Assembly (NCBI GenBank): GCA_012735435.1
Contig: JAAYHH010000011.1
Location: forward strand, 14,141-78,140
DNA from: Bacillota bacterium
GTDB lineage: Bacteria > Bacillota > Limnochordia > DTU087
DNA length: 64,000 bases
Reading direction: 5' to 3'
Shown here: positions 1-64,000 of the stretch, in pieces
Layout of the letters: each line of letters begins with the position of its first letter
How positions within the stretch are numbered: position 1 is the first letter of the stretch
Program-made: the position numbers and the translations under genes
The notes under the pieces: generated by a model
What the model saw: the letters and a program-made list of their open reading frames with translations, nothing else
Told to the model about the DNA's origin: nothing
The model's database searches: none

Positions 1-202
1 CCATGCTTGAAGTGAGGAGTGCTTTTACAGCAACGCCTCCTGTGGGTCCGGTAAGTGGTGGTGTGTCAGGAGAGGAGATCTTTTGCCCAAGCCCTCCGAA
101 GCAGCCGCTAAACAGGGTGCTGACAGCAACAATCACAAGGATAGCAGGGGTGATCTTCCGGTGAGAGAACCTGTCCTTTGGCCTACATTGTGCTAGTGAC
201 AC
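1..202 (-). CDS. putative lipoprotein, N-terminal part only (gene runs off the left edge)
   Basis: Absent from the ORF track because there is no stop in the window. The minus frame from GTG at 202 reads MSLAQCRPKDRFSHRKITPAILVIVAVSTLFSGCFGGLGQKISSPDTPP. It has a basic n-region, a hydrophobic core and the lipobox LFSGC. AGGAGG at 212-217 lies 9 nt upstream of the GTG. Confidence 0.6.
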   Translation of the reverse strand, partial: MSLAQCRPKDRFSHRKITPAILVIVAVSTLFSGCFGGLGQKISSPDTPPLTGPTGGVAVKALLTSSM

Positions 203-243
203 AAAAAATCGCCTCCTTGTCCCATCAGGGCAAGGCGGCGATT
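203..243 (-). terminator. terminator-like GC-rich hairpin plus U6 inside the 5' leader of the lipoprotein gene, containing its Shine-Dalgarno
   Basis: Minus sense reads AAUCGCCGCCUUGCCC-UGAU-GGGACAAGGAGGCGAUU (about 16 bp, one mismatch, one bulge). It is followed by UUUUUU (208-203), which directly abuts GTG 202. Confidence 0.6.
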
Positions 244-277
244 AATACAGCGGCAAACTTCCTGTGCCTTCGCCTTC

Positions 278-306
278 AGTATAGAAGGCGGTGTCAGGGC
301 TGTCAA
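278..306 (-). promoter_or_regulatory. sigma-A type promoter for the lipoprotein gene
   Basis: Minus strand TTGACA (306-301), 17 nt spacer, TATACT (283-278). It begins 11 nt after the recombinase stop codon. Confidence 0.65.
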
Positions 307-316
307 GTACTGCCAA

Positions 317-1351
317 TCACTCCGGACCAATGGCGGCAAAGGGGTTCTTATCCAGGGAGGCTATGAGCTTCTCCTTATCTACATGGGTATAGATAGTCGT
401 TGTTGAAATGTGCTCATGGCCAAGAAGCCGCATCAACGTCCGCAAATCCTCGCCATTGAGATAAAGGGCAGTGGCAAAGGTATGGCGCAGCTTGTGAGGT
501 GTTAGCATCAATTTCTTACTCTCCGGCAGGTCGGTGAGCCGCACGTAATCCTTTAGCTTCTGCTGAATAGCTCTAGGTGTAATCCTGGTGTACTTATTCC
601 CGAGAAAAAGCGCCATCCGGTGCCGGCCTTTAGCTTTGTGGCCGGGACGCACCTTCTTGTATTCTGCCACTGCTTCCCGCACTGCGGGAGGCACTGGGAC
701 AGGACGGTTTCTACCGCCTTTCCCGCCGGTAACCCTGTAAAACTCAGTATCCGGTCCTATGTCATCGACATTCATCTGCACGACTTCTCCAATCCGCAGG
801 CCCATACTCAGCATAATCAGAAAAATGGCATAGTCCCGCTGGCACCCGTGCTGCCGGACGGTATTTAGAAAGGTAAGGGCCTCCTGAGCAGTTAAGTGCA
901 TGGGGGCTTCATTGCGGTGAATGGTCTTGGTCTGCAGATCTCGGATTAAAGAGGGGTCTGACAAAAGCTGATGGTCAAAGAGGTAGCTGAAAAACCGCCT
1001 CACGGCCACAATCTTGCGGTTGAGAGTGGTTTGGGTATACCCCAAGGTTTCTTTGAGGAATAGGAAATATCCGACCAGATCATCGGCTGTGACAGCCTCA
1101 AGATCCACGGTAAAACTGTCCAGCAGCCGACTGGCCTCAGGTCCCAGTCTGTTATCGTTGGCTGCAAGGGCAGTTTCCAGCCTGTGATATGCTGTCTTGT
1201 CCTGGGGCGGAGTTACACAGTCGCATCGGCCCAGAACAAGATGCAGTTTAAGAAGGCGCAGGTCCGATCGGTAAGCTTTGGCCGTGTTGAGGCTCCGGTT
1301 GATGCCCAACGCGGCGATAAATCGTTCAACTTGAAGGTCAAAGTCTAACAC
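317..1351 (-). CDS. tyrosine recombinase / integrase, XerC/XerD family
   Basis: Catalytic-domain motifs are GLRIGEV, HKLRHTFATALY and LLGHEHISTTTIYTHV (R...HxxR...Y). The N-terminal core-binding region has LNTAKAYRSDL, with a roughly 45-aa insertion after it. I moved the start to GTG 1351, preceded by GGAGGT plus 7 nt. The longest ORF starts at 1453. Confidence 0.85.
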   Translation of the reverse strand: MLDFDLQVERFIAALGINRSLNTAKAYRSDLRLLKLHLVLGRCDCVTPPQDKTAYHRLETALAANDNRLGPEASRLLDSFTVDLEAVTADDLVGYFLFLKETLGYTQTTLNRKIVAVRRFFSYLFDHQLLSDPSLIRDLQTKTIHRNEAPMHLTAQEALTFLNTVRQHGCQRDYAIFLIMLSMGLRIGEVVQMNVDDIGPDTEFYRVTGGKGGRNRPVPVPPAVREAVAEYKKVRPGHKAKGRHRMALFLGNKYTRITPRAIQQKLKDYVRLTDLPESKKLMLTPHKLRHTFATALYLNGEDLRTLMRLLGHEHISTTTIYTHVDKEKLIASLDKNPFAAIGPE

Positions 1352-1553
1352 TGAGAATACCTCCGGTATATCCTTATGTAGTGTTGATTCGCTGCAGCCT
1401 AGGGCGCTTCCTTGGTTTTGACTGATCTTGCTGGAGGGACCCGCAAGAGACAATCAGGGAAGAGCCTTATGTGAAAAGCTTGTAAGACCTTATGATGGTG
1501 TTTATCAGCAGAGCGACAGGACAGTTGGATAGTTATCAATGCCACCAGGATGC

Positions 1554-1955
1554 TTAGGTGTCAGCAGGGCACTGGCGCCTGTAAAGATGCTGATCAAGGC
1601 TGAGGCACAAGATTTTTCTTCTAGATAAATGGCAAACTTCCCTGCATTGCGCAGAAGATATATTATGCGAAGTGGCGAATGTGGTTATTCTGGGTAGTCT
1701 ATTGCCTCCGGCTATGCCTCTAGGTCTTGTCTCATGTCTTGCTAAGCGACCTATCAACTCTTTCCCTCGCATTGCTGTCAATAAGTAATCGTTAGTTTCT
1801 TCCTTTTGAAGTTTCGAATGTATTTGGATGCTAAACGTGAAGCCATGGGTTTTAAAGCGGCTGTAATCCTGTGGTCCAACGGCTTCAATGGAAAGTGTAA
1901 TATCAAATGCCCAGCGTGCCACAGAACCATCAGCTTCATTGGATGGATCGCGCAC
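1554..1955 (-). CDS. hypothetical ORF, possibly a degraded gene remnant
   Basis: Longest ORF in a visibly AT-richer stretch. The first ~75 codons look protein-like (DGSVARWAFDITLSIEAVGPQDYSRFKTHGFTFSIQ). The remainder is Arg/Cys-rich and looks non-coding. There is no convincing SD, and it overlaps the other-frame ORF 1778-1993. Confidence 0.25.
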   Translation of the reverse strand: MRDPSNEADGSVARWAFDITLSIEAVGPQDYSRFKTHGFTFSIQIHSKLQKEETNDYLLTAMRGKELIGRLARHETRPRGIAGGNRLPRITTFATSHNISSAQCREVCHLSRRKILCLSLDQHLYRRQCPADT

Positions 1956-1992
1956 GGATTATAGCCCAGACACTCACACATGTGTTTCATCA

Positions 1993-2364
1993 TCAGTTGC
2001 GACAGACTGCCATCGACGGAATCATCAGTATCTGTCCCGGCTGTAGATTCACTGACTCCAACTGGTTCAGCTTCCTAATCTCATAAACGGTCTTACGGGG
2101 ATCAGTCCCGGGTTTTGTTCTGCGGGCAATGTCCCAGAGTGTATCTCCTTGACGGACTACCACCGTTTTGTAGCTGGGTTCAGGCATGCTGTTGGATACT
2201 ATCCCAGCACTGACATGGAGCCCAATGAGCACAGCTGCCAGCACTACCAGAAACATACCAAAGAGTTTTGCCCGTAGAGATATGCCGGTACGCCTCTTAA
2301 GAGCCGTTTGGACGTACTTCCCGTGAGATCTAGTATTCATGCCGCCAAACCTTGGTTTTATCAT
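1993..2364 (-). CDS. yneA: LysM-domain membrane protein, YneA-like SOS cell-division inhibitor
   Basis: TM segment LFGMFLVVLAAVLIGL followed by a C-terminal LysM (YKTVVVRQGDTLWDIARR...IRKLNQLESVNLQPGQILMIP). It is divergent from lexA across the LexA boxes, as for Bacillus yneA. Start is ATG 2364 after GGAGGTG. Confidence 0.65.
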   Translation of the reverse strand: MIKPRFGGMNTRSHGKYVQTALKRRTGISLRAKLFGMFLVVLAAVLIGLHVSAGIVSNSMPEPSYKTVVVRQGDTLWDIARRTKPGTDPRKTVYEIRKLNQLESVNLQPGQILMIPSMAVCRN

Positions 2365-2410
2365 ATCAGCCACCTCCGGAACAGATGTCCTCTAGAACGG
2401 ATGTCCGTGA

Positions 2411-2424
2411 CGAACATATGTGCT
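2411..2424. promoter_or_regulatory. LexA (Cheo) box 1
   Basis: CGAACATATGTGCT matches the Firmicute consensus CGAACRNRYGTTYC at 12 of 14 positions. It lies just downstream of the candidate yneA -10. Confidence 0.55.
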
Positions 2425-2439
2425 ATCTATAGAGTAACA

Positions 2440-2453
2440 CGAACAACTGTTTC
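2440..2453. promoter_or_regulatory. LexA (Cheo) box 2
   Basis: CGAACAACTGTTTC matches the consensus at 13 of 14 positions. It lies in the spacer of a minus-strand TTGACC-17-TACTCT candidate yneA promoter. Confidence 0.7.
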
Positions 2454-2479
2454 GGTCAAGACAAAAAATGGTATAAAGA

Positions 2480-2493
2480 CGAACGGGCGTTTG
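2480..2493. promoter_or_regulatory. LexA (Cheo) box 3
   Basis: CGAACGGGCGTTTG matches the consensus at 13 of 14 positions. It overlaps the -35 of the lexA promoter. Confidence 0.7.
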
Positions 2494-2520
2494 CAAAGCC
2501 GTTAATCCCTGTGTTATAAT
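2491..2520 (+). promoter_or_regulatory. lexA promoter
   Basis: TTGCAA (2491-2496), 18 nt spacer, TATAAT (2515-2520). Confidence 0.65.
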
Positions 2521-2579
2521 GGAAAAGACTAACGCTGGAACGGATTTTTCAGGTAACTGCCTTGGGAGGGGGCCAGCTC

Positions 2580-3200
2580 ATGCGAGAGCTCACGGAGCGA
2601 CAGAGGGAAGTGCTGGAATTTATCAAGGAACGGGTTCGGGAAAAGGGATATCCCCCATCTGTTCGGGAAATAGGCGAGGCTGTGGGGCTGCGGAGCAGTT
2701 CTACGGTGCATGGACATCTTCGGCGCTTGGAAAGTAAAGGATATATTCGACGGGATCCCACTAAACCCCGGGCAATAGAGATTATCCATGATGATGAGCC
2801 CGCAGAGAGTCCCATGATAAAGGACCTAGTGTCTGTTCCACTTGTAGGAAGTGTTACAGCCGGGCAGCCCATCCTGGCCGTGGAGAACATAGAAGATTAC
2901 GTCCCTCTTCCCAGGGACTTTGCGTCAGATGAGGCTACCTTTATGCTGCGGATCAAGGGAGACAGCATGATCGATGCAGGAATCCTCGATGGCGACTATG
3001 TCGTGGTGCGGCAGCAGCCGGATGCCACCAACGGAGACATCGTAGTGGCACTCTTACAAGATGAAGCCACAGTGAAGCGCTTCTATCGAGAAGCCGATCA
3101 CGTACGGCTGCAGCCTGAGAATCCCCTCTATGATCCCATCATCACTACCGATGTGCAGATCTTGGGGAAAGTCATCGGAGTCCTGCGGAGGCTCCACTGA
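2580..3200 (+). CDS. lexA: LexA repressor
   Basis: Winged-helix N-terminus [34 protein letters not shown]. The S24 autopeptidase core has the GDSM Ser and the VKRF Lys. Start is ATG 2580 after GGGAGGGGG; the track ORF starts at TTG 2562. Confidence 0.95.
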
Positions 3201-3304
3201 AAACTTAGAATGCTCTCGGCACGGAAGCAAGGGGACCAAATCGGATAGTTTCCAGGTTCTCGCCGGCCCCCTGCTTCCCCGGTCGAGCGGTTTATGATAT
3301 AAAC

Positions 3305-3646
3305 CTATGAGGCCGAGTTCTCGTATTCTTCCTTAGTAATGAAAGTGCCGGATTCCAGCTGCTTGTTGACCACCCTATATGCTCCGTCGAATTCTAGGCG
3401 CAGCTGCATTCTGTTGAAACACCTATTGCCTACTATCGTCTTATTGATGAACATTTGGTATCCTTGGCTGCCTGCTTCCTCTCGCTGGATTTCCGATGAT
3501 TTGCGCAGGCGCAAAGCTAGCTTTTCCCCGCATTTGCTGCACTGAACGTAGACCCATACCGCATCCCTGGTAACCTCTACTCCCGGCTGCCTCGGGGCCT
3601 GACCCGCAGATGTCAATTTGTTCACCAGTTTCGCCAGTAAGCTCAA
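3305..3646 (-). CDS. hypothetical protein with CxxC motif
   Basis: ORF with start re-chosen to TTG 3646 (GGAGG plus 7 nt), 2 nt after the upstream stop. Contains VQCSKCGEK and NRC. I recognise no family. Confidence 0.5.
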   Translation of the reverse strand: MSLLAKLVNKLTSAGQAPRQPGVEVTRDAVWVYVQCSKCGEKLALRLRKSSEIQREEAGSQGYQMFINKTIVGNRCFNRMQLRLEFDGAYRVVNKQLESGTFITKEEYENSAS

Positions 3647-3648
3647 TC

Positions 3649-4044
3649 TTAAACCTCCATAGCCTTTTCTGCTTGCCATTCCTCAGACTCACTTGCCAAA
3701 GCACCCGATGTCCTCAGGACCTGCATCTGCTCCGAAGTCATTCCCAGCAGTGTGAAGAACATCTCCAGTGCCTGTTCTGTGCCCCGGAGCTGGGGATCAG
3801 CATTGTCCTGGGTACCAAAAAGAGGTAGTTTGGCATACTCCGCTGCCGCGGTCTTAAACGCCAAATCTACCCCTCTTGCTTCTACTAGCTCCATCAACTC
3901 AGTGTATTTCTGCCGTCGGCTTTCAGCTTGCACTTTCCAGAAATCGGGGTTGGATGTCAAGCTGCTGGCCAGAAGATCTTGCTTGGCTAGGCGCTTGAAC
4001 TTCTTCAACCCCCTGAGTACATCATCTTTGGCTACTTGTATCAT
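3649..4044 (-). CDS. hypothetical helical protein
   Basis: ORF with start re-chosen to ATG 4044 after GAGGGGGGA. The composition predicts mostly alpha-helix. I recognise no family. Confidence 0.5.
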   Translation of the reverse strand: MIQVAKDDVLRGLKKFKRLAKQDLLASSLTSNPDFWKVQAESRRQKYTELMELVEARGVDLAFKTAAAEYAKLPLFGTQDNADPQLRGTEQALEMFFTLLGMTSEQMQVLRTSGALASESEEWQAEKAMEV

Positions 4045-4323
4045 TACGCATCCCCCCTCAATTGCCATCGCTTACTTATTACTTCTACCCGATATTAACA
4101 AATCCTTTCAAGGTAAAGAGCGAATCCCAGCTTACTGGAGACTTTAGACAGCTCTGGGCGATGGTAACTTGCATATTCACGTGGTATAACCTATGCTGCA
4201 ACTGCGGGGAAAAGTAACCTAACATTAGCATTGGTTTGGTTTGCGGGTAATATGTACCCAGAAATCTTTCTTGGAAAACCCTATTTTTTTATAGACGGGC
4301 TGCGGTGCGGATCAGCGGCTGGT

Positions 4324-4986
4324 CTAGAAGGCACCGTGACGCTTAAGCTCACGGACTGCTTGAGGAGCTTGAAGATAGTGATAGATGGCCATGAAGTACT
4401 GCTGCTTTTCTTTATATGCAGCACTTAGGAGCAAATGGGTATACTGGTTTTCCCGGTCCAGTTCCAGTGCGTACTCTAGATGATATAGAGCACGATCAAT
4501 ATCTCCTCCCTGGGCATAGGTGAAGGCACAGAAATTCCGGGTCCAGACGTTGTTTGGGTCTAAACTAATGATCCGTTCAAAATAGCCGGTTGCTTGCTCT
4601 AGATCGCCAAAGGCGTAGCTGCCGAAGGCGGCACAATTGAGAAGCAGCACATCATCTGGAGAGTGACGCAGCTGATTTAGTTTATCCAAGACGAAGCTGG
4701 CGATTTCCTGCCGATATTCCTTATCGCCAGCAATGGACAATTCTTCCATTGCTTGTGCAAGCAACCCCATATTGGCGTAGGCGATTCCCCTTAGCAAACG
4801 GCTCTCTACTGTGTCGCTCTCCTTCTGGTCTTCAATAACTCGGGCCCAGTCTACAACCTGATTCTGAGGCTTGTCCTCGGCATAGACATAATCAGGCAGG
4901 ATGATCCCGGCTGCGGCAAAACAGCAAATAAGGACCATCAAAGATATATTTGCAATTAGCTGCTGCCAGAGATTATGATTTTTCAT
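4324..4986 (-). CDS. membrane-anchored TPR-repeat protein
   Basis: N-terminal TM ISLMVLICCFAAAGIIL followed by TPR-like repeats (GIAYANMGLLAQAMEEL; FGDLEQATGYFERIISLDPNN; GGDIDRALYHLEYALELD). Confidence 0.7.
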   Translation of the reverse strand: MKNHNLWQQLIANISLMVLICCFAAAGIILPDYVYAEDKPQNQVVDWARVIEDQKESDTVESRLLRGIAYANMGLLAQAMEELSIAGDKEYRQEIASFVLDKLNQLRHSPDDVLLLNCAAFGSYAFGDLEQATGYFERIISLDPNNVWTRNFCAFTYAQGGDIDRALYHLEYALELDRENQYTHLLLSAAYKEKQQYFMAIYHYLQAPQAVRELKRHGAF

Positions 4987-4999
4987 AACCCCACTCTCC

Positions 5000-5248
5000 C
5001 TATCCGCCAAATAACAAATCCACTCCCAAGAATGCTGTCTGCAGCACTACTGAGGCCTGAAATATCCAAATCGCCAACCTGATTAGCACTGCCAGCAGTC
5101 TCAAGCAGCGGTTCTGGTGAACTTCCTCGGACACACTAGATCCCAAAAGGCTCTCCCATGCCCAGACATATACACCAATGCCCAAGAAAACCAAAACCCC
5201 GCTTGCCAGCGCTGTGGACAGCATAACTGTACTTAGATGCATGATCAT
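5000..5248 (-). CDS. small integral membrane protein
   Basis: An 80-aa ORF with 2-3 hydrophobic spans, immediately upstream of the TPR gene. GGGGG lies before its start region. Confidence 0.45.
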   Translation of the reverse strand: MIMHLSTVMLSTALASGVLVFLGIGVYVWAWESLLGSSVSEEVHQNRCLRLLAVLIRLAIWIFQASVVLQTAFLGVDLLFGG

Positions 5249-5295
5249 CCCCCTGGCAGCATATGCGGCTGCCGCACTAGGGGTACTGCCTCAAC

Positions 5296-6063
5296 CTAAT
5301 CCAGATTCCAACTGGCCAATTCCTTCATAAACTCCTCATGGGTCAGCTGGAAGCGGACCGGTGTGATGGAAATCCAACCATCCTTCACTGCCCTGGTGTC
5401 TGAATCGGGGCCTTCATCCATATCAACGGCTTCCCCCGTCAGCCAGTAATACGGCCGTCCCCAAGGGTCCTCCCGCTTTTCTACAAAGTCGCGGTATCTA
5501 CGGATCCCCACCCGGGTGATCTTAATTCCTTTCATCTCCTCTGCCGGCAGTCGAGGCAGATTTATATTCAATAAAGTGTCTTCCGGCAGGCCGTTTTTCA
5601 TAATAGCCCTGGCAGCTCCAGCGGCTAGCTGCGCTGCTTTATCCAATCCCAGCCACTCTTCAGAGTGATCAGATATGGATACTGCTATGGCGGGAATTCC
5701 CATGATTAACCCTTCCACTGCCGCCGATACTGTGCCGGAATACAGGACATCAGTGCCTAGGTTGGGCCCAGCATTTACTCCCGAAACCACTAACTGGGGC
5801 CGGTGTTCCAGCAGCACCTCTACCCCCAGTTTTACACAATCGGCTGGAGTACCATCCAGCTGGAAAGCCTGGACGGCACCGGGGATGCCGCTGATTTCAA
5901 CGGCCCGCAATGGTCGATGCATTGTTACAGCATGTCCCGTTCCGCTTCGCTCCTGATCCGGCGCCACTACACTTACAGTTCCCACTTCACTTAGGGCCCT
6001 GACCAATTCCCGCAGTCCCCTTGATCTAATTCCATCATCATTGGTCACGAGAATGTTCACCAT
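5296..6063 (-). CDS. surE: 5'/3'-nucleotidase SurE
   Basis: MVNILVTNDDGI N-terminus and GVNAGPNLG motif. Start is ATG 6063 after AGGAGG. Confidence 0.9.
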   Translation of the reverse strand: MVNILVTNDDGIRSRGLRELVRALSEVGTVSVVAPDQERSGTGHAVTMHRPLRAVEISGIPGAVQAFQLDGTPADCVKLGVEVLLEHRPQLVVSGVNAGPNLGTDVLYSGTVSAAVEGLIMGIPAIAVSISDHSEEWLGLDKAAQLAAGAARAIMKNGLPEDTLLNINLPRLPAEEMKGIKITRVGIRRYRDFVEKREDPWGRPYYWLTGEAVDMDEGPDSDTRAVKDGWISITPVRFQLTHEEFMKELASWNLD

Positions 6064-6074
6064 CCGGCCTCCTA

Positions 6075-6728
6075 CTACTGCCAAGTAATTTCTTTTACTT
6101 CTGGTAGAGCAGATAACTCCTGCATCAGCACCTCTAGACGAAGGTTATGGGGAGTTTCCACTTTCATTTCTACGTAGCATTCCCCATCATCGGTTGTATC
6201 TACTTTCATAGTGCGGATGTTAACCCTCTTTTGTCCCAAGAGCGTAGCTATGGCAGCCAGCTGGCCAGGTCGATCGGCAATATGCATCCGTAGAGAACGT
6301 TCCTCATGTGGGAGCAGGTACCTTTCCAGCCTGTTGACCAAGGTCAAGACTGCAAGAATGGTGGTTACAACGGCGCCTAGGTAAAATCCAGCACCAAGAG
6401 CCAGACCGATGCCAGCCACAACCCAAAGGCTGGCTGCCGTGGTAAGCCCCTTGATGCTCGTACCTTCCCTTAGAATGGTACCGGCACCAAGAAAACCGAT
6501 GCCGCTTACCACCTGGGCTGCGAGCCTGGCAGGATCCCGGGTTGTACCTATCCCAGACATCTCGAAGCCGTAGATGGAAATCAGCATAATTAAGGTTGAA
6601 CCTAGGCAAACAAGAATTTGAGTGCGAAATCCAGCGGCCCTGCCGTGGATTTCCCGCTCAAGGCCAATTAAGCCTCCGGCAGCAACGGCTAGAACCAGCC
6701 GTAGAATAATCTCCAATTGAGTCAGCAC
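6075..6728 (-). CDS. MgtC/SapB family membrane protein with C-terminal regulatory domain
   Basis: N-terminal LIGLEREIHGRAAGFRTQILVCLGS is typical of MgtC. It has four or five TM spans and a soluble ACT-like tail. Confidence 0.8.
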   Translation of the reverse strand: MLTQLEIILRLVLAVAAGGLIGLEREIHGRAAGFRTQILVCLGSTLIMLISIYGFEMSGIGTTRDPARLAAQVVSGIGFLGAGTILREGTSIKGLTTAASLWVVAGIGLALGAGFYLGAVVTTILAVLTLVNRLERYLLPHEERSLRMHIADRPGQLAAIATLLGQKRVNIRTMKVDTTDDGECYVEMKVETPHNLRLEVLMQELSALPEVKEITWQ

Positions 6729-6802
6729 CTAACTGTACCTCCCCCCGTTTTCAGCTCCCCAAAGGTACTCAAACCTCAGCCGGGATGAAGGAATTAGGTT
6801 TC

Positions 6803-7165
6803 TCAGCTTAGTTTGGTGTGGCAATTGGGACAAAATTCGTTCTCAGCATCTACCGCAGCGAAGCAGCGGTAGCAATCCCGCTTTAACGCACCTTTACAGT
6901 GGGGGCAAAAGGCAAGCCAGTCGAGGGCTTTCTTTTTGCAGTAGGGGCAAATGCGCATGGCACCTTTGGGGCGAACTAGAAGATATATGATTAAGACGAT
7001 AGCTGCACCAATGGGGCCTAACGGTCCGAGAAAAAAAAGGCCAACAAGCAGTGCGGTGGCGGCCCACAGGATGGGGTTGGCATCTCGTCCTTTAGCATCA
7101 CTGTAAGTCCAATAAGCAACTGGGCCTGCAAAGACCAGATTGATGGCCAGAGCTGTCCAATTCAT
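6803..7165 (-). CDS. membrane protein with double zinc-ribbon tail
   Basis: Two TM spans followed by CPYC...CPHC...CYRC...CPNC. Confidence 0.6.
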   Translation of the reverse strand: MNWTALAINLVFAGPVAYWTYSDAKGRDANPILWAATALLVGLFFLGPLGPIGAAIVLIIYLLVRPKGAMRICPYCKKKALDWLAFCPHCKGALKRDCYRCFAAVDAENEFCPNCHTKLS

Positions 7166-7329
7166 GAATGCGGCGCTGTTTTCCAGAGCAATCCTTTAGA
7201 CGCGCCTTCTCCCCTTTCTTTGTAGACATTGGGCCTCCATCCAAAAACGAAGGAAGTCCATATTGCCAGTATTTCGTCAGACAGCCCAAAACCCCTGCCC
7301 TTGAAAGCACATGGTTTTTGCCAGTCCTG

Positions 7330-7980
7330 CTATAGCTGTCTTCCGATCTTAGCCTTAATCCGGCAAAGGGCATTATCAATAGACTTGGTATGGGTACCCA
7401 GCTCTTCGGCCATCTCTTTGTAAGATAACCCGTTGATGTAAAGCTTGAAAACTCTGTACTCAAAATCACTGAGGACTTCTTTTATGTAGCGCTGAGTATG
7501 CTGAAGCCTTTCCCGATCGATAACCAGCGCTTCTGGATCATCTACCCTGTTGTTGGAGAGCACCTCCATCAGGGTTCGGTCTCCCTCGGCATCATAAATG
7601 GGTTTGTGTAAAGATGTGTACGAGTTAAGGGGGATATGCTTCTGCCTGGTAGTGCCCTTGATGGCACTGATAATATTGCGGGTGATGCACAGCTTGGCGA
7701 AGGACCAGAAAGATGAGGAACCTGGAGTAAAATCACGGATTGCCTTGTACAGCCCGATCATCCCTTCTTGCAAGAGATCATCATCCTCAGCTCCCTGCAA
7801 GAAGTAGGGTCGGGTCCATATGTAGACTAACTTCTGATACTTGTACAACAAGTAATCAACTGCATCTTGACGACCAGCCTGGGCTTGCTTCACGATGTCT
7901 TCATCAGGCAAATCCCGGAAGGCCTTGAACCCATCGAAATGATAGTTGAGCGGCAATGCACTACCCATGGACATGACCAC
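7330..7980 (-). CDS. sigH: RNA polymerase sigma-H (Spo0H)
   Basis: A long colinear match to Bacillus SigH as I recall it: QEGMIGLYKAIRDF...FAKLCITRNIISAIKGTTRQKHIPLNSYTSLHKPIYDAEGDRTLMEVL...KSIDNALCRIKAK. Confidence 0.85.
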   Translation of the reverse strand: MVMSMGSALPLNYHFDGFKAFRDLPDEDIVKQAQAGRQDAVDYLLYKYQKLVYIWTRPYFLQGAEDDDLLQEGMIGLYKAIRDFTPGSSSFWSFAKLCITRNIISAIKGTTRQKHIPLNSYTSLHKPIYDAEGDRTLMEVLSNNRVDDPEALVIDRERLQHTQRYIKEVLSDFEYRVFKLYINGLSYKEMAEELGTHTKSIDNALCRIKAKIGRQL

Positions 7981-8185
7981 TCCTTTGGCTCAAGAAAAAG
8001 AATGCTATGTTATCAATATCTACCAAATTGTACAATTCAACACAAGTACGGCAAATCCTTCAATCCAGCCGGAAAACGAAATATGCCCTTCCCGTCTCGT
8101 TCATCAGAACGCAGAACGGTAAGGGCATGTCACGGACAACTACTCTCTTTGGAGTAACACATATAACTCCAGCTTCGCCTCCTTT

Positions 8186-8569
8186 TTAGGTGGCTTGTGG
8201 ACTCTTCACCATCCCTTGCTTTATCACTCCCCTCTTTACCTCAGAGGAGTCGGTATCCTTGGCCTTAAAGTGCTCGAGCATGTAGTTCAGCGCATTCCAG
8301 GGATCAACTGTATCCCCGCAGGTGAATACGTCAATGGCAGCATACTCGTATTCCGGCCACGTATGAATAGCAAGGTGGGATTCAGAGATCACCACAACAC
8401 CACTTACTCCTTGGGGCGCAAATTTGTGAAATGCAACTTCCCGCACTTCCGCCCCAGCGTGCAGCGCCGCCTGTACCATGATGTTTTCGACCTGATCTCT
8501 GTCGTCCAATACCTTAGGATCACATCCATATGCTTCGCACAGGACGTGACGACCCAAAGCATTTTTCAT
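8186..8569 (-). CDS. speD: S-adenosylmethionine decarboxylase proenzyme (small, pyruvoyl type)
   Basis: Contains VVISESHLAIHTWPEYEYAAIDVFTCG (self-cleavage ES site). About 125 aa. Confidence 0.85.
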   Translation of the reverse strand: MKNALGRHVLCEAYGCDPKVLDDRDQVENIMVQAALHAGAEVREVAFHKFAPQGVSGVVVISESHLAIHTWPEYEYAAIDVFTCGDTVDPWNALNYMLEHFKAKDTDSSEVKRGVIKQGMVKSPQAT

Positions 8570-8638
8570 TCCATTCCCAGCCCCCTTCCGGTCTCTCCAC
8601 CCTTCTGTTGATGTGTGGTTTACGACTTTAACAAGAAC

Positions 8639-8666
8639 ATTTTAGCAGACCTGCCCTGCATGTCAA
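8639..8666 (-). promoter_or_regulatory. candidate sigma-A promoter for speD
   Basis: Minus strand TTGACA (8666-8661), 16 nt spacer, TAAAAT (8644-8639). Confidence 0.5.
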
Positions 8667-8692
8667 GCAGTGCAGGCTTAGCTTACTCCTCC

Positions 8693-9940
8693 TTATGCAG
8701 ACCCTTCGGTTTTTGACACAAGGGATTCCACTACATGCCGAAGAGCCAGCTCTACATGTTCTTTACACAGCCCTCCCTGCAGGTACGCTATATAGGGAGC
8801 CCGCAGCGGCCCATCAGCACTTAATTCTATGGAAGAGCCCTGAATGAAAGTACCCCCAGCCATAATGACGGGGTCTTCATAACCAGGCATATCCCCCGGC
8901 ACCGGCTGAACAAAGCTGTCTACAGGAGAGGCTGCCTGAATGCCCTGACAAAAGGTCAGCAGTGCTTCCTTTGTTGACATCTCCACAGCTTGAACAATAT
9001 CCCCTCTCGGCTCATTCCATCGGGGAGAAACGGGATACCCAAGATCTTCCATGACCTTTGCCGCAAGAACGGCTCCGGCAAGTGCCTCACCCACCACGTG
9101 GGGTGCCATCCACAATCCCTGCAGGATCCAGCGATTTAGCCCAAAGGTTGGTCCCAGCTTGCCCCCTAATCCCGGAGCTGTCATTCGATCAGCGACAGCC
9201 TCGAGGAGATGGGCACTACCAACTACATAGCCGCCCCCCGCCACTAGACCCCCGCCAGGATTTTTGATCAGAGAACCAGCTATTAGGTCCGCTCCCACGT
9301 GGCACGGCTCCTGGGTTTCGACAAATTCTCCGTAGCAATTATCGACGAAGATGATAGTCTTGGGGCTGATTTCTCTCACCAGGGAAACAATAGCTCCGAT
9401 TTCATCAATACTTAGGGCTGGGCGCCAGCTGTAACCCCGGGAGCGCTGAATTAGCGCCATTTTGGTTCCAGGGCTGACAGCAGCCAAAATTCCCTCTTTA
9501 CTCCATCTGCCCTCCTCATCCAGCGGTACCTCTCTATAGGAAATGCCCTGGCACACTAAACTTCGGGGCAAATCACCTTTTATGCCGATGACCTGCTGCA
9601 GGGTATCATAGGGGGCTCCAGTGAGGGAGATTAGCTCATCCCCCGGCTCCAACAAAGCCGCGAGGCAAGTGGCTATGGCGTGGGTTCCAGAAACCAGCTG
9701 AGGTCGAACCAGGGCAGCTTCTCCGCCAAAGATCTGGGCATATATAGACTCAATAGTTTCACGGCCGCTGTCGTTATAGCCGTAGCCGGTGCTGCCGGCA
9801 AAATGATACTCACTCACATGATGGTCTTGAAATGCCGCCAGTACCCGGGCTTGGTTGACCAGCTTAATCCTTTCGATCTCATCCCATTTGGGTCTAACGG
9901 CTGTCTTAGCTTCATGAATCAACTGCTGAACTGATTGCAT
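8693..9940 (-). CDS. ynbB: PLP-dependent lyase of the YnbB / aluminium-resistance family
   Basis: About 415 aa. Its position relative to spoVK matches Bacillus ynbB. It has the Cys/Met-metabolism PLP fold pattern (SGTHAI...SLIKNPGGG). Confidence 0.7.
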   Translation of the reverse strand: MQSVQQLIHEAKTAVRPKWDEIERIKLVNQARVLAAFQDHHVSEYHFAGSTGYGYNDSGRETIESIYAQIFGGEAALVRPQLVSGTHAIATCLAALLEPGDELISLTGAPYDTLQQVIGIKGDLPRSLVCQGISYREVPLDEEGRWSKEGILAAVSPGTKMALIQRSRGYSWRPALSIDEIGAIVSLVREISPKTIIFVDNCYGEFVETQEPCHVGADLIAGSLIKNPGGGLVAGGGYVVGSAHLLEAVADRMTAPGLGGKLGPTFGLNRWILQGLWMAPHVVGEALAGAVLAAKVMEDLGYPVSPRWNEPRGDIVQAVEMSTKEALLTFCQGIQAASPVDSFVQPVPGDMPGYEDPVIMAGGTFIQGSSIELSADGPLRAPYIAYLQGGLCKEHVELALRHVVESLVSKTEGSA

Positions 9941-10072
9941 ATTATTCTCCTTATACAGTATCGATTCGATTATGAACTTGAGCTCCTGCTGCTTGCTGCT
10001 CTTGGACCAAGACTATTAACCTGCTGAACCAAGACTCTTCATGGAATCTATTGAAACTGGGCCCTTTGTTTC

Positions 10073-11242
10073 TTAAGAAAAGCGAATGCCGGCATCTTTA
10101 AGCCGCTTCAATGCTGCTTCAATCCTTTCCTTCTCGACACAAAGGGATATGCGGATATACCCCTCGCCATACTCACCATACCCATTTCCTGGTGTGACTA
10201 CAACTCCCGTCTTTTCCAAAAGCTCGGCGGCAAACTGTGTGGAGGTATATCCCTTGGGAACAGGGGCCCATACGTATATGGTACCCTTAGGTTTTTCGAT
10301 CTTCCAGCCTAGTTCCTGCAGACCCTCCACCATGAGATCCCGCCGCTCCCTGTAGACCTCTCTCATAACGTCTACAGAATCCTGGGGTCCACGTAAGGCC
10401 TCTATACCTGCCAGTTGGACAGCAGAAAAAACTCCAGAGTCGATATTGCCCTTAACCCTGGCTAAAGCTTCAATGACTTCTGCATTTCCGGCGGCCCAGC
10501 CCAGCCGCCAGCCGGTCATATTGTAGGTCTTGGAAAGGGAATGGAATTCGATGCCGACTTCCTTGGCACCATCGATCTCAAGAAAACTTAAGGGACGATA
10601 GCCGTCGAAGGCTACTTCGCTGTAAGCGGCATCATGACAGACGATGATATCATACTCCCGAGCGAAGGCAACGACATCTTCGTAAAACTCCCTGGGGGCC
10701 ACTGCTCCAGTGGGATTGTTGGGGTAATTGAGAAACATCAGCTTCGCCTGTTTGGCTATATCGGCGGGAATGGCATCAAGGTCCGGCAGGAATCCGTTCC
10801 GTTCCAAAAGGGGCATCTTATAGCTCCTGCCCCCGGCAAACAAGGTACCGGTGTTGTAAGCGGGATAACCGGGATCGGGAACTAAGTTAATATCCCCGGG
10901 ATCCACATAGCACAGGGAAATATGGGCTAGTCCCTCTTTGGAACCAATTAAGGCCACAATCTCAGAAACCGGGTCAAGTTCTACTCCCCGCCCTTCCCGA
11001 TACCAATCGGCTACCGCCTCCCGAAAAGCAAGCATCCCCTCATAGGTGGGATAGCGGTGGGTCCATGGTTCTTCTACCGCCGACTGCAGTCTCTTGATAA
11101 TGTGGGAAGGAGTTGGCCGATCGGGATCGCCTATTCCAAAGTTGATAATATCAACCCCGGCGGCCTTAGCCTTGGCAATCTTTTTGTCTATCTCAGCGAA
11201 CAAATACGGTGGCAGTTGTTGAATACGTTTAGCAGTTTGCAT
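10073..11242 (-). CDS. dapL: class I aminotransferase, LL-diaminopimelate aminotransferase-like
   Basis: [16 protein letters not shown]...[13 protein letters not shown]...NYPNNPTG...[15 protein letters not shown] (the PLP Lys motif). The start is ambiguous: ATG 11242 is chosen, and the longest ORF begins at TTG 11329. Confidence 0.7.
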
Positions 11243-11344
11243 CGAACCCGCGGCCAAGCCAAACGCCAGCTGTTCCTTCACCTTTAGTGAGGAAGGCAGG
11301 ATCGGCCGCCTCCACGCCTCCTTTATCAATTCAGTTGTATACTT

Positions 11345-11701
11345 TCAGGGCATAGAAAAAGCTCCCATAAGCAGATTCAATACTTGCCGGAAACATCCTG
11401 CAACTACAGGCCCAAATTCACCGCCTTGAGCTCCAGCTGTCCCATCTTCACTAACTGCTTCCAGGCTGCTATCGTGGTAAACATCGGGAGCACAGTCGGG
11501 CGTCTCTTGATCATGGTCGCTGCCGGCTGCAAGGGATCGGGAATCACAGATGGGACAGCAGCCCTCCTCAAGGCTTCGCCGCCTGGCATCCAAAAGGCCG
11601 TAGGCCATCCCTGCCTGAAACCCCTGGGCAAGTCCCAGCCGGCGGCCCGCCGCAAAACCAGCCAGTATACTCACAAGAATGATCAGTACTATCTTAATCA
11701 C
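11345..11701 (-). CDS. small membrane protein with CCPIC motif
   Basis: GTG 11701 overlaps the upstream stop (GTGATTAA), with GGAGG 8 nt upstream. N-terminal TM IVLIILVSILAGFAA, then EEGCCPICDS. Confidence 0.5.
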   Translation of the reverse strand: MIKIVLIILVSILAGFAAGRRLGLAQGFQAGMAYGLLDARRRSLEEGCCPICDSRSLAAGSDHDQETPDCAPDVYHDSSLEAVSEDGTAGAQGGEFGPVVAGCFRQVLNLLMGAFSMP

Positions 11702-12308
11702 CGGTTTGACCTCCCGTTCCTGCTCCCGATTCCTGGATGATTACAACCACCAGGCTGCCCAATAACACCAGCACCAACTTGAGCAGATCTAAATAGGCCG
11801 AGACAGCGACTGCCAACGCGGCTGCTAGGGCAGTTTCGACTACTCCCCACTTAACAGCCCAATTGCCGGCGCCGGTCAGCCGATCCTCCCGCCGATCCCG
11901 CAGATCATCGATGGCCTGTAAAGCAAAAATTGCTGTCCAAGAGGTCAGCATTTCCTGCCAGTCAAAAAAGAGGAAGGCAAGCAGTCCCAAAATTAAAGCC
12001 TCCTGCCATCCTGTCAGACCCAAGCTCAACGGTCGGGTTAAGTCCCCTCGCATTCCCATGGTATAACTAGCCCAGAAAAGGGTTACAGACCAAACCGGGT
12101 GAGCGGCGGCCCCGAGGCTTAAGGCCGCAAGGGCATAGGGTAAAGCACCTTCTTCAAGTTCAGCGGCCCAAGTCCTCTTGCCTATCATTTGATCGAAGGG
12201 AGCATCTAGATAATCATCCATCAGTTTGACAGCGGTGCCGGTAAAAAAACAGGCCAGGGCCGAGCGGATGAGGGAAAGCATGGGAAGGTCAAAGATGGCG
12301 CCAGACAA
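11694..12308 (-). CDS. integral membrane protein with two Asp-rich motifs (function unknown)
   Basis: TTG 12308 after GAGGTG, overlapping the GTPase gene by 20 nt. About 6-7 hydrophobic spans. Contains KLMDDYLD and AIDDLRDRRED, reminiscent of prenyltransferase Mg-binding motifs. Confidence 0.55.
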   Translation of the reverse strand: MSGAIFDLPMLSLIRSALACFFTGTAVKLMDDYLDAPFDQMIGKRTWAAELEEGALPYALAALSLGAAAHPVWSVTLFWASYTMGMRGDLTRPLSLGLTGWQEALILGLLAFLFFDWQEMLTSWTAIFALQAIDDLRDRREDRLTGAGNWAVKWGVVETALAAALAVAVSAYLDLLKLVLVLLGSLVVVIIQESGAGTGGQTGD

Positions 12309-12897
12309 ATTGTTTCACCTCGGCAAAGCCGGTTTTAAGCAGTGCAGAAATTGGGAGAATTACATGTCCGGGAAACTCCCGGCGAATCTGAACTAAACCG
12401 GCGGCGGCTTCTGGCAGGTCCATTTTGTTGGCGAGAATAGCATATCCTGTCCGCATACCGCCGAATTGAGCAACTTGCCAGTCCACGGGTCCCACAGCCT
12501 CCACTGCGCCCTCCTTACCGACGCTGCTGGCATCAATCAAGTGCAGGATGACGGCAGCTTCCCGAACTTGGGCCAGGGTCTGGGCCATGGCCCGCCTGAC
12601 CATTGATTCTTCGGGAATGCCGTCGGTGAGGCCGCTGGTATCCAGTAGGGCAAAGCGCTTTTTGCCCTTAAGTCCCGGCATCTGAATCTCCAAGCGCTGT
12701 AAACCTAAGGTATGGTGGGGATTTGGACTGGTAAGTTCCTCTACGGCCTCCTTTTGAGTTAAGGTTCGGCGATATGTTTCCCCGTTGGGGGTGGTGAAAT
12801 CTATATCGAGCCGGGAGACCCCGAGGTAGCCGGCAAAGTTGACGGCAAAAAGGGTCTTGCCCACATTAGCTTTGCCGATGATCATGCAAGCTTTCAA
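12289..12897 (-). CDS. small stand-alone GTPase (TRAFAC class)
   Basis: G1 is GKANVGKT, G3 is DTSG, G4 is NKMD and G5 is SAL. TTG 12897 follows GGGGAGGGA, 2 nt after the spoVK stop. Confidence 0.7.
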   Translation of the reverse strand: MKACMIIGKANVGKTLFAVNFAGYLGVSRLDIDFTTPNGETYRRTLTQKEAVEELTSPNPHHTLGLQRLEIQMPGLKGKKRFALLDTSGLTDGIPEESMVRRAMAQTLAQVREAAVILHLIDASSVGKEGAVEAVGPVDWQVAQFGGMRTGYAILANKMDLPEAAAGLVQIRREFPGHVILPISALLKTGFAEVKQFVWRHL

Positions 12898-12899
12898 GC

Positions 12900-13865
12900 T
12901 TACAATCCCTCCCCGAAATCCTCCGCTTCTATATACATCAGGTCTTCCCGGGTCACTTCGCCTGGCTTCTGCACCAACCGGACGGCCTGCCGGCGAATAG
13001 CCAGCTCAATCCAGTTGCGGACGGTGCGGGCATTACCGAAGGTATATGAATCATTACGCAAACCCCTCTGAATCAAAAGGGCCAGCCGCCGGCGCGCTCC
13101 TTCACTCAATCGGTATTGGCGTTTTTCGAGCATCAATTCTGCGATGGCAAGGAGCTCCTGGGCATTGTAATCAGGAAAATCTATATGGATAGGAAACCGA
13201 GACCGCAAACCGGGATTGCTCTGGAGGAAAAAGTTCATTTCCTCGGTGTATCCCGCCAGGATGAGGATGAACTCCTGCTTGTGGTCCTCCATAGCTTTGA
13301 CCAAGGTGTCTATGGCTTCCTTGCCAAAATCCTTTTCGCCGCCCCGGGCAAGGGAGTATGCCTCATCGATAAACAAAATGCCGCCCAGAGCCTTCCTAAT
13401 CTGTTCCCGGGTTTTCTGGGCAGTATGCCCGATATATTCCCCCACTAGGTCTGCCCGTTCCACCTCCACCAGGTGTCCCCTAGGCAGGACTCCCATATGG
13501 CGAAACATGCGGCCTAAAATTCTAGCTACGGTAGTCTTGCCGGTACCGGGATTTCCCCGGAAGATGGTATGGAGAACCAGCGGCTCGGTAACCAGCCGTT
13601 CTTCTGTCCGCCGCTTTTGAATCTGTACAAAGGCTTGAATCTCCCTAACAAGCTGCTTGACCTCTGTTAGGCCGATTAGCCCATCTAATTCAGCCAATAC
13701 ATCCTTTAGCTTCTCCTGGGTTTCCTTAGGCTGGCTGTTTGCAATTTCAACCCGCTCTCCTATAGTTCGAAAAAGGGCAAAGGCTTCGGCCGGCGAAACC
13801 CTGCCCTCCTCCAGCCAGTCCAGGACTTCTTCCACTGTCATCGGGGCTAAATTGCGGTTATGCAT
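12900..13865 (-). CDS. spoVK: AAA+ ATPase, stage V sporulation protein K family
   Basis: Walker A GNPGTGKTTVARILG, Walker B ILFIDEAYSL, and a CbbX/SpoVK-like length and layout. It lies downstream of hfq, similar to Bacillus, where spoVK lies a few genes downstream of hfq. Confidence 0.8.
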   Translation of the reverse strand: MHNRNLAPMTVEEVLDWLEEGRVSPAEAFALFRTIGERVEIANSQPKETQEKLKDVLAELDGLIGLTEVKQLVREIQAFVQIQKRRTEERLVTEPLVLHTIFRGNPGTGKTTVARILGRMFRHMGVLPRGHLVEVERADLVGEYIGHTAQKTREQIRKALGGILFIDEAYSLARGGEKDFGKEAIDTLVKAMEDHKQEFILILAGYTEEMNFFLQSNPGLRSRFPIHIDFPDYNAQELLAIAELMLEKRQYRLSEGARRRLALLIQRGLRNDSYTFGNARTVRNWIELAIRRQAVRLVQKPGEVTREDLMYIEAEDFGEGL

Positions 13866-13946
13866 CCTCCCACCCCACGGATGCTGTGTTTTCGGTGCCT
13901 TATCATATATATGTAAATAGGCTTGTAAATGTGTTGATGATTAGGC

Positions 13947-13984
13947 ATAAAAAAAGAAAAGAGCTCCTTCTGCAGCTCCTTTCT
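13947..13984 (-). terminator. rho-independent terminator after hfq
   Basis: Minus sense AGAAAGGAGCU-GCAGAAGG-AGCUCUUUUCU, followed by a U-run. Confidence 0.55.
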
Positions 13985-14011
13985 TTACAAAACAAAAGAG
14001 TTACGTGGGCT

Positions 14012-14251
14012 TTACTCTCCATTTGAAGGGGTGGCTAGAGTGAAGGGCTTTTGAGGTGTAATCGTTGAAATAGCGTGCTTATAAATCAAGTCATTTCTTC
14101 CGTCGCTTTCCAGCAGTACAGTAAAATTGTCGAAGGCCCGAATAAGTCCCCGCAGCTGCACTCCATTAATCAGATAGATGATGACTGGAATATGTTCCTT
14201 ACGAATCTGATTGAGATAGAAATCCTGCAATCCAATCGCTGTTTTTGCCAT
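14012..14251 (-). CDS. hfq: RNA chaperone Hfq
   Basis: [49 protein letters not shown] (Sm1/Sm2 motifs). ATG 14251 is chosen inside the longer track ORF. Confidence 0.9.
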
Positions 14252-14313
14252 ACATGCTCCTCCTAATGCTGCCCGACTGCCGTTGATACACCCCCATGCA
14301 TTCGTATTTCCTT

Positions 14314-15249
14314 TCATATGTGAAAATTCCTCCAATAAATGGACACAATCTTGTGTACTGCGTCACGAATATTTAATCGGTCGAGGTCCAGCCATACGAT
14401 TTCCTTGTCCCGCCGGAACCAGGTTAGCTGGCGCTTGGCGTAGCGGCGGGTATCCCGCTTAAGGAGGCGAACAGCCTCCTCCAAATCATACTCTCCCCGC
14501 AGGTAGCCCACCAACTCCTTGTAGCCTAGGGCCTGCATGGCTGTGGAATCATCACTTAGGCCCTGCTGTAAAAGGCCCCTTACCTCATCCAACAGTCCAG
14601 CCTCCATCATGAGATCGACCCTGGCGTTGATGCGCTCATAGAGCCTGGCCCGATTGCGAATGAGTCCAAACTTCACCGATCTATGCCTGGGTCCCCGCTC
14701 CCTTTGCATCTTAAGGTGCTGGGAAAGGGCCTGACCTGTGGAATAGAATACTTCCAGGGCCCTGATAATCCGGCGGCGGTCATTGGGATGAAGCCTCCGG
14801 GCTGTTTCTGGATCCACCTGGGCTAGCTGCGCATGGAGCGCTTTGTTGCCCTTAATATCCGCCATCTCCTCCAACCTAGCCCGGAGCTCCGGATCCTTTC
14901 CTTCGGGGCTAAACACAAATCCCTGCAAGACAGCTTGAATGTAAAGCCCAGTACCCCCAGTCAAGATGGGAGTCTTGTCCCTTTTGGCCAGGTCTGCAAG
15001 AACTTCCTCCACCATGGCCTGGTAATCAGCGACGCTGAACTCATCTTGAGGATCAACTACGTCCAACAGGTGGTGGGGGATCCCCTGGCGTTCCTCTTCT
15101 GTGGGCTTGGCCGTGCCGATATCCAAGCCTCGATAAACCTGCATTGAATCGGCGGAGATAATCTCTCCATCTACCTCTTTTGCTACCTCAATGGCCAGCT
15201 CCGTCTTGCCTACTGCTGTAGGTCCTACAATTACCAATATGGGGCGCAT
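14314..15249 (-). CDS. miaA: tRNA dimethylallyltransferase
   Basis: [20 protein letters not shown]-loop and [16 protein letters not shown]. Start is ATG 15249 after GTGAAGGG. Confidence 0.9.
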
Positions 15250-15277
15250 GCCCTTCACTCCCACTGTCGTAATTGAT

Positions 15278-17116
15278 TTAGCGCCTGCCGAACCGCCGAT
15301 GAATATCATCTAGTGCCAGCCGCACTATCACAGGCCTGCCGTGGGGGCAAGTAAAGGGGTTCTTGGTATTTAAGAGGCTGTCGATCAGGTCTTGCATCGA
15401 TGTCGGTGATAGTTTTTCACCGGCCTTGACAGCTCCTTTGCAGGCCATGAGAATTAAGGCATTCTCCCGATAATCATTAGTCTCTCCCTTAGTGATAACT
15501 CCCAACAACAGCTCTTCCAGGTCCTTTGCTCCTATCCCGGAAAGTTGAGCAGGAACCGAACGGACCAGGCAGTCCTTTGAGCCGAACTCCTCAACCTCAA
15601 AGCCCAGCTCCTCTAGCCTAGACGACCATTCCAAGATAGCCGCTGCCGCCGCTGGTCCCAGCTCCAAGTGGATTGGTACAAGGAGGGGCTGGGTCTTAAT
15701 GCGGCTTGTCTCTAGTTCTCCTAGAAAACGTTCATAAAGGATCCGCTCATGGGCTGTGTGCTGATCGATCAGCCATAATTCCTTTTCTGCTTCAACCAAG
15801 ATATATGTTGCCTGAAACTGTCCCAGGATCCGGTGGAATGTGTGCTTAGGAGCAAGGCCAGTGTCGGCATTACCACGATGGGAAGGTGCGGCATCTGGTG
15901 TGGAAACCTTTCGCTTGCTCTCAGTGGTGATGGTGACATCACTAGAGGGCAGCCTGCAGCCAGCTTCGATCCCGGCTGCCTTCTTCGGCCGTACCGGGGG
16001 AATCACCGGGATTGCTCTTCTTTCCAGTGAAGGAGAAGGCGCATCCATGGTCTCCTGCACAAAGCTCGGCTTCCCGGCAGGTTCCGTAGTCTCATCCTGC
16101 CGGGGAAAGGCCCAGGGCTCAAAGGGTGTCGTTGCTTCCAGGGCCTGCTTTACAGCCAGCAGCACCTGCCGGTATACTTCGCTGCTCTCACTTAAGCGGA
16201 TCTCCCGCTTGGTGGGATGTACATTGACATCGACCCTGCTTGGCTCTATGGTCAGTGCCAGCACTCCGATGGGAAAACGGCGCCGGGGAAGCAGGGTTTG
16301 GTAGCCCTTTTCCATGGCACTGGCAAGCAGGGGGCTTTCAACGACCCGCCCGTTGACAAGGAATGTCTGTGCCTGCCTATTGCCCCGGTGAATTTCCGGT
16401 TTGCAAATATATCCGCTGATGGTGAGATAGCCGCTCTCCCGGTAAACAGGAACTAGATGTTTGCCGATGCGGGAGCCGTAAATACTCCACATTACCGCCT
16501 CCATGTTGCCGTCACCCGGCGTAACAAAGATCTCTTCCCCATCAGATACCAATCGAAAGCGGACATTGGGATTAGCTAAGGCCAATCGTCCCACAATATC
16601 AAAGACGTAGCGCCGCTCGCTGGCTGCTTGATTGAGGAATTTATAGCGGGCAGGAGTATTGAAAAAAAGCCTCTGTACAGTAACTGCTGTGCCAATGGGC
16701 GCCCCTACACTCTCCAGACGGATCCTTCTGCCGCCTGAGAAGGCGATCAGTGTTCCCATGGGAGCTTCTTGGGTTCTAGTTACCATCTCCAACTCCGACA
16801 CAGCCGCGATGCTGGGCAGTGCTTCACCCCGAAAGCCCAAGGTGACAATCCTAAAGAGGTCATCGGCTGAGCGGATCTTGCTGGTGGCGTGGCGTTCAAA
16901 GGCCAGGGGTACTTCTTCCGGCGGGATGCCGTGGCCGTTGTCTACGATCCTCAGATACTCCTTACCGCCCTCTCGGATTTCAATATCGATACTGGTGGCT
17001 CCAGCATCCAGGGAGTTTTCCACAATTTCCTTGACAACCGAGGCCGGCCTTTCTACAACTTCGCCGGCGGCGATCTTGTTGGCAGTATTCTCTTCCAAAA
17101 CTATAATTGGAGTCAT
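15278..17116 (-). CDS. mutL: DNA mismatch repair protein MutL
   Basis: GHKL ATPase N-terminus IAAGEVVERPASVVKEIVENSLDAGAT and C-terminal dimerisation region. Confidence 0.95.
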   Translation of the reverse strand: MTPIIVLEENTANKIAAGEVVERPASVVKEIVENSLDAGATSIDIEIREGGKEYLRIVDNGHGIPPEEVPLAFERHATSKIRSADDLFRIVTLGFRGEALPSIAAVSELEMVTRTQEAPMGTLIAFSGGRRIRLESVGAPIGTAVTVQRLFFNTPARYKFLNQAASERRYVFDIVGRLALANPNVRFRLVSDGEEIFVTPGDGNMEAVMWSIYGSRIGKHLVPVYRESGYLTISGYICKPEIHRGNRQAQTFLVNGRVVESPLLASAMEKGYQTLLPRRRFPIGVLALTIEPSRVDVNVHPTKREIRLSESSEVYRQVLLAVKQALEATTPFEPWAFPRQDETTEPAGKPSFVQETMDAPSPSLERRAIPVIPPVRPKKAAGIEAGCRLPSSDVTITTESKRKVSTPDAAPSHRGNADTGLAPKHTFHRILGQFQATYILVEAEKELWLIDQHTAHERILYERFLGELETSRIKTQPLLVPIHLELGPAAAAAILEWSSRLEELGFEVEEFGSKDCLVRSVPAQLSGIGAKDLEELLLGVITKGETNDYRENALILMACKGAVKAGEKLSPTSMQDLIDSLLNTKNPFTCPHGRPVIVRLALDDIHRRFGRR

Positions 17117-17119
17117 TCC

Positions 17120-19831
17120 CTATTTCTCCTTACGCAGGCGAGCTTGCCACTCAACAAGTCGATTGAGAGCTTCAAAGGGCGTCATGTGGGTTAGCTCTGC
17201 TGTTTCGATCTCCCTCAGGATCTCAGCTTCCAAGCTGCTTCCCTCCAGCACGTCCTGTGAAGCTGCCAGCTCTTCCTGAAGCTCCAAGTGGGATGAGCGG
17301 TCTGCAGCCCCCTTTGCTGCCATTTCCTTGCTATTATCAGTTCCACGGTCTTCTTGGTCCGCTCCGGTCAAAAAGAACCCATCCAGTCTCAGCTGCTTGT
17401 ACGGCTGTTCAGGCTCCAGATCCTTTAGAACCGACTTTGCCCTTTCCAAAACGCCCTTGGGAAGTCCAGCCAAGCGGGCAACATGAATACCGTAACTTCG
17501 GTCCGCTGCGCCCTCTGCTACCTTGTAGAGGAAGACGACTTCCTTCCCATCCTCCCAGACTTCCATCCTCAGATTCTTGATCCTGGGTCTAGTCAAAGCC
17601 AGTTTTGCCAGCTCGTGGTAATGGGTTGAAAAAATCGTTCTGGCCTTAGTGACATCGTGGATATATTCAGCAATGGCCTGGGCGAGGGCCATGCCGTCAT
17701 AGGTGGAAGTGCCTCTTCCAAGCTCGTCGATGATAATCAAAGAACGGGGTGTGGCTTGACTGAGAGCGATATTCACTTCACTCATTTCCACCATAAAGGT
17801 ACTTTGTCCGGTACCAAGATCATCGGCTGCCCCTACCCTGGTGAAGATCCGGTCAACAAGGCCGATTTGGGCCTTATCAGCCGGTACAAAGGAGCCCATC
17901 TGAGCCATCAAGGTGATCAAGGCCACCATGCGTAAGTAAGTGCTCTTTCCAGCCATATTGGGACCGGTTAGGATTAGCAGCTGGGCTGTTTCATCATCTA
18001 GATAAACATCATTGGGAACAAACTGACCTTGGGGAAGCATTGCTTCCACCACCGGGTGCCGGCCTGCCTTAATATCGATGGACTTATCCTCCCGGATTTC
18101 CGGCCGGCAGTAGCGGCGCCGTACAGCTACCTCTCCAAGGGCCGCCAGGACATCCAACTGGCTGAGGACCCCTGCCAGACGCAAGAGCCGGGAAGCAGCC
18201 CCGTTTACCTGATCACGGATTTCGAGGAAGAGTTCGTACTCAAGCTGAATAGCCCGTTCCTCAGCTCCCAAGATGAGATTTTCCTTCTCCTTCAGCTCCG
18301 GGGTAATATACCGCTCGGAATTGGCCAGAGTCTGCTTTCGCTGGTAATGGTCAGGGACACTGGCTAGATTAGCCTTGGTCACTTCGATGTAATAGCCGAA
18401 CACTTTATTGAAACCGACCTTTAGGCTCTTAATGCCGGTTCTTTCCCGCTCAGCCGCCTCCAAAGCCGCTATCCAATCCTTGCCTTCCCGGGCGGCGGCC
18501 CGCAGCTGATCCAGCTCCTCGCAGTATCCCGGCCGGATGAGGCCGCCATCCCGCACCACGGCTGGAGGCGAATCCACCAAACTCTTCTGTAAAAGCTCAG
18601 CAAGTTCCGGCAGTGGATCTAGACTTTGGGCTAGTTCCTTCAATCTCGGTGCCTTGGCGGCAGCCACTGTTTGGTTTAGATCGGGGATTTTCAAAAGGGA
18701 CCTGCCCAAAGCCACTAGATCTCGGGGATTGGCGCTGCCGTAGGTTATCCGGCCTACTAGTCTCTCCAGATCGTAGATCCCCGACAGCTGCTCCCTCAGT
18801 CTAGTACGCATGGGGGTATCTTTGACCAATTCTTCAACAGCATCCAGCCGCTCTGTAATCTCCTCTTTATCCAGCCTGGGCTGCAGCACCCACTGGCGAA
18901 GCAGCCTGCCCCCCATAGCGGTGACGGTTTCATCCAGGAGCCAAAGTAAAGACCCTTTGTATTCACCATCCCGCAGTGTCTGGGTCAGCTCTAGATTGCG
19001 GCGGGTGGCCGTTTCCATCAGCATGTAGCTTTCCACCGAGTAAACGTTGACGGTAGTAATATGGCTCAGTACCCGCCTCTGGGTATCATTGAGATAAGAC
19101 AGCAGGGCGCCTCCGGCTCGAACAGCAGCGGCAGCATCGTCTAGACCAAAGGAGCTGAGGGATTTGATCCCGAAATGCCGAAGCAGCACTTCACTGGCGT
19201 AGGCATACCGCCAGCCTCGCTCTTCATATGGAGACAGCGTACAGTCGAGGCGTCTAACCGCCTCAGCTTTCCAGCTGGGCTCAGCATCTAAAGAGGGATC
19301 CAAGAGGCATTCTGCCGGAGCCAAACGTTCCAGCTCGTTCCAGAGCTTGTCCTCTGCCCCTGCACCCTGTATTTCTGTCACGGCAAAGTAGCCGGTAGAA
19401 ACATCCACCACCGCTAACCCGTAATATTTCTGATGGCGGCAGACAGCGGTTAAGTAGTTGTTGGCCTTATCATCCAGGAGTTGAGGTTCAATGACGGTTC
19501 CCGGTGTAACTACTCTCACTACTTCCCGTTTCACTACACCTTTGGCCGTCTTAGGGTCTTCTACCTGTTCGCAGATGGCTACCTTGTAGCCGGCCCGCAC
19601 CAGTGCCGCCAAATATCCTTCCACAGCGTGATAAGGCACACCGCACATGGGCAGCTCTTTTCCTTTTCCCATTTCCCGACTGGTTAAGGCAATATCTAAA
19701 ACCCGGGAACCGATCTCTGCATCGGCACCGAACATTTCATAAAAGTCTCCCAGGCGAAAAAGGAGCAGCGCATCTTGATGCTGCTGCTTGATGGAATAGT
19801 ACTGCCTGAGCATCGGTGTGAGATTCTCCAT
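17120..19831 (-). CDS. mutS: DNA mismatch repair protein MutS
   Basis: TPMLRQYYSIKQQHQDALLLFRLGDFYEMF, Walker A GPNMAGKST, and STFMVEMSE. Start is ATG 19831. Confidence 0.95.
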   Translation of the reverse strand: MENLTPMLRQYYSIKQQHQDALLLFRLGDFYEMFGADAEIGSRVLDIALTSREMGKGKELPMCGVPYHAVEGYLAALVRAGYKVAICEQVEDPKTAKGVVKREVVRVVTPGTVIEPQLLDDKANNYLTAVCRHQKYYGLAVVDVSTGYFAVTEIQGAGAEDKLWNELERLAPAECLLDPSLDAEPSWKAEAVRRLDCTLSPYEERGWRYAYASEVLLRHFGIKSLSSFGLDDAAAAVRAGGALLSYLNDTQRRVLSHITTVNVYSVESYMLMETATRRNLELTQTLRDGEYKGSLLWLLDETVTAMGGRLLRQWVLQPRLDKEEITERLDAVEELVKDTPMRTRLREQLSGIYDLERLVGRITYGSANPRDLVALGRSLLKIPDLNQTVAAAKAPRLKELAQSLDPLPELAELLQKSLVDSPPAVVRDGGLIRPGYCEELDQLRAAAREGKDWIAALEAAERERTGIKSLKVGFNKVFGYYIEVTKANLASVPDHYQRKQTLANSERYITPELKEKENLILGAEERAIQLEYELFLEIRDQVNGAASRLLRLAGVLSQLDVLAALGEVAVRRRYCRPEIREDKSIDIKAGRHPVVEAMLPQGQFVPNDVYLDDETAQLLILTGPNMAGKSTYLRMVALITLMAQMGSFVPADKAQIGLVDRIFTRVGAADDLGTGQSTFMVEMSEVNIALSQATPRSLIIIDELGRGTSTYDGMALAQAIAEYIHDVTKARTIFSTHYHELAKLALTRPRIKNLRMEVWEDGKEVVFLYKVAEGAADRSYGIHVARLAGLPKGVLERAKSVLKDLEPEQPYKQLRLDGFFLTGADQEDRGTDNSKEMAAKGAADRSSHLELQEELAASQDVLEGSSLEAEILREIETAELTHMTPFEALNRLVEWQARLRKEK

Positions 19832-19906
19832 TGTTATCGGTCCCCCTCCCAAGATAGTGCTTCTGCAACGGTTCTGACGGCTCCTGCCCCGCTGAGCCGG
19901 CTTGCA

Positions 19907-19943
19907 GCAAAGAAAAATGCCTTGAGAGTTAATGTCTCAAGGC
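19907..19943 (-). terminator. rho-independent terminator after the PRC-barrel gene
   Basis: Minus sense GCCUUGAGA-CAUUAAC-UCUCAAGGC followed by AUUUUUCUUUGC. Confidence 0.7.
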
Positions 19944-20038
19944 CGGTTTATCACTGTATGGGCCTTTCGTGGCCTTTAAGATACTGTAATCCTTCGGTGC
20001 TCAAGAGAGGCATCGTCAGCAGTCAGGGCTGCGCCCCT

Positions 20039-20458
20039 TTAGTCGGAAATATCGGGCTCCCGGCCACTATGGATATAGGCAGCCTCCTCGATCCAGTAAG
20101 GGGTCTGTTCGATGATCCCATAAATCTCTTCCTCCTGAGCCCGGTCCAAGGGTTGGGTCAGGTTAGGCAGGGACAGGAACTTAACGGCGTCAATGCTGCA
20201 GAAAACTGCTTCACTGGTAATCTCTGTGACTGCATTGGCAGGTACCGGTACGTGGCGGCCGCTCTTGATGTCATAGACGATCAGGTAGCGGATGGTGTAC
20301 ATCTCAGGCTCTACAAGCTGGCGGACTATGCGCCCGCAGGGGATCTGATCCCGGCTTACAAGCTCCAGCTGCCATATTTCTCGATTGCCTACCTCCAACA
20401 GTGTCCCAGCCGGGACGACGCCTCCAGCTATATCCTTTGCCCCCTGCCGCTTCTCCAT
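20039..20458 (-). CDS. PRC-barrel domain protein
   Basis: A 139-aa ORF. The central VVSRDQIPCGRIVRQLVEPEMYTIRYLIVY pattern resembles PRC-barrel proteins. This is a family-level guess only. Confidence 0.5.
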   Translation of the reverse strand: MEKRQGAKDIAGGVVPAGTLLEVGNREIWQLELVSRDQIPCGRIVRQLVEPEMYTIRYLIVYDIKSGRHVPVPANAVTEITSEAVFCSIDAVKFLSLPNLTQPLDRAQEEEIYGIIEQTPYWIEEAAYIHSGREPDISD

Positions 20459-20487
20459 AGACTGTGCCTCCCTGCCTCAATACCTTC

Positions 20488-21813
20488 CTAGACCAGCTCA
20501 CCCACTAGACTCCAGGTTTGGGCTTCAGTGATCTTCACTCTAACCAGCTCCCCGGTTAAATCTTGACTGCCGGTAAACAGCACGGTTTTAGCTGTCCTGG
20601 TCTTGCCTGTCAGCATCTGGGCATCGCCCTTGCTTGTACCTTCCACCAGGACTTCCACTTCACTTCCCACCAGTGCTTGATTCCGCTCCAGGCTGATCTT
20701 GTTCTGGAGGTCTATCAGCTGGTAAATTCTCTCTTTCTTAACTTCCTCCGGCACCTGATCCGGCATATCTGTCGCCGGTGTACCCTTCCGGGGAGAATAG
20801 ATGAAGGTGAAGGCCGAATCAAATCCTACTTTCTCCACCAAGGAGAGGGTGTCGGCGAAATCGGCATCGGATTCACCGGGAAAACCAACCATGATGTCGG
20901 TAGTCAAGCTGATTCCCGGCACCTCTTGCCGTACCTTCTCTACTATTTCCAGATAATATTCCCGGGTATACCTCCTATTCATGCGCCGCAGCACATTGTT
21001 GCTTCCCGCCTGAACAGGAAGGTGAAGATGCTCGCATACCTTCTCCAAGCGGCCGAGCTGCTGGATCAGTTTGCCACTGATATCCTTGGGATGGGATGTG
21101 GTAAAGCGGATCCGTTGGATGCCTGGGACCCCATTAACCAGCTCCAAAAGATCGGCAAAATCGGTGTCGGACTGCAGATCCTTTCCATAGGAGTTCACAT
21201 TCTGACCCAACAGAGTTACCTCTTTAACGCCCCTAGCGGCCAGGCTCCGGATCTCATCCAAGATGGCCTCGGGGGTACGGCTGCGCTCCCTGCCACGGAC
21301 ATAGGGCACAATGCAGTAAGAGCAGAAGTTGTTGCATCCATGCATGATGGTGACAAAGGCCTTGAAATCGTTGTCCCGGAGCGCCGGTAGACCCTCAATT
21401 GGCTCGCCGGCGTCATCGAGAATCTCAACTACCCGTTCACCAGTTGTACATATCCTATGCAAGAGCTCCGGCAGCCGATGAATATTGTGGGTGCCAAAAA
21501 ACAGGTCCACATGGGGAAGACGCTCCAGCATCACCGGCAGTTCCTCTTTCTGCTGGGGCATGCAGCCGCAAATTCCGATGATCAGCCCAGGATTCTTATC
21601 CTTGAGCTCCTGCAGCTGGCCGACCTGTCCGTAGACCTTTCTCTCTGGGTTCTCCCTGACGCAGCAGGTATTGTATAAAATGAGATCGGCATCCTCCGGG
21701 CTGTCTGTAAAGCTGTAACCCTCTTGCTGAAGCAGCCCCCGGATGGTCTCAGTGTCCCGTTCGTTCATCTGGCAGCCAAAGGTACGAATATAGGCTAGGC
21801 GTTTTTCTACCAT
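20488..21813 (-). CDS. miaB: tRNA-2-methylthio-N6-dimethylallyladenosine synthase
   Basis: UPF0004 N-domain IRTFGCQMNERDTE, radical-SAM CNNFCSYCIVP, and a C-terminal TRAM domain. Start is ATG 21813. Confidence 0.9.
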   Translation of the reverse strand: MVEKRLAYIRTFGCQMNERDTETIRGLLQQEGYSFTDSPEDADLILYNTCCVRENPERKVYGQVGQLQELKDKNPGLIIGICGCMPQQKEELPVMLERLPHVDLFFGTHNIHRLPELLHRICTTGERVVEILDDAGEPIEGLPALRDNDFKAFVTIMHGCNNFCSYCIVPYVRGRERSRTPEAILDEIRSLAARGVKEVTLLGQNVNSYGKDLQSDTDFADLLELVNGVPGIQRIRFTTSHPKDISGKLIQQLGRLEKVCEHLHLPVQAGSNNVLRRMNRRYTREYYLEIVEKVRQEVPGISLTTDIMVGFPGESDADFADTLSLVEKVGFDSAFTFIYSPRKGTPATDMPDQVPEEVKKERIYQLIDLQNKISLERNQALVGSEVEVLVEGTSKGDAQMLTGKTRTAKTVLFTGSQDLTGELVRVKITEAQTWSLVGELV

Positions 21814-21968
21814 AGGCAATCGCCGCAGGAAAGCAGCACACTCTCCTTTCCAAACAACATCATAAGACACCAAGGCAGCAGGCTAGACGAGAGGTCTTCA
21901 CCCTCAAGTCTCCAGCTGCCCTTAGCTTGTCCACTTGTCTACACAGGTATCTGAATTGCCGTTACTCC

Positions 21969-22709
21969 CTAATGATATTGATGCTTTACTTCATCTAACG
22001 CATCGTCATGGTAGGAAGTCTCAGGATCGGCATCTAAGTGATCCACCCTTTGACCCGTCACCATGAACATAACCCGTTCAGCGATGTTGGTTGCATGGTC
22101 GGCAATTCGCTCCAAGTATCTAGCCACAAGCAGCAAATTAATGGCCTGACGGGAAACCTGGTCGCTCCTTCCCTCGAGAACAATACCGATTAATTCATCA
22201 AAAAGCTGCGAGTACATTTCATCAATTGGATCGTCTGCCTGTCTTACAGCTTCCGCCAACTCGAGGTCCCGGTCTACAAAACAAGTCAGGCTGTCTCTAA
22301 CCATGGCCTTGGTCTTTTCAGCCATGATGGGAATATCGATGAGAGGCTTGATCAGAGGCTCCTCCCCAATTCGCAAAGTCAGTTCAGCAATGTTGCAGGC
22401 GTTGTCTCCAATTCTTTCCACATCGGTGGTGATCTGAAAGATTGCCACTACAGTTCGCAAGTCTGAGGCCAAAGGCTGCTGCAAAGCGATTAGGCGCATG
22501 CAGCGCTCCTCTATATCGATCTGCATTTCGTCTACAATGTCGTCCTTCTCCAGCACAGACTGAGCCCCGGCCAAATTCTGAGTACTTAGATAGTGAACAG
22601 CCTCGTGGATCTGCTTTTCTACCAAACTGCCCATCTTGAGCATTTCCGCTTGGATACTTTGTAATTCCCTATGGAAACCTTCCCTTGTCACGTCGAAAGC
22701 CCCCTCCAT
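21969..22709 (-). CDS. phoU: phosphate transport regulator PhoU
   Basis: Two PhoU repeats with the DxxxD/ERIGD pattern (TDVERIGDNACNIAE; ARYLERIADHATNIAE). Confidence 0.85.
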   Translation of the reverse strand: MEGAFDVTREGFHRELQSIQAEMLKMGSLVEKQIHEAVHYLSTQNLAGAQSVLEKDDIVDEMQIDIEERCMRLIALQQPLASDLRTVVAIFQITTDVERIGDNACNIAELTLRIGEEPLIKPLIDIPIMAEKTKAMVRDSLTCFVDRDLELAEAVRQADDPIDEMYSQLFDELIGIVLEGRSDQVSRQAINLLLVARYLERIADHATNIAERVMFMVTGQRVDHLDADPETSYHDDALDEVKHQYH

Positions 22710-22723
22710 TTGCTGGAGTCAGT

Positions 22724-23491
22724 CTAACTGAATCTACCAGTGATATAGTCTTCGGTGCGTTTATCCTTGGGCCGTGCAAAAACATCTGAAGTAGGGCCGA
22801 ATTCAACTAAAAACCCTTCCGACAGAAAGGCTATGTAATCGGAAACTCTACCAGCCTGCTGCATGCTGTTGGTAGCCAAAACCAAAGTGTACTCCTGCTT
22901 TAGTTCCAGGATCAGGTCCTCAATTTTCGCTGCCGACACAGGATCGAGGTTATAAGCAGGGTCGTCGATTAGCAGGACCTCAGGCTGTACAGCGAGGGCA
23001 CGGGCAATGCACAGCCTGGCCTTTTGACCCGGGGATAGGTTGAGGGCAAATTCCTGCAGCCTGCCTTTCACCTCATTCCACAGGCCCGCCTGTTTTAGGC
23101 TCCGCTTAACTATTTCATCCAGCTCCCGTCTATCCCTAACCCCGTGGAGCCGGGGGCCATATGCTACGTTTTCGAAGATGCTCTTAGGAAACGGAGAAGG
23201 ATGGCGGGCAATTAACCCTACCCGGCGCCTTACCTCTGTCACATCAGCATCGGGTCCGTAGATGTCATGGCCATCTAGCAGCACTTGTCCTTCTGTTCTA
23301 ACATTATCCCAAAGCTCATTCATGCGGCAAAGGGATCGCAGCAAACTGGACTTGCCTGCCCCGCTGCCGCCAATGACAGCGGTGGCCGCCCCGGAGGGAA
23401 TGTTCAAACTGATGGAGGACAGGGCCTGGAAGTCGCCATAATATACACTCAGATTCCGCACTACCAGCTTAGGGTGTCGCACTAGTACCAT
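22724..23491 (-). CDS. pstB: phosphate ABC transporter ATP-binding protein
   Basis: Walker A GGSGAGKSS, signature LSPGQKARL, Walker B LLIDDP. Positioned between pstA and phoU. Confidence 0.9.
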   Translation of the reverse strand: MVLVRHPKLVVRNLSVYYGDFQALSSISLNIPSGAATAVIGGSGAGKSSLLRSLCRMNELWDNVRTEGQVLLDGHDIYGPDADVTEVRRRVGLIARHPSPFPKSIFENVAYGPRLHGVRDRRELDEIVKRSLKQAGLWNEVKGRLQEFALNLSPGQKARLCIARALAVQPEVLLIDDPAYNLDPVSAAKIEDLILELKQEYTLVLATNSMQQAGRVSDYIAFLSEGFLVEFGPTSDVFARPKDKRTEDYITGRFS

Positions 23492-24351
23492 CTACCTCTT
23501 TCTCGTTCATGAACACTGCCAGCCAAAGAATCTCCAGTCCTTTTCAACCTAAGGGCTGCCCCCTGAAGACAGACGGATGTCAGTACCAGCAGCAGAGCAG
23601 TCCCAAAATGGTGTGGACTGGCCACTTCACCAGATTCAACTACCGACCGATACAAGTGGTACGGCAATGTGGATAGGGATTGGCCGTGAAAGCTCGGCCA
23701 AGCAGCTGCGATCATGATCACAGGCGCTGTTTCGCCGCCTACCCGGGCCATTCCCCCCAAAGCTTCCGCGGCTAAGAAGCGTCCGGCACAGGGCATCAGT
23801 GCCCCCCAGGTGGTCTGCCAACGAGAGCCGCCGAGGGCCAGACTGTCTCTGCGAAAAGAAACCGGTACCTCCTTTAGGGCCGAGTATGTCACAGAGACCA
23901 ACTGCGGCAGCAGCCATACCGCCGATGTCAATAGAAAGATCAGTGTCTGTTTCCCTTCTCCGAAGTATGGTGCAAGGGCACCCCAGCCAAATAAACCGTA
24001 TACTATGGGGGGCATCTCTGCAAGGCCTCCGACAGCGGCGAGCATCCACTGCTTCAGACGATTTTCCCTCGCGTATTCGCTCAAGTACACTCCAGCCCCT
24101 ATTGCGAGGGGCAATGCTAAGAGGGCTCCTCCAAACAACAGGGATAAAGTGCGGAACCAGAGGGGCAGCAGTATATTATCGGTCTCAGCAAAAGCACCGT
24201 CTCTGAAAAACCTGACTAGCGGACCGAACCCCCTGAAGACTAGGTATCCTACATAAAAGATCAAAATCCCTGCTGCTAACCAAGAGATCAGTATAATTGA
24301 TGAGTAAATGATTCCACCAGTATATGTCTGGGGGCTGTGCCTGTCTCTCAT
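23482..24351 (-). CDS. pstA: phosphate ABC transporter permease PstA
   Basis: Six-TM permease with the ABC EAA-type loop (DSLALGGSRWQTTWGALMP). It overlaps both neighbours. Confidence 0.85.
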   Translation of the reverse strand: MRDRHSPQTYTGGIIYSSIILISWLAAGILIFYVGYLVFRGFGPLVRFFRDGAFAETDNILLPLWFRTLSLLFGGALLALPLAIGAGVYLSEYARENRLKQWMLAAVGGLAEMPPIVYGLFGWGALAPYFGEGKQTLIFLLTSAVWLLPQLVSVTYSALKEVPVSFRRDSLALGGSRWQTTWGALMPCAGRFLAAEALGGMARVGGETAPVIMIAAAWPSFHGQSLSTLPYHLYRSVVESGEVASPHHFGTALLLVLTSVCLQGAALRLKRTGDSLAGSVHERERGRWY

Positions 24352-25235
24352 TCTTGTACCCTCCAGTGACTCTGCATGAAGCGGCGGCCTAGGCTGGAAA
24401 TAGCCAGGGATAAGATCATAATCAACATGGCCATGGGAAAGAGTTCGGAATGGTGCCAGCCCAGCTCTGCTCCCATTACAATCGCCGTCGGCACGGTAAA
24501 CAGCCTGTGGTCCTGACTTGCCGTTAAGCTGCTTCTGGCAGCTGCTTGCCAGAGCATCAGGACGATAGCAGTATCCCCCATGGTTCTGCCCAAACCGAAA
24601 AATCCCGCAGCAGCAATACTGGATCTAGCCGCGGGATAGACAGTATAAACTATAGTCTGCCAACGGCTTGCACCTAGTGCGTAGGATGAAGCCCTTAGAG
24701 ATGGCGAAATTCGCCTGAAATGCTCGATCAAGAAGGATGCAAGAGAGGGATAAACCATCAGTGCCAGAAGAAGGGAAGCAGCTGGATATAGCCTTAGTGG
24801 GGATGTTCCTTGAGAAGACTCATAGTAACCGAGCCAAACCAGCCCGATAAATCCAATAACCACCGAAGGAACTGCGGATAACACTTTTATGGTAGTCCAG
24901 AACATCTTCGCCGGTTTGGAAGGTGCCAATTCGGTTATATATAAAGCAGAAAGAAGGCCGACGGGTAAGGCGACTACCACCGCTCCTGCGGCAATTACTA
25001 GAGAATTAACTACTGCCGTCAAAATCAAATCCAAATCCAGGTCCACCAAGAGTACGGAGCGAACGGCTCCTATGACTACAAAAATCACCACAGCAGCCAA
25101 CACCACGAGGGTTGCTGCGGTTGCTAGCTTAAGAATCGTCTCTGGGCCAAAACGAAATGTCTGACCAGTACTTGCCAGTTTCTCCTTGGTGCTTTCAATA
25201 CCCATGCTGACTCTATTCATACTGTCAGGGCACAA
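24348..25235 (-). CDS. pstC: phosphate ABC transporter permease PstC
   Basis: Permease with the loop SSYALGASRWQTIVYTVYPAARS. The start is uncertain because no good SD precedes any candidate start. Confidence 0.8.
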   Translation of the reverse strand: MCPDSMNRVSMGIESTKEKLASTGQTFRFGPETILKLATAATLVVLAAVVIFVVIGAVRSVLLVDLDLDLILTAVVNSLVIAAGAVVVALPVGLLSALYITELAPSKPAKMFWTTIKVLSAVPSVVIGFIGLVWLGYYESSQGTSPLRLYPAASLLLALMVYPSLASFLIEHFRRISPSLRASSYALGASRWQTIVYTVYPAARSSIAAAGFFGLGRTMGDTAIVLMLWQAAARSSLTASQDHRLFTVPTAIVMGAELGWHHSELFPMAMLIMILSLAISSLGRRFMQSHWRVQE

Positions 25236-25588
25236 ACCCAGGGGAGGTTACTGGGTCACGCCATGCCTCCTCTCGGGCCTACAGCAGCCGGGTTGGTAAG
25301 TAATCCAGCTGATATTAGCGGTCTATTGGAACCTGGCATTAGCTGCATAACTCTCAACAGTTAAAGGTGGCCCCCTACCTCACCAAAGGCCACTTACCTA
25401 CACTATTTAATTTTACCATGTTGGTGTTACCTGATTGTTACAAGCGTGCTAACTTCTCGTAACGGGGCAGTCGCCACTTCCATTCCATTTGGTTCAGGTT
25501 CCGTAAAATACATTCGCTTCTACCCCATCAAGGACCTGCCAAGATTTCCCCGAAGCAGGACTGGAAAATGGTTAACGGGCAGGCAATA

Positions 25589-25617
25589 TTGACAATTGTG
25601 GCCAGTCATGGTATATT
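25589..25617 (+). promoter_or_regulatory. strong sigma-A promoter with extended -10
   Basis: TTGACA (25589-25594), 17 nt spacer, TGgTATATT (-10 at 25612-25617). Confidence 0.65.
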
Positions 25618-25716
25618 AAAGATGAAAATAACGTGTATACAGGATACATGATGTGTAAGCGTTTGTAGGCGTTCGGATAGATGTCGGCGGGTAGATACTT
25701 TGAAAGGAGTGATCCC

Positions 25717-25887
25717 TTGATAATCTCTGTCGGCAACCGGGAGATTACTATCAAGGTCCGCGAACAGTCAAGACCGGAAATCGCGGAGAGAGTGTACCGT
25801 CAGCTCCTTAGGGAGAGAGAAGTTCAGAAGGATCGGGATGCTGCCTACGCCCGTCTGTTGTTTGGTCAGGGGATTCACTTAAACTAG
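25717..25887 (+). CDS. small hypothetical protein (56 aa)
   Basis: TTG 25717 is preceded by GAAAGGAG plus 7 nt. It is framed by a strong promoter about 100 nt upstream and a strong terminator downstream. Sequence: LIISVGNREITIKVREQSRPEIAERVYRQLLREREVQKDRDAAYARLLFGQGIHLN. Confidence 0.55.
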   Translation: MIISVGNREITIKVREQSRPEIAERVYRQLLREREVQKDRDAAYARLLFGQGIHLN

Positions 25888-25910
25888 ACCACTGCAAGCG
25901 TAACAGTATG

Positions 25911-25974
25911 AAAAAGCAAACTGCGATGCTATACCACTCAAGGTACAAGGCATCGCAGTTTGTTTATTCTTTAT
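25911..25974. terminator. bidirectional rho-independent terminator
   Basis: A 14-bp stem GCAAACTGCGATGC / GCATCGCAGTTTGT (25916-25929 and 25950-25963). It has TTATTCTTTAT on the plus side and AAAAA (U5 in minus sense) on the other. It closes both the small plus-strand gene and the minus-strand SLH gene. Confidence 0.75.
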
Positions 25975-26017
25975 GCAGCAAAAAGATTTCCAAGCTAGGT
26001 ATATGCACTCAGGCTAT

Positions 26018-27574
26018 TTAGTTTACAAACCCGATAATCAACGCCAGTACCGCTGCAATGGTTGCGATATTGGCGGCACTCTTAAGACTCTGATTCTGCT
26101 TCTCAGCATGGGTTCGGTAGCTGTCAAACTCATCCCGCAGCTCCTGCAGCTGCCGCTCCAGCCGCTGTTCCCGCATTAGGGCTGCATTGATCTGGGCAGA
26201 TGATTGTGTAATCACCCGCTCATCAACGGCTGCCAGGGCAGACTCTGTGGCGCTTACCCGCTCCTGCAGTATAGAAACAGCTGCCTGCAGCTCTTCAACG
26301 TAATCCTGCAGATCTGCAAGATCCTTGCTGTCAGCTGCTGCACCCTGCTGCAAGATATTGGTCCTCTTGTCTAAGGCAGCGATCTTCTGAGAAATATTTA
26401 CAAGGTCTGTCTGGACTGCCTCCAAACTCCTAACCAGGTCTTGACGCAGACCGCTGACATCCTTCATCAATTGCCCATCCGCGGCAGCCATAGCTTCTCC
26501 CTGTTTCAAGACTTGATCCTGGAGCGCCTGCACATCTTCGGCAAGTGCAGCCGTCTCCTCAGAGCGGGCAAGTCTTTCCTCCGCTACAGCCTGCTGCAGC
26601 TGTCCAATTTCAGCGGTTAGCTGATCATCCCTCTGGGCGGATTCTTCTTGCCAGCTGCTCAGCTCTTGCTCCATTTGGACAAGCTGCTGGACAACCTCAG
26701 ACAGGCCCTTTTCCACCCGACTGATCTCTTCTGCCAGTTCAGCATCGGCCTCTTGCATGGCGTTCTGCAGTAAGCTTAAAGCCGCATCCCGTTCCGCAAA
26801 GCTGCTCTGGACCTTTACACCCAAAGCCTCCTCCAGCGCTACTAGTGAGTCAGTGTGGAGTGCCAGCATCCGGGTGTGCTCATCTAACCTTGCTTCATTG
26901 GCTTCAACAGCGGCCTCGGTATCGGCCAGGGCTGCTGCCTGTTTGACAAGCTCATCCTCAAGGGCTTGAAGCTTACGGCCCTGGTCAGCAGCCTGCTGCC
27001 TAAGGTCTGCATCAGCAGCTTCGAGGCGCCGGGTGGTATCGGCAACCTGCTGCTGGAGGGCGGCAATTTCCGCCAATATGGCTGCTGCCTGCTCCTGTAT
27101 AGAGGTGCGGATAGCTGCATCTTCCTGCTCCATTGTGTCGATGACCTTAGTCACAGTCTCATCCATTACCTGAACACGACGCTGGGTTTCGGTAACGGAA
27201 GCTGACAGCTCTTCCCTTTGATTATACCACCGTACAAGTTCATCCCTAAACTCGGTAGAAAGTGTCCGGAGCAGTTCCAAATCCTCCTGAGTTACACCCA
27301 GCTGCCCTTTTTCGATGTCCACTAGGAGCCGGCCAACTACTGAAGCCAGCGTATACCTATCGACAGGTCTCTGACCTTGAAAAGTTCCATCGGTATAGAG
27401 AGCAAGATAACCTTCCTGGACTAACTTTTGAACACCCTCATAGGCCCAATGGTCTGCAGGCACATCGCTGATCTGCTGTGCAGTCTGCTGGGCAAAAACA
27501 AGATTCCCCTGACCTACCAACAGCAGCAAAAACAGTAGTACAACTCCTATTCTTCGAATTGTCCTCGACTCCAT
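26018..27574 (-). CDS. SLH-domain, long coiled-coil, C-terminally membrane-anchored protein (Omp-alpha-like architecture)
   Basis: Signal peptide ending LVFAQQ. One SLH motif (DVPADHWAYEGVQKLVQEGYLALYTDGTFQGQRPVDRYTLA). About 390 aa of Ala/Gln/Glu/Leu-rich heptad-like sequence. Terminal hydrophobic tail IATIAAVLALIIGFVN. Confidence 0.75.
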   Translation of the reverse strand: MESRTIRRIGVVLLFLLLLVGQGNLVFAQQTAQQISDVPADHWAYEGVQKLVQEGYLALYTDGTFQGQRPVDRYTLASVVGRLLVDIEKGQLGVTQEDLELLRTLSTEFRDELVRWYNQREELSASVTETQRRVQVMDETVTKVIDTMEQEDAAIRTSIQEQAAAILAEIAALQQQVADTTRRLEAADADLRQQAADQGRKLQALEDELVKQAAALADTEAAVEANEARLDEHTRMLALHTDSLVALEEALGVKVQSSFAERDAALSLLQNAMQEADAELAEEISRVEKGLSEVVQQLVQMEQELSSWQEESAQRDDQLTAEIGQLQQAVAEERLARSEETAALAEDVQALQDQVLKQGEAMAAADGQLMKDVSGLRQDLVRSLEAVQTDLVNISQKIAALDKRTNILQQGAAADSKDLADLQDYVEELQAAVSILQERVSATESALAAVDERVITQSSAQINAALMREQRLERQLQELRDEFDSYRTHAEKQNQSLKSAANIATIAAVLALIIGFVN

Positions 27575-27630
27575 TTCCTCCCGCCCCCTGTCAATCTTCT
27601 TTGCTCCTCAGTGTTTTCCCAGCACCTTTG

Positions 27631-29664
27631 TTACCTGGCAACAGTAACCGGCAGTTCCATGGGTCCCAATTCGATCACCTGTCCACTGGTGGTGGTCAGC
27701 TTGGTACCCAGCAGCTGGATGACACCGGTGCCTTCAGCGCCTGCCACAAACCGGATTGAACACAGGTTACCTGTCAATCGACTGGGTCCCAGCTGTGAAA
27801 GCCCCCGGAGTTTCACCTGGATAATGCCCTGTGACGGCTGCAGCTCCACCTCCATCGGAGCGGCATCTCCCACGGCAGCCGATAGAGGTGCCAGGACCTC
27901 GCCCCGCTCTACTCCAAGGCGGCCGCCGGCTACCCGCATCAGGTCCACTGGAAACTTAAGCAAGAACTCTGCCTCTTCGATGTTCTTCAGATTATAGCCC
28001 CTTATGGCCGTCTTCATAGGCCCTCCCACAACAGCGGGGCCTGTCCCCTCTGCGATGAGTCTGATCATTTGGGGAAGCTGCGGTATGCTGATAAATTCAT
28101 TTACAATCAGCGGTTCGGTGGCACCGGACTCCACCCTCACCGAATAGGGCAGGCTGTCACTGGCCACATCGGTTGGGGTTAAGAACCACTGAACCACAAT
28201 GGACTCCTGTGGACCGAGATCTCCGCAGAGTTTAGTCCGCCCCTCACCAGGGGCCAGCTGAAGCCCCAAGGGTGCCTGCCATTGGGCATGAACCCACGGT
28301 GCATTCATTTCACCGACATTGGTGATGGTGGCCCTAACGGCAAAGGGTACCGGCTGCAGACTTCCATCTTCAACTAAGAGACGGGGCGGTGCGGAGATTT
28401 TCACCTGCAGTTCGGCAGGTTTGGCGATCCTAACTTGCCGCCGCACCCGGTTGGGCTCACTGTTGGCAGCTTCAACCTTTACTTCGTAGCTGATTTCACC
28501 TCTAATATGGTCAGCCACTTCCACTTGCCAGGCCAGCTGTACTGACTCTCCCACTTCCAAATTACCCAGGCTGCCGCCGGCCTCCTGTCCAGGAACCAGG
28601 GACAAGCCGCTGGGCAGTTCAATGGCTATCCTAACATCCCTAGCCTCACCTTCGCCGCTGTTCTCCAGATAGGCGACAATCGGGAACCTTGTCGGTCCGT
28701 CGGGGGCGTGGGAGACTACAGCAGGTGATGTGACTCCCAAGGAAAGCTTTCCGGGAGCAATGGTTATACCGCCAAGCCCGTAGTAAGTTACCCAAGTAAC
28801 GCTCTCGCCGGGACCGAGGGTGACCGGATCCCAAAACATAGCAATCGCCGAATCCAGCTCAAATTCACCCTTCCGGAGGAAAATGCGGCCAGGGTCAAAA
28901 TCAAAATCCCAGATGCTCTCTGCCAAAGCTCCCCAGTTGCTGAAGTACACCCGATCAGGCGGGGTTACCCCTGAACCCCGCAGGGTTCCCTGGGACATAA
29001 CCTGGGGATCGGCCAGGGAGTCGAATGCCTGCCAAAACTCCGGTATAGCTCCTCCGGTAAACAATGTATCGGTAGTAACAGCCTGCTGCTCTACCCTAAA
29101 GGGGGCACCGTCATTGGCGCCCAACATAGTATCCAGCATAAGCCGCATGGCTACGCTGTGGGAAACAGAATCCTCATTGGTCAAAGTATAGGCAATCCGG
29201 GCTGTATCTTGCAGACCAGTGGTGCTGCTTCGGGTAAAGCTGAGGATCTGCTCCGCTTTCACCGGCCCTAGTTTATATACAGTGCTGATGGCATTTCCCT
29301 GGATAACTTCGGGTCCTGAGATCAGCTCCCCGAATGGTCCTTGTCTTCCAGCGGAGGTCTGTGTCGGACCGCCAAATACATAGTTGCGACCGTCTATTTG
29401 GATCGTGGTGTAAGAAGTCCAAGGATCGGCCATGCCGTAAACTAAGGGTTTGTTTTCATCACCGATCCGGTCAGGATCTCCGCCGGTGGTGTTGATGGAG
29501 AACCGGCCGGTGTTTTCTTCGCCTCCGTTGACAATGATGGAAATGTATTCATTGGCGACAATGATATTGCTGCCGACGTTACCTTCGACCATAGCCCGGG
29601 CCTTCTCTACTTCACAGCTAATCAACATGACCGCAGCCAGGGCAATTGCCAACCAGCGCCGCAT
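27631..29664 (-). CDS. exported (possibly lipidated) 677-aa multidomain protein
   Basis: Signal MRRWLAIALAAVMLISC (lipobox-like LISC), or an AxA site KARA/M. It has an unrecognised ~300-aa N-domain. Two Ig/CARDB-like modules follow (IVAYLENSGEGEARDVRIAIELPSGL; VRATITNVGEMNAPWV). The C-terminal beta-sandwich resembles a cohesin (AEFLLKFPVDLMRV...GNLCSIRFVAGAEGTGVIQL). Confidence 0.7.
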   Translation of the reverse strand: MRRWLAIALAAVMLISCEVEKARAMVEGNVGSNIIVANEYISIIVNGGEENTGRFSINTTGGDPDRIGDENKPLVYGMADPWTSYTTIQIDGRNYVFGGPTQTSAGRQGPFGELISGPEVIQGNAISTVYKLGPVKAEQILSFTRSSTTGLQDTARIAYTLTNEDSVSHSVAMRLMLDTMLGANDGAPFRVEQQAVTTDTLFTGGAIPEFWQAFDSLADPQVMSQGTLRGSGVTPPDRVYFSNWGALAESIWDFDFDPGRIFLRKGEFELDSAIAMFWDPVTLGPGESVTWVTYYGLGGITIAPGKLSLGVTSPAVVSHAPDGPTRFPIVAYLENSGEGEARDVRIAIELPSGLSLVPGQEAGGSLGNLEVGESVQLAWQVEVADHIRGEISYEVKVEAANSEPNRVRRQVRIAKPAELQVKISAPPRLLVEDGSLQPVPFAVRATITNVGEMNAPWVHAQWQAPLGLQLAPGEGRTKLCGDLGPQESIVVQWFLTPTDVASDSLPYSVRVESGATEPLIVNEFISIPQLPQMIRLIAEGTGPAVVGGPMKTAIRGYNLKNIEEAEFLLKFPVDLMRVAGGRLGVERGEVLAPLSAAVGDAAPMEVELQPSQGIIQVKLRGLSQLGPSRLTGNLCSIRFVAGAEGTGVIQLLGTKLTTTSGQVIELGPMELPVTVAR

Positions 29665-29720
29665 TAATCACCAGCCCCCTAACTGTAGTATCGTTTCATT
29701 GGCGATCTATCGAGGAGCCA

Positions 29721-30647
29721 CTACTCGTTCCGGACATACCTGACACCATCGTAAAGAATCGATACCCTAAACTCCGGCGGACCGCTGAAGGAGACAGTTA
29801 CCGTCAGAATATAATCCTCCAGCAGCGGCTCCATTCGCCATCCGTTCTGGATAGTTAAGCTTGCTACCTGGTCTAGGCTTGCTGCCCCGGAAGACTGGAT
29901 GATGTCAATCCGGGTTGCTCTAGTAGACCCCTTGGGGACATAGGCATCCAGCTTCACAGTGCCTGCCAAGCCCTCGTTAATTGCATTCTTGGGGTACTGA
30001 ATCCGGCCACCGCCTGCTACCAGAGTGCTTGCCGCCGGCAGTGGAGGCAGTGGCGGTGGCGAAGGTGGTGTCGGTTCTGCCTCTTCATCGCTTTCTGTCT
30101 CGGATGAAGAACCGCCTGGTTCGCCGGCAGGGGCAGAATCGCCTCCAGCCATGACAGCATCTTGACCTTGCTCGCTGGTCAGGATTTGCTCCCCATTGCT
30201 GTCAGGCTGCGATAGAGCCTCTTCACTGGCTGCCGGATCCGGCTCAGGTTCAGGCTCAGGCACTACCCTGGTGTCAGGAGTCTTAACTTCCTCTTGGGGA
30301 GCCGGGGTCGTCTCCTGCGGCTTTGGTGCTGGCTCCGGTTCAGTCTTGGTTACCTCGGCCTTGGCAGTTTCAACCGGTTCCGGTTCTTCCTTCGGTGGCG
30401 TGGGTTCCTGACGACGGGGAGTTTGCTGCTGCGGCTGCTGCCTGACCGCTTGGGTTCTAGGCGCTGGCTGCTGGACCTCTACGGGTACAACAGAAATAAT
30501 ACCGCCGCCAGGACCTGCAAAAAGGCCGGGTCCAACCGCAAATTCCCAGCGGGGAAAGACAAAGAACAGCATTGCGTGAAGGATAAGCGAAATCAAGACA
30601 AAGGCTCCAAAGGAGCGGTCTGACTCATCTCCTGTATACATTGCCAC
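29721..30647 (-). CDS. TonB/TolA-type energy-transducing protein
   Basis: N-terminal TM with the SxxxH motif (FVLISLILHAMLFF). About 150 aa of Pro/Glu/Lys/Thr-rich spacer (EPEPEPDP, PPSPPPLPPLP). TonB_C-like end YPKNAINEGLAGTVKLDAYV...IIQSSGAASLDQVA. Confidence 0.75.
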   Translation of the reverse strand: MAMYTGDESDRSFGAFVLISLILHAMLFFVFPRWEFAVGPGLFAGPGGGIISVVPVEVQQPAPRTQAVRQQPQQQTPRRQEPTPPKEEPEPVETAKAEVTKTEPEPAPKPQETTPAPQEEVKTPDTRVVPEPEPEPDPAASEEALSQPDSNGEQILTSEQGQDAVMAGGDSAPAGEPGGSSSETESDEEAEPTPPSPPPLPPLPAASTLVAGGGRIQYPKNAINEGLAGTVKLDAYVPKGSTRATRIDIIQSSGAASLDQVASLTIQNGWRMEPLLEDYILTVTVSFSGPPEFRVSILYDGVRYVRNE

Positions 30648-30691
30648 ACCACCTCCCCTCGGATTTGGCTGACGCCAAAGGGTGTACCATG

Positions 30692-31105
30692 CTACCTGCC
30701 CCGGGGTTCAACTGCAAGGCCAAAGCGATATCCTCCCAGCTGCCGAACAACATCCATTACTTGAACTATATAATCATAGCGAGCCTCCCGGTCAGCTTTA
30801 ATGACGACAAAAAGGTCCGGCCTTTTCTCCAATGCTTTGCCGACCTCTGACCTTAGAGTATTACTACTGACCTGACGCTCACCCAAGAACATCCGTCCAT
30901 CTTTAGCTACAGAAATGGTGATCTGGCTGCTGGCTTGTCTGTCCCAACTTGCCGCCTTGGGCAGTTCAAGATTCAATCCTGCTGGATGGGTCTTAAAGGT
31001 CGTAGCCAGCATGAAGAACACCAAAACAGAAAAAATAATATCAACCAGCGGCACTATTTGAATCGTTGGCTTTTTGTTGCGGACAGAGCGGCGGGCTATC
31101 ATCAC
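30692..31105 (-). CDS. exbD: ExbD/TolR family proton-channel subunit
   Basis: A 137-aa protein. Its single TM carries the conserved Asp (IVPLVDIIFSVLVFFM), followed by a periplasmic domain (VVIKADREARYDYIVQVMD). It overlaps exbB by 4 nt. Confidence 0.85.
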   Translation of the reverse strand: MMIARRSVRNKKPTIQIVPLVDIIFSVLVFFMLATTFKTHPAGLNLELPKAASWDRQASSQITISVAKDGRMFLGERQVSSNTLRSEVGKALEKRPDLFVVIKADREARYDYIVQVMDVVRQLGGYRFGLAVEPRGR

Positions 31106-31716
31106 ACATCACCCCTCGCCTCAAAGATGGCCAACAGCTCCGAAGAGCGTTTGTTGATATCAACCACTAGGCGGTCGATTAATCCCGAAAGGTAAGAATA
31201 AATCAGAGTACCCGGAATGGCGATTACTAAGCCGGTTGCAGTTGTAATTAGGGCTTCTGCAATTCCTGTGCTTAAGGCAAGGGTATCATCTAAGCCGCCA
31301 ACCGCTGAAATCACTTGAAAACTATTGATAATACCTGTTACTGTACCTAAGAGACCAAGCAACGGTGCAGCGGTGATGATTGCATCGAGAAGTCCCAGCC
31401 GGCGTTCCATACGGAAGACCTCTTCATAGGCCACTTCTTCCAAGCGCTCTCGGATAAACTGCTTGTCCTTATCATAATGGGCTATCCCCGCCGCCAGTAC
31501 AGCCGCAACCGGGCCTCTGGTTTTCTTTGCTATCTGGATAGCTTCCAGGATTTTGCCTTGCTGAAGAGCCAGTTTAATGTCATCCATCAAATCCTCTGTA
31601 TCTACTCGACAGCGAAGCAAGTAGACCAGCCTTTCGAGAGAGACAGCTACCATCAATACAGAGCAAAGCAGCAACGGGATCATTACCGGGCCGCCCCGAA
31701 TGATCAAATCCAGCAT
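31102..31716 (-). CDS. exbB: MotA/TolQ/ExbB family proton-channel subunit
   Basis: Three TM spans and the conserved C-terminal half AAPLLGLLGTVTGIINSF...GIAEALITTATGLVIAIP. ATG 31716 follows GGAGG plus 8 nt; the track ORF starts at 31743. Confidence 0.85.
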   Translation of the reverse strand: MLDLIIRGGPVMIPLLLCSVLMVAVSLERLVYLLRCRVDTEDLMDDIKLALQQGKILEAIQIAKKTRGPVAAVLAAGIAHYDKDKQFIRERLEEVAYEEVFRMERRLGLLDAIITAAPLLGLLGTVTGIINSFQVISAVGGLDDTLALSTGIAEALITTATGLVIAIPGTLIYSYLSGLIDRLVVDINKRSSELLAIFEARGDV

Positions 31717-31756
31717 TCTATATACCTCCACTCCGTCCCACATTCATTGGGTAAGA

Positions 31757-31783
31757 CTATTCGACAATCAGGTACCATATCCT
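31757..31783 (-). promoter_or_regulatory. candidate sigma-H type promoter for the exbB operon
   Basis: Minus strand GAAGGATAT (-35, RNAGGAWWW), then 14 nt, then GTCGAATAG (-10, RNNGAATWW). The AGGA-to-GAAT distance of 21 nt matches my recollection of the spoVG promoter. The -10 overlaps Spo0A box 1. Confidence 0.35.
31760..31766 (-). promoter_or_regulatory. Spo0A-box heptamer 1
   Basis: Minus strand TGTCGAA, a perfect 0A-box core, in the context TTGTCGAATA. Confidence 0.4.
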
Positions 31784-31865
31784 TCCTGGCTATTCCCTTG
31801 AGAAACTCCCACGAGAATTTCCTCTAAAGGCCTACGTGCTTCCCTGATTTTCCCCTCTTGGCATT

Positions 31866-31872
31866 TTCGACA
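31866..31872 (-). promoter_or_regulatory. Spo0A-box heptamer 2
   Basis: Minus strand TGTCGAA in the context TTGTCGAAAA. It has the same orientation as box 1 and lies 106 bp upstream of it. Confidence 0.4.
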
Positions 31873-31931
31873 AGGCAAGAGACAACTCCTGCCGTCAAAA
31901 GTCCATCTGAAACAAAGAAAGACGTGGATAT

Positions 31932-31960
31932 GAATAGGGAAATGTCCCCAGGATATGCTA
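31932..31960 (+). promoter_or_regulatory. candidate forespore (sigma-G/F type) promoter for the SASP gene
   Basis: GAATA (GHATR), 17 nt spacer, TATGCTA (consensus CATXHTA, first base mismatched). It lies about 30 nt before the start codon. Confidence 0.35.
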
Positions 31961-31985
31961 CCATCAAGATGCTTTTCGACGGGAG

Positions 31986-32213
31986 ATGGGATCTATAATG
32001 GATAGGGAATTAGAAGCAGTTCGGGATCGAGCCATGGACCAGCTCAAGCATGATTTAATAAAAGAGATGGGCTTGTGGGACCTAGTGCAGACCGAAGGCT
32101 GGGGAGCACTGCCGGCCAAGGACTGCGGCCGTATCGGTGGGAAGATGGCAACGAGGCTCAGCCCCAACATCCTCCGGAAAATAGCTGACATGAGCCAAAC
32201 ACAGGGCAAGTAG
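31986..32213 (+). CDS. alpha/beta-type small acid-soluble spore protein
   Basis: LKHDLIKEMGL...ALPAKDCGRIGGKMATRL follows the two conserved SASP blocks (LKxExAxExG and TxxxxGxVGGxxxKRL). The start could be ATG 31986 or ATG 31998. Confidence 0.75.
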   Translation: MGSIMDRELEAVRDRAMDQLKHDLIKEMGLWDLVQTEGWGALPAKDCGRIGGKMATRLSPNILRKIADMSQTQGK

Positions 32214-32234
32214 GAAGCGGGCTGTTGATGGCAA

Positions 32235-32266
32235 CAAAAAAGGCGGTGACCCTGTCGTCTACCGCC
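32235..32266 (-). terminator. terminator after the acetyltransferase gene
   Basis: Minus sense GGCGGU-AGACGACAGGGUC-ACCGCC followed by UUUUUUG. Confidence 0.55.
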
Positions 32267-32278
32267 CTGGGGATCTTC

Positions 32279-32845
32279 TCAGCCTGCCAAGAGCCTGTAC
32301 TGGGGATGAATTTCATAAAATTCGTCTCTTAGGATGCGCATCAAATAGATTTCCCTCAGCTCCTCGGAACTCCGTGTTCGAATGAGCTTACCCTCTTTCT
32401 TAAATCCGGCCTTCTCATAACAGCGAATCGCAGGGCGATTGGTGCTGGCGACACGCAAGTATACGCGGGAAAGCTTCATTTCACCAAAGGCATAACACAG
32501 GAGGGCTGTAACGCTCTCCAATCCATAACCTTTTCCCCGATAATCACCTTCGCCGATGCGGATTCGAAGCTCTGCATCGCCGCTGCGCCAGGCAATGTGG
32601 TCTAACTCAATATCACCGATGGGAACTCCATTTCGGGTGGTAATTACCAGCCGTCGGATATGGCGGTTGCTGCGCTGTTTTTCATACCACTCCTGACAAT
32701 CCGCCAGGGTTTCAGGATAACCATCATCCTCCATATAATGTCCTACTTCTGGGTCCTTGGTCCATTTAACTATCTCGGGAAAATCCGACGGCATAATCGG
32801 CCGGAGGATGATCCTCTCCCCTTCAATTTTCATGTCTGCTGCCAC
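32279..32845 (-). CDS. GNAT family N-acetyltransferase (RimJ/RimL-like)
   Basis: ILRPIMPSDFPEIVKW...RIRIGEGDYRGKGYGLESVTALLCYAF...NRPAIRCYEKAGFKKEG (acetyl-CoA binding R/Q-x-x-G-x-G/A). Confidence 0.8.
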   Translation of the reverse strand: MAADMKIEGERIILRPIMPSDFPEIVKWTKDPEVGHYMEDDGYPETLADCQEWYEKQRSNRHIRRLVITTRNGVPIGDIELDHIAWRSGDAELRIRIGEGDYRGKGYGLESVTALLCYAFGEMKLSRVYLRVASTNRPAIRCYEKAGFKKEGKLIRTRSSEELREIYLMRILRDEFYEIHPQYRLLAG

Positions 32846-33014
32846 CTCTTTGCCTACAGCATCTGCTGCGTTGTTTAAGCCGCGAAATCTGGTTCGTCTA
32901 CAGTTACTAGCGGGCGATTCCTAAGTTAAGGCTTCTACTTAGATTTCTACTTAATCAGAGCCTAACCTTTAGGCAATAGCAGCCAGTCATGCCACGTGAC
33001 AGCAAAGGTGACAA

Positions 33015-33779
33015 CTATTCCATCAGGGACTCCCGCAGTAGGCCGGTAATCCGTTTCTCCAGTCTTGATACCTGCCCTTGGGAAATCCCCAGCATTTCCG
33101 CCACTTCAGTTTGGGTTCGCTCTTGTATAAAACGCAGGACCACAATGGCCCGATCCCTGGGGGACAGCTCCTCACAAGCCTGCTTCAGGGCGTAGTTTTC
33201 TATCCACGTGTCCGATTCCGGCTCTACTCCCAGCTTGTCTTCCAGATGAAGGGCGCTTTCACTGTCTTCGTGAATGACTTCGTGGATGGATAGTATAGGA
33301 GCCACTGCCTCCAAGGCCTCAACTACTTCCTCCCGCTCCATGCCCAGTAAGTCACCGATTTCCCCTGGGGTTGGCGCTCTGCCCAAGCGCTGCTCCAAAC
33401 TATCCCTTGCCCTGATGGCTGCCGCGGCTTTCTCCCGCAAGGTACGGCCAAGCTTAATAGCCCCTTCCTCCCGGAGAAAGCGGCGGATTTCCCCCATGAT
33501 CACCGGCACCGCATAGGTGGAGAATTGAACACCGTAGGAAAGATCAAAGTTATCAATTGCTTTGACAAGTCCGATGCAGGCTACCTGGAACAAATCATCA
33601 AGTTCTCCTCTGCCGCTGAAGCGCTGAGCGATGGACATGGCCAGCCGCAGGTTGGCCTCAATCAGCTGCTCCCTTGCTTCAGCATTGCCAGCCTGTGCTT
33701 CAGCCAGCAGGCTCTGGACTTCCTCTGAGGTTAAGCTCAAAGCTGGAGGCAGTTGGATCTTGCCTGAAGGCTCTTGCAT
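33015..33779 (-). CDS. sigF: sporulation sigma factor F
   Basis: Colinear with Bacillus SigF as I recall it: DDLFQVACIGLVKAIDNFDLSYGVQFSTYAVPVIMGEIRRFLRE...QTEVAEMLGISQGQVSRLEKR. It is the third gene of a spoIIA-type operon. Confidence 0.9.
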   Translation of the reverse strand: MQEPSGKIQLPPALSLTSEEVQSLLAEAQAGNAEAREQLIEANLRLAMSIAQRFSGRGELDDLFQVACIGLVKAIDNFDLSYGVQFSTYAVPVIMGEIRRFLREEGAIKLGRTLREKAAAAIRARDSLEQRLGRAPTPGEIGDLLGMEREEVVEALEAVAPILSIHEVIHEDSESALHLEDKLGVEPESDTWIENYALKQACEELSPRDRAIVVLRFIQERTQTEVAEMLGISQGQVSRLEKRITGLLRESLME

Positions 33780-33791
33780 AGTGCTCTCTCC

Positions 33792-34238
33792 CTAAGAATG
33801 CACTCGGGCCTGAGTCGGTGACTTGATCATGAACAAAGAGGTTCCTCTACCCGGCTCTGAATCGATCTCCAGCTTGTCCATGTATTCCCGTACAAAGACA
33901 AGACCCAGCCCCATTCGTTCTTCCGGTTCTGTGGTAAAAGCTGGTTCCAAGGCCTGTTCTACATCGGCTATACCGCGCCCCTCGTCCTTCACCGTTATTT
34001 CCAATCGATCATTGGTCAGCCGGCAGGTAACGGTGATCTCGCCCTCCGTGCCCTTATAGCCGTGGATCACCGCATTGGATACCGCTTCCGATACTGCAAT
34101 CTTGATCTCATCAAGTTCATCGAGGGTAAACTCCAGCTGTGATGCGAAGAGAGCAACAGCGGTTCGGGCAAAACCTATGTTGGCCGCCTTGCTGGGAAAC
34201 CGCATTACCACCTTGTTTTCGACAGTTTCCATCATCAT
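33792..34238 (-). CDS. spoIIAB: anti-sigma F factor / Ser kinase SpoIIAB
   Basis: GHKL kinase N-box EAVSNAVIHGY, G-boxes DEGRGI and GLGLVF. About 146 aa. Confidence 0.9.
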   Translation of the reverse strand: MMMETVENKVVMRFPSKAANIGFARTAVALFASQLEFTLDELDEIKIAVSEAVSNAVIHGYKGTEGEITVTCRLTNDRLEITVKDEGRGIADVEQALEPAFTTEPEERMGLGLVFVREYMDKLEIDSEPGRGTSLFMIKSPTQARVHS

Positions 34239-34597
34239 CTTCCCCCAATCTGAGCCAGTGCTTGTTCTTCAGTATCGGCAAACTGCATAATCCGTTCCAT
34301 GCCGGCCATTCTCAGCACCCGCCGTACTGGATCCACAGCCTTAAGGGCTACCACTTTCCCTGCCCGGGCTTGAATCTGTTTGTACCGCCCCAAGAGAACT
34401 CCGAGACCTGAACTGTCGATAAAGTCAACATTCTCCAGATCCCAAATCAAGTGATGAACCTTGGAATTCTCCGCCAAGGCCGCGTCCACCCGTTCCTTGA
34501 CCTCAGCAGCCGTAGCTAGGTCCAGCTCGCCTCCTAAAGATACAATCAATGCCCTTCCCTTCCGCCTAATCTCTATATCCACCCTCTGCCCCTCCAA
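34235..34597 (-). CDS. spoIIAA: anti-anti-sigma factor SpoIIAA (STAS)
   Basis: STAS domain with the phosphorylatable Ser context VDFIDSSGLGVLLG. It overlaps spoIIAB by 4 nt. Confidence 0.9.
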   Translation of the reverse strand: MEGQRVDIEIRRKGRALIVSLGGELDLATAAEVKERVDAALAENSKVHHLIWDLENVDFIDSSGLGVLLGRYKQIQARAGKVVALKAVDPVRRVLRMAGMERIMQFADTEEQALAQIGGR

Positions 34598-34649
34598 AAA
34601 TTAATGCAACCAAAGCAACTGCAATAAAAGTTAGGTGTCCGTTAAATGT

Positions 34650-34676
34650 ATTTTCACGCACATCTGATAAATTCCT
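34650..34676 (-). promoter_or_regulatory. weak candidate sigma-H promoter for spoIIAA-AB-sigF
   Basis: Minus strand GCAGGAATTT, then 13 nt, then GAAAAT. This resembles the RNAGGAWWW / GAAT pair, but the -10 is imperfect. Confidence 0.3.
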
Positions 34677-34721
34677 GCTAGACAGCTAAACCGTTGCTGC
34701 AAGTCGCAGCAAGCAGTCCAG

Positions 34722-34756
34722 CCAAAAGCAGAAAGAGGAGCCTCTAAGCTCCTCTT
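34722..34756 (-). terminator. terminator after dacF
   Basis: Minus sense AAGAGGAGC-UUAGAG-GCUCCUCUU followed by UCUGCUUUUGG. Confidence 0.6.
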
Positions 34757-34825
34757 TGCACTTAACTGCCTTATGGGCACTATTAGTTGCAGTAATTATG
34801 CCCTGTCAAGGACCTTGGTCCCAGG

Positions 34826-36091
34826 TTATCGATTAGGCGATTGGCCCGGCACGATGCTTTGCAGCAGCCGTTTGGACATTCTAAGCAGCATTTGAACTAT
34901 ATTGGCCCTTTCCACATCACTGTCAGCCACTATTTCCACTCTGGCAATCTCCATGCCGCTGCGTTTTACCACCAGCTCACCTAAAACTTCGCCTTTCCGT
35001 AAAGGCGCAACCAACTCTTTTTTCCAATCAATTTCCCGGGTCAATTCTCCTTGACTGCCCCTGGGCACGCCCACGGTAAGTTCTTCTACAGTACTGACAG
35101 ACACCTTTTCTTCTTTACCCCATGAAACCACCGCCTCCCCCAGGGGTTCCCCCGGCCGGGCAATAGTTACCGGCTCATAGGTGCGAAAACCGTAGTCCAG
35201 CAAGGTCACAGTGTCCTTTCTGCGAGCCTCCTTGGTAGGAGCACCAAGGACCACTGAAATCAGCCGCATGCCGTCTCGCTCTGCTGTGGCCGCTAAACAG
35301 AAACCCGCTTCTGATGTCATGCCGGTCTTAATGCCGTCTAAGCCCGGATACCCGTAGCGTCTACCGGACTGCAGAACCCGGTCAAGGAGCTCATTGAGGG
35401 TATATAGGTGGGGTTTGCCCGTGGTGTCGGGACGCATGGTATATTCATGGGTCGACACCAGCTCAATCAGGTGGGGAACCCGTACGGCATGGCGGGATAG
35501 CAGTGCCAAATCATAGGCAGAGGAGTGGTGCTCTGCATCCAAGCCCAGGGTCCTGGGGGGCAGTCCGCTGGCATTGCTGAAAACTGTATTCTTCATCCCC
35601 AGCTCCTGTGCCCTGCGGTTCATCTCGGCTGCAAAATTTGCTTCAGAGCCTGACAAATACTCCGCTACAGCGACAGCGGCGTCATTTGCAGAACCCACTG
35701 CAATGGCGTAGAGCATGTCTTTCATCGTCATTTGCTCTCCGACTTCCAGCCAAATCTGGGAGCCTCCCATATTGGCAGCATATTCACTGGTGGTAACTAT
35801 ATCATCGAAAGAGGCCTTGCCAGCTTCTATCGCCTCTAGTGCCAGCACTAAGGTCATTATCTTGGTGATACTTGCCATGGGAAGAGGAAGATGCATGTCT
35901 TTTTCGTATATCACCTCGCCTGATCTGGCCTCCATAAGGACAGCTGCCTTTGCCGAGATGTCGAGTTCTTGGCCCCGGACTGGCACGACACCAAGGGTGC
36001 TAAGGCAGAGTGCAGTCAGCAAGATGATAGCGGCGGTTCTCTTCTGGACAAATGGCAATTGAATCCCTCCTCTGCCATATCTCTTCTGCAT
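34826..36091 (-). CDS. dacF: D-alanyl-D-alanine carboxypeptidase (S11), DacF-like by position
   Basis: SxxK is ASITK, SxN is SNASG, and KTG is IKTGMT. It has a signal peptide and lies directly upstream of spoIIAA, as in Bacillus. Confidence 0.8.
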   Translation of the reverse strand: MQKRYGRGGIQLPFVQKRTAAIILLTALCLSTLGVVPVRGQELDISAKAAVLMEARSGEVIYEKDMHLPLPMASITKIMTLVLALEAIEAGKASFDDIVTTSEYAANMGGSQIWLEVGEQMTMKDMLYAIAVGSANDAAVAVAEYLSGSEANFAAEMNRRAQELGMKNTVFSNASGLPPRTLGLDAEHHSSAYDLALLSRHAVRVPHLIELVSTHEYTMRPDTTGKPHLYTLNELLDRVLQSGRRYGYPGLDGIKTGMTSEAGFCLAATAERDGMRLISVVLGAPTKEARRKDTVTLLDYGFRTYEPVTIARPGEPLGEAVVSWGKEEKVSVSTVEELTVGVPRGSQGELTREIDWKKELVAPLRKGEVLGELVVKRSGMEIARVEIVADSDVERANIVQMLLRMSKRLLQSIVPGQSPNR

Positions 36092-36151
36092 TCTTTCTTC
36101 TGCTGCTACATTTTATAAGCTATGTCTTGGCGGCTGTGGTTATGCCGGGAC

Positions 36152-37468
36152 TTACCTGGAAACACGAGCCAAGATCAGAGAAAGGGGCTTAGTCGGGAGA
36201 TCCCCTATCTCAATGGAAGCCTCTACCTTTCCAACAGCAGTTTCAACTACTTCAGGGGTAGGTCCATAGACCTTTGCTATCACCTGTCCTGCTTCGATTT
36301 TATCGCCTACCTTCACCATTATTTCTAAACCTGCACTTAGGTGAATGTCGTCCTCTATCCGCTGCCTGCCAGCACCCAGCTCCATGGCAATTAAGCCGAT
36401 CTTCTTGGTGTGTATGCGGGTGACATAACCAGATTTCGGCGCAACAGCATCTGAACATACCGGTGCCTGAGGCAGAAGTCCAGGCTCTTCGATAATCGTG
36501 GGATCACCGCCCTGCGCTGCAATCATTGCCCGGAATTTTTCTATCGGCAGACCCTTCTCCATGACCTCCACCAGCAGGTGCCGGCCTTCTTCGGGGGTGT
36601 TTGCTTTCTCTGCCTGAACCAACATCTCGGCTCCCAAGGCCAAGCAGAGTTCAGTCAAATCCTCAGGACCCGCTCCCTGGAGGGTAGCGATGGCTTCCCG
36701 GACCTCCAGGGCATTGCCGACGGCATAACCCAAGGGCTGATCCATATTGGTGACTAAGGCTGTAGTGCGGCGTCCGGTCTTGGCTCCGATATCCACCATG
36801 GTCTCTGCCAAGAGCTTCGCCCTAGATAGCTCCTCCATGAAGGCTCCGCTGCCTGCTTTCACATCTAAGACGATGCGGCTTGCTCCAGCGGCTATCTTCT
36901 TGCTCATAATGGAGCTGGCAATCAAGGGGATGGAATCTACCGTGGCGGTTACATCCCGGAGAGCATACAGCTTCTTATCAGCCGGCACTAGATTGCCGGT
37001 CTGCCCCACAACGGCAAGTCCAGCTTCTTCAACAGCTCGAATAAACTCCGTTCTGGTCAAATCGAAGCGAAATCCCGGGATGGAACTCAGCTTGTCCAGG
37101 GTGCCGCCGGTATGTCCCAACCCGCGCCCCGACATCTTGGCTATTTTGACTCCGGCTGCCGCAACCCACGGAAGCAGTACTAAGGTGGTCTTATCCCCTA
37201 CTCCCCCGGTGGAGTGCTTGTCTACCAGTTCGTCTCCAAACTCCGGCCACGTCAGTAATTCTCCGGAGTCGACCATGGCCATGGTAAGTTCTGCAGTGGC
37301 TTCTGCGCTCAGTCCCTTGAAGTAAACAGCCATACACCAGGCCGCCATCTGGTAATCTGGTATGCGGCCCTCTGTATATCCATCGATCAGGAATCGAATT
37401 TCCTCCCGGGAAAGCCCAAGGCCGTCCCGGGTCTTGGTAATGATATCATACACCCTCACGGCATTCAC
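36152..37468 (-). CDS. pdp: pyrimidine-nucleoside phosphorylase
   Basis: DKHSTGGVGDKTTL and SGRGLGHTGGTLDKL motifs. About 435 aa. Confidence 0.9.
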   Translation of the reverse strand: MNAVRVYDIITKTRDGLGLSREEIRFLIDGYTEGRIPDYQMAAWCMAVYFKGLSAEATAELTMAMVDSGELLTWPEFGDELVDKHSTGGVGDKTTLVLLPWVAAAGVKIAKMSGRGLGHTGGTLDKLSSIPGFRFDLTRTEFIRAVEEAGLAVVGQTGNLVPADKKLYALRDVTATVDSIPLIASSIMSKKIAAGASRIVLDVKAGSGAFMEELSRAKLLAETMVDIGAKTGRRTTALVTNMDQPLGYAVGNALEVREAIATLQGAGPEDLTELCLALGAEMLVQAEKANTPEEGRHLLVEVMEKGLPIEKFRAMIAAQGGDPTIIEEPGLLPQAPVCSDAVAPKSGYVTRIHTKKIGLIAMELGAGRQRIEDDIHLSAGLEIMVKVGDKIEAGQVIAKVYGPTPEVVETAVGKVEASIEIGDLPTKPLSLILARVSR

Positions 37469-37477
37469 CCTTCCCCT

Positions 37478-38674
37478 TTACTCTAGCCTGGCGGCCAAGA
37501 GATTCCAAAAACTGGTGCCTGGTCCCTCCCAAGAAAGGCCGAAGAATTCGGTGATGGATGCACCTACATCGGCAAAGGTCTGCCGGACTCCAACGGGAAT
37601 ACATCCGGTGAGGCGTTTACTGGTCACCAACAAAGGCACATACTCCCGGGAATGATCTGTACTCTCTGTTGTTGGATCGCAGCCGTGATCCGCGGTAATT
37701 ATGAGAAGATCACTGGGAGCCAGCTTTTCCAAAATAGGTTCCAGCTTGGAATCCAGCTCCTCAAGGCCCCTGGCGTAGCCTTCTGCATCGTTCCTATGTC
37801 CCCACAGTGTGTCAAAATCAACAAAGTTGGCAAAGATGAGGCCCTCATCCCGCAGCTCATCCATGGCCTCAAGCACTGCTTCCTGAACCTCATTGTTGTT
37901 GTGGGCCGGAAAAGCCTTGGTAATACCTCTGCCTGCGAAAATATCGGGAATCTTGCCGATGCCGTAAACAGCATAGCCGGCCTCCTTCAGGCGATCCAGT
38001 ACGGTGGGTCTTACCGGAGGCAAGCTGAAATCCCGGCGGCGATCGGTCCTTTGAAAGGCACCGGGTTCCCCGATAAAGGGCCTGGCTATGACCCGACCAA
38101 CTCCATGCTCACCCTGCAGCAGTCCTCTGGCTATTTCACAGAGCTCATACAGCCTGTCCAAGCTGATGACCTCCTCGTGGGCTGCAATTTGGAACACGCT
38201 GTCTGCCGAAGTGTAGACTATGGGGAAGCCTGTTGCCATATGCTGTTTCCCCAGCTCTTTAATAATTTCAGTGCCGGATGCCGGCTTGTTCCCTAGAACC
38301 CTTGTGCCGATCAGCTCTTCAAAGGCGCTGATTATTTCCTCGGGAAACCCATTGGGATAGACCGGGAAGGGCCTGTCTAGAATAACTCCCATTATCTCCC
38401 AATGACCGGTGGTTGTATCCTTGCCGGGAGACTTTTCTGCCATTTTGCCCCACGCTGCCTTGCAGGCTTTGTTGGGATTAACCCCTGTGATGGGCACGAT
38501 GTTGCCCAGTCCCAATTTCTCCAGGTTAGGCAGATGAAGCCCTCCCACTGCCTCAGCCACATTGGGCAAAGTAGCACTTCCTTCATCGCCGTATTCTGCG
38601 GCATCCGGCAGCTCGCCAACTCCTACGCTGTCTAAAATCAAGACTATGATTCTGCGCTTGTCCATACTGTCCAC
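37478..38674 (-). CDS. deoB: phosphopentomutase
   Basis: [13 protein letters not shown] metal site, [10 protein letters not shown] and [10 protein letters not shown]. Confidence 0.9.
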
Positions 38675-38891
38675 CCCTGGTCCCAGAATCCCTAGGGGCT
38701 GGTGTCCTCCTCTCTATCAACGTCTAGACACCGTTCTTCCAGCAGTACCCCTTTTGATTAATTATAGCCCCAAGGTTAGAGTCCCTTGCAGTGAATGAAG
38801 GCATCTGACTGCTTGCCATCATACCATTGACACTTCTGTAAACACTTCTAGGCCGCCGGCTGGTTACCTGCTCCAGGACCGCCCTGGATTT

Positions 38892-39146
38892 TTACCACCA
38901 AGCCGCAAAGAAAGAAGCCGCAAGTGATACCTGCGGCTTATCCAGGAGTCTGCAGCTTGAAGGCAAGAACTCCTCCGGCAAGATGGGCGGTTCGGTCTCT
39001 TCCTTGTCAACTCTGGGCCAACCGCTGATTAGCCAAAGGGCGAGGATGATAATCACCAAAATGATCAGCGGTTTGGCAACTGCCCTTAGGCGCCGGCCTA
39101 ATCCCCGCAAGGAGATCACCCAAATCACCGCTATCCCCCATTTCAC
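38892..39146 (-). CDS. small membrane protein, hypothetical
   Basis: An 84-aa ORF with two hydrophobic spans. I recognise no family. Confidence 0.4.
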   Translation of the reverse strand: MKWGIAVIWVISLRGLGRRLRAVAKPLIILVIIILALWLISGWPRVDKEETEPPILPEEFLPSSCRLLDKPQVSLAASFFAAWW

Positions 39147-39182
39147 CCAAAAATCTTGGAGAACTACTGCCGGAGCGGTTGA

Positions 39183-39818
39183 CTAAAGGTAACGGGATGC
39201 CGTTTCAATAAGTGTCGGTGTGACGAAGGTCTCCACCAGGGTCGCTGCGCCCATTAATCCACATGCTCCAATTGTCAGCAGGGTGGTTCGGAAAAATTGC
39301 TGGTACATGTTGATGTCCCGGCGTCCCATAAGGGTTCGCAAAGCAGACCAGGAAAAACTCAAGGATGCACCGCCGGCCAAGATGATGGCCGGGACCACCA
39401 GGAGATTATGTGGAACCACCGATACAACTGCCAAGGCAATGCCTTTGAAGACCATTTCCTCCACCATGAAACCTACGGTAAATCCCAAAACAAAGCCCCG
39501 CAGGAAGAGTAGGGCCAGAACGAAGGGTGCTCCCAATACCGATAAGCCCAAAAGCCATATCAGCCCTACAGTCTTGGTAACGTTTTGAACAAAGGTCTGG
39601 CGGACAGCGGTGGGTGAGCCGGCGGCTTCAGTTTCGGGAAAGGCTTCAAAGAAGGTCTGAATATAGCCTGCCAGATCATTTCGCTGTTCGGCACTTAGGG
39701 CTTTGACGGCAAAGGCGCCGCTGATGGTACCCATGATAAATACTACAAGAACAAACATATATGCGGCAGTGCGGCGGCGAAAATAGCCTTGGAAAGCTCC
39801 CCGTACTTGTCTGGCCAT
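39183..39818 (-). CDS. spoIIM: stage II sporulation protein M
   Basis: Five-TM protein of ~210 aa with the SpoIIM-like pattern (NDLAGYIQTFF...VPHNLLVVPAIILAG). Start is ATG 39818 after AGAGGAGG plus 7 nt. Confidence 0.7.
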   Translation of the reverse strand: MARQVRGAFQGYFRRRTAAYMFVLVVFIMGTISGAFAVKALSAEQRNDLAGYIQTFFEAFPETEAAGSPTAVRQTFVQNVTKTVGLIWLLGLSVLGAPFVLALLFLRGFVLGFTVGFMVEEMVFKGIALAVVSVVPHNLLVVPAIILAGGASLSFSWSALRTLMGRRDINMYQQFFRTTLLTIGACGLMGAATLVETFVTPTLIETASRYL

Positions 39819-39903
39819 GGCAGTGCCTCCTCTTTGCCCCGACTGCAATTCCCTTCTTGTCACACCATCCTTATGCGTTTTTTGGGCGCTTTATGCTAGG
39901 GAG

Positions 39904-40503
39904 TTACAGCAGGTGGGAAACATCATTGACGCTGACCAATTCAAGATCCTCAAGATTAGTGCCTTGGACAATGCTGATGCCGCCGTTGTCCAAAATGTGC
40001 TGGGGGTGACTCTGACCTTCAATCCACGCCAAGAGCGCCCGCAGAAGCCCGCCGTGGGATACTACGATTCCCGTCTGCCCTGGATATTGGGTCAGTACCC
40101 AATCCAAGGCCTTGATGCTCCTTTCCCTCAATTCTGCCAAGGTTTCACCGCCGCCGGGGGCGGCCGACATGGGGTCTTCCCTGGTCTTCTGCCATTCTTC
40201 AGGATACAGCTCCTGAATCTCAGCTCTGGTCAGGCCCTCCCAGCGCCCGTAATTCCGCTCCCGCCAGAGGAGACAGCTGATTACCGGAAGCGCCAGTTTA
40301 CGCCCTATGGGGGCTGCTGTGTCCAGGGCCCGGGTCAGATCACTGCTGATTATGAAACTGGCCTTTACCTCAGCTAGATGCTCCGCCGTCCGCTCCGCTT
40401 GCTCGCGGCCTTTATCGGTCAGGGGGATGTCTGTCTGCCCTTGGTATCGCTTTGCTTGGTTCCACTCAGTCTCGCCATGCCTGACGAGATAGATCGTAGT
40501 CAT
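39904..40503 (-). CDS. histidine phosphatase family protein (phosphoglycerate mutase / alpha-ribazole phosphatase-like)
   Basis: IYLVRHGETEWN catalytic RHG motif and SHGG near the C-terminus. Confidence 0.8.
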   Translation of the reverse strand: MTTIYLVRHGETEWNQAKRYQGQTDIPLTDKGREQAERTAEHLAEVKASFIISSDLTRALDTAAPIGRKLALPVISCLLWRERNYGRWEGLTRAEIQELYPEEWQKTREDPMSAAPGGGETLAELRERSIKALDWVLTQYPGQTGIVVSHGGLLRALLAWIEGQSHPQHILDNGGISIVQGTNLEDLELVSVNDVSHLL

Positions 40504-40518
40504 TTCATCGACTCTCCT

Positions 40519-41697
40519 TCAGCATTCCTGGTGGTTCTTGACGCGGCCGTAACGCCCACCCCCGCCCTCGGCTAGAGCAAGACGCCCTTCCCTGGCAGCA
40601 GCGATGTTTTCAGCCACCTTGGTTCCAACCACATCCTCCAGCTCCCCAAGGGATGTTCCGTGGAGTATCTCCATCTCGGTGCCGAAGGCCTCCAGAAGCT
40701 TATTTAGGGTTTTCTTGCCGACACCGGGAATGAACTCCAAGGGAACTTGGTGAATATAAGGAGGACGGTTTGGGGGATGTACGGGTTCATTTTCATCGGC
40801 GATGGCGGTGATGCGATCCAGCACCCCTACAACGACCTTATCGCTGTCACACCTGCTGCATTGATAAACCGGGGGAGCACCCTCAACTACCCTTTCACAC
40901 TTAAGGCAAAAGGTCCGGTGATACTTGCCCAAGCGTGGCTCTAGACCGTAATTGGCCAGAATTATGTTTTCCGGGTCACCAGCAAGTGCTTTGCAAAAAT
41001 GGGCAAAGTCAGGTTTTATCAGCTTTAGCTTGTTGTATTCCCGGGCAATTTTGGGAAGGGAATGGGCATCTGAATTGCTCAAAAACCGTACATTGGATAA
41101 TTCATGGATTCTATCAGCCAAGTAGGTATCGGAACTTAACCCCAGCTCCAAGGCAGTAAAGTCTACGCCAATTTCAGCTAAGCGCCTTACGCAGTTGCCG
41201 TAAACGCTCTTGAAGGGGGTGAAGGCATGGGCCGGCAAGAAAATCCCTGAAAGTTCACGTACTACGAACTCATTGACTTCCTGAATCTCGAGACTAGCCC
41301 GCTGAGAGCTCAGGGAAATATTGGTAATAGCCCCAGATAAGAATTGGCTTAGCTCCTCCATGGTCTTCAAGGAAGGGGTAAAGGCGAGGAAATGGGCACT
41401 TCCTCCTTGAGGTCCCCCGAGCTCAATCTCTGCCCCTAGAAGCAGGGTGACCTTCCCCAGATAATCCAAGCCTCCACCTGGAAGAGCTGTCAAGTCGCCT
41501 CTATCAACCAATGCCCGAAGGTCAGCCAATACAGCTGGAGAAGCGCAGTCGACGATGCCGGCGATTTGTATTCCTTTGCGTTCTGAGCATTCCTTTAGTA
41601 TTCCTTCTACAGTTAAGGCGGGTGAGGCAGTAATTTTCACCGGAGCTCCGCACCCGGCCCGGCCGATATGGATGTGCAAGTCAGCAAAAAAGATCAA
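40519..41697 (-). CDS. PHP-domain nuclease of the endonuclease Q-like (TIGR00375-type) family
   Basis: N-terminal ADLHIHIGR metal site, Zn-ribbon CLKC...CSRC, and C-terminal helix-hairpin-helix IPGVGKKTLNKLLEAFG. TTG 41697 is chosen after AGGAGG plus 8 nt; the track ORF starts at 41805. Confidence 0.65.
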   Translation of the reverse strand: MIFFADLHIHIGRAGCGAPVKITASPALTVEGILKECSERKGIQIAGIVDCASPAVLADLRALVDRGDLTALPGGGLDYLGKVTLLLGAEIELGGPQGGSAHFLAFTPSLKTMEELSQFLSGAITNISLSSQRASLEIQEVNEFVVRELSGIFLPAHAFTPFKSVYGNCVRRLAEIGVDFTALELGLSSDTYLADRIHELSNVRFLSNSDAHSLPKIAREYNKLKLIKPDFAHFCKALAGDPENIILANYGLEPRLGKYHRTFCLKCERVVEGAPPVYQCSRCDSDKVVVGVLDRITAIADENEPVHPPNRPPYIHQVPLEFIPGVGKKTLNKLLEAFGTEMEILHGTSLGELEDVVGTKVAENIAAAREGRLALAEGGGGRYGRVKNHQEC

Positions 41698-41775
41698 TAA
41701 AAATACCTCCTGGTTCCAAGACAAGGCTGCAGTTGGACGAAGCCTTTGTGCTCCTTCAATTGCTACATCCACTGC

Positions 41776-41805
41776 AAAATACCAAAAAGGCGCCATACCT
41801 GTCAA
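41776..41805 (-). promoter_or_regulatory. candidate sigma-A promoter for the EndoQ-like gene
   Basis: Minus strand TTGACA (41805-41800), 18 nt spacer, TGgTATTTT (-10 at 41781-41776). Confidence 0.4.
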
Positions 41806-41869
41806 GGCAGTGTTTAGCAGAAACCTGCCGCAACAGGATGACGCTGGTTCTCCTGTGCTGATTCGATCA

Positions 41870-42982
41870 TCACTTATTTTTGTCTAATAGCCACCGGGCT
41901 GCCAGCCACCCCGCGGCCCCGCCGGCCCGGAAAAAGGCTGGGTCATCTGACGGCCTCCTTCCCATGGAGGTGACCTCCACCTGGTATTCTTCAAGGAGCT
42001 CTAGGGTTCGGTCTTCTTGTATCCAGTAGATATGGTGGCGGCGGTCAAGACCTAGCTCCTCTATCTGCTGCTGCAGGTGCATGCCTTCATCGCCTCCTAA
42101 TTGGGGCAAAGGAAGGTGACAGGCAGTATGGCAGAGCCGCATAAGGACAGTGCAGGTGTGGTGGCTTAAACCGTAGTGGCGCGGCCGCTTGTCTGCCAAA
42201 CTAATCCTAGGCACTGCGATTGCCCTTCCCCCTAAAGAATTGACGGCATCTAGAATAGGAGCTGTTTCCAGGGCTGTTGTGCCAAAGAGTGTTCCAGTAC
42301 CCACAACCCCAGGCCCCATGGCGACGACGCAGGCGTCTGCCTTGGCAGCGTGCTTTGCTGCTAGAAGTCCTGAATAGATGTTCACGGCTTCGAGATCACC
42401 GCCAAAGGCATGCCCAACAGTAATGGCCATAGTGATCAGACCTTTTTCTTTAAGGGACGCCGTCAGTTTGCTGAAAGCCAGCGGCAAAGCAGCGCCGTCG
42501 GTCATCAGGTATGCCAAGCGGGTTGGCCCCGGGGCGAAATGGTTAAATACCACAGCTATCGGTGCGATCAGACTGTGGAGGCTTGCTACCATGACCGGCA
42601 TACCGGCCAGGGAGTCAGCTTCTTGGAGTGTTGAGTGATATGGGCTCTTTTCTTCTTCCACTGACAAAGTGGCTAGCTGCAGGGGTGTATACCGAAGTTT
42701 CATGATATGACCGTTTAATTTGGGAGAATGCTTTGCCTTAAGGGGCTCTTTAACGCGCTGTTGGGGAATAGAGCTGATGACAAAGTGTACCCCGCCGGTT
42801 CCCAAATCTAAATCAACCGCGGTGGTGTTAAGCTCCACCAAATCTCCCGGGGAAACATCTCGGCTAAGCTGCCGGTAATTAACGGCGGAGATTAACTCAC
42901 CTTCGATTTCTACTTCCAGTTCTTGAATATGTACAGTGGTTTTATTGACTTTATTCACCTTGCCCCAGGTTCGGTTGAGCAT
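41870..42982 (-). CDS. conserved hypothetical protein (DUF3866-like as I recall the family)
   Basis: A 370-aa ORF with an OB/S1-like N-terminus (VHIQELEVEIEGELISAVNY) and a Gly-rich core (GHAFGG, MGPGVVGTGT). The family assignment is from memory only. Confidence 0.55.
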   Translation of the reverse strand: MLNRTWGKVNKVNKTTVHIQELEVEIEGELISAVNYRQLSRDVSPGDLVELNTTAVDLDLGTGGVHFVISSIPQQRVKEPLKAKHSPKLNGHIMKLRYTPLQLATLSVEEEKSPYHSTLQEADSLAGMPVMVASLHSLIAPIAVVFNHFAPGPTRLAYLMTDGAALPLAFSKLTASLKEKGLITMAITVGHAFGGDLEAVNIYSGLLAAKHAAKADACVVAMGPGVVGTGTLFGTTALETAPILDAVNSLGGRAIAVPRISLADKRPRHYGLSHHTCTVLMRLCHTACHLPLPQLGGDEGMHLQQQIEELGLDRRHHIYWIQEDRTLELLEEYQVEVTSMGRRPSDDPAFFRAGGAAGWLAARWLLDKNK

Positions 42983-43154
42983 AGTTATCCCTCCGAACCG
43001 CCCTAGCGGTAGTGAAAAACATTGCCTTAACTAGAATTGCCGTGAACGGCGGGAAAGATGCGGATAGCACAGCTAGAGCGTGGATATTCTCGAACATCCT
43101 ATGCCAATCTGCGGCAATGGAGAAGGGCATACCCTAGGGCCTGGAAAACTAGCC

Positions 43155-43193
43155 AAAAAAATAAAATTCCGCTGGGTGGGGATCCCCGCGGAA
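43155..43193 (-). terminator. rho-independent terminator of pnp
   Basis: Minus sense UUCCGC-GGGGAUCCCCACCCA-GCGGAA followed by UUUUAUUUUUUU. Confidence 0.7.
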
Positions 43194-43317
43194 ACTTGCA
43201 GTACTATTTTCCAACAGCCTCCTGCCTTATCTAACCGTTACTTACTCGTGTAGGTTCTGCATATCCAGATAACCGGATATGCAGACCTTTCCGCCGATTT
43301 TGCCGGTAATCAGCCGC

Positions 43318-45459
43318 TTAGGATCGCGGCCGCTTTCCCCGGCCGTTGCGGCCCCTCTTGTTCTCAGTTACCTCCAATGCTTCGGGACGGGCCAGATTGA
43401 TTCTACCCATACGGTCAATTTCGATTACCTTTACGGTAACAGTCTCTCCAACCTGGACCACATCTTCCACTTTGTCTACCCGGCCTTTGGCCAGCTTCGA
43501 GATATGGAGCAGCCCTTCCTTGCCTGGAAGCAGTTCCACAAAGGCACCGAAGTCCACGATTCGCTTCACCGTTCCCAAGTAAGTTTCGCCTACCTCCACA
43601 TCCTTCACCAAGAGCTCAATCATCTTTTGAGCCCGGTCCCCTGCTTCTTGGTCGGTGGCAGCTACATAAACCCTGCCGTCATCTTCTATATCAATGGTGA
43701 CACCAGTTTCGTCGATGATCTTCCTGATGGTCTTGCCCCCTGGGCCGATGACATCCCTGATCTTGTCCACAGGAATCTCCATAGTGAAAATCCGGGGAGC
43801 GTAGGGTGACAACTCCTCCCTGGGACGCTCGATGATCTCCAGCATTTTCCGGAGAATGTACATTCTCCCTTCCCTGGCTTGAGCCAAGGCCTGCTGCAGG
43901 ACGTCCCAGATAACGCCTTGGATTTTGATATCCATCTGTAAAGCGGTAATGCCCCGTTCCGTTCCAGCGACTTTGAAATCCATATCTCCCAAGGCATCCT
44001 CCATACCCTGGATGTCGGAGAGAATGGAAAACTCATCGCCGTCTTTGACCAATCCCATGGCGATGCCTGCCACTGGGCGCTCAATGGGAACACCGGCATC
44101 CATGAGGGCCAGGGTACTGCCGCAGACGCTGGCCATGGAGGAAGAGCCGTTGGATTCCAAGACCTCTGACACCAAGCGGATGGTATACGGGAATTCTTCT
44201 TCTCCAGGAATCATCGGCAGAAGCGCCCGTTCCGCCAAAGCACCATGACCGATCTCCCGGCGGCCGGGACCCCGTATGGGACGGACTTCACCGACGCTAA
44301 AGGACGGGAAATTGTAATGGTGGATATAGCGCTTGCTGTCTTCGTAACCTAGATCATCCAGGAGCTGTTCATCGGACTTGACGCCCAGTGTACAGGTTGT
44401 GAGAACCTGGGTCTGCCCCCGGGTAAAGACAGCCGATCCATGGGCCCTAGGCAAGATGCCCACTTCACAGGTTATCTGCCGAATCTCATCCAATCCTCGG
44501 CCATCGGGTCTTCGCTTTTCATGGATAATCATGTTTCGGACGATTTCCTTAATCAAGGCTGCAATCACCCGATCAAGGGCCTGTTCCTTTTCAGCAAAGA
44601 CCTCTTCTCCAAATTCCTCCAAGTACTCTGCGTGGAGGGTCAGACGGACATTGTCCACATCTTCTTCCCGACTCAGCTTATCAGCGTTGCGCAGGGCTTC
44701 CTGAAGTCGGGCTGTTCCCCTTTCCCGCACCCACTGGTCCACGTCAGCATCAATGTCCGGTAGCTCAAATTCCTTCTTGGGCTGTCCAATCTGTCTAACT
44801 ATTTCCTCTTGAAATTCCACCAGAGTTATTACATATTGGTGCCCAAACTTGATGGCCTCAAGGACAATCTCCTCAGGGACTTCATTGGCCCCTGCTTCCA
44901 CCATGGTCACCGCATCTTTGGTGCCGGCGACAACTAAGTGGAGATCGCTTTTCATCTGCTGCTCATAGGTGGGGTTGATGACAAACTCGCCGTCGACTCG
45001 GCCGACGATGACGCCGCCTACAGGTCCGTTGAAGGGAATATCGGAGATGGATAAGGCAGCGGAAGCTCCTACGAGGGCCGTAATGTCAGGAGCATTGTCT
45101 TGGTCTACGGAGAGAATTGTAGCCACAATCTGGACATCGTTGCGCATACCCTCGGGAAACAGTGGTCTCAAAGGGCGATCAATCATCCTTGCTGCGAGAA
45201 TAGCTGCTTCACCGGGACGACCTTCCCGGCGTCCCCAGCCGCCCGGCACCTTCCCAACTGCATACATTCGCTCTTCGTAGTCAACCAACAAAGGGAAAAA
45301 ATCTATACCCTCTCGAGGTTCTTTGGACATGGTAGCTGTCACTAGTACTACGGTATCCCCATAGCGCATAAGTACGCTGCCGTTGGCCTGTTTTGCCAGG
45401 GCGCCGGTCTCGACGGTTAGTGTTCTCCCTCCCAGTTCCAGCTGAAATTCCTGTTTCAT
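43318..45459 (-). CDS. pnp: polyribonucleotide nucleotidyltransferase (PNPase)
   Basis: Two RNase PH domains, KH ([11 protein letters not shown]) and S1 ([20 protein letters not shown]). Start is ATG 45459 after AAGGAGG plus 8 nt. Confidence 0.95.
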
Positions 45460-45597
45460 TCTTCGTACCTCCTTAGGGTTCAATGGCCACTCTCGCCCGG
45501 CATTGACTCGTTCCTCCTGATCAAGTGTACCGGCCGTTATGATAAGTATCTTCTTGTTTTCCCACGGGCATTCCAGCCCGGGAAAGTCAGAGTGGTC

Positions 45598-45629
45598 ATG
45601 TGAAGAAGGAGCGGGGTTACCGCTCCTTC
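45598..45629 (-). terminator. rpsO 3' hairpin (leaky terminator / start of pnp leader)
   Basis: Minus sense GAAGGAGCGG-UAACC-CCGCUCCUUC, followed only by UUCACAU, so read-through into pnp is likely. Confidence 0.5.
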
Positions 45630-45637
45630 ACTTACGA

Positions 45638-45907
45638 TTACCCTCGTATGCCGAGTTTGGCGATAAGGGTTCGATACCGTTCAATGTCTCGTTCCCGAAG
45701 ATAGTCAAGCAGCCCTTTTCTCTGACCAATCATTTTCAGCATGCCCCGTCGGGAATGGTAGTCCTTCTTGTGTACCTTGAGGTGCTCAGTTAGATCACTG
45801 ATCCTCTTGGTGAGAATCGCTATCTGCACCTCAGGTGATCCAGTATCAGAGTCGTGGAGCTTATACTCATCGATGATTTGACGCTTGATATCTTTGTCCA
45901 GAGCCAC
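45638..45907 (-). CDS. rpsO: 30S ribosomal protein S15
   Basis: [53 protein letters not shown] 45907 follows AGGAGGTG. Confidence 0.95.
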
Positions 45908-46014
45908 TAACTTCACCTCCTATACTTGAAATCCCCCCAGCCCAGAACGGCGTTGGAGGAGTTCGCCGAACCGAGTCAAGGGTTCCAAACACCGTATTCA
46001 CTATATCATAAAGC

Positions 46015-47034
46015 TTAGAGGCTGTAAATCTTTTCTGCAGGGGCAGAGCCGCTCTTGCTTTCTACGCCGGTTTGGAAGAGTCTGCGGGCATTCTGGATAT
46101 CCCAGGCAACTTGCCTTTGCAGTTCCTCGCTGCTGGCGAATTTTTGGATAGGGCGAAGATACCGGTGGAATGAAACCTCTAGCTCTTTGCCGTAATAAGC
46201 TGCCTTATGGTCCAGCACATGCACTTCTACTGCCCGGACCTTTCCATCAAAGGTTGGTTTCATGCTGATACTCAAAACACCTATCAGCTCCTGCCGGCGG
46301 GCGGCGAGCTTGCCTCCATCCTCAGCTCCTATCTCCCTCACCGTAACTGCGTAAACTCCATCTTTAGGTATCAGCCGATCTTCATTCACTTCCAGATTGG
46401 CGGTGGGAAACCCCAATTTTCTGCCCCGGCCGTCGCCTTGGATAACCGGACCGGCTAGACGGTAAGGACGGCCCAGGAGCTTGCCAGCTGTTTCTACATC
46501 TCCTTCTTGGAGCAGCCCCCTAATCCGGGTGCTGGATACTTTTTCACCATCGACAATCACAGAAGGCACTGTGGTCACCGATTGTATCCCCCAGCGGGAG
46601 CCTTCTTTCCGCAGGAACTCGGTGGTGCCTCGGCCCTTGTATCCAAAGGTAAAATCCCCTCCGGCCGCTACCGCCGCAACTCCCAGCCGGTCCACTAAAA
46701 TCTTCTTGATGAACTCTTCAGGTTCCAATCCAGCCAGCCCTTCATCGAAGATCAACTCTACAACAGCTTCGATACCAAGTTCCCACATGTATTGTCTCCG
46801 CTCATCCGCTCCTGTCAACAGCGGCGGCACTTCATCTGGCTTGACAATGGAAAGAGGATGGCGGTCAAAGGTGACTAGTGCCGGTGTCAGTCCTAGGGAA
46901 GCTCCAAGTTCCACTACTTGGGCTGCAATGGCCTGATGCCCCAGGTGCATTCCATCGAAAAAGCCCAATCCGGCTGCCATCCCTGTATTGAGCGCACTGC
47001 TGGTAATTCTGCCATCCCGCCAATAAATCTGCAA
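46015..47034 (-). CDS. ribF: bifunctional riboflavin kinase / FMN adenylyltransferase
   Basis: GFFDGMHLGHQ (adenylyltransferase) and GFPTANL...PKDGVYAV (kinase). Confidence 0.9.
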   Translation of the reverse strand: MQIYWRDGRITSSALNTGMAAGLGFFDGMHLGHQAIAAQVVELGASLGLTPALVTFDRHPLSIVKPDEVPPLLTGADERRQYMWELGIEAVVELIFDEGLAGLEPEEFIKKILVDRLGVAAVAAGGDFTFGYKGRGTTEFLRKEGSRWGIQSVTTVPSVIVDGEKVSSTRIRGLLQEGDVETAGKLLGRPYRLAGPVIQGDGRGRKLGFPTANLEVNEDRLIPKDGVYAVTVREIGAEDGGKLAARRQELIGVLSISMKPTFDGKVRAVEVHVLDHKAAYYGKELEVSFHRYLRPIQKFASSEELQRQVAWDIQNARRLFQTGVESKSGSAPAEKIYSL

Positions 47035-47069
47035 ACCACACTCACCCCTGGTTCAGGTTCCAACTCTTG

Positions 47070-48071
47070 TTATTCCGAGGCCGAAGGAAGCAGCCTTACC
47101 GGCTGCAGCACTCCACCCGCTTTTCCCCGGGGAGTACGGCCAACCCCTAGAAATCTGCCTTGGCCGTCATATACCCGCAGCAGGCTGGTGGCCATTGGAT
47201 CTTCTTCGACACTTGCAGTCACTTCAACGTTAACGGGCTCAAGCCACTTCTTTACTTCCTTCACCGGTACAAAGCCGCCGTGACGCAGACGCCTGGCTGC
47301 TTTGCCGCTTAGCACAGCTCCAGGGAGATGACCTACTCCCCGATCCATAGGAATCAAGGCTGAGGGATTCGGAAGTGTACTTGCTTCTGTTTTTGCTTTC
47401 GTTTTCGGACCCGACTCCATTAGTTCCTCCAATGTGAGGGCATCCTGCAGCGACCAGGGGCCAACTCCTGTTCGAATCAAGAACGACATATGACTCGGCA
47501 CCTGGAGATATTCCCCCAGGTCTTGGCAGAGAGTGCGGATGTATGTGCCCTTTGAGCACGTAACATCGAAAAGGAATGTGTCTCCATACCCCCACTCTCC
47601 CCGGCGCCATTGGCCTACGGGATCAAGTCTAAGAATCTTCACCCGTCTAGCCTTTCTCTCAACTGTCTTTCCCTGCCGAGCCAATTGATAAAGGCGCTGT
47701 CCCTGATGCTTCACCGCTGAAACCATAGGCGGAATCTGCTCTATTTCTCCCCGAAAAGCATTAAGGGCCTTAAGCAGCTGTTCATCGGTAAAGGAAAACT
47801 CCCAGTCTTCTTTTACTACTTTACCGCCGGCGTCTTGGGTATCTGTGGATTTTCCAAACCAAAGCTCCGCTCGATAAGCCTTGATATGATCCTCCATGTA
47901 TGGAATCAATCTGGTTGCATTCCCTACACACACTACCAGGATGCCGGCTGCACCCGGGTCAAGGGTGCCTGTATGCCCCACTCGCCTTTCGCCGAGCTGC
48001 CGTCTAACGACATTTACCACATCATGGGATGTCATTCCCGGGGGTTTGAGAAGCACCAAAATGCCGTCCAT
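47070..48071 (-). CDS. truB: tRNA pseudouridine-55 synthase
   Basis: MDGILVLLKPPGMTSHDVV and HTGTLDPGAAG (catalytic Asp). ATG 48071 is chosen, giving a 50-nt overlap with the upstream gene. Confidence 0.9.
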   Translation of the reverse strand: MDGILVLLKPPGMTSHDVVNVVRRQLGERRVGHTGTLDPGAAGILVVCVGNATRLIPYMEDHIKAYRAELWFGKSTDTQDAGGKVVKEDWEFSFTDEQLLKALNAFRGEIEQIPPMVSAVKHQGQRLYQLARQGKTVERKARRVKILRLDPVGQWRRGEWGYGDTFLFDVTCSKGTYIRTLCQDLGEYLQVPSHMSFLIRTGVGPWSLQDALTLEELMESGPKTKAKTEASTLPNPSALIPMDRGVGHLPGAVLSGKAARRLRHGGFVPVKEVKKWLEPVNVEVTASVEEDPMATSLLRVYDGQGRFLGVGRTPRGKAGGVLQPVRLLPSASE

Positions 48072-49083
48072 CCTGGTCTTCGCCCCCCTTTCCCCCTGAC
48101 TGGTTGGAGAAGTCAGATGCCAGCAGGTTGGCGGCTGTCTCCAACACAAGGGCTTTGGCCTCCGGTAACGGCTTGTTAATTGTACACCCTGCCGCGTACA
48201 TATGGCCGCCGCCCCCAAATAAACCAGCTAGTTTGCTCGCGTCTATATTATCCCGGGAGCGAAAACTAACCTTGGTTCTTTCTGCTTCCAGCTCTCTAAA
48301 CATAATTGCCAGCTTTACCGTCTTGATCATTCGGGGATACTTAATCAGATCTTCCGACTTCTGACCGCTCCACTGTCTTTCACCGAGCATGGTTCTGGTT
48401 ACGGTAATCCAGCTCATCTCGCCCCGGGGACTGATCTCCAAGGTGTCCAGAGCTGCCCGCATGAGGTCAACTTCTTCGTAAGCCCTGTTTTCATATAGGT
48501 GTACAGCTATCTCGGCAGGGTTTGCTCCACATTTAACCAGTTCACTTGCGATGGACAGTACCCTGCTGTTGGTATTGCTGTAGCGAAAGGTTCCTGTATC
48601 CCCGGATAACGCGGCATACAGGTTGACAGCCATGGCCTCGGTCAGGGGGACATGCAGGTACTCAGTGATCAGCTCGTAGATGATTTCTCCAGTGGCTGCA
48701 GCCTTTGGGTTAATGTAAAAGGCCTGGCCAAAGCCTGGATTTGTCCCGTGGTGATCAATATTGATTACCGGCACGCCTGACCGCAGGTATGGAACTAGTC
48801 CGCCGCACCTATCCGGTTCACAGTCTGCAACAATAACTGCATCCACGGAGGGACTAAGATTCTCGCTGAAAACCTTGCATGATTCTATACCAGGCAGGAA
48901 ATCAAACCAATCTCCTAATGGGTCAGGAGAAACGCAGACGGCCCCCTTGCCTATCGCCTGCAAAGCCTGCTGGAGGGCCAACCCAGACCCGACGCTGTCG
49001 GGGTCCGGGTCGACATGCCAAGTAATTAAGAATTTCTTGTATGCTCTTATTGCTTGAGCTACTTGTTCAAGGGAACCCACCAC
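48022..49083 (-). CDS. DHH/DHHA1 phosphoesterase (NrnA-like)
   Basis: HVDPDPDSVGS, INIDHHGTN (DHH) and GGGGHMYAAG (DHHA1). GTG 49083 overlaps the rbfA TAG. Confidence 0.8.
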   Translation of the reverse strand: MVGSLEQVAQAIRAYKKFLITWHVDPDPDSVGSGLALQQALQAIGKGAVCVSPDPLGDWFDFLPGIESCKVFSENLSPSVDAVIVADCEPDRCGGLVPYLRSGVPVINIDHHGTNPGFGQAFYINPKAAATGEIIYELITEYLHVPLTEAMAVNLYAALSGDTGTFRYSNTNSRVLSIASELVKCGANPAEIAVHLYENRAYEEVDLMRAALDTLEISPRGEMSWITVTRTMLGERQWSGQKSEDLIKYPRMIKTVKLAIMFRELEAERTKVSFRSRDNIDASKLAGLFGGGGHMYAAGCTINKPLPEAKALVLETAANLLASDFSNQSGGKGGEDQDGRHFGASQTPGNDIP

Positions 49084-49487
49084 TATAAATCTTCTCCTAG
49101 AGTTGAAGCTGTATCTTGGTCCTCAGAATCAGAGCTCTCCTCCCTGAGCTCTCTGAGAAGCTGGGAGATGCGGGCGCCTCTCTCTATGGATTCATCCCAT
49201 CGGAAGACAATCTCCGGAGTATGCCGTAAGCGTATCCGTTGGCCGATTTCTGAGCGAATATAGCCAGTAGCCCGCTCAAGTCCCTCCATAGCTGCTCTCT
49301 TTGTATCATCGTCCCCTAACACACTTACAAATATCTTAACATGACGGAGATCCCGGGAAACTTCCGCATCTGTCACTGTAACAAAGGCGACCCGCGGATC
49401 CTTCATTTTCCGAATGATATCGCTTGCCTCCTGCTTAATCGCTTCCCGGACTCTTTGTACCCGCTGGTGGGTGGCCATATTCCTCAT
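49083..49487 (-). CDS. rbfA: ribosome-binding factor A
   Basis: RVQRVREAIKQEASDIIRKMKDPRVAFVTVTDAEVSRDLRHVKIFVS. Confidence 0.9.
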   Translation of the reverse strand: MRNMATHQRVQRVREAIKQEASDIIRKMKDPRVAFVTVTDAEVSRDLRHVKIFVSVLGDDDTKRAAMEGLERATGYIRSEIGQRIRLRHTPEIVFRWDESIERGARISQLLRELREESSDSEDQDTASTLGEDL

Positions 49488-49519
49488 CCCCTTCTTCAGC
49501 CCTTAGTGGTGATTATCGG

Positions 49520-51709
49520 CTAGAGTGTCCGCTTTACCTCCTTGAGGACAAAGACTTCAATTTCATCGCCTTCCTTGATGTCGTTGAAGCGTTCTATGCC
49601 GATTCCACACTCATAGCCTTGGGAAACTTCCCTAACGTCATCCTTAAATCGCTTGAGGGAGGAAATCTTGCCTTCATGGATCACTACATTATTGCGCAGC
49701 AGCCGCACTTGGGCATTGCGGAGGACCTTACCATCGTCAACATAGCATCCTGCTACAACTCCTACGTTGGGAACCCTAAATGTTGCCCGCACCGATGCTC
49801 TTCCCAGAACCTCTTCCACATAATCAGGTTCAAGGAGTCCCTCCATAGCTGCCTTCACATCATCAATCGCGTCATAGATGACCCGATAAGTCCGAATGTC
49901 CACCTTCTCCCGTTCTGCCACCCGGCTGGCAATAACATCGGGGCGAACGTTAAAGCCGATGATCACAGCATCGGAGGTAGCTGCCAAGAGGACATCACTT
50001 TCGGTTATGCCTCCAACGGCGTCATGGATCACCTTTACCTGCACTTCATCGGTGGACAGGCGTTCCAAAGCCTGACGAACAGCTTCTACTGAGCCCTGCA
50101 CATCAGCCTTAATGATCAAGTTGAAATCCTTAACTTCACCTTGTTTGATACGCTCAAACAGACCATCGAGGGTGATGGGTGCAGTTCTGCTTAGCTCTGC
50201 TGCCCGTTTCTCCTCTTGCTTCTGGGCTGCAATCTGTCTTGCTAGCTTCTCATCCTCAAGAGCCACAAGTTCATCTCCGGCCTCCGGCACATCGGAAAGG
50301 CCAACTACCTCCACCGGAGTTGACGGACCGGCTTCTTCCAGACGCCTGCCGGAAGCATCGTTCATGGCCCGCACTCTTCCGGAAACACTACCGGCAATTA
50401 CGGCATCGCCCACCCGCAAGGTTCCGTTGCGGATCAAGACGGTGGCCACAGGTCCCCGGCCTTTATCCAACTTGGCCTCCACAATGGTGCCCCTAGCTAA
50501 CCTGTCGGGATTTGCCTTGAGCTCCTGGAGATCTGCCACCAATAGGATCATTTCCAGCAGATCATCTATGCCTTCTTTTCGTAGTGCTGAAATATTTACG
50601 CAAACTGTATCGCCGCCCCACTCCTCTGGAACCAGACCCAGTTCAGCCAAGCTCTGTTTTACCCGGTCCGGATTTGCCTCGGGGCGATCCATTTTATTGA
50701 TGGCAACAATAATAGGCACATCGGCTGCTTGGGCATGGCTGATAGCCTCCCGGGTTTGCGGCATCACGCCATCATCAGCAGCTACGACTAAGACAGCAAT
50801 ATCGGTAACCTGTGCACCCCGGGAACGCATGGCGGTAAAGGCCTCATGGCCGGGAGTGTCTAGGAATGTGATTTTCCGCCCCTCAAGCTCCACCTGATAC
50901 GCGCCGATATGCTGGGTAATTCCACCAGCTTCCTGCTGGGTTACCCGACTCTCCCGGATGGCATCCAACAGTGTTGTCTTGCCGTGATCTACATGTCCCA
51001 TAATAGTGACGATAGGCGGGCGAGGCTGAAGCTTTTCAGGCGGGTCCTCAACATCGGCCAAAGGATCCACTGTCTCGATCTCTGGAAGTATTACCTTGAA
51101 ACCGAGGTCCTCCGCTACTGTAGCAGCAGCCTCCCAGCTGATGCTCTGGGGAACTGTTGCCATTATACCTATGCCCATCAGCTTCTTGATGATGGTGGCA
51201 GCGGGGATGCTCATGCGGCTCGCCAGTTCCTTCACAGTAATGCTTTCCGGAATCTCGATCTCCTTAGGCCTTTGCGGAGCAGACTTTGGACTGCGAGAAG
51301 AAGGCTGGCGCCTCAAATCTTTCCGGCCCTTCCGCCGATGCCGCCTGCCGGTTGAAGCATCTTCATCATCGGCCGCGATTTGAGCCTGTGCCGCAGCCTT
51401 TGAAGGACGTTTAGAGGAGGTCTTAGGCTTTTTCCCATCTGCTTCTGCCTGCATCGTCTTGCTCTGCACCGGCTCCTCTCTCTTTGCCTTTTTCTGTGCC
51501 GGTTTTTCTTTCGGTTCTGCTGCCTTGGGCTTCTTTTGCTTCTTATCTTTTTCCTGGGCGAAGTGTTCTCTGACTAGATCGGCCACGTCTTCCTCCAGAG
51601 TGCTCATGTGATTCTTGACATCTGCTCCCAGATCTTGCAGAACCTCAACAAGCTGCTTACTTTTCATTTCAAGTTCTTTAGCTAGTTCGTAAACTCGAAC
51701 CTTTCCCAT
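49520..51709 (-). CDS. infB: translation initiation factor IF-2
   Basis: G-domain [24 protein letters not shown] and NKMD, with a Lys/Ala/Pro-rich N-terminal region. Confidence 0.95.
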
Positions 51710-51738
51710 TAACCATCACCCCTACCTTGGTCCGCGAA

Positions 51739-52068
51739 TTACTCTACTCTTCCATCGTTGCCCTCTGCCTCCGTTTTCCTGGTATTCACAGCCTTCATAA
51801 TCGCCTGGGCCATTCCGGCATCCTTGACGCAGAGAACTGCCCGGGCAGGTTTGCCAATAGCCGCTCCCAACTGTTCCTTGGTCCCCATGTATATGACGGG
51901 AACTCCCTTGGCTGCCTTCTCAAAGGTCGCCTTTGTTCCGGCACTGGCATCGCAAGCCAGCACCACCAACTCTATACGCCTTCGCCGCAAAGCTGCCAGA
52001 CAGCTGTTGTACCCAGAAATCAAGTTTCCGCTTGCCTGGGCGAATCCCAGCAAACTCAGTGCCTTCAC
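51739..52068 (-). CDS. ylxQ: L7Ae-family RNA-binding protein YlxQ
   Basis: LLGFAQASGNLISGYNSCLAALRRRRIELVVLACDAS. GTG 52068 overlaps the ylxR stop (ATGTGA). The track ORF is longer. Confidence 0.8.
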   Translation of the reverse strand: MKALSLLGFAQASGNLISGYNSCLAALRRRRIELVVLACDASAGTKATFEKAAKGVPVIYMGTKEQLGAAIGKPARAVLCVKDAGMAQAIMKAVNTRKTEAEGNDGRVE

Positions 52069-52337
52069 ATGACTCTCTCCAGTTCCTCTCTGAGTCTCTC
52101 GATAGTTTCCGGGGCGATGGCCACCTCCAGGGCTCTTTCCAGCTGCTTTTTTTTCAATGCCCGTTCCATACAGGCCGTATCGGGGCACATGTAAGCACCC
52201 CTGCCGGATTGCTTCCCGGTGGGATCAAGCAAGATCTCCCCTTCGGGGGTTCTTACGACACGAATTAGATCCCGCTTAGGGCGCACGGTACGACAGCCGA
52301 TACATGTTCTCTGTGGAATCTTCCGCTGTTTCGCCAC
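52065..52337 (-). CDS. ylxR: YlxR (DUF448) RNA-binding protein
   Basis: KIPQRTCIGCRTVRPKRDLIRVV...GRGAYMC. Positioned between nusA and ylxQ. Confidence 0.85.
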   Translation of the reverse strand: MAKQRKIPQRTCIGCRTVRPKRDLIRVVRTPEGEILLDPTGKQSGRGAYMCPDTACMERALKKKQLERALEVAIAPETIERLREELERVM

Positions 52338-52375
52338 CCTGCCATCACTCCTTCACAACCCGCTGTCTGCAGTTC

Positions 52376-54139
52376 TCATTCATCGAATTCCCAACGCAAA
52401 TCGGCCAAGTCCTTGAGAGTCTTCTTGTCTTTACCCTGCTGCTTGTTGTCTTCTTCACTCTCATCCTGGAACTTAACTTTGAGGTCATCCAACCGTCCCG
52501 CAAGGGTAAAACCGCTCTCATCATCCTCAGGTCCTGCAACATACTCAGAAATTTCCACTTCGTCCTGCTGCTGATCTCCGGAAAACAAAGTGGGCAGCGG
52601 TTCTTCTTCAATTAGTTCTTCCTCAAGCAGAGATTCTAGATCCTGTTTGCGGGTCTTGCGGCTCCTTGCCTTACCCAGCCCGGCGGCCGGTTTGGGCGTC
52701 CGCCTCCGCCAGAGGGTATCTTCATCCAATTCGGTTTCTATCTCCTCGGGCTCTTCATCCAGCTCATCGACGTCATCATCTAGAGCTGCCTGCTCCAAGG
52801 GTTCTGATTCGTCATCGGCATAAACCGAGAGCTCTTCTTCGTGCTCTTCCTCCAGCGGCAGTTCCTCGAGATAGTCGGATTCATCAGCTTCCTCTGGAGC
52901 AGTTTCCTCATCCAATTCCTGCTCATCGTCAGCTGCCGTCAGCTCACCATCCTCACTGACTGTATCGCCTTCTTCAAGTTCACTATCCGCTGCAACTACT
53001 GCCGCAAGGTCTTCATCTTGAGCCGTTAGGTCTTCCTCGCCGGAGACCTCGTCAATCTCCTCGTCCTTAGGTGTTGCCCGTTCAAAGGCTTCCTTGGCCA
53101 GGATCTGGGCCATTTGCTCCTGGCTCTTGATATCTATTCTCCATCCGGTAAGCCGTGCCGCCAGCCTGGCGTTTTGTCCTTCTTTCCCGATGGCCAGGGA
53201 CAGATGATTGTCCGGCACCACGGCTCTAGCCGTTTTGGTCGATTCATCCAGGTAGGTCTTAACTACATGGGCTGGGCTCAGGGCATTGGCTACAAACTCT
53301 TCTTCTATTGGCGCCCAGGGGATAATGTCAATCTTTTCACCCCGCAGCTCCGATACAACAGCCTGGACCCGCATGCCCCTTGGACCTACACATGCGCCCA
53401 CAGGATCGACATTTGGGTCCCGAGAATAAACTGCTATCTTGGTGCGGGCGCCGGCTTCCCTGGCCACTGCCTTGATCTCCACTGTTCCATCGTAGATTTC
53501 TGGAACTTCCATTTCAAACAAGCGCAGCACCAGGCCCGGATGTGTTCGGGAGACTGCTATATGGGGTCCCTTGCCGGTTTGTCGAACTTCGCTGATGTAG
53601 ACCTTGATTCTGGTCCCCTGGGTGAGCGGTTCGCCCGGCATTTGATCAGACGGGGCCAAAACCGCCTCTGCCTTGCCCAGGTCAATAATCACATTGCGGT
53701 TTTCCCTGCGCTGAACAATGCCGGTGACGACGTCTCCTTCCCTATTCTTAAATTCATCATAGATGAGCGCCCTCTCGGCTTCCCGAATCCTCTGGATAAC
53801 CACCTGTTTGGCAGTTTGAGCAGCTATGCGGCCGAAATCCTCGGGGGTTACCTCTACATCGACGACATCATCCAGCTTGTAGTTGGGGTCCATAGCCTGG
53901 GCTTCCTGCAAACTGATCTGCAGGGAATCATCGGTTACTTCGTCAACTACAACCTTGCGGGCGTAGACATTGATTTCCCCCGTGTTTTCATCAACTTCTA
54001 CCCTCACGTTTTGGGCTGTCCCATAGTTGCGCTTATAAGCCGTAGTGATGGCAGCCTCTATGGCTTCTAATATGATTTCTTTAGTAATTCCCCGCTCTTT
54101 TTCCAACTCGTTAAGAGCGCTCATCACTTCGAAGTTCAT
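52376..54139 (-). CDS. nusA: transcription termination/antitermination factor NusA with long acidic C-terminal extension
   Basis: N-domain, S1, KH1 (VGACVGPRGMRVQAV) and KH2 (LAIGKEGQNARLAARLTGWRIDI) occupy residues 1-350. Residues ~356-587 are Asp/Glu-rich low complexity. Confidence 0.95.
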   Translation of the reverse strand: MNFEVMSALNELEKERGITKEIILEAIEAAITTAYKRNYGTAQNVRVEVDENTGEINVYARKVVVDEVTDDSLQISLQEAQAMDPNYKLDDVVDVEVTPEDFGRIAAQTAKQVVIQRIREAERALIYDEFKNREGDVVTGIVQRRENRNVIIDLGKAEAVLAPSDQMPGEPLTQGTRIKVYISEVRQTGKGPHIAVSRTHPGLVLRLFEMEVPEIYDGTVEIKAVAREAGARTKIAVYSRDPNVDPVGACVGPRGMRVQAVVSELRGEKIDIIPWAPIEEEFVANALSPAHVVKTYLDESTKTARAVVPDNHLSLAIGKEGQNARLAARLTGWRIDIKSQEQMAQILAKEAFERATPKDEEIDEVSGEEDLTAQDEDLAAVVAADSELEEGDTVSEDGELTAADDEQELDEETAPEEADESDYLEELPLEEEHEEELSVYADDESEPLEQAALDDDVDELDEEPEEIETELDEDTLWRRRTPKPAAGLGKARSRKTRKQDLESLLEEELIEEEPLPTLFSGDQQQDEVEISEYVAGPEDDESGFTLAGRLDDLKVKFQDESEEDNKQQGKDKKTLKDLADLRWEFDE

Positions 54140-54161
54140 TTAAGTGCCCTCCTGTTTCCAG

Positions 54162-54626
54162 CTAAAACTCGATAGCCAGGTTGGCCTTTGCTACCTGGTC
54201 CCGAGGAATCCTAGTAATTTCGCCTCCGGATTCAACTACCACAGCGCCATCTTCCAATCCCACAAGCTTTCCTTCCCATACCTTCTTACCCTGATAGGGA
54301 GCATAGGTCTTGATATGTACCAATCGTCCCGCAAACCTGGTAAAGTGTTCATCACGGGTGAGAGGCCTTTCCAGACCGGGTGAAGATACCTCCAGGGAAT
54401 AGCTGCCGGGAATGGGATCGACTTCATCCAGCCGCGAGCTGAGGCGGCGGCTTACCTTCTCACAATCATCCAGCCCAACTCCGCCTTCTTTGTCGATGAA
54501 CACCCTCAAGATCCAGTCAGGGCCTTCCTTGGTATATTCAACGTCAACTAATTCCAGCTCTGGGTAGTCGGTTAAAATCTCCTCTGTCAGCTGAGTAGTT
54601 ATCCGCTCTATCTCTTGTCGAGCCAT
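54162..54626 (-). CDS. rimP: ribosome maturation factor RimP
   Basis: LVDVEYTKEGPDWILRVFIDKEGGVGLDDCEKVSRRLS...YSLEVSSPGLERPL. Confidence 0.9.
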   Translation of the reverse strand: MARQEIERITTQLTEEILTDYPELELVDVEYTKEGPDWILRVFIDKEGGVGLDDCEKVSRRLSSRLDEVDPIPGSYSLEVSSPGLERPLTRDEHFTRFAGRLVHIKTYAPYQGKKVWEGKLVGLEDGAVVVESGGEITRIPRDQVAKANLAIEF

Positions 54627-54774
54627 CTTTCAGCCTCCGTTTCTTTTCTTAACACCCCAATATATGTAAAACACGCTCACCATGAGTCTAAGCAAACTGG
54701 CGGTAGAGGCCCTCAACTATAGCCTGCCGCGTTACCCCTTTTACTACGAAAGAGTGGGACTCACCCACTCTTCC

Positions 54775-54810
54775 AAAAAAAACTACCGGCGCTGTGAAAA
54801 ATTCAGAGCC
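54775..54810 (-). promoter_or_regulatory. candidate attenuator in the rimP-nusA leader (weak hairpin plus U8)
   Basis: Minus sense GGCUCUG-AAUUUUUCA-CAGCGCC (7 bp with one mismatch), then GGUAG, then UUUUUUUU (54782-54775). Confidence 0.3.
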
Positions 54811-54867
54811 GCGCTTTGCTCCCCATCTTAACGGTAGTGGGGATACTCCGCGGCACTTTCCGTTGCT

Positions 54868-54896
54868 AGTATACCACTTTTCCGCATCATTGACAA
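54868..54896 (-). promoter_or_regulatory. sigma-A promoter of the rimP-nusA-infB operon
   Basis: Minus strand TTGTCA (54896-54891), 17 nt spacer, TGgTATACT (-10 at 54873-54868). Confidence 0.6.
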
Positions 54897-54944
54897 GGCT
54901 TTCGGCAGCCGAAAGCGGCTAAAAAGTGCAAACAGCGGATATGT

Positions 54945-57900
54945 TTAGAAAAGTGACAGCTGGGAGGTTTTGGGAAGCCCGGCTAGTGCTCCGTGGGCAC
55001 CTAGGGTTTCAATGACCGTTCGACTGACGCCGCACCTCATCCTGATATCCTCCCATGATGCAAAGGGTCCCTCTTCCCTGCCCTGGGCCAGCATCAGGGC
55101 TGCCCCTTCCCCTACTCCCGGTACAATTGCCAGGGGCGGCCTCAGCTCTTCCCCTTCGATCACAAAGCGGTTGGGATGGGACTTGTATATGTCAACGGTA
55201 TGAAAATCTATTCCCCGGAGCATGGCCTCCATAACGACTTCAGCCACTGTCAGCAGACTTTTCTCTTTAGCAGTGGCGCTGCCGCCTTTGGCGGAAATGG
55301 AATGGATGATCTCCTTTACACCTGCAAGGCCGCCCGTGATCAGCTGAACCTCGAAGGTATTAACCCGGGTAGAAAAATAGGCAGCGTAATAGGCCAGGGG
55401 ATAATGTACCTTAAAGTACGCTATCCGGAAGGCCATGGTCACATATGCCACTGCATGGGCCTTGGGGAATAGGTAGCTGATCTTTTTGCAGGAGTCGATG
55501 TACCACTGGGGGACTCCTACTTTTTCCATGGCCTCAACGTCTTCAGGTCTTAATCCCCTTCCCTTCCGGACCCTTTCCATGATTACGAAGGCGGTCTCTG
55601 GTTCCATCCCCTTTTGAATAAGGTAATTCATGATGTCATCCCGGGTGGCGATGGCCTGGCTAAGGTCAGCAGTTCCGTTCTTGATCAACTCTTGAGCATT
55701 ATTGGTCCAGACATTGGTTCCATGGGAAAACCCGCTGATACGCACCAGTTCTCCAAAGGACTTGGGCCGGGTTTCCTCAAGCATCTGCCGGACAAAACGG
55801 GTGCCGAACTCAGGAACGCCCAAAGTCCCAACGGTAGTGCCAAGATCATCGGGGCTTATCCCTAAGGCCTCCACACTGGAGAAGATGCTCATGGTAGCAG
55901 GGTCATCAAGCGGTATATCCAGGACCGGCACTCCAGTCATATCCTCCAGCATCCGGAGCATTGTGGGATCGTCATGGCCGAGAATATCCAATTTCACCAG
56001 GTTGTCGCTGATGGCATTGTAATCAAAATGGGTAGTGATGGTGCCGCTGGCAGCATCATTGGCCGGGTACTGTACCGGTGAAAACTCGTTGATATCCCGG
56101 CCTTCGGGAACCACAATCATGCCGCCGGGGTGCTGGCCGGTGGTACGCCGCACTCCAGTACAGCCCTTGACCAGCCGGTTGATTTCAGCGGTTCTGGCAG
56201 TTTGCCCTTTGCTTTCTAAGTATTTGCACACAAAGCCGTAGCTGGTCTTCTCCGCCAGTGTGCCGATGGTGCCCGCCCGGAACACGTATTCTTTGCCGAA
56301 AAGCTCCTCTGTGTACTTATGAACACAGGCCTGATATTCCCCGGAAAAATTGAGATCTATATCAGGCACCTTTTCCCCGTGAAAGCCCATGAAAACCTCA
56401 AAGGGGATATCAAAGCCCAATTTTCGGTATTGTGTACCGCATTGACAGTGCTTGTCTGGCAGGTCGATACCAGTTTGTACTGAACCATCGGTAATAAATT
56501 CCGCATGGTGGCACTGGGGACAAACATAATGGGGCGGCAGGGGATTTACCTCGGTCACCCCGCAGAGGGTAGCCACCAGTGATGAGCCCACAGAACCCCG
56601 GGAACCTACCAGATAACCATCGCTGAGGGATTTTTTTACCAGCTTGTGGGCAATCAGATAGAGAACAGCAAATCCGTTGCCGACAATGGCATTTAGTTCC
56701 TTCTCAATCCGCTCCTTGACCAGCGGGGGCAGCGGATCACCATACAGCTTCCGGGCGTTGGCATAGGTCATCTCGGTGATCTGCTCTTCAGCTCCTTCGA
56801 TCTTGGGGGCATGCAGGCCGTCGGGGATGGGCCGCAGCTCTTCGATCATTTCCGCGATGCGATTGGGCCCGTGGATCACCACTTCCCTGGCAGTCTCTTC
56901 ATCGAGATACGCGAACTCCGCCAGCATTTCCTCAGTTGTCCGGAAAAACAAAGGTGCCTGCCTTTCAGCATCTTCATATCCTTGACCGGCCATCAGGATG
57001 CGGCGGTAGATTTCATCCCATGGATGCAGGTAGTGGACATCGCAGGTAGCCACCACCGGTTTTCCCAGACGCTCTCCTAGAGCAACAATACCCCGGTTGA
57101 TCTCCTCTAGGTCTTCTTGTGACTGGACTTTATCACCGATCATGAAGGCATTGTTGCCCAACGGCTGGATTTCCAGGTAATCATAGAAATCGGCTATTTT
57201 CATCAGCCGTTCTTCATCGCTGCCTTGCAGGAAAGCTTGGTACACTTCACCAGCTTCACATGCGGAACCGATGATGAGACCCTCTCGATACTTCTCAATC
57301 AATCGGCGGGGCAGACGGGGCCGGCGGTAGAAATACTTTAGATGGGATAGGGATACCAGTCTATACAGGTTGTGCAGGCCCTGCTGATTTCTAGCCAAAA
57401 GTACTATGTGATAGGAGGGAGCCCTGGGGTCATCCCCATCGATGAGATACCCTTCCATCCCGTAAATTATCTTGATGCCGGCCTTCTTGCCGGCGAAGTA
57501 AGCCTCGGGAAAAGCTTGGACGACGCCGTGATCCGTGATGGCAACTGCCTTGTGGCCCCAGCTTGCTGCCAATTGGATAATCTCTCCGACATCGACAGTT
57601 CCGTCCATAGCAGACATCTTGGTATGAAGATGCAGCTCAACCCGCTTTTCAGGGGCCTCATCCCGCCGAACAAATTCAGCGAGGGGCTCCTGGATCTCTA
57701 TGTCGTTGGGCAGCATAGTGAGCTCCTGGGTATAGCGATCCCACTGGACGGAGCCCCTCACCCGCAGCCAGACGCCCGGGCTGAGTTCCGGTGCCAGCCG
57801 GGGAGCATCTTCATCTTCGAAAAGCTTAAGGGTAATAGAATCGCGATAGTCGGTGAGGTCGATCATTACCAAGCGCCGACCGCTCCGGAGTTCCTTTTCC

Positions 57901-58433
57901 TCGACCTTGATGATTTCACCGGCAGTGACGTAGGAACGCTCTTCGTCGGTGATCTCAGCTATAGAACGGGGTTCCTCCCGGATAGACCGTCCCTTCAATA
58001 CGCCCCTTGAGCCTTTCTTGGCAGAGACTTCAGTTTGCTTGGGCGGGGGATCTTCGATGGCTTGGCGACTAGCCCGTTCCATTACATATGACATATAGGT
58101 AGCTTCGTCGGCAAGGAGGAGATCACTGATCGGAGGTTCAAGAGACTTGTGGTTTTCGCCAACAGCTACGTCAAAGGAAACTGACCGCACCCCTGGCAGA
58201 AATTTCACCAGGGCTTGACTTAAGGTGTCCAATTCTCGGCGACACAGTTCCCCTCCAGCTGCTAAACAGATTTTCCACTCCTGGCGTTGGCAGTGAACCA
58301 AGATTCTTTCTACAACAGCTCGGGCGGCTGTTCCTTCACAGCTTACTGGAAGTTGAGCCGCCCGCAGGAAATCTGATAGGGATTGCCCTTTGGTTCGGGG
58401 AGTTACTACATATACAGTTGCATTACCAGCCAC
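54945..58433 (-). CDS. polC: PolC-type DNA polymerase III alpha subunit lacking the inserted 3'-5' exonuclease domain
   Basis: PolC order of domains: N-domain; OB; PHP (VELHLHTKMSAMDG...AITDHGVVQAFPEAY); palm/fingers with the PolC Zn module (HYVCPQCHHAEF...CQCGTQY); GQHPGGMIVVP; and a C-terminus ending QLSLF. At 1162 aa it is shorter than the ~1430 aa typical for PolC. GTG 58433 follows GAAAGGA. Confidence 0.9.
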   Translation of the reverse strand: MAGNATVYVVTPRTKGQSLSDFLRAAQLPVSCEGTAARAVVERILVHCQRQEWKICLAAGGELCRRELDTLSQALVKFLPGVRSVSFDVAVGENHKSLEPPISDLLLADEATYMSYVMERASRQAIEDPPPKQTEVSAKKGSRGVLKGRSIREEPRSIAEITDEERSYVTAGEIIKVEEKELRSGRRLVMIDLTDYRDSITLKLFEDEDAPRLAPELSPGVWLRVRGSVQWDRYTQELTMLPNDIEIQEPLAEFVRRDEAPEKRVELHLHTKMSAMDGTVDVGEIIQLAASWGHKAVAITDHGVVQAFPEAYFAGKKAGIKIIYGMEGYLIDGDDPRAPSYHIVLLARNQQGLHNLYRLVSLSHLKYFYRRPRLPRRLIEKYREGLIIGSACEAGEVYQAFLQGSDEERLMKIADFYDYLEIQPLGNNAFMIGDKVQSQEDLEEINRGIVALGERLGKPVVATCDVHYLHPWDEIYRRILMAGQGYEDAERQAPLFFRTTEEMLAEFAYLDEETAREVVIHGPNRIAEMIEELRPIPDGLHAPKIEGAEEQITEMTYANARKLYGDPLPPLVKERIEKELNAIVGNGFAVLYLIAHKLVKKSLSDGYLVGSRGSVGSSLVATLCGVTEVNPLPPHYVCPQCHHAEFITDGSVQTGIDLPDKHCQCGTQYRKLGFDIPFEVFMGFHGEKVPDIDLNFSGEYQACVHKYTEELFGKEYVFRAGTIGTLAEKTSYGFVCKYLESKGQTARTAEINRLVKGCTGVRRTTGQHPGGMIVVPEGRDINEFSPVQYPANDAASGTITTHFDYNAISDNLVKLDILGHDDPTMLRMLEDMTGVPVLDIPLDDPATMSIFSSVEALGISPDDLGTTVGTLGVPEFGTRFVRQMLEETRPKSFGELVRISGFSHGTNVWTNNAQELIKNGTADLSQAIATRDDIMNYLIQKGMEPETAFVIMERVRKGRGLRPEDVEAMEKVGVPQWYIDSCKKISYLFPKAHAVAYVTMAFRIAYFKVHYPLAYYAAYFSTRVNTFEVQLITGGLAGVKEIIHSISAKGGSATAKEKSLLTVAEVVMEAMLRGIDFHTVDIYKSHPNRFVIEGEELRPPLAIVPGVGEGAALMLAQGREEGPFASWEDIRMRCGVSRTVIETLGAHGALAGLPKTSQLSLF

Positions 58434-58464
58434 TTTCAGGATCCTTTCCAGTTGCAGTAAGTTC

Positions 58465-59175
58465 TTACTTAGGTCCCAAAACTTTTATAATCTCCCAGTA
58501 CATCTTGAGACGGTTTCGTGCCCCTGGAATAAATCCTTGCTTTTCCTCTTTCATGACGTGGGACACATCTTTAAGCAGTACCTTTTCCACTCGAATGCCA
58601 TTGGCAGCCACATACTTGGAGATGGCTACTTCTACGCCGTACCGGCTATCTTCCAGCTGGGGGATGTCCTCGAGGATCTCCCGGCGGATAGCTCTCTGGC
58701 CCGAGAGAAAAGGCGTTATCTTCTGGGCTATAGTAGTCGGCGCCCGTCCGCCTGCAAATATCCCCACAGTCATATCTGTCCTGCCGGAAACCACCGGCTC
58801 CAGCAGGTCGTAACAGTGGGCTTCAGTGAGCCCAACTAAGTCTGCATCTACAAACAGCAATATGTCGGCTGAGGTTGCCTTGGCCCCAGCCTTCATCGCG
58901 CCGCCCTTGCCCCGGTTGGGATAGAGACTGATCACCCTTGCTCCGAGGCTGCTGGCCACTTGAGCAGTACGATCCGATGACCCATCATTGACCACGATCA
59001 CTTCATCGATGGCCTTGCACCTTTGCAGCACCTGGAGTATACTGCCGATGGTATATTCCTCGTTGTAAGCAGGAACCACGGCAGCAACCTTAGGCTTACT
59101 TGCTGCTATTTCTCCGCTACTGCGTGCGCACACACTCGGACTCCGCGATGGCTCTTGTGATTCGGTCTTGAACAT
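58465..59175 (-). CDS. family 2 glycosyltransferase (GT-A fold)
   Basis: AAVVPAYNEE, VVNDGSSDRT, NRGKGGA and the DAD (DxD) motif. About 236 aa with no TM. ATG 59175 lies 59 nt inside the proS 3' end. Confidence 0.75.
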   Translation of the reverse strand: MFKTESQEPSRSPSVCARSSGEIAASKPKVAAVVPAYNEEYTIGSILQVLQRCKAIDEVIVVNDGSSDRTAQVASSLGARVISLYPNRGKGGAMKAGAKATSADILLFVDADLVGLTEAHCYDLLEPVVSGRTDMTVGIFAGGRAPTTIAQKITPFLSGQRAIRREILEDIPQLEDSRYGVEVAISKYVAANGIRVEKVLLKDVSHVMKEEKQGFIPGARNRLKMYWEIIKVLGPK

Positions 59176-60847
59176 GACTCACCACTTCATTCAATGAGAT
59201 CAAATACTCTTCACCGGTGGCCCGCCAGCGGATTTCAACTTGTCCATCCGCCAAGCCCCGGGGCCCGACGGTAATCCTAAGGGGAAATCCAATTAAGTCA
59301 GCATCCTTGAACTTCACACCTGGACGTTCATCTCTATCGTCGATAACCGCTTCTACTCCTGCTTTGGTAAGCTCCCGGTAAATCCTCTCCGCTGTGGTTC
59401 TCTGCTGTTCATCCCGATAACTAACCGGAACAATATCTACATGATAAGGTGCAACACTGATGGGCCAGCATATACCGTCATCATCATGGCACTGCTCGAT
59501 GATGGCTGCCATTGTCCGGCTGATTCCGATGCCGTAGCAGCCCATGATCAGCGGCCGCTCGACACCATCTTCGTCGGTAAATGTGGCACCCAACGGCTCG
59601 CTGTATTTGGTTCCCAATTTGAAAACCTGTCCAACCTCAATACCTCTAGCACCCTGCAGAACGCCCTTGCCGCATGGGCATGGGTCACCGGGCTGGGCCT
59701 TGCGGATATCGACAACTTTATCTGGTACAAAATCCCGTCCCGGCTTAACACCCTGGAGGTGAACATCTACTGCATTGCCGCCCGCGATGCCGCCTTCTAT
59801 GGCCATCACCGCCGGATCAGTGATAATCTTGCAGTGCTTTAAGCCTATGGGTCCGGCAAATCCCCGGGGAGCTCCAGTCACCTCTTCGATGGTCTTATCG
59901 TCGGCAAGCTCAACCTCGAGGCAGCCAATTGCCCTGGCCAGCTTGATTTCATTCACCTCATGGTCTCCCCGCAGTACTGCGGCTACCACTTGATCGCCGC
60001 CTCGATAGATCAAAGTTTTTATCATTTCGCTGGCAGGCCGGTTAAAGAACTTCTCCAAATCCTCAATGGTCCTGACATCTGGAGTTGCGACTTCAACCAA
60101 GGGTTCCTCTCGGCCTGTGGGTTCAGCAGGCGGCGTAAGGCATTCGGCCTTCTCAACATTCGCGGCATAATCGCAGCTTGAGCAGTAGACGATTTCCGCT
60201 TCGCCTGCATCGGCTAAAGCCATGAATTCGTGGGTCTGATCTCCGCCAATAGCGCCAGAATCGGCCTCAACCGGCCTGGTAGTAAGGCCGCAGCGGGCGA
60301 AAATTCGCTCATAGGCATGGAACATTGTCCAATAGCTCTTATCCAGACCCTCCTCATCCCGGTCAAAGGAGTAGAGGTCCTTCATAATGAACTCTCTTCC
60401 TCGCATGACTCCAAATCGGGGGCGAATTTCATCTCGGTATTTATTCTGGATCTGATATAACATTAGAGGCAGCTGCCTGTAGGAGCGTACCTCATTCCTG
60501 ACCAACGCAGTTGTGATTTCCTCATGGGTAGGACCTAAACAAAACTGCCGCTCATGGCGATCGATCAGTTTAAACATCTCTTCGCCGTAATCATCCCAGC
60601 GGCCTGTCTCATGCCACAATTCTGCAGGCTGGACAATAGGCAAGAGAACCTCCTGGCCTCCGGCAGCATCCATTTCTTCCCGCACGATCTGCATAATTTT
60701 CTGCAATACCCGGAATCCCAAAGGCAGATAGGAATAAATCCCAGCCGCGACCTTTCGCATCATCGCAGCCCTCAGCATTAATCGGTGGCTTGCGATTTCA
60801 GCTTCTGCAGGAACTTCCCGTAAAGTCGGCATCAACAGCTTCGACAT
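59117..60847 (-). CDS. proS: prolyl-tRNA synthetase (bacterial type with editing insertion)
   Basis: Class II motifs (YQIQNKYRDEIRPRFGVMRGREF; GCYGIGISR), a central INS domain and a C-terminal anticodon-binding domain. Start is ATG 60847. Confidence 0.95.
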   Translation of the reverse strand: MSKLLMPTLREVPAEAEIASHRLMLRAAMMRKVAAGIYSYLPLGFRVLQKIMQIVREEMDAAGGQEVLLPIVQPAELWHETGRWDDYGEEMFKLIDRHERQFCLGPTHEEITTALVRNEVRSYRQLPLMLYQIQNKYRDEIRPRFGVMRGREFIMKDLYSFDRDEEGLDKSYWTMFHAYERIFARCGLTTRPVEADSGAIGGDQTHEFMALADAGEAEIVYCSSCDYAANVEKAECLTPPAEPTGREEPLVEVATPDVRTIEDLEKFFNRPASEMIKTLIYRGGDQVVAAVLRGDHEVNEIKLARAIGCLEVELADDKTIEEVTGAPRGFAGPIGLKHCKIITDPAVMAIEGGIAGGNAVDVHLQGVKPGRDFVPDKVVDIRKAQPGDPCPCGKGVLQGARGIEVGQVFKLGTKYSEPLGATFTDEDGVERPLIMGCYGIGISRTMAAIIEQCHDDDGICWPISVAPYHVDIVPVSYRDEQQRTTAERIYRELTKAGVEAVIDDRDERPGVKFKDADLIGFPLRITVGPRGLADGQVEIRWRATGEEYLISLNEVVSHVQDRITRAIAESECVRTQ

Positions 60848-60927
60848 TCTCAATTTCAACACCCCCGAAATCAAAACAATTGTAACAGACCGTCAGAATC
60901 CCTGTCAATATCGGGGAAACGGCCCAA

Positions 60928-62070
60928 TTACCGGTTGGAGCCCTTCATATCCTTGGCCAAGTCTTCTACGGCCTTAACCAGCACATCCACTGCATCTTCT
61001 GCCGGAAACTGTCCCATTAACTTCCCTTTTCGAAAAAGCACAACCTTATCCCTACCGCCGGCAATGCCGATATCCGCATCTTTGGCCTCACCGGGTCCAT
61101 TGACTACACAGCCCATCACCGCTACCTTGAGGGGCACCGTTAGGTTCTGGAGGCGGGATTCCACTTGCTTGGCAATCTTGATAAGGTTAATCTGACAGCG
61201 TCCGCAGGTGGGACAGGATACAATCTCAATCCCACGTTGCCGAAGGCCCAGGGACTGCAGAATACCGTATGCAACCTTCACTTCCTCCACCGGATCGCCG
61301 GTCAAGGAAACCCGGATGGTATCCCCAAGGCCCATGGCGAGAATAATACCGATTCCCACGGAAGACTTGATGGTCCCGTGGAAAGTTGTCCCTGCTTCAG
61401 TAATTCCCACATGGAGAGGGTACTCCACTCGACTGGCAATCAGTTGATACGCCTGGACAGTGGTGGCAACATCGGAGGCCTTCAAGGAAACGACGATATC
61501 GTAAAAAGATTCATTCTCCAGGATCTTGATGTGCTGCAGTGCGCTTTCCACCAAGGCCTCCGGCACCCGGCCCCCGTATTTATCCAAGAGGGGTTTAGCC
61601 AGAGAGCCGGCATTTACCCCGATGCGGATTGGTATATTTCGCTCTTTAGCGGCAGACACCACTGCTTCCACTCGCTCCCGGCTTCCTATATTGCCGGGGT
61701 TGATTCGCAGTTTGCTGACACCGGCCTCCACCGCCTGTAGTGCCAGCCTGTAGTCAAAATGAATATCAGCAACAAGGGGCAGGTCAGCCTCCCTGCAGAT
61801 CTTTGACAGCGCAGCCGCAGCCTCTTGATCGGGAACCGCAAGCCGCACCAGCTCGCAGCCTGCCTCTTTGAGGGAAGCGATCTGGGCTAGAGTGGCCTTA
61901 ACATCCCGAGTATCGGTGTTGGTCATGGATTGCACAGCTATAGGTGCACCGCCTCCAATTGGCACGTCTCTAACACGGACACATCGAGTGCTGCTGCGAA
62001 GGACAATATCCCCCTGGGAAGCGTTGAACTTAATTAAAGGCATCATTGCTTGATTCAGCTCGTCTTTCAA
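60928..62070 (-). CDS. ispG: 4-hydroxy-3-methylbut-2-en-1-yl diphosphate synthase
   Basis: APIAVQSMTNTDTRD, RINPGNIG and the C-terminal cluster ligands CPTCGRC. Confidence 0.95.
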   Translation of the reverse strand: MKDELNQAMMPLIKFNASQGDIVLRSSTRCVRVRDVPIGGGAPIAVQSMTNTDTRDVKATLAQIASLKEAGCELVRLAVPDQEAAAALSKICREADLPLVADIHFDYRLALQAVEAGVSKLRINPGNIGSRERVEAVVSAAKERNIPIRIGVNAGSLAKPLLDKYGGRVPEALVESALQHIKILENESFYDIVVSLKASDVATTVQAYQLIASRVEYPLHVGITEAGTTFHGTIKSSVGIGIILAMGLGDTIRVSLTGDPVEEVKVAYGILQSLGLRQRGIEIVSCPTCGRCQINLIKIAKQVESRLQNLTVPLKVAVMGCVVNGPGEAKDADIGIAGGRDKVVLFRKGKLMGQFPAEDAVDVLVKAVEDLAKDMKGSNR

Positions 62071-62187
62071 CTGGTGCTACCCTCCCTTCCAGGAAGACTG
62101 GGGAAAGCCCCTGAAGTTAATGCAAAGCCTATTCAGAACATAGCTGTTCTACCGCTGTACTTTTTGCCGCTCTCCGCCGAGCCTGGA

Positions 62188-63240
62188 TCAAAGAATACTC
62201 AACCGGGCCAGGTCCTTATAGGTGGCAAAAAGCATTAACAAGAGCAGGAAAGCCAAGCCGATAAACTGTACCAGGCCCTTCTGCTCAGGCTCCAAGGGAC
62301 GGCCCCTCACTGCCTCCCAAAGGAGCATCACCAGCCAGCCGCCGTCTAAGACCGGAATGGGCAGGAAGTTGAATAATCCCAAGTTGATGCTGAGCACCGC
62401 TGCTATGAACAAAACAAACATTATGCCCCGGTTGGCAGATTCGCCCACTATCTGGAAAATTCCTATGGGACCGGCAATATCCGGTTCGATCCTTCCGGTG
62501 ATCATCCGCACAATGGAGATCACAATATCCCTGGATACGAAATAGGTTTGCCTAAGGCCGGTATAGAGTGACTCTCCCAGGGACTGCCTCGGTTTTTCCA
62601 CCATCCCCACGCCCAGCCGAGCCCGGTTAAGTTCCGGGTCTAGTTGCGGCGTAATTGTCAGATGCAGCGTTCTATCTTCCCTGACAATTGTAATGGGAAT
62701 CTCTTCATCGGGGTAGCGGGCAACTATTCTGTTGATTTCCCCGATGGAGGTGATTTTCTCTCCAGCTACCTCGGTAACCACATCACCGGGGAGCAGCCCA
62801 ATCTGGGCAGCCGGCGAACCAGGCTCAACTATTTGTACTGTTGGGGGGATGAAGACCAACCCCATGTACAGTGCAAAAAGGAGGACAGCCAGGATAAAGT
62901 TCATGATGGGTCCTGCAGCTATCACCGCCAGCCGCTGCCAAAGGCTCTTTTGATTGAAGCTTCCCTCATCTTCATCGGGGATTATCTCATCTTCATCCTC
63001 GGGGATATCCATACCCGCCAGCTTAACAAATCCGCCGAAGGGCAGGATCCGCAGACTGTAAACGGTATCTTGTCTTCGCCGCTTCCACACAGCAGGGCCA
63101 AAGCCCAGGGCAAATTCATAGACCTTTACTCCCACAGCCTTAGCAGCAAGAAAGTGTCCCAACTCATGGACAAATATCGTCGGACCCAAAACAAGCACAA
63201 AGGCTAAGAGCAGATTCAAGGCAACCATCCTTTCTGCCAA
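62188..63240 (-). CDS. rseP: RIP site-2 metalloprotease RseP/RasP
   Basis: HELGHF zinc motif, a central PDZ (GLLPGDVVTEVAGEKI) and NFLPIPVLDGG. Confidence 0.9.
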   Translation of the reverse strand: MAERMVALNLLLAFVLVLGPTIFVHELGHFLAAKAVGVKVYEFALGFGPAVWKRRRQDTVYSLRILPFGGFVKLAGMDIPEDEDEIIPDEDEGSFNQKSLWQRLAVIAAGPIMNFILAVLLFALYMGLVFIPPTVQIVEPGSPAAQIGLLPGDVVTEVAGEKITSIGEINRIVARYPDEEIPITIVREDRTLHLTITPQLDPELNRARLGVGMVEKPRQSLGESLYTGLRQTYFVSRDIVISIVRMITGRIEPDIAGPIGIFQIVGESANRGIMFVLFIAAVLSINLGLFNFLPIPVLDGGWLVMLLWEAVRGRPLEPEQKGLVQFIGLAFLLLLMLFATYKDLARLSIL

Positions 63241-63252
63241 GTGCCGACCAGG

Positions 63253-64000
63253 CTAAACGCCCAGCATCCTAAACAGGTACTCGCGACCTTCAGCGTCTGC
63301 CTCCAGTATATCTTCAAGGTCGGGTTTCATTACCCCTTGGTGCTGTTCCAAAGCTGCTTCGATCAGACGGGGAATATCGGTAAAACCGATCCGCCCCTGC
63401 ATAAAGGCCTGCACCGCCACCTCGTTGGCAGCGTTTAACACTGTGGGAAAGGTACCTCCTGCAGCCAACGCTTCATAGGCCAAGGGGAGACAGGGAAATC
63501 GCTCAGCATCGGGAGCCTCAAAGTCTAGCCGGCCCACTTCGGTCAAGGAAAGTCTTTCCACCGGACTGCTCAGCCTCTCCGGGAATGTCAGAGCGTACTG
63601 GATAGGCAGCCGCATATCGGCAACTCCCAGCTGAGCTATGACGCTTCCGTCACTGAGCTCAACTAATGAATGGACGATGCTTTGGGGATGGATCACCACC
63701 TCAATGCGGTCCGGCGGCACTTGGAACAGCCAGTGGGCTTCAATGACCTCCAAACCCTTGTTCATGAGGGTGGCAGAATCGATGGTGATTTTCCCGCCCA
63801 TGTTCCAGGTGGGATGGGCCAGGGCTTCTTCAACGGTAACTCGCTCCAGCTCATCCTTGGTACTCTCTCGGAAAGGACCTCCGGAGGCAGTTAGAATTAC
63901 TTTATGCAAATCCCGGTCCCCTACACCCTGCAGGCACTGGAAGATGGCGCTGTGTTCGCTGTCGACTGGAAGGAGCCGAACATTGTGCTCTCTGACTGCA
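63253..64000 (-). CDS. dxr: 1-deoxy-D-xylulose 5-phosphate reductoisomerase, C-terminal ~250 codons (5' end beyond the right edge)
   Basis: The frame stays open to position 64000 and reads ...[19 protein letters not shown]...[10 protein letters not shown]...[13 protein letters not shown]. Confidence 0.95.

What the first reader, a model, noticed from the sequence alone, without database searches (positions are those of the whole stretch)
26018..31872. Five-gene exbB-exbD-tonB + 677-aa exported protein + SLH/coiled-coil anchor operon with Tol-Pal-like logic and no TonB-dependent receptor
Seen: five co-directional minus-strand genes are separated by a 4-nt overlap and gaps of 44, 56 and 56 nt. 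I see no hairpin/U-tract between them. A regulatory region lies upstream (31757-31872) and a strong bidirectional terminator lies downstream (25911-25974). The products are: (a) a MotA/TolQ/ExbB channel subunit; (b) an ExbD/TolR with the TM Asp (PLVDIIF); (c) a TonB/TolA-type protein with the SxxxH TM motif (SLILH), a ~150-aa Pro/Glu/Lys spacer and a TonB_C-like end; (d) a 677-aa exported, possibly lipidated, multidomain protein; (e) a protein with a signal peptide, one SLH wall-binding motif, ~390 aa of coiled coil and a C-terminal membrane tail. No beta-barrel TonB-dependent transporter gene is in or beside the cluster. Established: proteobacterial tolQ-tolR-tolA-tolB-pal has the same order of roles: motor, motor, envelope-spanning transducer, soluble partner, peptidoglycan-binding anchor. 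Inference: this may be a non-homologous analogue in which an SLH tether stands in for Pal and the 677-aa protein for TolB. It would couple proton-motive force to the wall/S-layer or, in a spore former, to the double-membrane forespore envelope. I cannot tell from this window whether the host is monoderm or diderm.
Basis: partly seen in the sequence, partly recalled or inferred. Interest (0 to 1): 0.8.

Follow-up and report, generated by a model that had tools for sequence, protein, structure and literature searches.

The report
Orphan TonB motor operon with wall tether
Two lineages of double-membraned Firmicutes, which published surveys say lack the usual TonB-dependent import channels, share a five-gene operon for a proton-driven TonB-type motor, a secreted sugar-binding-type protein and a wall-binding coiled-coil tether, so it is a candidate counterpart of the Tol-Pal envelope system in bacteria that lack Tol-Pal.

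Summary
The five minus-strand genes (26018-31743) are exbB, exbD, a true tonB-family gene, a 677-aa secreted protein and an SLH/coiled-coil/C-terminal-helix protein.

- **Conservation:** relatives of the 677-aa protein occur in 389 species genomes. In the 80 loci fetched (Limnochordia-type MAGs and Halanaerobiales), the five-gene order holds wherever the contig reaches.
- **Transcription:** one conserved promoter lies upstream of exbB and none lies inside the operon. It matches the sigma-H consensus perfectly, and a sigH gene lies in the same window.
- **677-aa protein:** it is not a lipoprotein. It has a galactose-mutarotase-like head with no Pfam or NCBIfam family hit, then Ig-like domains and a cohesin-like end.
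- **SLH protein:** it is a barrel-less OmpM/SlpA stalk with a helical membrane tail, the Thermotoga Omp-alpha architecture.
- **No receptor:** there is no TonB-dependent receptor in the window, and the literature reports none in Halothermothrix orenii.

Best reading: a receptor-independent, proton-driven envelope machine acting on the wall-to-membrane linkage, switched on at transition phase or sporulation. It is not homologous to TolA, TolB or Pal, so "Tol-Pal-like" is at most a functional analogy. I found no paper describing the operon as a unit.

The parts
31759..31785 (-). Sigma-H-type promoter, GAAGGATAT-N11-GTCGAAT. The -10 element ends about 43 nt upstream of the probable exbB start.
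   Evidence: It matches RNAGGAWWW-N11-RNNGAAT at 13 of 13 positions. Only 3 such sites exist in the 64 kb on both strands, and one of the others lies upstream of sigH itself. The AGGA[AT]-N14-16-CGAA motif is present upstream of exbB in 56 of 66 related loci against a 1.8% random expectation. The consensus is taken from PMC8510167.
31866..31890 (-). Second, weaker sigma-H-like element, AGGAGTT-N-TGTCGAA, 106 nt upstream of the first.
   Evidence: Regex hit. Its conservation was not examined.
31102..31743 (-). exbB: MotA/TolQ/ExbB proton-channel subunit. The ORF is 213 aa; the probable true start is ATG 31716, giving 204 aa.
   Evidence: PF01618 2e-32. It falls below the equivalog cut-offs of both TolQ and ExbB. 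Distant orthologues align from about residue 10. An independent gene call gives 204 aa.
30692..31105 (-). exbD: ExbD/TolR subunit, 137 aa, with the transmembrane Asp (PLVDIIF). It overlaps exbB by 4 nt.
   Evidence: PF02472 3e-28. Sequence read.
29721..30647 (-). tonB-family transducer, 308 aa: N-terminal transmembrane segment with SxxxH (SLILH), a Pro/Glu/Lys-rich spacer of about 150 aa, and a TonB_C domain at residues 216-294.
   Evidence: PF03544 5e-9. S20, H24, YPKNA and SSG..LD are at least 90% conserved across 61 orthologues. The best PDB sequence matches are TonB C-domains, but only at E about 0.3.
29593..29664 (-). p677 signal peptide, residues 1-24, with a probable SPase-I site ARA|M.
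   Evidence: N-termini of 25 family members were compared. The Cys is not conserved and AxA-type sites are common.
28765..29592 (-). p677 N-terminal domain, residues 25-300: galactose-mutarotase-like beta-supersandwich with no Pfam or NCBIfam hit. It is the most conserved part of the protein.
28084..28752 (-). p677 middle region, residues about 305-527: two Ig-like (NEW3/CARDB/DUF11-type) beta-sandwich domains.
   Evidence: PF10633 6e-6 and DUF11 1e-3. AF2 full model pLDDT 86.5. Foldseek hits are to Ig-domain arrays.
27631..28077 (-). p677 C-terminal cohesin-like domain, residues about 530-677, plus the stop codon.
   Evidence: PF00963 Cohesin is recorded for many orthologues. Foldseek matches the type II cohesin dyad 3l8q at 3e-9.
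27320..27574 (-). SLH protein N-terminus: signal peptide (residues 1-28) and a single SLH motif (about 35-85) of OmpM/SlpA type.
   Evidence: PF00395 1e-7. PDB sequence hits: D. radiodurans SlpA 7zgx 2e-10, covering SLH plus stalk, and V. parvula OmpM 8bz2/8bys/8bym about 1e-9. NCBIfam por_somb N-terminus 2.6e-10.
26093..27319 (-). SLH protein coiled-coil rod, residues about 86-494.
   Evidence: SMC- and Rad50-type coiled-coil matches. Total protein length across orthologues varies from 223 to 1447 aa.
26018..26092 (-). SLH protein C-terminal hydrophobic tail (NIATIAAVLALIIGFV) plus the stop codon.
   Evidence: A basic residue followed by a hydrophobic tail of about 20 aa ends essentially every complete orthologue.
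25905..25965 (.). Bidirectional intrinsic terminator closing the operon.
   Evidence: RNA fold -32.4 kcal/mol, z = -5.4, followed by UUUUU. An A-tract on the other side serves the convergent small ORF.

Best explanation
This is a single sigma-H-driven operon for a receptor-independent Ton/Tol-type envelope machine. It is found in the LPS-outer-membrane Firmicutes Limnochordia and Halanaerobiales.

**Shown.**
- ExbB, ExbD and the TonB-family protein carry the motifs of a working proton-driven inner-membrane motor with a periplasm-spanning arm.
- The 677-aa protein is Sec-exported. It has a strongly conserved galactose-mutarotase-like head, two Ig-like domains and a cohesin-like end.
- The last protein is a barrel-less OmpM/SlpA stalk: an SLH wall-binding domain, a coiled coil and a helical membrane tail.
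- The five genes are inherited as one block with one conserved promoter.

**Inferred.**
- The SLH protein forms a trimeric tether between peptidoglycan (or its secondary polymer) and a membrane.
- The 677-aa protein stays in the periplasm and binds a conserved envelope glycan or the tether.
- The TonB C-domain pulls on one of these two instead of on a TonB-dependent transporter.
- Proton-motive force is thereby used to set, release or reposition wall-to-membrane attachments when cells leave exponential growth or begin sporulation.

This is what Tol-Pal does in Gracilicutes, but it is done here with unrelated parts.
For: - **Parts.** Domains and motifs.
- **Conserved block.** Relatives occur in 389 species genomes. 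The order exbB-exbD-tonB-p677-SLH holds in all 80 fetched loci where the contig allows. It also holds in H. orenii and H. praevalens, where the genes abut or overlap.
- **One promoter.** A conserved promoter lies upstream of exbB in 56 of 66 loci, and in 0 of 58-78 loci upstream of each of the other four genes. There is no terminator in the gaps and a strong terminator after the fifth gene.
- **Sigma-H.** The promoter is a perfect sigma-H consensus. sigH is in the window with the same promoter type upstream. The spoIIA promoters in the same loci have the same form.
- **No receptor.** None in the window. [quoted passage not shown] Among Firmicutes, Ton systems were detected only in Negativicutes, and Tol-Pal only in Gracilicutes.
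- **Tether.** The SLH N-terminus is homologous to the OmpM/SlpA tether stalks. The signal peptide, SLH, coiled coil and tail architecture is universal in the family.
- **p677 head.** It is far more conserved (53-64% identity) than the whole protein (42-47%). That fits a periplasmic partner with a conserved ligand better than an exposed surface protein.
Against: - There is no direct evidence for any protein-protein contact.
- The mature N-terminus of p677 is a strand built into the domain, so it is not a free TolB-like or TonB-box-like tail.
- TonB length does not scale with tether length (rho = -0.15). The tether length varies sixfold, which is odd for a periplasmic ruler.
- Which membrane holds the helical tail is unknown. 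Sec stop-transfer would predict the inner membrane.
- Absence of TonB-dependent receptors in this host and in Limnochordia rests on the literature, not on a search done here.
- The host's outer membrane is inferred from relatives only.
- Sigma-H dependence is a sequence match, not an experiment. H. praevalens lacks the motif.
Confidence: 0.5

Rival explanations
1. The operon is a sporulation-specific machine. The products are made in the pre-divisional or sporulating cell. The helix-anchored SLH tether is inserted by Sec into the mother-cell inner membrane, which becomes the outer spore membrane. It ties that inner-membrane-like membrane to cortex or germ-cell-wall peptidoglycan until BamA and OmpM arrive at germination. 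The motor and p677 remodel this linkage during engulfment, cortex formation or germination.
For: - The promoter is sigma-H type, like that of spoIIA.
- The operon sits next to dacF-spoIIAA-spoIIAB-sigF in Limnochordia, to spoVS-spmA-spmB in Halanaerobiales and to spoVAC/D/E in L084.
- A SleB-type cortex-lytic hydrolase gene follows directly in Halanaerobiales.
- In Acetonema spores the outer spore membrane is inner-membrane-like and lacks BamA and OmpM (PMC13018214). A helical anchor would solve the tethering problem there.
- The helical tail is topologically natural for an inner-membrane-derived membrane.
Against: - Halanaerobium praevalens retains the operon and the SleB-like gene. I recall this genus as described as non-sporulating; I did not check that here.
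- Sigma-H also drives transition-phase and division genes (from memory).
- The neighbouring spo genes belong to a macro-synteny that I recall as ancestral in Firmicutes: spoVS ... miaB-mutSL in B. subtilis (from memory; compare).
- No operon homologue surfaced from Negativicutes, which include sporulating diderms. That search was not exhaustive.
Confidence: 0.22
2. It is an ordinary Ton nutrient-uptake system. Its outer-membrane receptors are elsewhere in the genome or too divergent to recognise. The two downstream genes are merely linked envelope proteins.
For: - The TonB protein has every canonical TonB feature, including a TonB_C domain with the YP motif.
- The H. orenii authors allowed that the receptors might be too divergent to detect.
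Against: - Five-gene linkage persists over two classes at about 40% identity, with overlapping or abutting genes.
- There is one conserved promoter.
- The promoter is sigma-H type. Whether an iron- or nutrient-responsive operator is also present was not looked for.
- Two independent reports find no receptors.
Confidence: 0.13
3. It is a surface-display or S-layer-type system, as the database name 'cellulosome anchor protein' implies. p677 would be a cohesin-bearing surface scaffold held on the cell by the SLH protein. The motor would export or mount it across the outer membrane.
For: - Cohesin and Ig-like domains are present.
- The N-domain also heads RHS-repeat and PKD/Ig-array proteins elsewhere, as adhesin-like heads do.
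- SLH proteins anchor surface structures in monoderm Firmicutes (established knowledge).
Against: - p677 itself has no SLH, and no dockerin partner was seen.
- The N-domain is unusually conserved for an exposed protein.
- The SLH module is of the periplasmic OmpM/SlpA stalk type.
- The host groups are not known as cellulosome producers (from memory).
Confidence: 0.1

Closest known systems
Tol-Pal system of Gracilicutes (tolQ-tolR-tolA-tolB-pal, with ybgC and cpoB)
   Same: - The order of roles is the same: proton channel, stator, envelope-spanning transducer, soluble periplasmic protein, peptidoglycan-binding membrane-attached protein, all in one operon.
- The ExbB and ExbD homologues score slightly better against the TolQ and TolR models than against the ExbB and ExbD models.
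- There is no TonB-dependent receptor partner.
   Different: - Only the motor is homologous.
- The transducer has a TonB_C domain, not a TolA C-domain.
- The soluble protein is a galactose-mutarotase-like, Ig and cohesin protein, not a beta-propeller, and it has no free N-terminal TolA-box.
- The anchor is an SLH, coiled-coil and helix protein, not an OmpA-like lipoprotein.
- The promoter is sigma-H type.
- It occurs in Terrabacteria, where Tol-Pal is reported absent.
Canonical Ton system (ExbB-ExbD-TonB plus TonB-dependent transporters)
   Same: All three inner-membrane components carry their hallmark motifs: the ExbD transmembrane Asp, and the TonB SxxxH, Pro-rich spacer and TonB_C domain.
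   Different: - There is no transporter in the window or in the inspected relatives. None was detected in H. orenii, nor in diderm Firmicutes other than Negativicutes.
- The motor genes are fixed in an operon with two non-transporter envelope proteins.
Omp-alpha of Thermotogae, and the OmpM/SlpA tethers of diderm Terrabacteria
   Same: - The single N-terminal SLH followed by a coiled-coil stalk shows sequence homology to SlpA (7zgx) and V. parvula OmpM.
- As in Omp-alpha, there is no beta-barrel, and a long rod ends in a hydrophobic C-terminal segment.
   Different: - OmpM and SlpA end in a porin barrel. Omp-alpha pairs with a barrel gene, Omp-beta, and is reported only for Thermotogae, Bipolaricaulota and Fraserbacteria.
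- Here the partner genes are a TonB motor and p677.
- Rod length ranges from about 100 to about 1300 residues.
- Sequence homology to Thermotoga Omp-alpha itself was not tested.
Other receptor-independent uses of ExbBD/TolQR-type motors (from memory, not tested here): the PocAB-TonB3 complex of Pseudomonas aeruginosa and the Agl-Glt gliding machinery of Myxococcus with its TonB-like GltG/GltJ
   Same: A TonB-family arm is coupled to an ExbBD/TolQR-type motor for a job other than nutrient import.
   Different: The partner proteins, phyla and outputs (polar localisation, gliding) are unrelated. None of these involves an SLH tether or a galactose-mutarotase-like protein.

Membership tests
Ton system | ExbB (MotA_ExbB family) and ExbD with a transmembrane Asp | tested here: met
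   PF01618 2e-32 and PF02472 3e-28. PLVDIIF lies in the transmembrane segment.
Ton system | TonB with an SxxxH transmembrane motif, a Pro-rich spacer and a TonB_C domain | tested here: met
   PF03544 5e-9. S20, H24, YPKNA and SSG..LD are at least 90% conserved in 61 orthologues.
Ton system | A TonB-dependent transporter (22-strand barrel with plug and TonB box) as the partner | tested here: inconclusive
   None in the 64-kb window or in the annotated flanks of L081, L082 and L084. The literature reports none in H. orenii or in diderm Firmicutes other than Negativicutes. The host's whole genome could not be searched.
Tol-Pal system | TolQ and TolR equivalogs | tested here: not met
   TIGR02796 tolQ scores 94.6 bits against a cut-off of 221. 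TIGR02801 tolR scores 73.2 against 127.3. The proteins belong to the superfamily only.
Tol-Pal system | TolA with a TolA-type C-terminal domain | tested here: not met
   The C-terminus is TonB_C with the YP motif. The tolA_full model hits only the N-terminal region, at 22.6 bits against a cut-off of 59.
Tol-Pal system | TolB (beta-propeller with an N-terminal TolA-binding strand) | tested here: not met
   p677 is a galactose-mutarotase-like supersandwich with Ig-like and cohesin-like domains. Its first strand is part of the fold.
Tol-Pal system | Pal (an OmpA-like peptidoglycan-binding outer-membrane lipoprotein) | tested here: not met
   The fifth protein has SLH, a coiled coil and a C-terminal helix. 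It has no lipobox and no OmpA domain.
OmpM/SlpA tether superfamily | A single N-terminal SLH domain followed by a coiled-coil stalk | tested here: met
   Sequence hits to SlpA 7zgx at 2e-10, over SLH plus about 150 aa of stalk, and to OmpM 8bz2/8bys/8bym at about 1e-9.
OmpM/SlpA tether superfamily | A C-terminal outer-membrane beta-barrel | tested here: not met
   The protein ends in coiled coil and one hydrophobic helix of about 20 aa. This holds in all complete orthologues.
Omp-alpha type tether (Thermotogae) | SLH, a long coiled-coil rod and a C-terminal hydrophobic segment, with no barrel | tested here: met
   The architecture was read in the window protein and in about 70 orthologues.
Omp-alpha type tether (Thermotogae) | An adjacent beta-barrel partner gene (Omp-beta), and sequence homology to T. 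maritima Omp-alpha | not tested
   No barrel gene is adjacent in the window. No Thermotoga sequence was available for comparison.
Cellulosome anchoring scaffoldin (the name given in databases) | Cohesin module(s) plus SLH repeats on the same protein, with dockerin-bearing partners | tested here: not met
   p677 has a cohesin-like C-domain but no SLH. No dockerin was seen in the operon.
Sigma-H (Spo0H) regulon | A promoter matching RNAGGAWWW-N11-12-RNNGAATWW, with sigH present in the genome | tested here: met
   A 13 of 13 match at 31785-31759. sigH lies at 7330-7980, scoring 260 bits against a cut-off of 208. The motif is conserved in 56 of 66 loci and in H. orenii.
Sigma-H (Spo0H) regulon | Transcription that depends on sigH in vivo | not testable with these tools
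   This needs 5' end mapping and a sigH mutant or in-vitro transcription.

The most novel reading that the evidence does not exclude
The operon would be the Terrabacterial counterpart of Tol-Pal. It would be an ancestral Firmicutes machine in which a TonB arm, powered by ExbBD, acts on a glycan-binding periplasmic protein and on a helix-anchored OmpM-like tether.

Its job would be to attach an inner-membrane-derived membrane to peptidoglycan and to re-position that attachment. That membrane could be the outer spore membrane, or the nascent outer membrane at division. The machine would have been lost together with the outer membrane in monoderm Firmicutes.

If so, it would also be a second, independent recruitment of a TonB paralogue for envelope maintenance, alongside TolA.
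Probability: 0.25. Interest if true: 0.9.

Novelty: new variant of a known kind. Interest (0 to 1): 0.74.

Why it matters
- **An open question becomes testable.** Diderm Terrabacteria are reported to lack Tol-Pal, Lpp and Pal, and to tether their outer membrane with OmpM. It is not known how they spend energy at the outer membrane for tether management, constriction, or the inner-to-outer membrane conversion seen in sporulating diderm Firmicutes.
- **An old puzzle gains a candidate answer.** The 2009 H. orenii genome paper noted an ExbB-ExbD-TonB set with no receptors. This work shows that set is the front half of a five-gene, single-promoter operon conserved in two of the three diderm Firmicutes lineages. 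That gives concrete candidate clients (p677 and the Omp-alpha-like tether) and a regulatory handle (sigma-H).
- **It bears on envelope evolution.** The operon lies upstream of miaB-mutS in both lineages. I recall the same spoVS ... miaB-mutSL block from B. subtilis. This is compatible with vertical inheritance and loss in monoderms, which speaks to the diderm-first view of Firmicutes.
- **It flags a large unnamed domain family.** The p677 head has a galactose-mutarotase-like fold, matches no Pfam or NCBIfam family, and finds 3298 representative proteins.

Tried and rejected
1. **Lipoprotein status of p677: rejected.** The Cys is not conserved, and the family has SPase-I type signal peptides.
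2. **A free TonB-box or TolA-box at the mature N-terminus of p677 (conserved I.NEYI.I.VN): rejected.** These strands are part of the N-domain fold, with pLDDT above 90.
3. **Foldseek of the full 677-aa model against PDB: uninformative.** It returned only strings of Ig-like domains (integrin legs, PrgB, a cohesin dyad). The N-domain had to be modelled alone.
4. **AFDB50 fold search: unavailable on the machine**.
5. **Co-scaling of TonB spacer length and tether rod length, as a sign that both span the same gap: none.** Spearman rho = -0.15, p = 0.26, n = 61.
6. **Riboswitch or known RNA in the 490-nt leader and the rest of 25200-32900: none at E <= 1**.
7. **A sigma-A promoter upstream of exbB: none found** by the consensus scan on the minus strand.
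8. **Reading the conserved TGTCGAA as a Spo0A 0A-box rather than a -10 element: less likely, overlap not excluded.**
   - AGGA lies at a fixed 16-nt spacing.
   - The Halanaerobiaceae version is GTAGAAT, which I recall does not fit the 0A box.
   - The sigH and spoIIA promoters have the same form.
9. **A Negativicutes homologue: not found.** The only Negativicutes hit (Sporomusaceae FL31) is an ordinary OmpM in the lpx/lpt cluster.
10. **Taxonomy of distant N-domain relatives through cluster look-up: almost no names returned**.
11. **Locus L084: uninformative for the motor.** The exbBD region falls in a 100-N scaffold gap.
12. **Literature searches for the operon as a unit: nothing beyond the 2009 H. 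orenii remark.** Terms covered Limnochordia or Halanaerobiales with TonB, diderm Firmicutes with ExbB and SLH, and Terrabacteria with ExbD.

Full report
**1. The observation**

Five co-directional minus-strand ORFs sit exactly where reported:

| Gene | Coordinates | Length |
|---|---|---|
| exbB | 31102-31743 | 213 aa |
| exbD | 30692-31105 | 137 aa |
| tonB-like | 29721-30647 | 308 aa |
| p677 | 27631-29664 | 677 aa |
| SLH protein | 26018-27574 | 518 aa |

- exbB and exbD overlap by 4 nt. The other gaps are 44, 56 and 56 nt.
- Each gap carries a G-rich ribosome-binding site and no hairpin with a U-tract. The gap regions do not fold unusually well (z = +0.5, +1.7, -1.9).
- Pfam confirms MotA_ExbB (2e-32), ExbD (3e-28), TonB_C (5e-9) and SLH (1e-7). 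p677 gets only a weak NEW3/DUF11 Ig-like hit.
- NCBIfam places the motor proteins between TolQ/TolR and ExbB/ExbD, below every equivalog cut-off.
- The hairpin at 25905-25965 folds at -32.4 kcal/mol (z = -5.4) and is followed by UUUUU. A small convergent ORF uses it from the other side.
- A weaker terminator-like hairpin follows the upstream GNAT gene at about 32232-32266 (read). The operon is therefore bracketed.
- Pfam annotation of essentially all sizeable ORFs shows a housekeeping and sporulation chromosome segment:
  - dxr, rseP, ispG, proS, polC, nusA-infB, pnp and spoIIM;
  - deoB, pdp, dacF, spoIIAA-AB-sigF and the GNAT gene upstream of the operon;
  - pstCAB-phoU, miaB, mutS, mutL, miaA, spoVK-like, sigH and lexA downstream of it.
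- No TonB-dependent receptor and no outer-membrane biogenesis gene lies in the window.

**2. Corrections to the observation**

- The Cys in the p677 signal peptide is not conserved. The family has ordinary AxA-type cleavage sites, so lipidation is not supported.
- ExbB most likely starts at ATG 31716:
  - GGAGG lies 8 nt upstream.
  - Distant orthologues align from about residue 10.
  - The promoter's -10 element ends at 31759.
  - The gene call on the source contig (ENA ERZ2647954, NODE_130, 104,642 bp) is 204 aa.

**3. Conservation**

- A degenerate-pattern scan of one genome per GTDB species found 389 loci encoding p677 relatives. The best 80 were fetched.
- tblastn with the window's proteins shows exbB-exbD-tonB-p677-SLH in that order in every locus whose contig extends far enough, down to about 40% p677 identity.
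- Most loci are "Bacillota", "Limnochordia" or "Limnochordales" MAGs. In these, dacF-spoIIAA-spoIIAB-sigF-GNAT also precedes the operon.
- Three loci are Halanaerobiales (Orenia metallireducens, Halanaerobacter, Halanaerobiaceae).
- A second protein search seeded with the Orenia protein found the family in many cultured Halanaerobiales genera:
  - Orenia, Halanaerocella, Halanaerobaculum, Halanaerobacter and Natroniella;
  - Halonatronum, Selenihalanaerobacter, Sporohalobacter and Fuchsiella;
  - Halanaerobium and Halothermothrix.
- In the closed H. orenii genome the arrangement is spoVS-spmA-spmB-PHP-x-exbB-exbD-tonB-p660-SLH(255 aa)-SleB-like hydrolase.
- In H. praevalens it is spoVS-[two-component system]-exbB-exbD-tonB-p662-SLH-SleB-like ... 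miaB-mutS.
- In Halanaerobiales the genes abut or overlap.
- The only Negativicutes hit was an ordinary OmpM inside the lpx/lpt cluster.

**4. The promoter**

- Aligning the 300 nt upstream of exbB across loci revealed a bipartite motif, cAAGGAtt-N11/12-tGTCGAA, 46-55 nt before the start codon in most loci. GTCGAA is present in 59 of 65 upstream regions, against 7% of random 300-nt windows.
- As the regex AGGA[AT]-N14-16-CGAA, it is present upstream of exbB in 56 of 66 loci, against a 1.8% random expectation. It is present in 0 of 58-78 loci upstream of each of exbD, tonB, p677 and the SLH gene.
- H. orenii has GCAGGAAAA-N11-GTCGAAT. A Halanaerobiaceae MAG has AAAGGAATT-N11-GTAGAAT.
- This is the sigma-H consensus, RNAGGAWWW and RNNGAATWW, as quoted in PMC8510167.
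- In the whole 64-kb window, both strands, only three sites match all 13 specified positions:
  - one 55 nt upstream of a gene that NCBIfam identifies as sigH (7330-7980; 260 bits against a cut-off of 208);
  - one upstream of exbB (31785-31759);
  - one inside rseP.
- The spoIIA promoters of the same loci have the same form (GCAGGAAttt-N11/12-nCGAAa). spoIIA is a classic sigma-H target in Bacillus (from memory).
- No sigma-A-like promoter was found upstream of exbB, and no Rfam family in the region.
- H. praevalens lacks the motif and instead has a two-component system directly upstream.
- Conclusion: in this window the operon has a sigma-H-type promoter. In vivo dependence on sigma-H is inferred.

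**5. The 677-aa protein**

- AlphaFold2 with a 25-sequence alignment gives an all-beta model with pLDDT 86.5.
- Searching the whole model returns only Ig-domain strings and a cohesin dyad.
- This head has no Pfam or NCBIfam hit. It has about 70 invariant residues rich in D, N, R and W.
- The head is 53-64% identical across lineages whose full proteins are 42-47% identical.
- A profile of the head finds 3298 representatives of 50%-identity clusters, 927 of them at E <= 1e-30. In some of the more distant relatives it heads RHS-repeat, PKD, Ig or Listeria-Bacteroides-repeat proteins.
- The fold is typical of carbohydrate-binding or carbohydrate-processing modules. I infer glycan binding; this is not shown.
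- Two Ig-like domains and a cohesin-like domain follow. PF00963 is recorded for many orthologues. This explains the misleading database name "cellulosome anchor protein".

**6. The SLH protein**

- Its N-terminus matches, by sequence, D. radiodurans SlpA (7zgx; 2e-10, over the SLH and about 150 residues of stalk) and V. parvula OmpM1-3 (about 1e-9). It also matches the N-terminus of the cyanobacterial SomB porin model.
- These are the peptidoglycan-to-outer-membrane tethers of diderm Terrabacteria.
- Instead of a beta-barrel, the protein continues as coiled coil and ends in a basic residue plus a hydrophobic tail of about 20 residues.
- This architecture is found in all complete orthologues, with total lengths from 223 aa (Halanaerobiales) to 1447 aa.
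- It is the Omp-alpha architecture, so far described for Thermotogae, Bipolaricaulota and Fraserbacteria.
- Which membrane takes the tail cannot be decided from sequence.

**7. The motor has no known client**

- The TonB-family protein keeps S20 and H24 (the SxxxH motif), YPKNA and SSG..LD in at least 90% of 61 orthologues. It is a TonB, not a TolA.
- The H. orenii genome paper reports ExbB, ExbD and TonB together and no receptors of the TonB-dependent family. The authors suggested a different function, or receptors too divergent to detect (PMC2626281).
- A 2025 survey states that, among Firmicutes, Ton systems (tonB plus transporter) were detected only in Negativicutes, and that Tol-Pal is confined to Gracilicutes (PMC12204202).
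- I could not search the host genome myself.

**8. Interpretation**

- Five proteins are inherited as a block across two classes, with one promoter and one terminator. They combine an energised inner-membrane arm, a conserved periplasmic glycan-type binder and an OmpM-like wall tether.
- This is best explained as one machine that spends proton-motive force on the wall-to-membrane linkage.
- It works like Tol-Pal in outline but fails every Tol-Pal membership test beyond the motor superfamily (see the membership table). The tether resembles Omp-alpha or Braun's lipoprotein more than Pal.
- Several facts pull towards a role at the onset of sporulation:
  - the sigma-H promoter;
  - the SleB-type hydrolase downstream in Halanaerobiales;
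  - the neighbouring spo genes;
  - the report that the outer spore membrane of a diderm Firmicute is inner-membrane-like and lacks BamA and OmpM until germination (PMC13018214).
- Against a strictly sporulation-specific role:
  - Halanaerobium retains the operon, and I recall that genus as described as non-sporulating.
  - The spo neighbours belong to a block I recall as ancestral (spoVS ... miaB-mutSL in B. subtilis).
- I therefore rank a general "transition-phase envelope machine" first (0.5) and the sporulation-specific version second (0.22). The ordinary Ton reading gets 0.13 and surface display 0.1.

**9. Negative results that limit the model**

- There is no free N-terminal TonB-box-like tail on p677.
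- TonB length does not correlate with tether length.
- The host's diderm status rests on shared synteny with MAGs labelled Limnochordia and on the literature.

**10. Novelty**

- The orphan ExbBD-TonB of H. orenii was noted in 2009.
- I found no paper that links it to the two downstream genes, to Limnochordia, to an Omp-alpha-like tether in Firmicutes or to sigma-H.
- The searchable library lacks many subscription-journal papers, so this absence is not proof.
- I rate the finding a new variant of a known kind: a Ton/Tol-type motor system with a new client set.

Noticed in passing
window 7330-7980 (-) and 8035-8061 (-): A sigH orthologue (216 aa; NCBIfam SigH 260 bits against a cut-off of 208) has a perfect sigma-H consensus promoter (GAAGGATTT-N11-GTTGAAT) 55 nt upstream. 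This suggests autoregulation. It is one of only three perfect consensus sites in the 64 kb.
   Followed up: partly
window 25589-25900 (+): A small plus-strand ORF of about 56-58 aa (RBS GAAAGGAG, TTG start) has no assigned function. It follows a near-consensus sigma-A promoter (TTGACA-17-TATATT with TG, 25589-25617) and converges on the operon's bidirectional terminator. It is also called as a 56-aa gene on the source contig.
   Followed up: no
window 31744-32232: The intergenic leader upstream of exbB is unusually long, about 490 nt. This is specific to the closest relatives (L001-L011); other Limnochordia have about 180 nt. It holds a second sigma-H-like element at 31866-31890 and no Rfam match.
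   Followed up: partly
L081 12786-13379; L082 12788-13372; L080 12586-13209: In Halanaerobiales a SleB-type spore cortex-lytic hydrolase gene (Hydrolase_2; TIGR02869 173 bits, below its cut-off) follows the SLH gene within 4-70 nt, probably as a sixth operon member. It is absent at this position in the window.
   Followed up: partly
window 17120-21873 compared with L082 19679-21989: miaB-mutS(-mutL) lies downstream of the operon both in this window and in H. praevalens. spoVS or the sigF operon lies upstream. I recall the same block in B. subtilis, which would suggest vertical inheritance and loss in monoderms.
   Followed up: partly
L082 5757-7831: In Halanaerobium praevalens an OmpR-type response regulator and a histidine kinase sit directly upstream of exbB, in place of spmA/spmB. 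The sigma-H motif is missing there, which may mean the operon's control has been rewired.
   Followed up: no
The exbBD position falls in a 100-N scaffold gap.
   Followed up: partly
p677 residues 25-300 (window 28765-29592); proteins P0409, P0422-P0424, P0415: The galactose-mutarotase-like head is a large family that matches no Pfam or NCBIfam model (3298 representative proteins). It also occurs at the N-terminus of RHS-repeat, PKD/Ig-array and Listeria-Bacteroides-repeat proteins, including MAGs labelled Pseudomonadota and Thorarchaeota. It is a candidate for a new domain family.
   Followed up: partly
L026, L027, L044 (SLH gene downstream of p677): Some Limnochordia orthologues of the SLH tether are 888-1447 aa long, which implies coiled coils of more than 100 nm. 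Halanaerobiales versions are only 223-255 aa. No explanation was found for this sixfold range.
   Followed up: partly
window 62439-62466 (-): A third perfect sigma-H consensus site lies inside the rseP (M50 protease) coding sequence, 369 nt upstream of ispG. It may be chance or an internal promoter.
   Followed up: no

Follow-up and report, generated by a model that had tools for sequence, protein, structure and literature searches.

Why should the gene for a long coiled-coil protein with a wall-binding head close an operon of Ton- or Tol-type motor genes in a Firmicute, and what might such a protein connect? The question is raised by positions 26018-27574 of a 64,000-nucleotide stretch from a Bacillota bacterium (contig JAAYHH010000011.1), which in its full length is referred to here as the window. 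A sequence-only reading of this interval had described a rod resembling the Omp-alpha protein of Thermotoga maritima, with a signal peptide, a single SLH motif, an uninterrupted coil and a C-terminal hydrophobic anchor, and had found its place as the last gene of a Ton/Tol-type operon unusual. An ORF call on the window returns an ORF of 518 aa with an ATG start at exactly these coordinates; the ORF is real, and its strand, which that reading did not state, is minus. The plus-strand frame over the same interval was inspected and has stops throughout. A Shine-Dalgarno sequence, GGGAGGAA, lies immediately 5' of the ATG. The rod gene is the fifth and last gene of a cassette, whose features, in the order of transcription, are the following:

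31102..31743, minus strand: first gene, ExbB/TolQ-like proton-channel protein (Pfam MotA_ExbB, E 2e-32).
30692..31105, minus strand: second gene, ExbD/TolR-like protein, 137 aa (Pfam ExbD, E 3e-28).
29721..30647, minus strand: third gene, TonB/TolA-like protein, 308 aa (Pfam TonB_C, E 5e-9).
27631..29664, minus strand: fourth gene, secreted all-beta protein of 677 aa, here called P677.
26018..27574, minus strand: fifth gene, rod of 518 aa (SLH, coiled coil, C-terminal helix).
25911..25961, minus strand: intrinsic operon terminator found by RNA folding, stem AAACTGCGATGC / GCATCGCAGTTT, then GCUUUUU.

The order is therefore exbB/tolQ-like, exbD/tolR-like, tonB/tolA-like, P677 and rod, with spacings from a 4-bp overlap to 56 bp. 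The true start of the first gene is probably the ATG at 31716, which has GGAGG 8 nt 5' of it. The only strong terminator in the cassette follows the rod gene (-30.7 kcal/mol, z = -7.5; none of 200 shuffled sequences was as stable). Upstream of exbB we found no convincing sporulation-type or sigma-70 promoter, a conserved 65-nt block there was rejected as a structured RNA by a negative fold test, and an Rfam scan of the whole window gave no matches. A Zorya-like reading of the locus was also rejected, as PADLOC found no defence-system family and the rod contributed only coiled-coil noise.

The first three proteins carry the domains of an energy-transducing motor. The ExbB/TolQ-like protein scores 94.6 bits against the NCBIfam TolQ model (cutoff 221) and 80.6 bits against ExbB, and the ExbD/TolR-like protein 73.2 bits against TolR (cutoff 127.3) and 58 bits against ExbD, all four under the cutoffs. 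The TonB/TolA-like protein has an N-terminal transmembrane helix with an SxxxH motif, which is present in 46 of 47 cassettes, a linker rich in Pro, Glu and Thr, and a TonB_C domain. It matches NCBIfam tonB_Cterm and tolA_full, both under cutoff (22.6 against 59.45 for tolA_full), and a phmmer search of the PDB gave no match. P677 begins with a very highly conserved galactose-mutarotase-like supersandwich (about aa 34-300), continues with Ig/CARDB-like domains and ends in a cohesin fold (about aa 540-677). It is named "cellulosome anchor protein" or "cohesin domain-containing protein" at NCBI. The window copy contains LISC, but P677 was rejected as a lipoprotein, as a lipobox is found in just 5 of 50 homologues and the others have ordinary signal peptides.

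The rod itself can be divided as follows:

27491..27574, minus strand: signal peptide, aa 1-28 (MESRTIRRIGVVLLFLLLLVGQGNLVFA, followed by QQ), with a basic n-region, hydrophobic aa 5-28 and a V-F-A cleavage-type site.
27311..27472, minus strand: single SLH domain of the OmpM/SlpA/Omp-alpha type, aa 35-88, from the Pfam SLH match, PDB matches and invariant columns.
26825..27289, minus strand: rod segment 1, aa 96-250, about 23 nm if straight (AlphaFold2 helix 96-250, heptad register, periodicity).
26792..26824, minus strand: break or hinge, aa 251-261 (LEEALGVKVQSSFAERD), non-helical in AlphaFold2 with pLDDT about 35, register shift at aa 253.
26081..26791, minus strand: rod segment 2, aa 262-498, about 35 nm if straight (AlphaFold2 helix 262-517, register, periodicity).
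26117..26188, minus strand: membrane-proximal motif, aa 463-486 (NAALMREQRLERQLQELRDEFDSY), from conserved columns.
26024..26080, minus strand: C-terminal hydrophobic helix, aa 499-517 (SAANIATIAAVLALIIGFV), then one Asn (Kyte-Doolittle).

The signal peptide proposed in the earlier reading, ending in LVFAQQ, is of the Sec type, with three Arg, a Leu-rich core and a cleavage-type site between VFA and QQ, and equivalent N-termini are aligned in all homologues. The SLH motif is also single, as had been claimed: Pfam SLH matches the rod once, at aa 35-73 (E 1e-7, 32.3 bits, cutoff 20.8). The closest solved structures are those of Deinococcus radiodurans SlpA (7zgx, E 2e-10) and Veillonella OmpM (8bz2, 8bys and 8bym, E 1e-9), and the NCBIfam model por_somb matches aa 32-128. 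In an alignment of 15 sequences W43, Y45, G63/G67 and R73 are invariant, and the W, G and R are the ligand contacts described for VpOmpM1 (PMC10628300). Where TRAE or TRYE is usual, the rod has VDRYT.

The coil was found at the predicted length of about 390 residues, although it is not uninterrupted. Across aa 96-498 the hydrophobic residues show one spectral peak, at 3.56 residues with a power of 7.8; 500 shuffled sequences gave a power of 1.0 +/- 0.25 with a maximum of 2.07. Register tracking recovers heptads with seven discontinuities, including shifts near aa 158, 194 and 253, and the AlphaFold2 monomer has two helices, 96-250 and 262-517, separated by a low-confidence non-helical break of 11 residues. 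This break is kept in distant homologues as LENWAGEKxAVFA, and the motif LE(E/N)xxG.K...FA persists at only 31-33% identity. Proline is absent beyond residue 70, A, L, Q and E make up 49% of the protein, and self-BLAST for internal repeats returned the identity match alone. If straight, the two segments (155 + 237 residues at about 0.148 nm each) would measure about 58 nm, which agrees with the earlier estimate of 50-60 nm. A Foldseek search of the PDB with the rod model gave nothing significant.

Besides aa 5-28, the only hydrophobic stretch is at the C-terminus, where one had been proposed (aa 499-518). The helix has 18-19 residues, is rich in Gly and Ala and reaches a 15-residue Kyte-Doolittle mean of 2.86. 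It is preceded by a conserved motif in which R468, E469, E473, R474, L479 and F483 are at least 90% conserved in 15 sequences of about 30% overall identity. Which membrane would hold this helix decides between two readings of the protein. A Sec substrate with a terminal hydrophobic helix is placed in the inner membrane by default, and no pathway is known by which a C-terminal alpha-helix would be inserted as an anchor into the outer membrane of bacteria, which counts against an outer-membrane anchor. The rod could therefore be a type I bitopic protein with a C-terminal stop-transfer helix, held in the inner membrane and gripping the wall from inside by its SLH domain. It may in that case fix the ExbB/ExbD-TonB machine to the wall, as the peptidoglycan-binding domains of MotB and TolR do, or determine how far the inner membrane lies from the wall. 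The terminal hydrophobic span of 17-20 residues fits this alternative, as does a weak match of aa 402-516 to NCBIfam TIGR04211 ("SH3 and anchor", a coiled coil with a C-terminal anchor), and the motif at aa 463-486 would then adjoin the periplasmic parts of ExbD and TonB. Of 47 family members, 18 have K or R at the very end, which would suit a cytoplasmic C-terminus and speaks against an outer-membrane anchor. However, in many members, the window rod included, the helix is followed by no basic residue, and in several such residues precede it. OmpM, SlpA and Omp-alpha likewise begin with the SLH and end with the membrane element, which in them is described as outer-membrane (PMC10160955, PMC9388160), and Omp-alpha anchors share the Gly-zipper character of those in the rod family. 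Anchor hydrophobicity was set aside as a test between the two membranes, since the anchors of authentic Omp-alpha equal or surpass the rod anchors in it. A rod of 45-60 nm or more would also be too long for any ordinary gap between inner membrane and wall. We consider an inner-membrane tether possible but rather unlikely.

The lengths of the relatives bear on the same choice. Forty-eight homologues and 174 cluster representatives at E<=1e-30 were obtained, and those that are labelled come from MAGs of Limnochordia or Halanaerobiales. A look-up of the exact window protein in public contigs gave no record. In the family the rod length runs from about 170 to 1480 aa and both ends are conserved, which is the pattern expected of a connector. 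The C-terminal anchor is an uncharged, Gly/Ala-rich span with a median of 18 aa, followed by 0-2 residues. The proteins have about 200-270 aa in Halanaerobiales against about 350-650 aa in Limnochordia. The short Halanaerobiales coils (about 85-150 aa, 13-22 nm) would suit equally a gap from inner membrane to wall and one from wall to outer membrane. At the other extreme, members of 900-1480 aa would reach 130-200 nm if straight and cannot be simple perpendicular spacers, which is an argument against a plain tether. This natural range, from about 12 to more than 100 nm with fixed ends, is a ready-made experiment on envelope spacing.

The position of the rod gene at the end of a motor operon is real, but not peculiar to this genome: throughout the family this context is conserved and defining. 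Of 46 related genome loci, 44 have P677 directly before the rod gene, and in the other two the upstream sequence is missing; exbB, exbD and tonB are also present in most of these loci. In a few, exbB/exbD are not detectable (for example L003, a 1.86-Mb contig) or BLAST at the chosen threshold gave no match to tonB. Independent metagenome contigs with different flanks also carry the cassette, and when sampling was reversed, starting from P677 homologues, it was present at both loci sampled. None of the cassette-linked rods has a beta-barrel or a terminal aromatic residue, whereas all 34 non-cassette loci encode barrels ending in F or W. The length of the TonB-like protein correlates weakly with that of the rod (Spearman 0.37, p 0.026, without phylogenetic correction), and this co-variation, being weak and uncorrected, was not used as evidence.

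Conservation of this kind bears on whether the rod might be an ordinary SLH-anchored surface protein or cellulosome-type scaffold that lies beside Ton genes by chance. The database names, the real cohesin fold of P677 and the SLH domain of the rod all suggest such a protein. Yet the five genes stay linked across lineages at only about 30% rod identity and with varying flanks, the SLH is on the rod and not on the cohesin protein, and the cassette showed no dockerin. Moreover, the SLH belongs to the OmpM/SlpA type, which is used in diderm periplasms, and a C-terminal membrane helix would make no sense outside a monoderm wall. We regard a scaffold as very improbable.

The flanks themselves suggest a further alternative. 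The cassette occupies exactly the interval from dacF-spoIIAA-spoIIAB-sigF to spoVAC-spoVAD in at least 12 Limnochordia-type loci, and its neighbours in the window are sigF, spoIIAB and a SASP gene. Since the later outer membrane of diderm sporeformers originates from inner membrane, a tether that Sec inserts by its helix could come to lie in the outer membrane. The rod might on this basis be an envelope tether specific to sporulation or germination, in a cassette for remodelling the spore envelope. The evidence is positional, though; other loci have unrelated flanks (L004/L017) or miaB-mutS downstream, and no sporulation-sigma promoter was recognised upstream. A sporulation-specific role appears improbable.

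The explanation we prefer, although we consider it about equally likely to be right or wrong, is that the rod is an Omp-alpha-type tether between wall and membrane that works with the motor of its cassette. No outer-membrane marker gene was found within the window, and a diderm envelope of the source organism is therefore inferred from relatives. Limnochordia and Halanaerobiales are reported to be diderm and partly spore-forming, and cultured Limnochordia and Hydrogenispora relatives are diderm, which makes a second membrane plausible. The rod would be exported by Sec, its signal peptide would be cleaved, and three chains would then probably join through their SLH domains and a parallel coiled coil, as in OmpM and SlpA. 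OmpM-type single SLH domains function as trimers (PMC10628300, PMC9388160). The SLH head may bind a pyruvylated secondary cell-wall polymer or modified peptidoglycan, and the two-segment rod, of about 23 and 35 nm with its conserved hinge, would point away from the wall. The Gly/Ala-rich C-terminal helices would lie in a membrane, which by analogy with Omp-alpha may be the outer membrane; a spacer function between wall and outer sheath, as the earlier reading had it, is what we infer from this likeness.

A functional coupling of the rod to the motor is predicted from synteny. The rod is always last in a five-gene, motor-containing operon known from two groups of double-membraned Firmicutes, which suggests that the "orphan" motor may act on the envelope and not on nutrient import. 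Most likely the motor and transducer would, through P677, act on the wall-bound rod or be positioned by it, so that inner-membrane energy would be coupled to wall-membrane attachment and not to TonB-dependent import. An argument against this tether is that canonical OmpM tethers are already reported in the lineages that carry the cassette (incl. PMC9388160), and the need for a second one is therefore not obvious. We tentatively speculate further that the cassette may be an unrecognised third periplasmic force-transducing system of the ExbB/TolQ type beside Ton and Tol-Pal, a counterpart of the latter in Terrabacteria, in which the transducer and P677, as an adaptor with glycan-binding and cohesin folds, drive an Omp-alpha-type SLH tether by proton-motive force; this bolder proposal we think doubtful. 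If true, it would account for the "orphan" Ton genes found in Halanaerobiales and Limnochordia and would mean energised control of wall-outer-membrane attachment in diderm Firmicutes.

Of the known systems, the Tol-Pal system of Gracilicutes is similar in logic. The five genes mirror tolQ-tolR-tolA-tolB-pal, with a proton channel, a stator partner, an SxxxH transducer spanning the periplasm, a soluble protein that is secreted and a wall binder anchored in a membrane in the same order, and the predicted compartments match as well. This suggests that the cassette could be an analogue of Tol-Pal in Terrabacteria, a specific version of the tether explanation with P677 as adaptor and the rod as wall binder, which would use proton-motive force to remodel or relocate wall-outer-membrane tethers, for example during division or outer-membrane invagination. 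The slightly better scores of the motor proteins against TolQ/TolR than against ExbB/ExbD and the tolA_full match in the N-terminal part of the transducer, all sub-cutoff, point the same way. Tol-Pal is reported absent from Terrabacteria (incl. PMC12204202), and no TonB-dependent receptor is reported in Halothermothrix orenii, a member of the Halanaerobiales. TolB, however, is a beta-propeller, and P677 has none and no similarity to TolB; the Tol-Pal wall binder has a lipid anchor and an OmpA-like domain, whereas the rod is neither a lipoprotein nor a protein with such a domain and combines SLH, coiled coil and helix. An interaction like that of the TolA box is without evidence, the parallel in gene order could be coincidence, and no Negativicutes, which are also diderm Firmicutes, carried the cassette among the loci retrieved. 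The resemblance is one of logic and not of membership, and a true Tol-Pal analogue seems to us unlikely.

The rod shares with the OmpM/SlpA family (Veillonella OmpM1, Deinococcus SlpA), for which a role in wall-to-outer-membrane tethering is established, a single SLH domain, a coiled-coil stalk and the ligand-contacting residues. It differs from them at the C-terminus, where they have a beta-barrel and the rod is helical to its end with one hydrophobic helix, and its stalk is far longer than that of Veillonella OmpM1.

The comparison with Omp-alpha, for which we used database proteins P0169-P0184, one of them named "outer membrane anchor protein OmpA1", bears out the earlier reading in the layout, but homology is confined to the head of the protein and does not reach the rod or the anchor, and the gene context differs. 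Signal peptide, one SLH, proline-free coiled coil, Gly-rich C-terminal helix and a tail of 0-2 residues are common to the rod and to Thermotoga Omp-alpha (OmpA1, P0170 and relatives), and the rod's anchor agrees in length, Gly/Ala content and tail with those of nine Omp-alpha family members. The SLH heads are homologous (BLASTP E 7e-17; hhalign of family alignments, probability 99.8% over aa 3-99). Profile-profile significance is confined to aa 3-99, what BLASTP aligns in the rod is coiled coil of low identity, and at the level of sequence only the SLH head is demonstrably homologous to Omp-alpha. The rod at about 58 nm is of the same order as the 45-50 nm of Omp-alpha (PMC10160955). The conserved hinge, the membrane-proximal motif and the VDRYT motif of the SLH domain are the rod family's own. 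Omp-alpha is encoded in a tyrS-ompA-ompB context, with the beta-barrel gene ompB in some genera and never with Ton genes; in the Thermotoga loci ompA is followed by a gene of 414 or 325 aa, and Ton genes are absent. The rod, in contrast, belongs to a Ton-like operon and would not be a spacer standing by itself, and its partner P677 is a chain of beta-sandwiches and not a barrel as Omp-beta is. Omp-alpha-type systems have been reported in Thermotogae, Bipolaricaulota and Fraserbacteria, not in Firmicutes, and outer-membrane tethering in Terrabacteria is now described as OmpM everywhere, with a split Omp-alpha/Omp-beta in Thermotogae and neighbours. An Omp-alpha-type protein beside OmpM in two deep diderm Firmicute lineages would be a second kind of tether, in lineages that serve to model outer-membrane loss.

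With Ton the cassette shares the Pfam MotA_ExbB, ExbD and TonB_C domains and the SxxxH motif. The partners of Ton are TonB-dependent transporters, whereas the conserved partners here are P677 and the rod; no TonB-dependent transporter was found in the cassette or within 10 kb at any annotated locus examined. A 2025 survey detected Ton systems among diderm Firmicutes in Negativicutes only, with none in Halanaerobiales or Limnochordia (PMC12204202). In the genome of H. orenii no TonB-dependent receptors were found, and its authors proposed "a different function" for ExbB/ExbD/TonB (PMC2626281, 2009). Such Ton genes have been without a receptor partner since that genome paper, and the strict linkage between motor and rod gives them a concrete candidate function.

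The main new result of this analysis is the conserved operon context of the SLH/coiled-coil protein, here called the rod. In the window, four genes precede the rod gene on the same strand, encoding ExbB, ExbD, a TonB_C protein and, nearest to the rod, P677, a secreted all-beta protein. The gene junctions of this five-gene cassette range from a 4-bp overlap to 56 bp, and a hairpin of -30.7 kcal/mol (z = -7.5) with a U-run lies directly 3' of the rod gene.

Features of the window in and around the cassette
25589-25617, plus strand: promoter-like TTGACA-17-TATATT, near-consensus with extended TG, preceding the 68-aa ORF
25681-25887, plus strand: 68-aa ORF between the cassette terminator and pstC, no Pfam hit
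26018-27574, minus strand: rod ORF, 518 aa, ATG start
27631-29664, minus strand: P677, 677 aa
31716, minus strand: probable exbB-like start, ATG (MLDLII...) with GGAGG 8 nt upstream, not the first in-frame ATG (31743)
31723-31787, minus strand: near-invariant block of ~65 nt (AGGAAGGATATGGTACCTGATTGTCGAATAGTCTTACCCAATGAATGTGGGACGGAGTGGAGGTA), directly 5' of exbB
31102-36091: window region compared for the cassette's placement beside sporulation genes
Loci with spoIIA-spoVA placement of the cassette: L006, L009, L011, L013, L018, L020, L026, L040, L042, L047, L089, L090

The plus-strand frame at 26018-27574 is riddled with stops, and GGGAGGAA is the ribosome-binding site 5' of the rod ATG. Homologues of the exbB-like gene begin at the position equivalent to 31716. 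The ~65-nt block is almost invariant among the window and loci L007, L008 and L001, while the encoded proteins are 63-82% identical; because it does not fold as a structured RNA (z +0.8) and Rfam gives no hit, it is probably a promoter or operator. In L001 and L002 a 56-aa ORF has the position and relative orientation of the window's 68-aa ORF.

A scan of one genome per species yielded 80 loci. Of the 46 best, 44 have P677 as the gene just upstream of the rod gene, and the remaining two offer under 700 nt of upstream sequence. In most of the 44, exbB, exbD and tonB are present as well; a few show no exbB/exbD (for example L003, whose contig spans 1.86 Mb) or give no tonB match under the BLAST threshold applied. 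The rod proteins of the best loci are all helical and poor in proline along the body and hydrophobic at the tail, and the SxxxH motif of TonB and TolA is found in the TonB-like protein of 46 of 47 cassettes. The length of the TonB-like protein follows that of the rod only weakly. A reciprocal start from two P677 homologues returned the same five genes, with an SLH/coil/helix protein last in each. By their labels, the cassette loci belong to Limnochordia, Halanaerobiales/Halanaerobium or unclassified Bacillota, and their flanks vary from lineage to lineage. The 34 weaker loci, from Negativicutes, Synergistota, Riflebacteria and Armatimonadota, do not have the cassette and encode canonical OmpM, with beta-barrels that terminate in an aromatic residue. 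Two records stand out: L012 (JBLNCC010000096.1), a MAG labelled "Betaproteobacteria bacterium", has a typical Firmicute-type cassette, and L055 (DYEX01000175.1), a MAG labelled Desulfovirgula, has a canonical OmpM with beta-barrel. Probable explanations are misbinning or mislabelling in public records, or else envelope types not expected there.

The sequence-only reading had described a protein with an SLH domain, a coil and a C-terminal helix, and the ORF, the Pfam SLH, the periodicity and the tail confirm it. Hydrophobic stretches occur in the protein at aa 5-28 and aa 499-518 and nowhere else; the first, with its basic n-region and cleavage-type site between VFA and QQ, is therefore a signal peptide. 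The one substantial Pfam match is a single SLH at aa 35-73 (E 1e-7), and it exceeds the gathering score. The nearest solved structures are Deinococcus SlpA (E 2e-10) and Veillonella OmpM (E 1e-9), whose SLH domains sit in diderm periplasms. The Trp, the Gly and the Arg of TRAE/TRYE, which contact ligand in characterised SLH domains (PMC10628300), are invariant across the family alignment, yet the motif reads VDRYT.

Proline is absent beyond residue 70, and half of the protein consists of Ala, Leu, Gln and Glu. The hydrophobic residues of aa 96-498 give one sharp spectral peak at a 3.56-residue period (power 7.8; 500 shuffles gave 1.0 +/- 0.25 and never more than 2.07), and a period of 3.5-3.56 is common to every family member. 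A register-tracking model finds canonical heptads, mostly with Leu, Val or Ile at positions a and d, and seven register discontinuities, near aa 158, 194, 253, 283, 321, 370 and 455. In an AlphaFold2 monomer (mean pLDDT 71), two SLH helices are followed by helices at aa 96-250 and aa 262-517, the second continuing straight into the hydrophobic tail, with a low-confidence break at aa 251-261; the two segments would measure ~23 and ~35 nm if straight. The coil length of ~390 aa first proposed is thus right, but the coil is not quite uninterrupted: homologues of only 31-33% identity still share a motif at the break.

Rod relatives numbered 48 in a word-indexed search and 174 (E<=1e-30) when a profile was run in full against 1.84 billion representatives. 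Among the best 150 of the 174, 130 carry a hydrophobic tail at the end, and lengths run from 172 to 1480 aa. No member of 900-1480 aa can act as a simple perpendicular spacer. Both ends are conserved in the family alignment and the middle is highly variable in length: the N-terminal part comprises the SLH and ~50 residues of proximal coil, and the C-terminal part, the last ~55 residues, comprises an ALxREQRLERQLxELxxEFxSY motif and the helix. The anchors, Gly/Ala-rich with helix-packing spacing, have an uncharged span of median 18 residues, after which only 0-2 residues remain. Three retrieved proteins of 1003-1480 aa (P0329, P0331 and P0342) retain the tail, and two of them show an N-terminal SLH motif, the pattern used having missed P0329; their rods would be 130-200 nm if straight, well in excess of any known periplasm.

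Homologues of P677 number at least 705 and are very uniform in length; mean column identity is 52%, and the first 300 aa hold dozens of invariant residues. The signal peptide of P677 is of the ordinary kind, no lipobox is conserved among homologues, and Ig/CARDB-like domains lie in its middle. The very strongly conserved region at ~aa 34-300, not covered by Pfam, has a galactose-mutarotase-like supersandwich fold, which together with its invariant residues (e.g. TGGDPD, DPWTSYT, MLDTMLGxNDGAPFRV and FWQAFDS) suggests a specific glycan-binding or enzymatic site. The NCBI name, "cellulosome anchor protein", describes the last domain alone, which has a cohesin fold.

The window holds sigF, spoIIAB, spoIIAA, a dacF-like gene and a SASP gene, and the host is therefore a sporeformer. 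In many Limnochordia-type genomes the cassette lies between dacF-spoIIAA-spoIIAB-sigF and spoVAC-spoVAD, which are neighbouring operons in Bacillus subtilis; this placement may or may not be meaningful. In the window, pstCAB-phoU-miaB-mutS stands beyond the cassette in place of spoVAC-spoVAD, and in Halanaerobiales-type loci miaB-mutS lies a few kb downstream. The closest species representatives are anaerobic-digester MAGs, "Bacillota bacterium AS15tlH2ME_178" and "Clostridiales bacterium DTU087", the latter 80% identical in the rod and 71-97% in neighbouring genes. A diderm envelope has been reported for Limnochordia and Halanaerobiales, and TEM of a spore-forming Hydrogenispora relative revealed an outer membrane, peptidoglycan and plasma membrane.

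The rod was compared with authentic Thermotoga proteins, one named at source "outer membrane anchor protein OmpA1". Four-part layout and anchor type are alike, and pairwise BLASTP gives E 7e-17. In profile-profile comparison significance is confined to aa 3-99 (probability 99.8%); the head is therefore homologous and the remainder the same design. The Omp-alpha interpretation is partly supported, holding for the layout and the head but not for homology beyond aa 99: judged from sequence, common descent is demonstrable for the head and not for the rest. The Thermotoga genes follow tyrS and precede a gene without Pfam hit, the presumed Omp-beta, and, unlike the cassette, have no Ton genes in their neighbourhood. 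In published surveys, Omp-alpha-type systems are confined to Thermotogae, Bipolaricaulota and Fraserbacteria, and the three diderm Firmicute lineages are assigned OmpM (PMC9388160); within the literature searched, we found neither the cassette nor a Firmicute protein of Omp-alpha type described.

Both the architecture and the OmpM-type head point to a trimeric rod that binds the wall and inserts one end in a membrane, which is the Omp-alpha design. An outer-membrane anchor is favoured by the order of domains and by analogy with Omp-alpha, an inner-membrane one by Sec logic and by K/R at the C-terminal end in 18 of 47 family members. That the rod is invariably linked to a proton-driven motor, a transducer and a secreted protein resembling an adaptor argues for its working as part of that machine. 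The lack of receptors that has been reported speaks against import as the machine's function. In a 2025 survey, Negativicutes were the only diderm Firmicutes with Ton systems, and Tol-Pal was confined to Gracilicutes (PMC12204202); the H. orenii genome paper reported ExbB, ExbD and TonB without detectable receptor and proposed "a different function" (PMC2626281). We conclude that the rod is a predicted Firmicute tether of Omp-alpha/OmpM type, helix-anchored and hard-wired to a Ton/Tol-like motor; the cassette offers a testable function for orphan Ton genes. Its gene order and logic strikingly parallel those of Tol-Pal. The motor proteins score slightly higher with TolQ/TolR than with ExbB/ExbD models, all below family cutoffs, and TolB and Pal are unrelated to P677 and the rod. 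The cassette therefore resembles Tol-Pal in how the system might work and is not a member of it, but a possible counterpart in Terrabacteria.

What the first reader, a model, noticed from the sequence alone, without database searches (positions are those of the whole stretch)
27631..29664. 677-aa exported protein with an unrecognised N-domain, two Ig/CARDB-like modules and a cohesin-like C-terminus
Seen: the signal sequence MRRWLAIALAAVMLISC has a lipobox-like LISC, and an AxA site (KARA) lies 8 residues later. A ~300-aa N-terminal region (NTGRFSINTTGGDPDRIGDENKPLVYGMADPWTSYTTIQIDG...) does not match any family I can name. Two ~100-aa beta-sandwich-looking modules each have an [exposed loop]-NxGxxxA pattern typical of CARDB-type domains. 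The final ~140 aa have alternating hydrophobic strands reminiscent of cohesin modules. Inference: a cohesin-like end implies a specific protein partner. In this operon the obvious candidates are the TonB C-domain or the SLH rod.
Basis: inference. Interest (0 to 1): 0.5.

Follow-up and report, generated by a model that had tools for sequence, protein, structure and literature searches.

The report
Periplasmic partner of a TonB–SLH envelope module
This exported four-domain protein is annotated in databases as a cellulosome anchor, but it is the fourth gene of an apparently undescribed five-gene cluster (proton-driven motor, TonB-like arm, this protein, wall-binding coiled-coil anchor) kept together in double-membraned Firmicutes and Margulisbacteria, which lack the classical Tol-Pal system.

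Summary

- **Domains.** The protein has a signal peptide, a ~270-aa N-domain with no Pfam or NCBIfam match, two Ig-like modules and a cohesin-like end. The cohesin is detectable only with a family profile.
- **Lipobox.** LISC is real but found in only 4 of 40 homologues. The AxA signal-peptidase site is the common state among close relatives.
- **Gene context.** exbB-exbD-tonB-X-SLH is kept in 64/64 and 70/71 testable loci of Limnochordia and Halanaerobiales, and also in Marinamargulisbacteria and unnamed lineages.
- **Neighbours.** The TonB-like protein has the SxxxH motor-coupling motif in 67/68 orthologues. The SLH protein always has the Omp-alpha layout: SLH, coiled coil, C-terminal membrane tail.
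- **Absent.** No TonB-dependent transporter gene was annotated wherever neighbouring genes were examined, and the window has no dockerin motif.

Best reading: X is the periplasmic adaptor of a Tol-Pal-like, proton-driven envelope module. The link to the cluster is well supported. The mechanism and the cohesin's partner remain inferred.

The parts
31102..31743 (-). ExbB/TolQ-type proton-channel subunit, first gene of the module
   Evidence: Pfam MotA_ExbB E 2e-32. NCBIfam tolQ 94.6 bits against exbB 80.6 bits, both far below the curated cut-offs. Present just upstream of the target homologue in 64/64 testable loci.
30692..31105 (-). ExbD/TolR-type motor subunit; its start overlaps the exbB stop by 4 bp
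   Evidence: Pfam ExbD E 3e-28. NCBIfam tolR 73.2 bits against ExbD 58.3 bits, both below cut-off. Coordinates.
29721..30647 (-). TonB-like force transducer: N-terminal membrane helix with S-L-I-L-H, a long Pro/Glu-rich linker, and a TonB_C domain
   Evidence: Pfam TonB_C E 5e-9 at residues 216-294. Sequence. SxxxH lies in the hydrophobic N-terminal segment of 67/68 orthologues, and the C-domain consensus is YPKnA...g.eG.V.
27631..29664 (-). The finding: 677-aa exported four-domain protein ('X')
   Evidence: ORF and translation. 705 homologues. Full-length AlphaFold model, pLDDT 87.2.
29593..29664 (-). Signal peptide (residues 1-24) with LISC lipobox (Cys17) and ARA site (22-24)
   Evidence: Sequence. 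Modelled as a helix at 2-24. Lipobox in only 4 of 40 homologues.
28765..29568 (-). N-domain (residues 33-300): beta-supersandwich of the galactose-mutarotase-like fold; most conserved part of the protein
28423..28749 (-). Ig-like module 1 (residues 306-414), NPCBM_assoc/CARDB type
   Evidence: PF10633 E 6.4e-6, 26.7 bits against a 24.4-bit cut-off. Beta-sandwich in the model.
28087..28410 (-). Ig-like module 2 (residues 419-526)
   Evidence: Beta-sandwich in the AlphaFold model, pLDDT mostly above 90. No Pfam hit of its own.
27634..28068 (-). Cohesin-like C-terminal domain (residues 533-677); least conserved part of the protein
   Evidence: The family profile hits type-II cohesins, 3l8q E 2.5e-13 and 1qzn 6.8e-7. 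PF00963 in 43 of the 120 listed homologues. 19% identity to distant orthologues.
26018..27574 (-). Omp-alpha-like protein: signal peptide, single SLH domain, about 400 aa of coiled coil, C-terminal hydrophobic tail (ANIATIAAVLALIIGFVN)
   Evidence: Pfam SLH E 1e-7. Sequence. Every complete orthologue examined (about 60) ends in a hydrophobic tail, and total length ranges from 223 to 1447 aa. Conserved post-SLH helix and a conserved motif just before the membrane tail. Lies immediately downstream of the target homologue in 70/71 loci.

Best explanation
X is a Sec-exported periplasmic protein. It is the fourth component of a conserved five-gene envelope module: ExbB, ExbD, a TonB-like protein, X, and an SLH/coiled-coil/membrane-tail protein.

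**Proposed mechanism**
- The ExbB-ExbD proton motor in the inner membrane drives the TonB-like arm.
- The C-domain of that arm engages X or the SLH protein, rather than a TonB-dependent transporter.
- X binds a wall-associated glycan with its highly conserved supersandwich N-domain.
- The two Ig modules of X act as spacers.
- The variable cohesin-like end docks X to a lineage-specific protein partner.
- The SLH protein, probably a trimer like OmpM and Omp-alpha, ties a membrane to peptidoglycan or its secondary polymer.

Together these would form a proton-driven machine that builds, moves or releases membrane-to-wall connections. It would be a functional analogue of Tol-Pal in diderm Terrabacteria, which lack Pal.

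**Shown here:** the domain architecture, the folds, export signals on X and on the SLH protein, conserved synteny across phyla, and the TonB/TolA-type coupling motif.

**Inferred:** physical contacts, the glycan ligand, which membrane holds the SLH tail, and the physiological role.
For: **Synteny**
- ExbB and ExbD lie upstream in 64/64 loci and the SLH gene lies downstream in 70/71 loci, across Limnochordia and Halanaerobiales.
- The same order holds for orthologues only about 31-35% identical: Ca. Marinamargulisbacteria (L086), a Tara Oceans marine lineage near SurA, OEP and LpxK genes (L087), and unnamed lineages.
- The genes are tightly packed: a 4-bp overlap, then gaps of 44, 56 and 56 bp.

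**The TonB-like protein is a genuine transducer.** It has SxxxH in the membrane helix in 67/68 orthologues and a canonical C-domain.

**The motor pair is a separate clade.** It scores slightly nearer TolQ/TolR than ExbB/ExbD, and below all equivalog cut-offs.

**No transporter or dockerin seen.**
- No TonB-dependent transporter gene appears in any neighbourhood that was annotated.
- A published survey reports Ton systems (tonB plus transporter) only in Negativicutes among diderm Firmicutes, and Tol-Pal only in Gracilicutes (PMC12204202).
- Pal is reported absent from Terrabacteria (bioRxiv 10.1101/2021.05.31.446380).

**X itself.** The N-domain has a fold typical of carbohydrate-binding accessory domains. 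It is the conserved core.

**The SLH partner.** It has the Omp-alpha layout in every complete orthologue.

**Genomic setting.** The cluster sits among housekeeping genes at the window's normal GC content, so it is not an island.
Against: - No interaction was tested.
- X has no beta-propeller and the SLH protein has no OmpA-like domain, so nothing here is homologous to TolB or Pal.
- The cohesin, the presumed docking end, is poorly conserved, and the profile alignment to the Margulisbacteria orthologue stops near its start.
- No conserved TonB-box-like segment exists between the signal peptide and the N-domain (9% identity there).
- TonB-like length does not track SLH-rod length (Spearman rho 0.04, p 0.76).
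- Rod length varies 6-fold, which is odd for a fixed-distance spacer.
- Whether these genomes lack TonB-dependent transporters could not be checked genome-wide.
- N-domain relatives occur without exbBD-tonB and in RHS toxins. The domain itself is therefore a general binding module, not a Ton-specific one.
Confidence: 0.45

Rival explanations
1. X is a nutrient-uptake accessory. It would be a glycan-binding protein serving an otherwise ordinary Ton system, capturing an oligosaccharide and handing it to a transporter or OmpM-type porin encoded elsewhere. The SLH protein would be an unrelated neighbour or a scaffold.
For: The motor and TonB-like protein are canonical in motifs. The N-domain fold is that of carbohydrate-binding accessory domains of GH94 and GH116 enzymes. 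NPCBM_assoc/CARDB modules are common in glycan-active proteins.
Against: No transporter, glycoside hydrolase or sugar ABC system is linked to the cluster in any annotated neighbourhood. The adjacent ABC system in the window looks like pstCAB-phoU and is not conserved beyond close relatives. The SLH gene is as tightly conserved as the motor genes. The cluster sits among housekeeping or envelope-biogenesis genes (LptFG, LpxK, SurA, holB). A survey found no Ton system in non-Negativicute diderm Firmicutes (PMC12204202).
Confidence: 0.2
2. X is a periplasmic enzyme, and the N-domain is catalytic. It would act on peptidoglycan, its secondary polymer or a periplasmic glucan. The motor and the SLH protein would position or gate that activity.
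Against: The best structural matches are mostly non-catalytic accessory domains: GH94 and GH116 N-domains, the YidC P1 domain and PnsB2. Sequence identity to any enzyme is 8-14%, and no catalytic residues could be mapped. The same domain is fused to RHS toxins and to surface proteins with PKD and choice-of-anchor-D modules, which fits a binding role better.
Confidence: 0.15
3. X is a cellulosome anchoring scaffoldin, as NCBI names it. The cohesin would bind dockerin-bearing enzymes at the cell surface.
For: Sources name homologues 'cellulosome anchor protein' or 'cohesin domain-containing protein'. The family profile matches type-II cohesins of ScaB and SdbA. An SLH protein is adjacent.
Against: X has a single, poorly conserved cohesin. 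No dockerin-type calcium loop is found anywhere in the window by a simple motif scan. No glycoside hydrolases are linked. The carriers are diderm lineages, including marine Margulisbacteria. X carries only a Sec signal, so it is expected to stay under the outer membrane. The conserved partners are a proton motor and TonB.
Confidence: 0.03
4. X has no functional link to its neighbours. It would be an independent exported adhesin or wall-associated structural protein that shares an ancient gene order with them by inheritance.
For: No interaction has been shown. The nearby dacF-spoIIA genes show that long-range synteny is generally well kept in Limnochordia.
Against: The five genes stay together across phylum-level distances, while everything around them changes: spoIIA and pst genes in Limnochordia, hisS and a SleB-like hydrolase in Orenia, holB and lptFG in Margulisbacteria. 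Gene spacing and overlaps suggest co-transcription.
Confidence: 0.07

Closest known systems
Tol-Pal system (tolQ-tolR-tolA-tolB-pal-cpoB) of Gracilicutes
   Same: The gene order has the same logic: a two-gene proton motor, then a membrane-anchored SxxxH transducer with a TonB/TolA-type C-domain, then an exported all-beta periplasmic protein, then a peptidoglycan-binding anchor. The motor pair scores marginally nearer TolQ/TolR. The cluster occurs in diderm lineages reported to lack Pal.
   Different: X is a supersandwich plus two Ig modules plus a cohesin, not a TolB beta-propeller. The wall-binding protein uses SLH, a coiled coil and a C-terminal membrane helix, not a lipidated OmpA-like domain. 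No CpoB or YbgC equivalent is seen. No sequence homology exists beyond the motor and transducer. This is an analogy, not membership.
Ton system (ExbB-ExbD-TonB with TonB-dependent transporters)
   Same: The ExbB, ExbD and TonB_C Pfam domains, the SxxxH membrane motif and the YP..A..G.eG C-domain are all present.
   Different: No transporter with a plug domain and TonB box is linked in any locus. Instead two non-transporter genes are invariably linked. The NCBIfam equivalog cut-offs for exbB, exbD and tonB are not reached.
Omp-alpha of Thermotoga, and the stalk of OmpM/SlpA (applies to the neighbouring gene)
   Same: An N-terminal signal peptide, a single SLH domain, a long coiled coil and a C-terminal hydrophobic segment. 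Omp-alpha is described as an SLH plus coiled-coil tether (PMC10160955).
   Different: There is no adjacent beta-barrel (Omp-beta) gene. The gene is linked to exbBD-tonB-X instead. Rod length is highly variable, from 160 to 1447 aa.
Type-II cohesins of cellulosomal anchoring scaffoldins (ScaB, SdbA)
   Same: The family profile matches them at E 2.5e-13 to 8e-3 over about 115 residues. A Foldseek search with the full-length model also finds the 3l8q cohesin dyad.
   Different: X has a single copy and no dockerin partner in sight. The taxa are diderm and include lineages not known as cellulolytic. The domain falls below Pfam detection in the window protein itself.
Galactose-mutarotase-like beta-supersandwich domains (GH94 and GH116 N-domains, aldose 1-epimerase, YidC P1, PnsB2)
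   Different: Sequence identity is 8-14%, and no Pfam or NCBIfam model matches. The conserved motifs NDGAPFR, FWQAFDS and TNWG are not motifs I know from those families; that is my recollection and was not tested.

Membership tests
Cohesin (PF00963) / cellulosome anchoring scaffoldin | Cohesin-domain sequence signature | tested here: met
   Met only at family-profile level: A1 against PDB cohesins gives E 2.5e-13 and 6.8e-7, and 43 of the 120 listed homologues carry PF00963. The window protein alone gives no Pfam cohesin hit.
Cohesin (PF00963) / cellulosome anchoring scaffoldin | Dockerin-bearing partner proteins | tested here: inconclusive
   A regex for dockerin calcium loops finds 0 matches in all six frames of the 64-kb window. 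The rest of the genome could not be searched.
Cohesin (PF00963) / cellulosome anchoring scaffoldin | Surface display, with SLH repeats or a sortase signal on the same polypeptide | tested here: not met
   X has no SLH domain or sorting signal. SLH is on the next gene, and the carriers are diderm lineages.
Bacterial lipoprotein | Lipobox [LVI][ASTVI][GAS]C at the end of the signal peptide | tested here: met
   L-I-S-C, with Cys17.
Bacterial lipoprotein | Lipobox conserved among orthologues | tested here: not met
   Only 4 of 40 homologues have one. Most have Leu, Val or Gly at that column, and close relatives keep an AxA signal-peptidase-I site instead.
CARDB / NPCBM_assoc Ig-like modules | Pfam match above the gathering score | tested here: met
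   PF10633 scores 26.7 bits against a 24.4-bit cut-off at residues 330-400. CARDB PF07705 is seen only in homologues. The second module is supported by the model only.
Galactose-mutarotase-like supersandwich superfamily | The fold | tested here: met
Galactose-mutarotase-like supersandwich superfamily | Catalytic His/Glu of aldose 1-epimerases, or a mapped sugar-binding site | not testable with these tools
Tol-Pal system | TolQ/TolR motor and an SxxxH transducer | tested here: inconclusive
   Homologues are present. They score nearer tolQ/tolR than exbB/exbD but far below the equivalog cut-offs: 94.6 against a 221-bit cut-off, and 73.2 against 127. SxxxH is present, but TonB shares it.
Tol-Pal system | TolB beta-propeller protein | tested here: not met
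   X is a supersandwich plus two Ig modules plus a cohesin.
Tol-Pal system | Pal, a lipoprotein with an OmpA-like peptidoglycan-binding domain | tested here: not met
   The fifth gene encodes SLH plus coiled coil plus a membrane tail.
Ton system | ExbB, ExbD and TonB with a TonB_C domain | tested here: met
   Pfam hits and the conserved motifs.
Ton system | A TonB-dependent transporter partner with a TonB box | tested here: inconclusive
   None is seen in the window genes scanned or in any annotated neighbourhood. A genome-wide census was not possible. The literature reports none for non-Negativicute diderm Firmicutes (PMC12204202).
Omp-alpha-type tether (neighbouring gene) | N-terminal SLH, coiled coil and C-terminal hydrophobic anchor | tested here: met
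   every complete orthologue examined (about 60) ends in a hydrophobic tail.

The most novel reading that the evidence does not exclude
The five-gene cluster (ExbB, ExbD, TonB-like, X, SLH/coiled-coil/membrane-tail) is the missing Tol-Pal counterpart of diderm Terrabacteria. It would be an ancient proton-driven machine that remodels SLH-based membrane-to-wall tethers during growth and division. X would play the TolB-like adaptor role through a previously uncatalogued glycan-binding supersandwich domain.
Probability: 0.3. Interest if true: 0.85.

Novelty: new variant of a known kind. Interest (0 to 1): 0.66.

Why it matters
Tol-Pal is central to outer-membrane stability and constriction in Gracilicutes, but Pal is reported absent from Terrabacteria. 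How those diderm lineages energise outer-membrane or wall processes is an open question. It bears on models of the diderm-to-monoderm transition.

A five-gene module that keeps its order from Limnochordia and Halanaerobiales to Margulisbacteria is a concrete, testable candidate. It combines a Ton/Tol-type motor with an SLH tether and a glycan-binding adaptor.

The work also does three practical things:
- It corrects a misleading database name ('cellulosome anchor protein').
- It flags a large domain family (more than 3000 clusters at 50% identity) that has no Pfam or NCBIfam model.
- It identifies culturable carriers (Orenia, Carboxydochorda) in which genetics or cryo-ET could be attempted.

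Tried and rejected
**Searches that found nothing**
- Pfam and NCBIfam on the N-domain alone, at E up to 10, gave nothing.
- The A1 family profile, searched by sequence against the PDB, matched nothing in the N-domain region.
- An Rfam scan of the whole window gave no hits.
- A promoter and terminator scan of the operon region found no more sites than shuffled controls.
- A dockerin calcium-loop regex found none in the window.
- Eight full-text searches combining Limnochordia, Halanaerobiales, diderm Firmicutes, Terrabacteria, OmpM, SLH, cohesin, TonB/ExbB/TolQ and Tol-Pal found no description of this cluster. The supplements of PMC12204202 do not mention these taxa.

**Analyses that were uninformative or unavailable**
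- Foldseek with the full-length model against the PDB returned only generic multi-Ig hits such as integrins and ciliary proteins, with TM about 0.2.
- The afdb50 library was not available.
- I looked for fusions of X with TonB among long relatives (P0170 at 983 aa, P0178 at 937 aa). Their extra length is a low-complexity linker or a second cohesin, not TonB.
- I looked for a TonB-box or TolA-box in the mature N-terminus. The linker is unconserved (9% identity), and the first conserved strand is part of the folded domain.
- TonB-like length and SLH-rod length do not correlate (rho 0.04).
- An attempt to name the taxon of the P0170/P0178 clade returned only unnamed metagenome proteins.

**Ideas rejected**
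- A link to sporulation, suggested by the adjacent dacF-spoIIA-sigF genes. That synteny is absent from Halanaerobiales and Margulisbacteria.
- A mobile island. GC content is normal and the neighbours are housekeeping genes.
Full report
**1. The observation**

The ORF at 27631-29664 is real but lies on the minus strand. It is 677 aa with an ATG start, and AGGGGG sits 10 nt upstream.

- *Signal sequence.* The N-terminus is MRRWLAIALAAVMLISC/EVEKARA/M. It carries both a lipobox (LISC) and an AxA site (ARA).
- *Domain layout.* A full-length AlphaFold model built on 40 homologues has mean pLDDT 87.2. It shows a helix at 2-24, an all-beta domain at 33-297, beta-sandwiches at 307-414 and 419-526, and a final beta-sandwich at 533-676.
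- *First Ig module.* It hits PF10633 (NPCBM_assoc) above its gathering score and hits DUF11 weakly. Homologues also carry precomputed CARDB hits.
- *C-terminal domain.* Pfam cannot see it in the window protein alone. A profile of the family matches solved type-II cohesins: ScaB dyad 3l8q at E 2.5e-13, single cohesins at about 7e-7, and SdbA at 8e-3. In addition, 43 of the 120 listed homologues carry PF00963.

**2. Signal peptide and lipobox**

In a 40-sequence alignment the lipobox Cys is present only in the window protein and its two closest relatives (LISC, LIGC, LIAC). One unrelated VAAC occurs elsewhere. Most orthologues have Leu, Val or Gly at that column.

Close relatives without the Cys keep an AWA or AYA site at the position of the window's ARA. 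The family is therefore exported and, in most members, probably cleaved by signal peptidase I. Lipidation is at most a recent trait of one small clade.

**3. The N-domain**

It matches no Pfam family at E up to 10 and no NCBIfam family. Modelled alone, it gives pLDDT 86.8 and pTM 0.88.

  - about 200-215 aligned residues at 8-14% identity.
- *Foldseek* agrees and adds the GH116 N-domains and the periplasmic P1 domain of YidC.

Most of these matches are non-catalytic, carbohydrate-associated accessory domains.

An exhaustive profile search found 3272 representative clusters at E<=1e-3 and 901 at E<=1e-30. This is a large domain family with no database model. Besides the X architecture it occurs in other settings:
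- fused to RHS/YD toxin shells;
- fused to PKD and choice-of-anchor-D surface proteins;
- fused to CarboxypepD_reg modules;
- in shorter (about 500 aa) proteins in unrelated gene contexts.

The domain itself therefore looks like a general extracytoplasmic binding module.

Within X it is by far the most constrained part:

| Region | Identity to 33 distant orthologues | Invariant columns |
|---|---|---|
| N-domain | 60% | 59 of 268 |
| Ig1 | 47% | 9 of 109 |
| Ig2 | 35% | 5 of 108 |
| Cohesin | 19% | 2 of 145 |

**4. The neighbourhood**

X is the fourth of five tightly spaced minus-strand genes:
1. ExbB (31102-31743);
2. ExbD (30692-31105, overlapping exbB by 4 bp);
3. a TonB_C protein (29721-30647);
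4. X;
5. an SLH protein (26018-27574).

*Conservation in Firmicutes.* A scan of one genome per species found relatives in 398 species, and the best 80 loci were fetched. They come from Limnochordia and Halanaerobiales, for example Orenia metallireducens, plus a few MAGs labelled otherwise. Wherever flanking DNA exists, ExbB and ExbD lie just upstream (64/64) and the SLH gene follows immediately (70/71).

*Conservation beyond Firmicutes.* The same five-gene order holds for orthologues only about 31-35% identical:
- a contig of Ca. Marinamargulisbacteria, followed by holB, S21 and lptFG;
- a Tara Oceans marine lineage near SurA, OEP and LpxK genes;
- three further unnamed lineages.

Everything outside the five genes differs between lineages: dacF-spoIIA-sigF and pst genes in Limnochordia, and hisS plus a SleB-type hydrolase in Orenia. 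The unit under selection is therefore the five-gene block.

**5. The partners**

- *TonB-like protein.* It has the SxxxH motif (S-L-I-L-H) in its membrane helix. To my knowledge this is the signature shared by TonB and TolA for coupling to their motors. It is found in 67 of 68 orthologues. A canonical YPKnA...G.eG.V...SG...LD C-domain is also present.
- *Motor pair.* It scores slightly higher to TolQ/TolR than to ExbB/ExbD models, but far below every equivalog cut-off. It is a separate clade.
- *SLH protein.* It has a signal peptide, one SLH domain, a conserved helix after it, and a coiled coil of very variable length. Total length is 223-1447 aa in Firmicutes and 160-221 aa in the other lineages. 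A conserved motif precedes a C-terminal hydrophobic tail, and that tail is present in every complete orthologue. This is the layout described for Omp-alpha of Thermotoga, an SLH plus coiled-coil tether (PMC10160955). A single SLH domain suggests a trimer, as in OmpM; this is inference.
- *Which membrane holds the tail is unknown.* An N-terminal Sec signal followed by a C-terminal stop-transfer helix would by default leave the tail in the inner membrane (inference).

**6. What is absent**

- No TonB-dependent transporter, glycoside hydrolase or dockerin protein is linked to the cluster in any annotated neighbourhood.
- The window has no dockerin-type calcium loop.
- The window is core chromosome: polIII alpha, proS, nusA, infB, pnp, mutSL and miaB. 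The cluster has normal GC content.

**7. Interpretation**

A recent survey reports Tol-Pal only in Gracilicutes. Among Firmicutes it reports Ton systems (tonB plus transporter) only in Negativicutes (PMC12204202). Pal is reported absent from Terrabacteria, where SLH-based OmpM and Omp-alpha tethers dominate.

Against that background, the arrangement parallels tolQ-tolR-tolA-tolB-pal position for position: motor, motor, SxxxH transducer, exported beta-rich protein, wall-binding anchor. It does so without homology in the last two genes. I therefore propose that X is the periplasmic adaptor of a Tol-Pal-like, proton-driven envelope module.

- That X works with its four neighbours is well supported. 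I put it at about 0.8.
- The Tol-Pal-like role is inferred, at about 0.3-0.45.
- Rival readings are listed separately: an uptake accessory, a wall-glycan enzyme, a cellulosome anchor, or an unrelated neighbour.

**8.

The cohesin is the least conserved part of X. The profile alignment to the Margulisbacteria orthologue stops near the start of the cohesin, leaving about 80 C-terminal residues unaligned. If the cohesin binds a partner, that interface evolves fast. The conserved business end is the N-domain.

Three further checks were negative:
- no TonB-box-like conserved segment was found;
- no gene fusions point to a partner;
- TonB length does not co-vary with rod length.

**9. Novelty**

Eight full-text searches found no description of this cluster or of X. 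The library misses most subscription-journal papers, so a prior description cannot be excluded.

I file X as a new variant of a known kind: a Ton/Tol-type motor system with a new pair of periplasmic partners. It includes one domain family that the databases do not model.

Noticed in passing
window 25236-26017: A 782-bp stretch with no long ORF lies between the SLH gene and the pstC-like gene. It holds a near-consensus sigma-70 site on the + strand (25589-25617, TTGACA-17-TATATT with TG), followed by a 68-aa ORF at 25681-25887 (+). There is no Rfam match.
   Followed up: partly
window 32279-36091 (- strand): A dacF-like PBP gene, two small ORFs in the position of spoIIAA and spoIIAB, a SigF/G-type sigma factor gene and a GNAT gene lie directly upstream of exbB. 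This synteny with the cluster holds in most Limnochordia loci but not in Halanaerobiales or Margulisbacteria.
   Followed up: partly
window 21969-25235 (- strand): A phosphate-transporter-like set lies here: two permeases, an ABC ATPase and PhoU. No pstS-type binding-protein gene is next to it.
   Followed up: no
L068 (Orenia metallireducens) 12586-13209: A SleB/CwlJ-type cell-wall hydrolase gene (Pfam Hydrolase_2, E 3e-34) follows the SLH gene directly, 4 bp after its stop.
   Followed up: no
L087 (Tara Oceans contig) 5964-7004: In this lineage the gene in the TonB position carries a LysM peptidoglycan-binding domain (E 7e-8) and only a weak TonB_C match (E 0.02). In L088 and L089 the gene in that position has no Pfam match at all.
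   Followed up: partly
proteins P0248, P0262, P0261, P0263: The N-domain family, which has no Pfam or NCBIfam model, is also fused to RHS/YD toxin shells, to PKD and choice-of-anchor-D surface proteins of a Pseudomonadota MAG, and to CarboxypepD_reg and thrombospondin-type-3 modules.
   Followed up: partly
L065, L073 and other loci (SLH gene downstream of the X homologue): The coiled-coil part of the SLH protein varies enormously in length. Total protein length runs from 160 aa in Margulisbacteria to 1039 and 1447 aa in two Limnochordia MAGs, while the two ends stay conserved.
   Followed up: partly
window 40519-41805 (- strand): A 428-aa ORF has no Pfam family at E<=1e-5.
   Followed up: no
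window 31964-32209 (- strand): An 81-aa ORF lies between the GNAT gene and exbB. It is conserved only in the closest relatives (L001-L011) and has no NCBIfam match.
   Followed up: no
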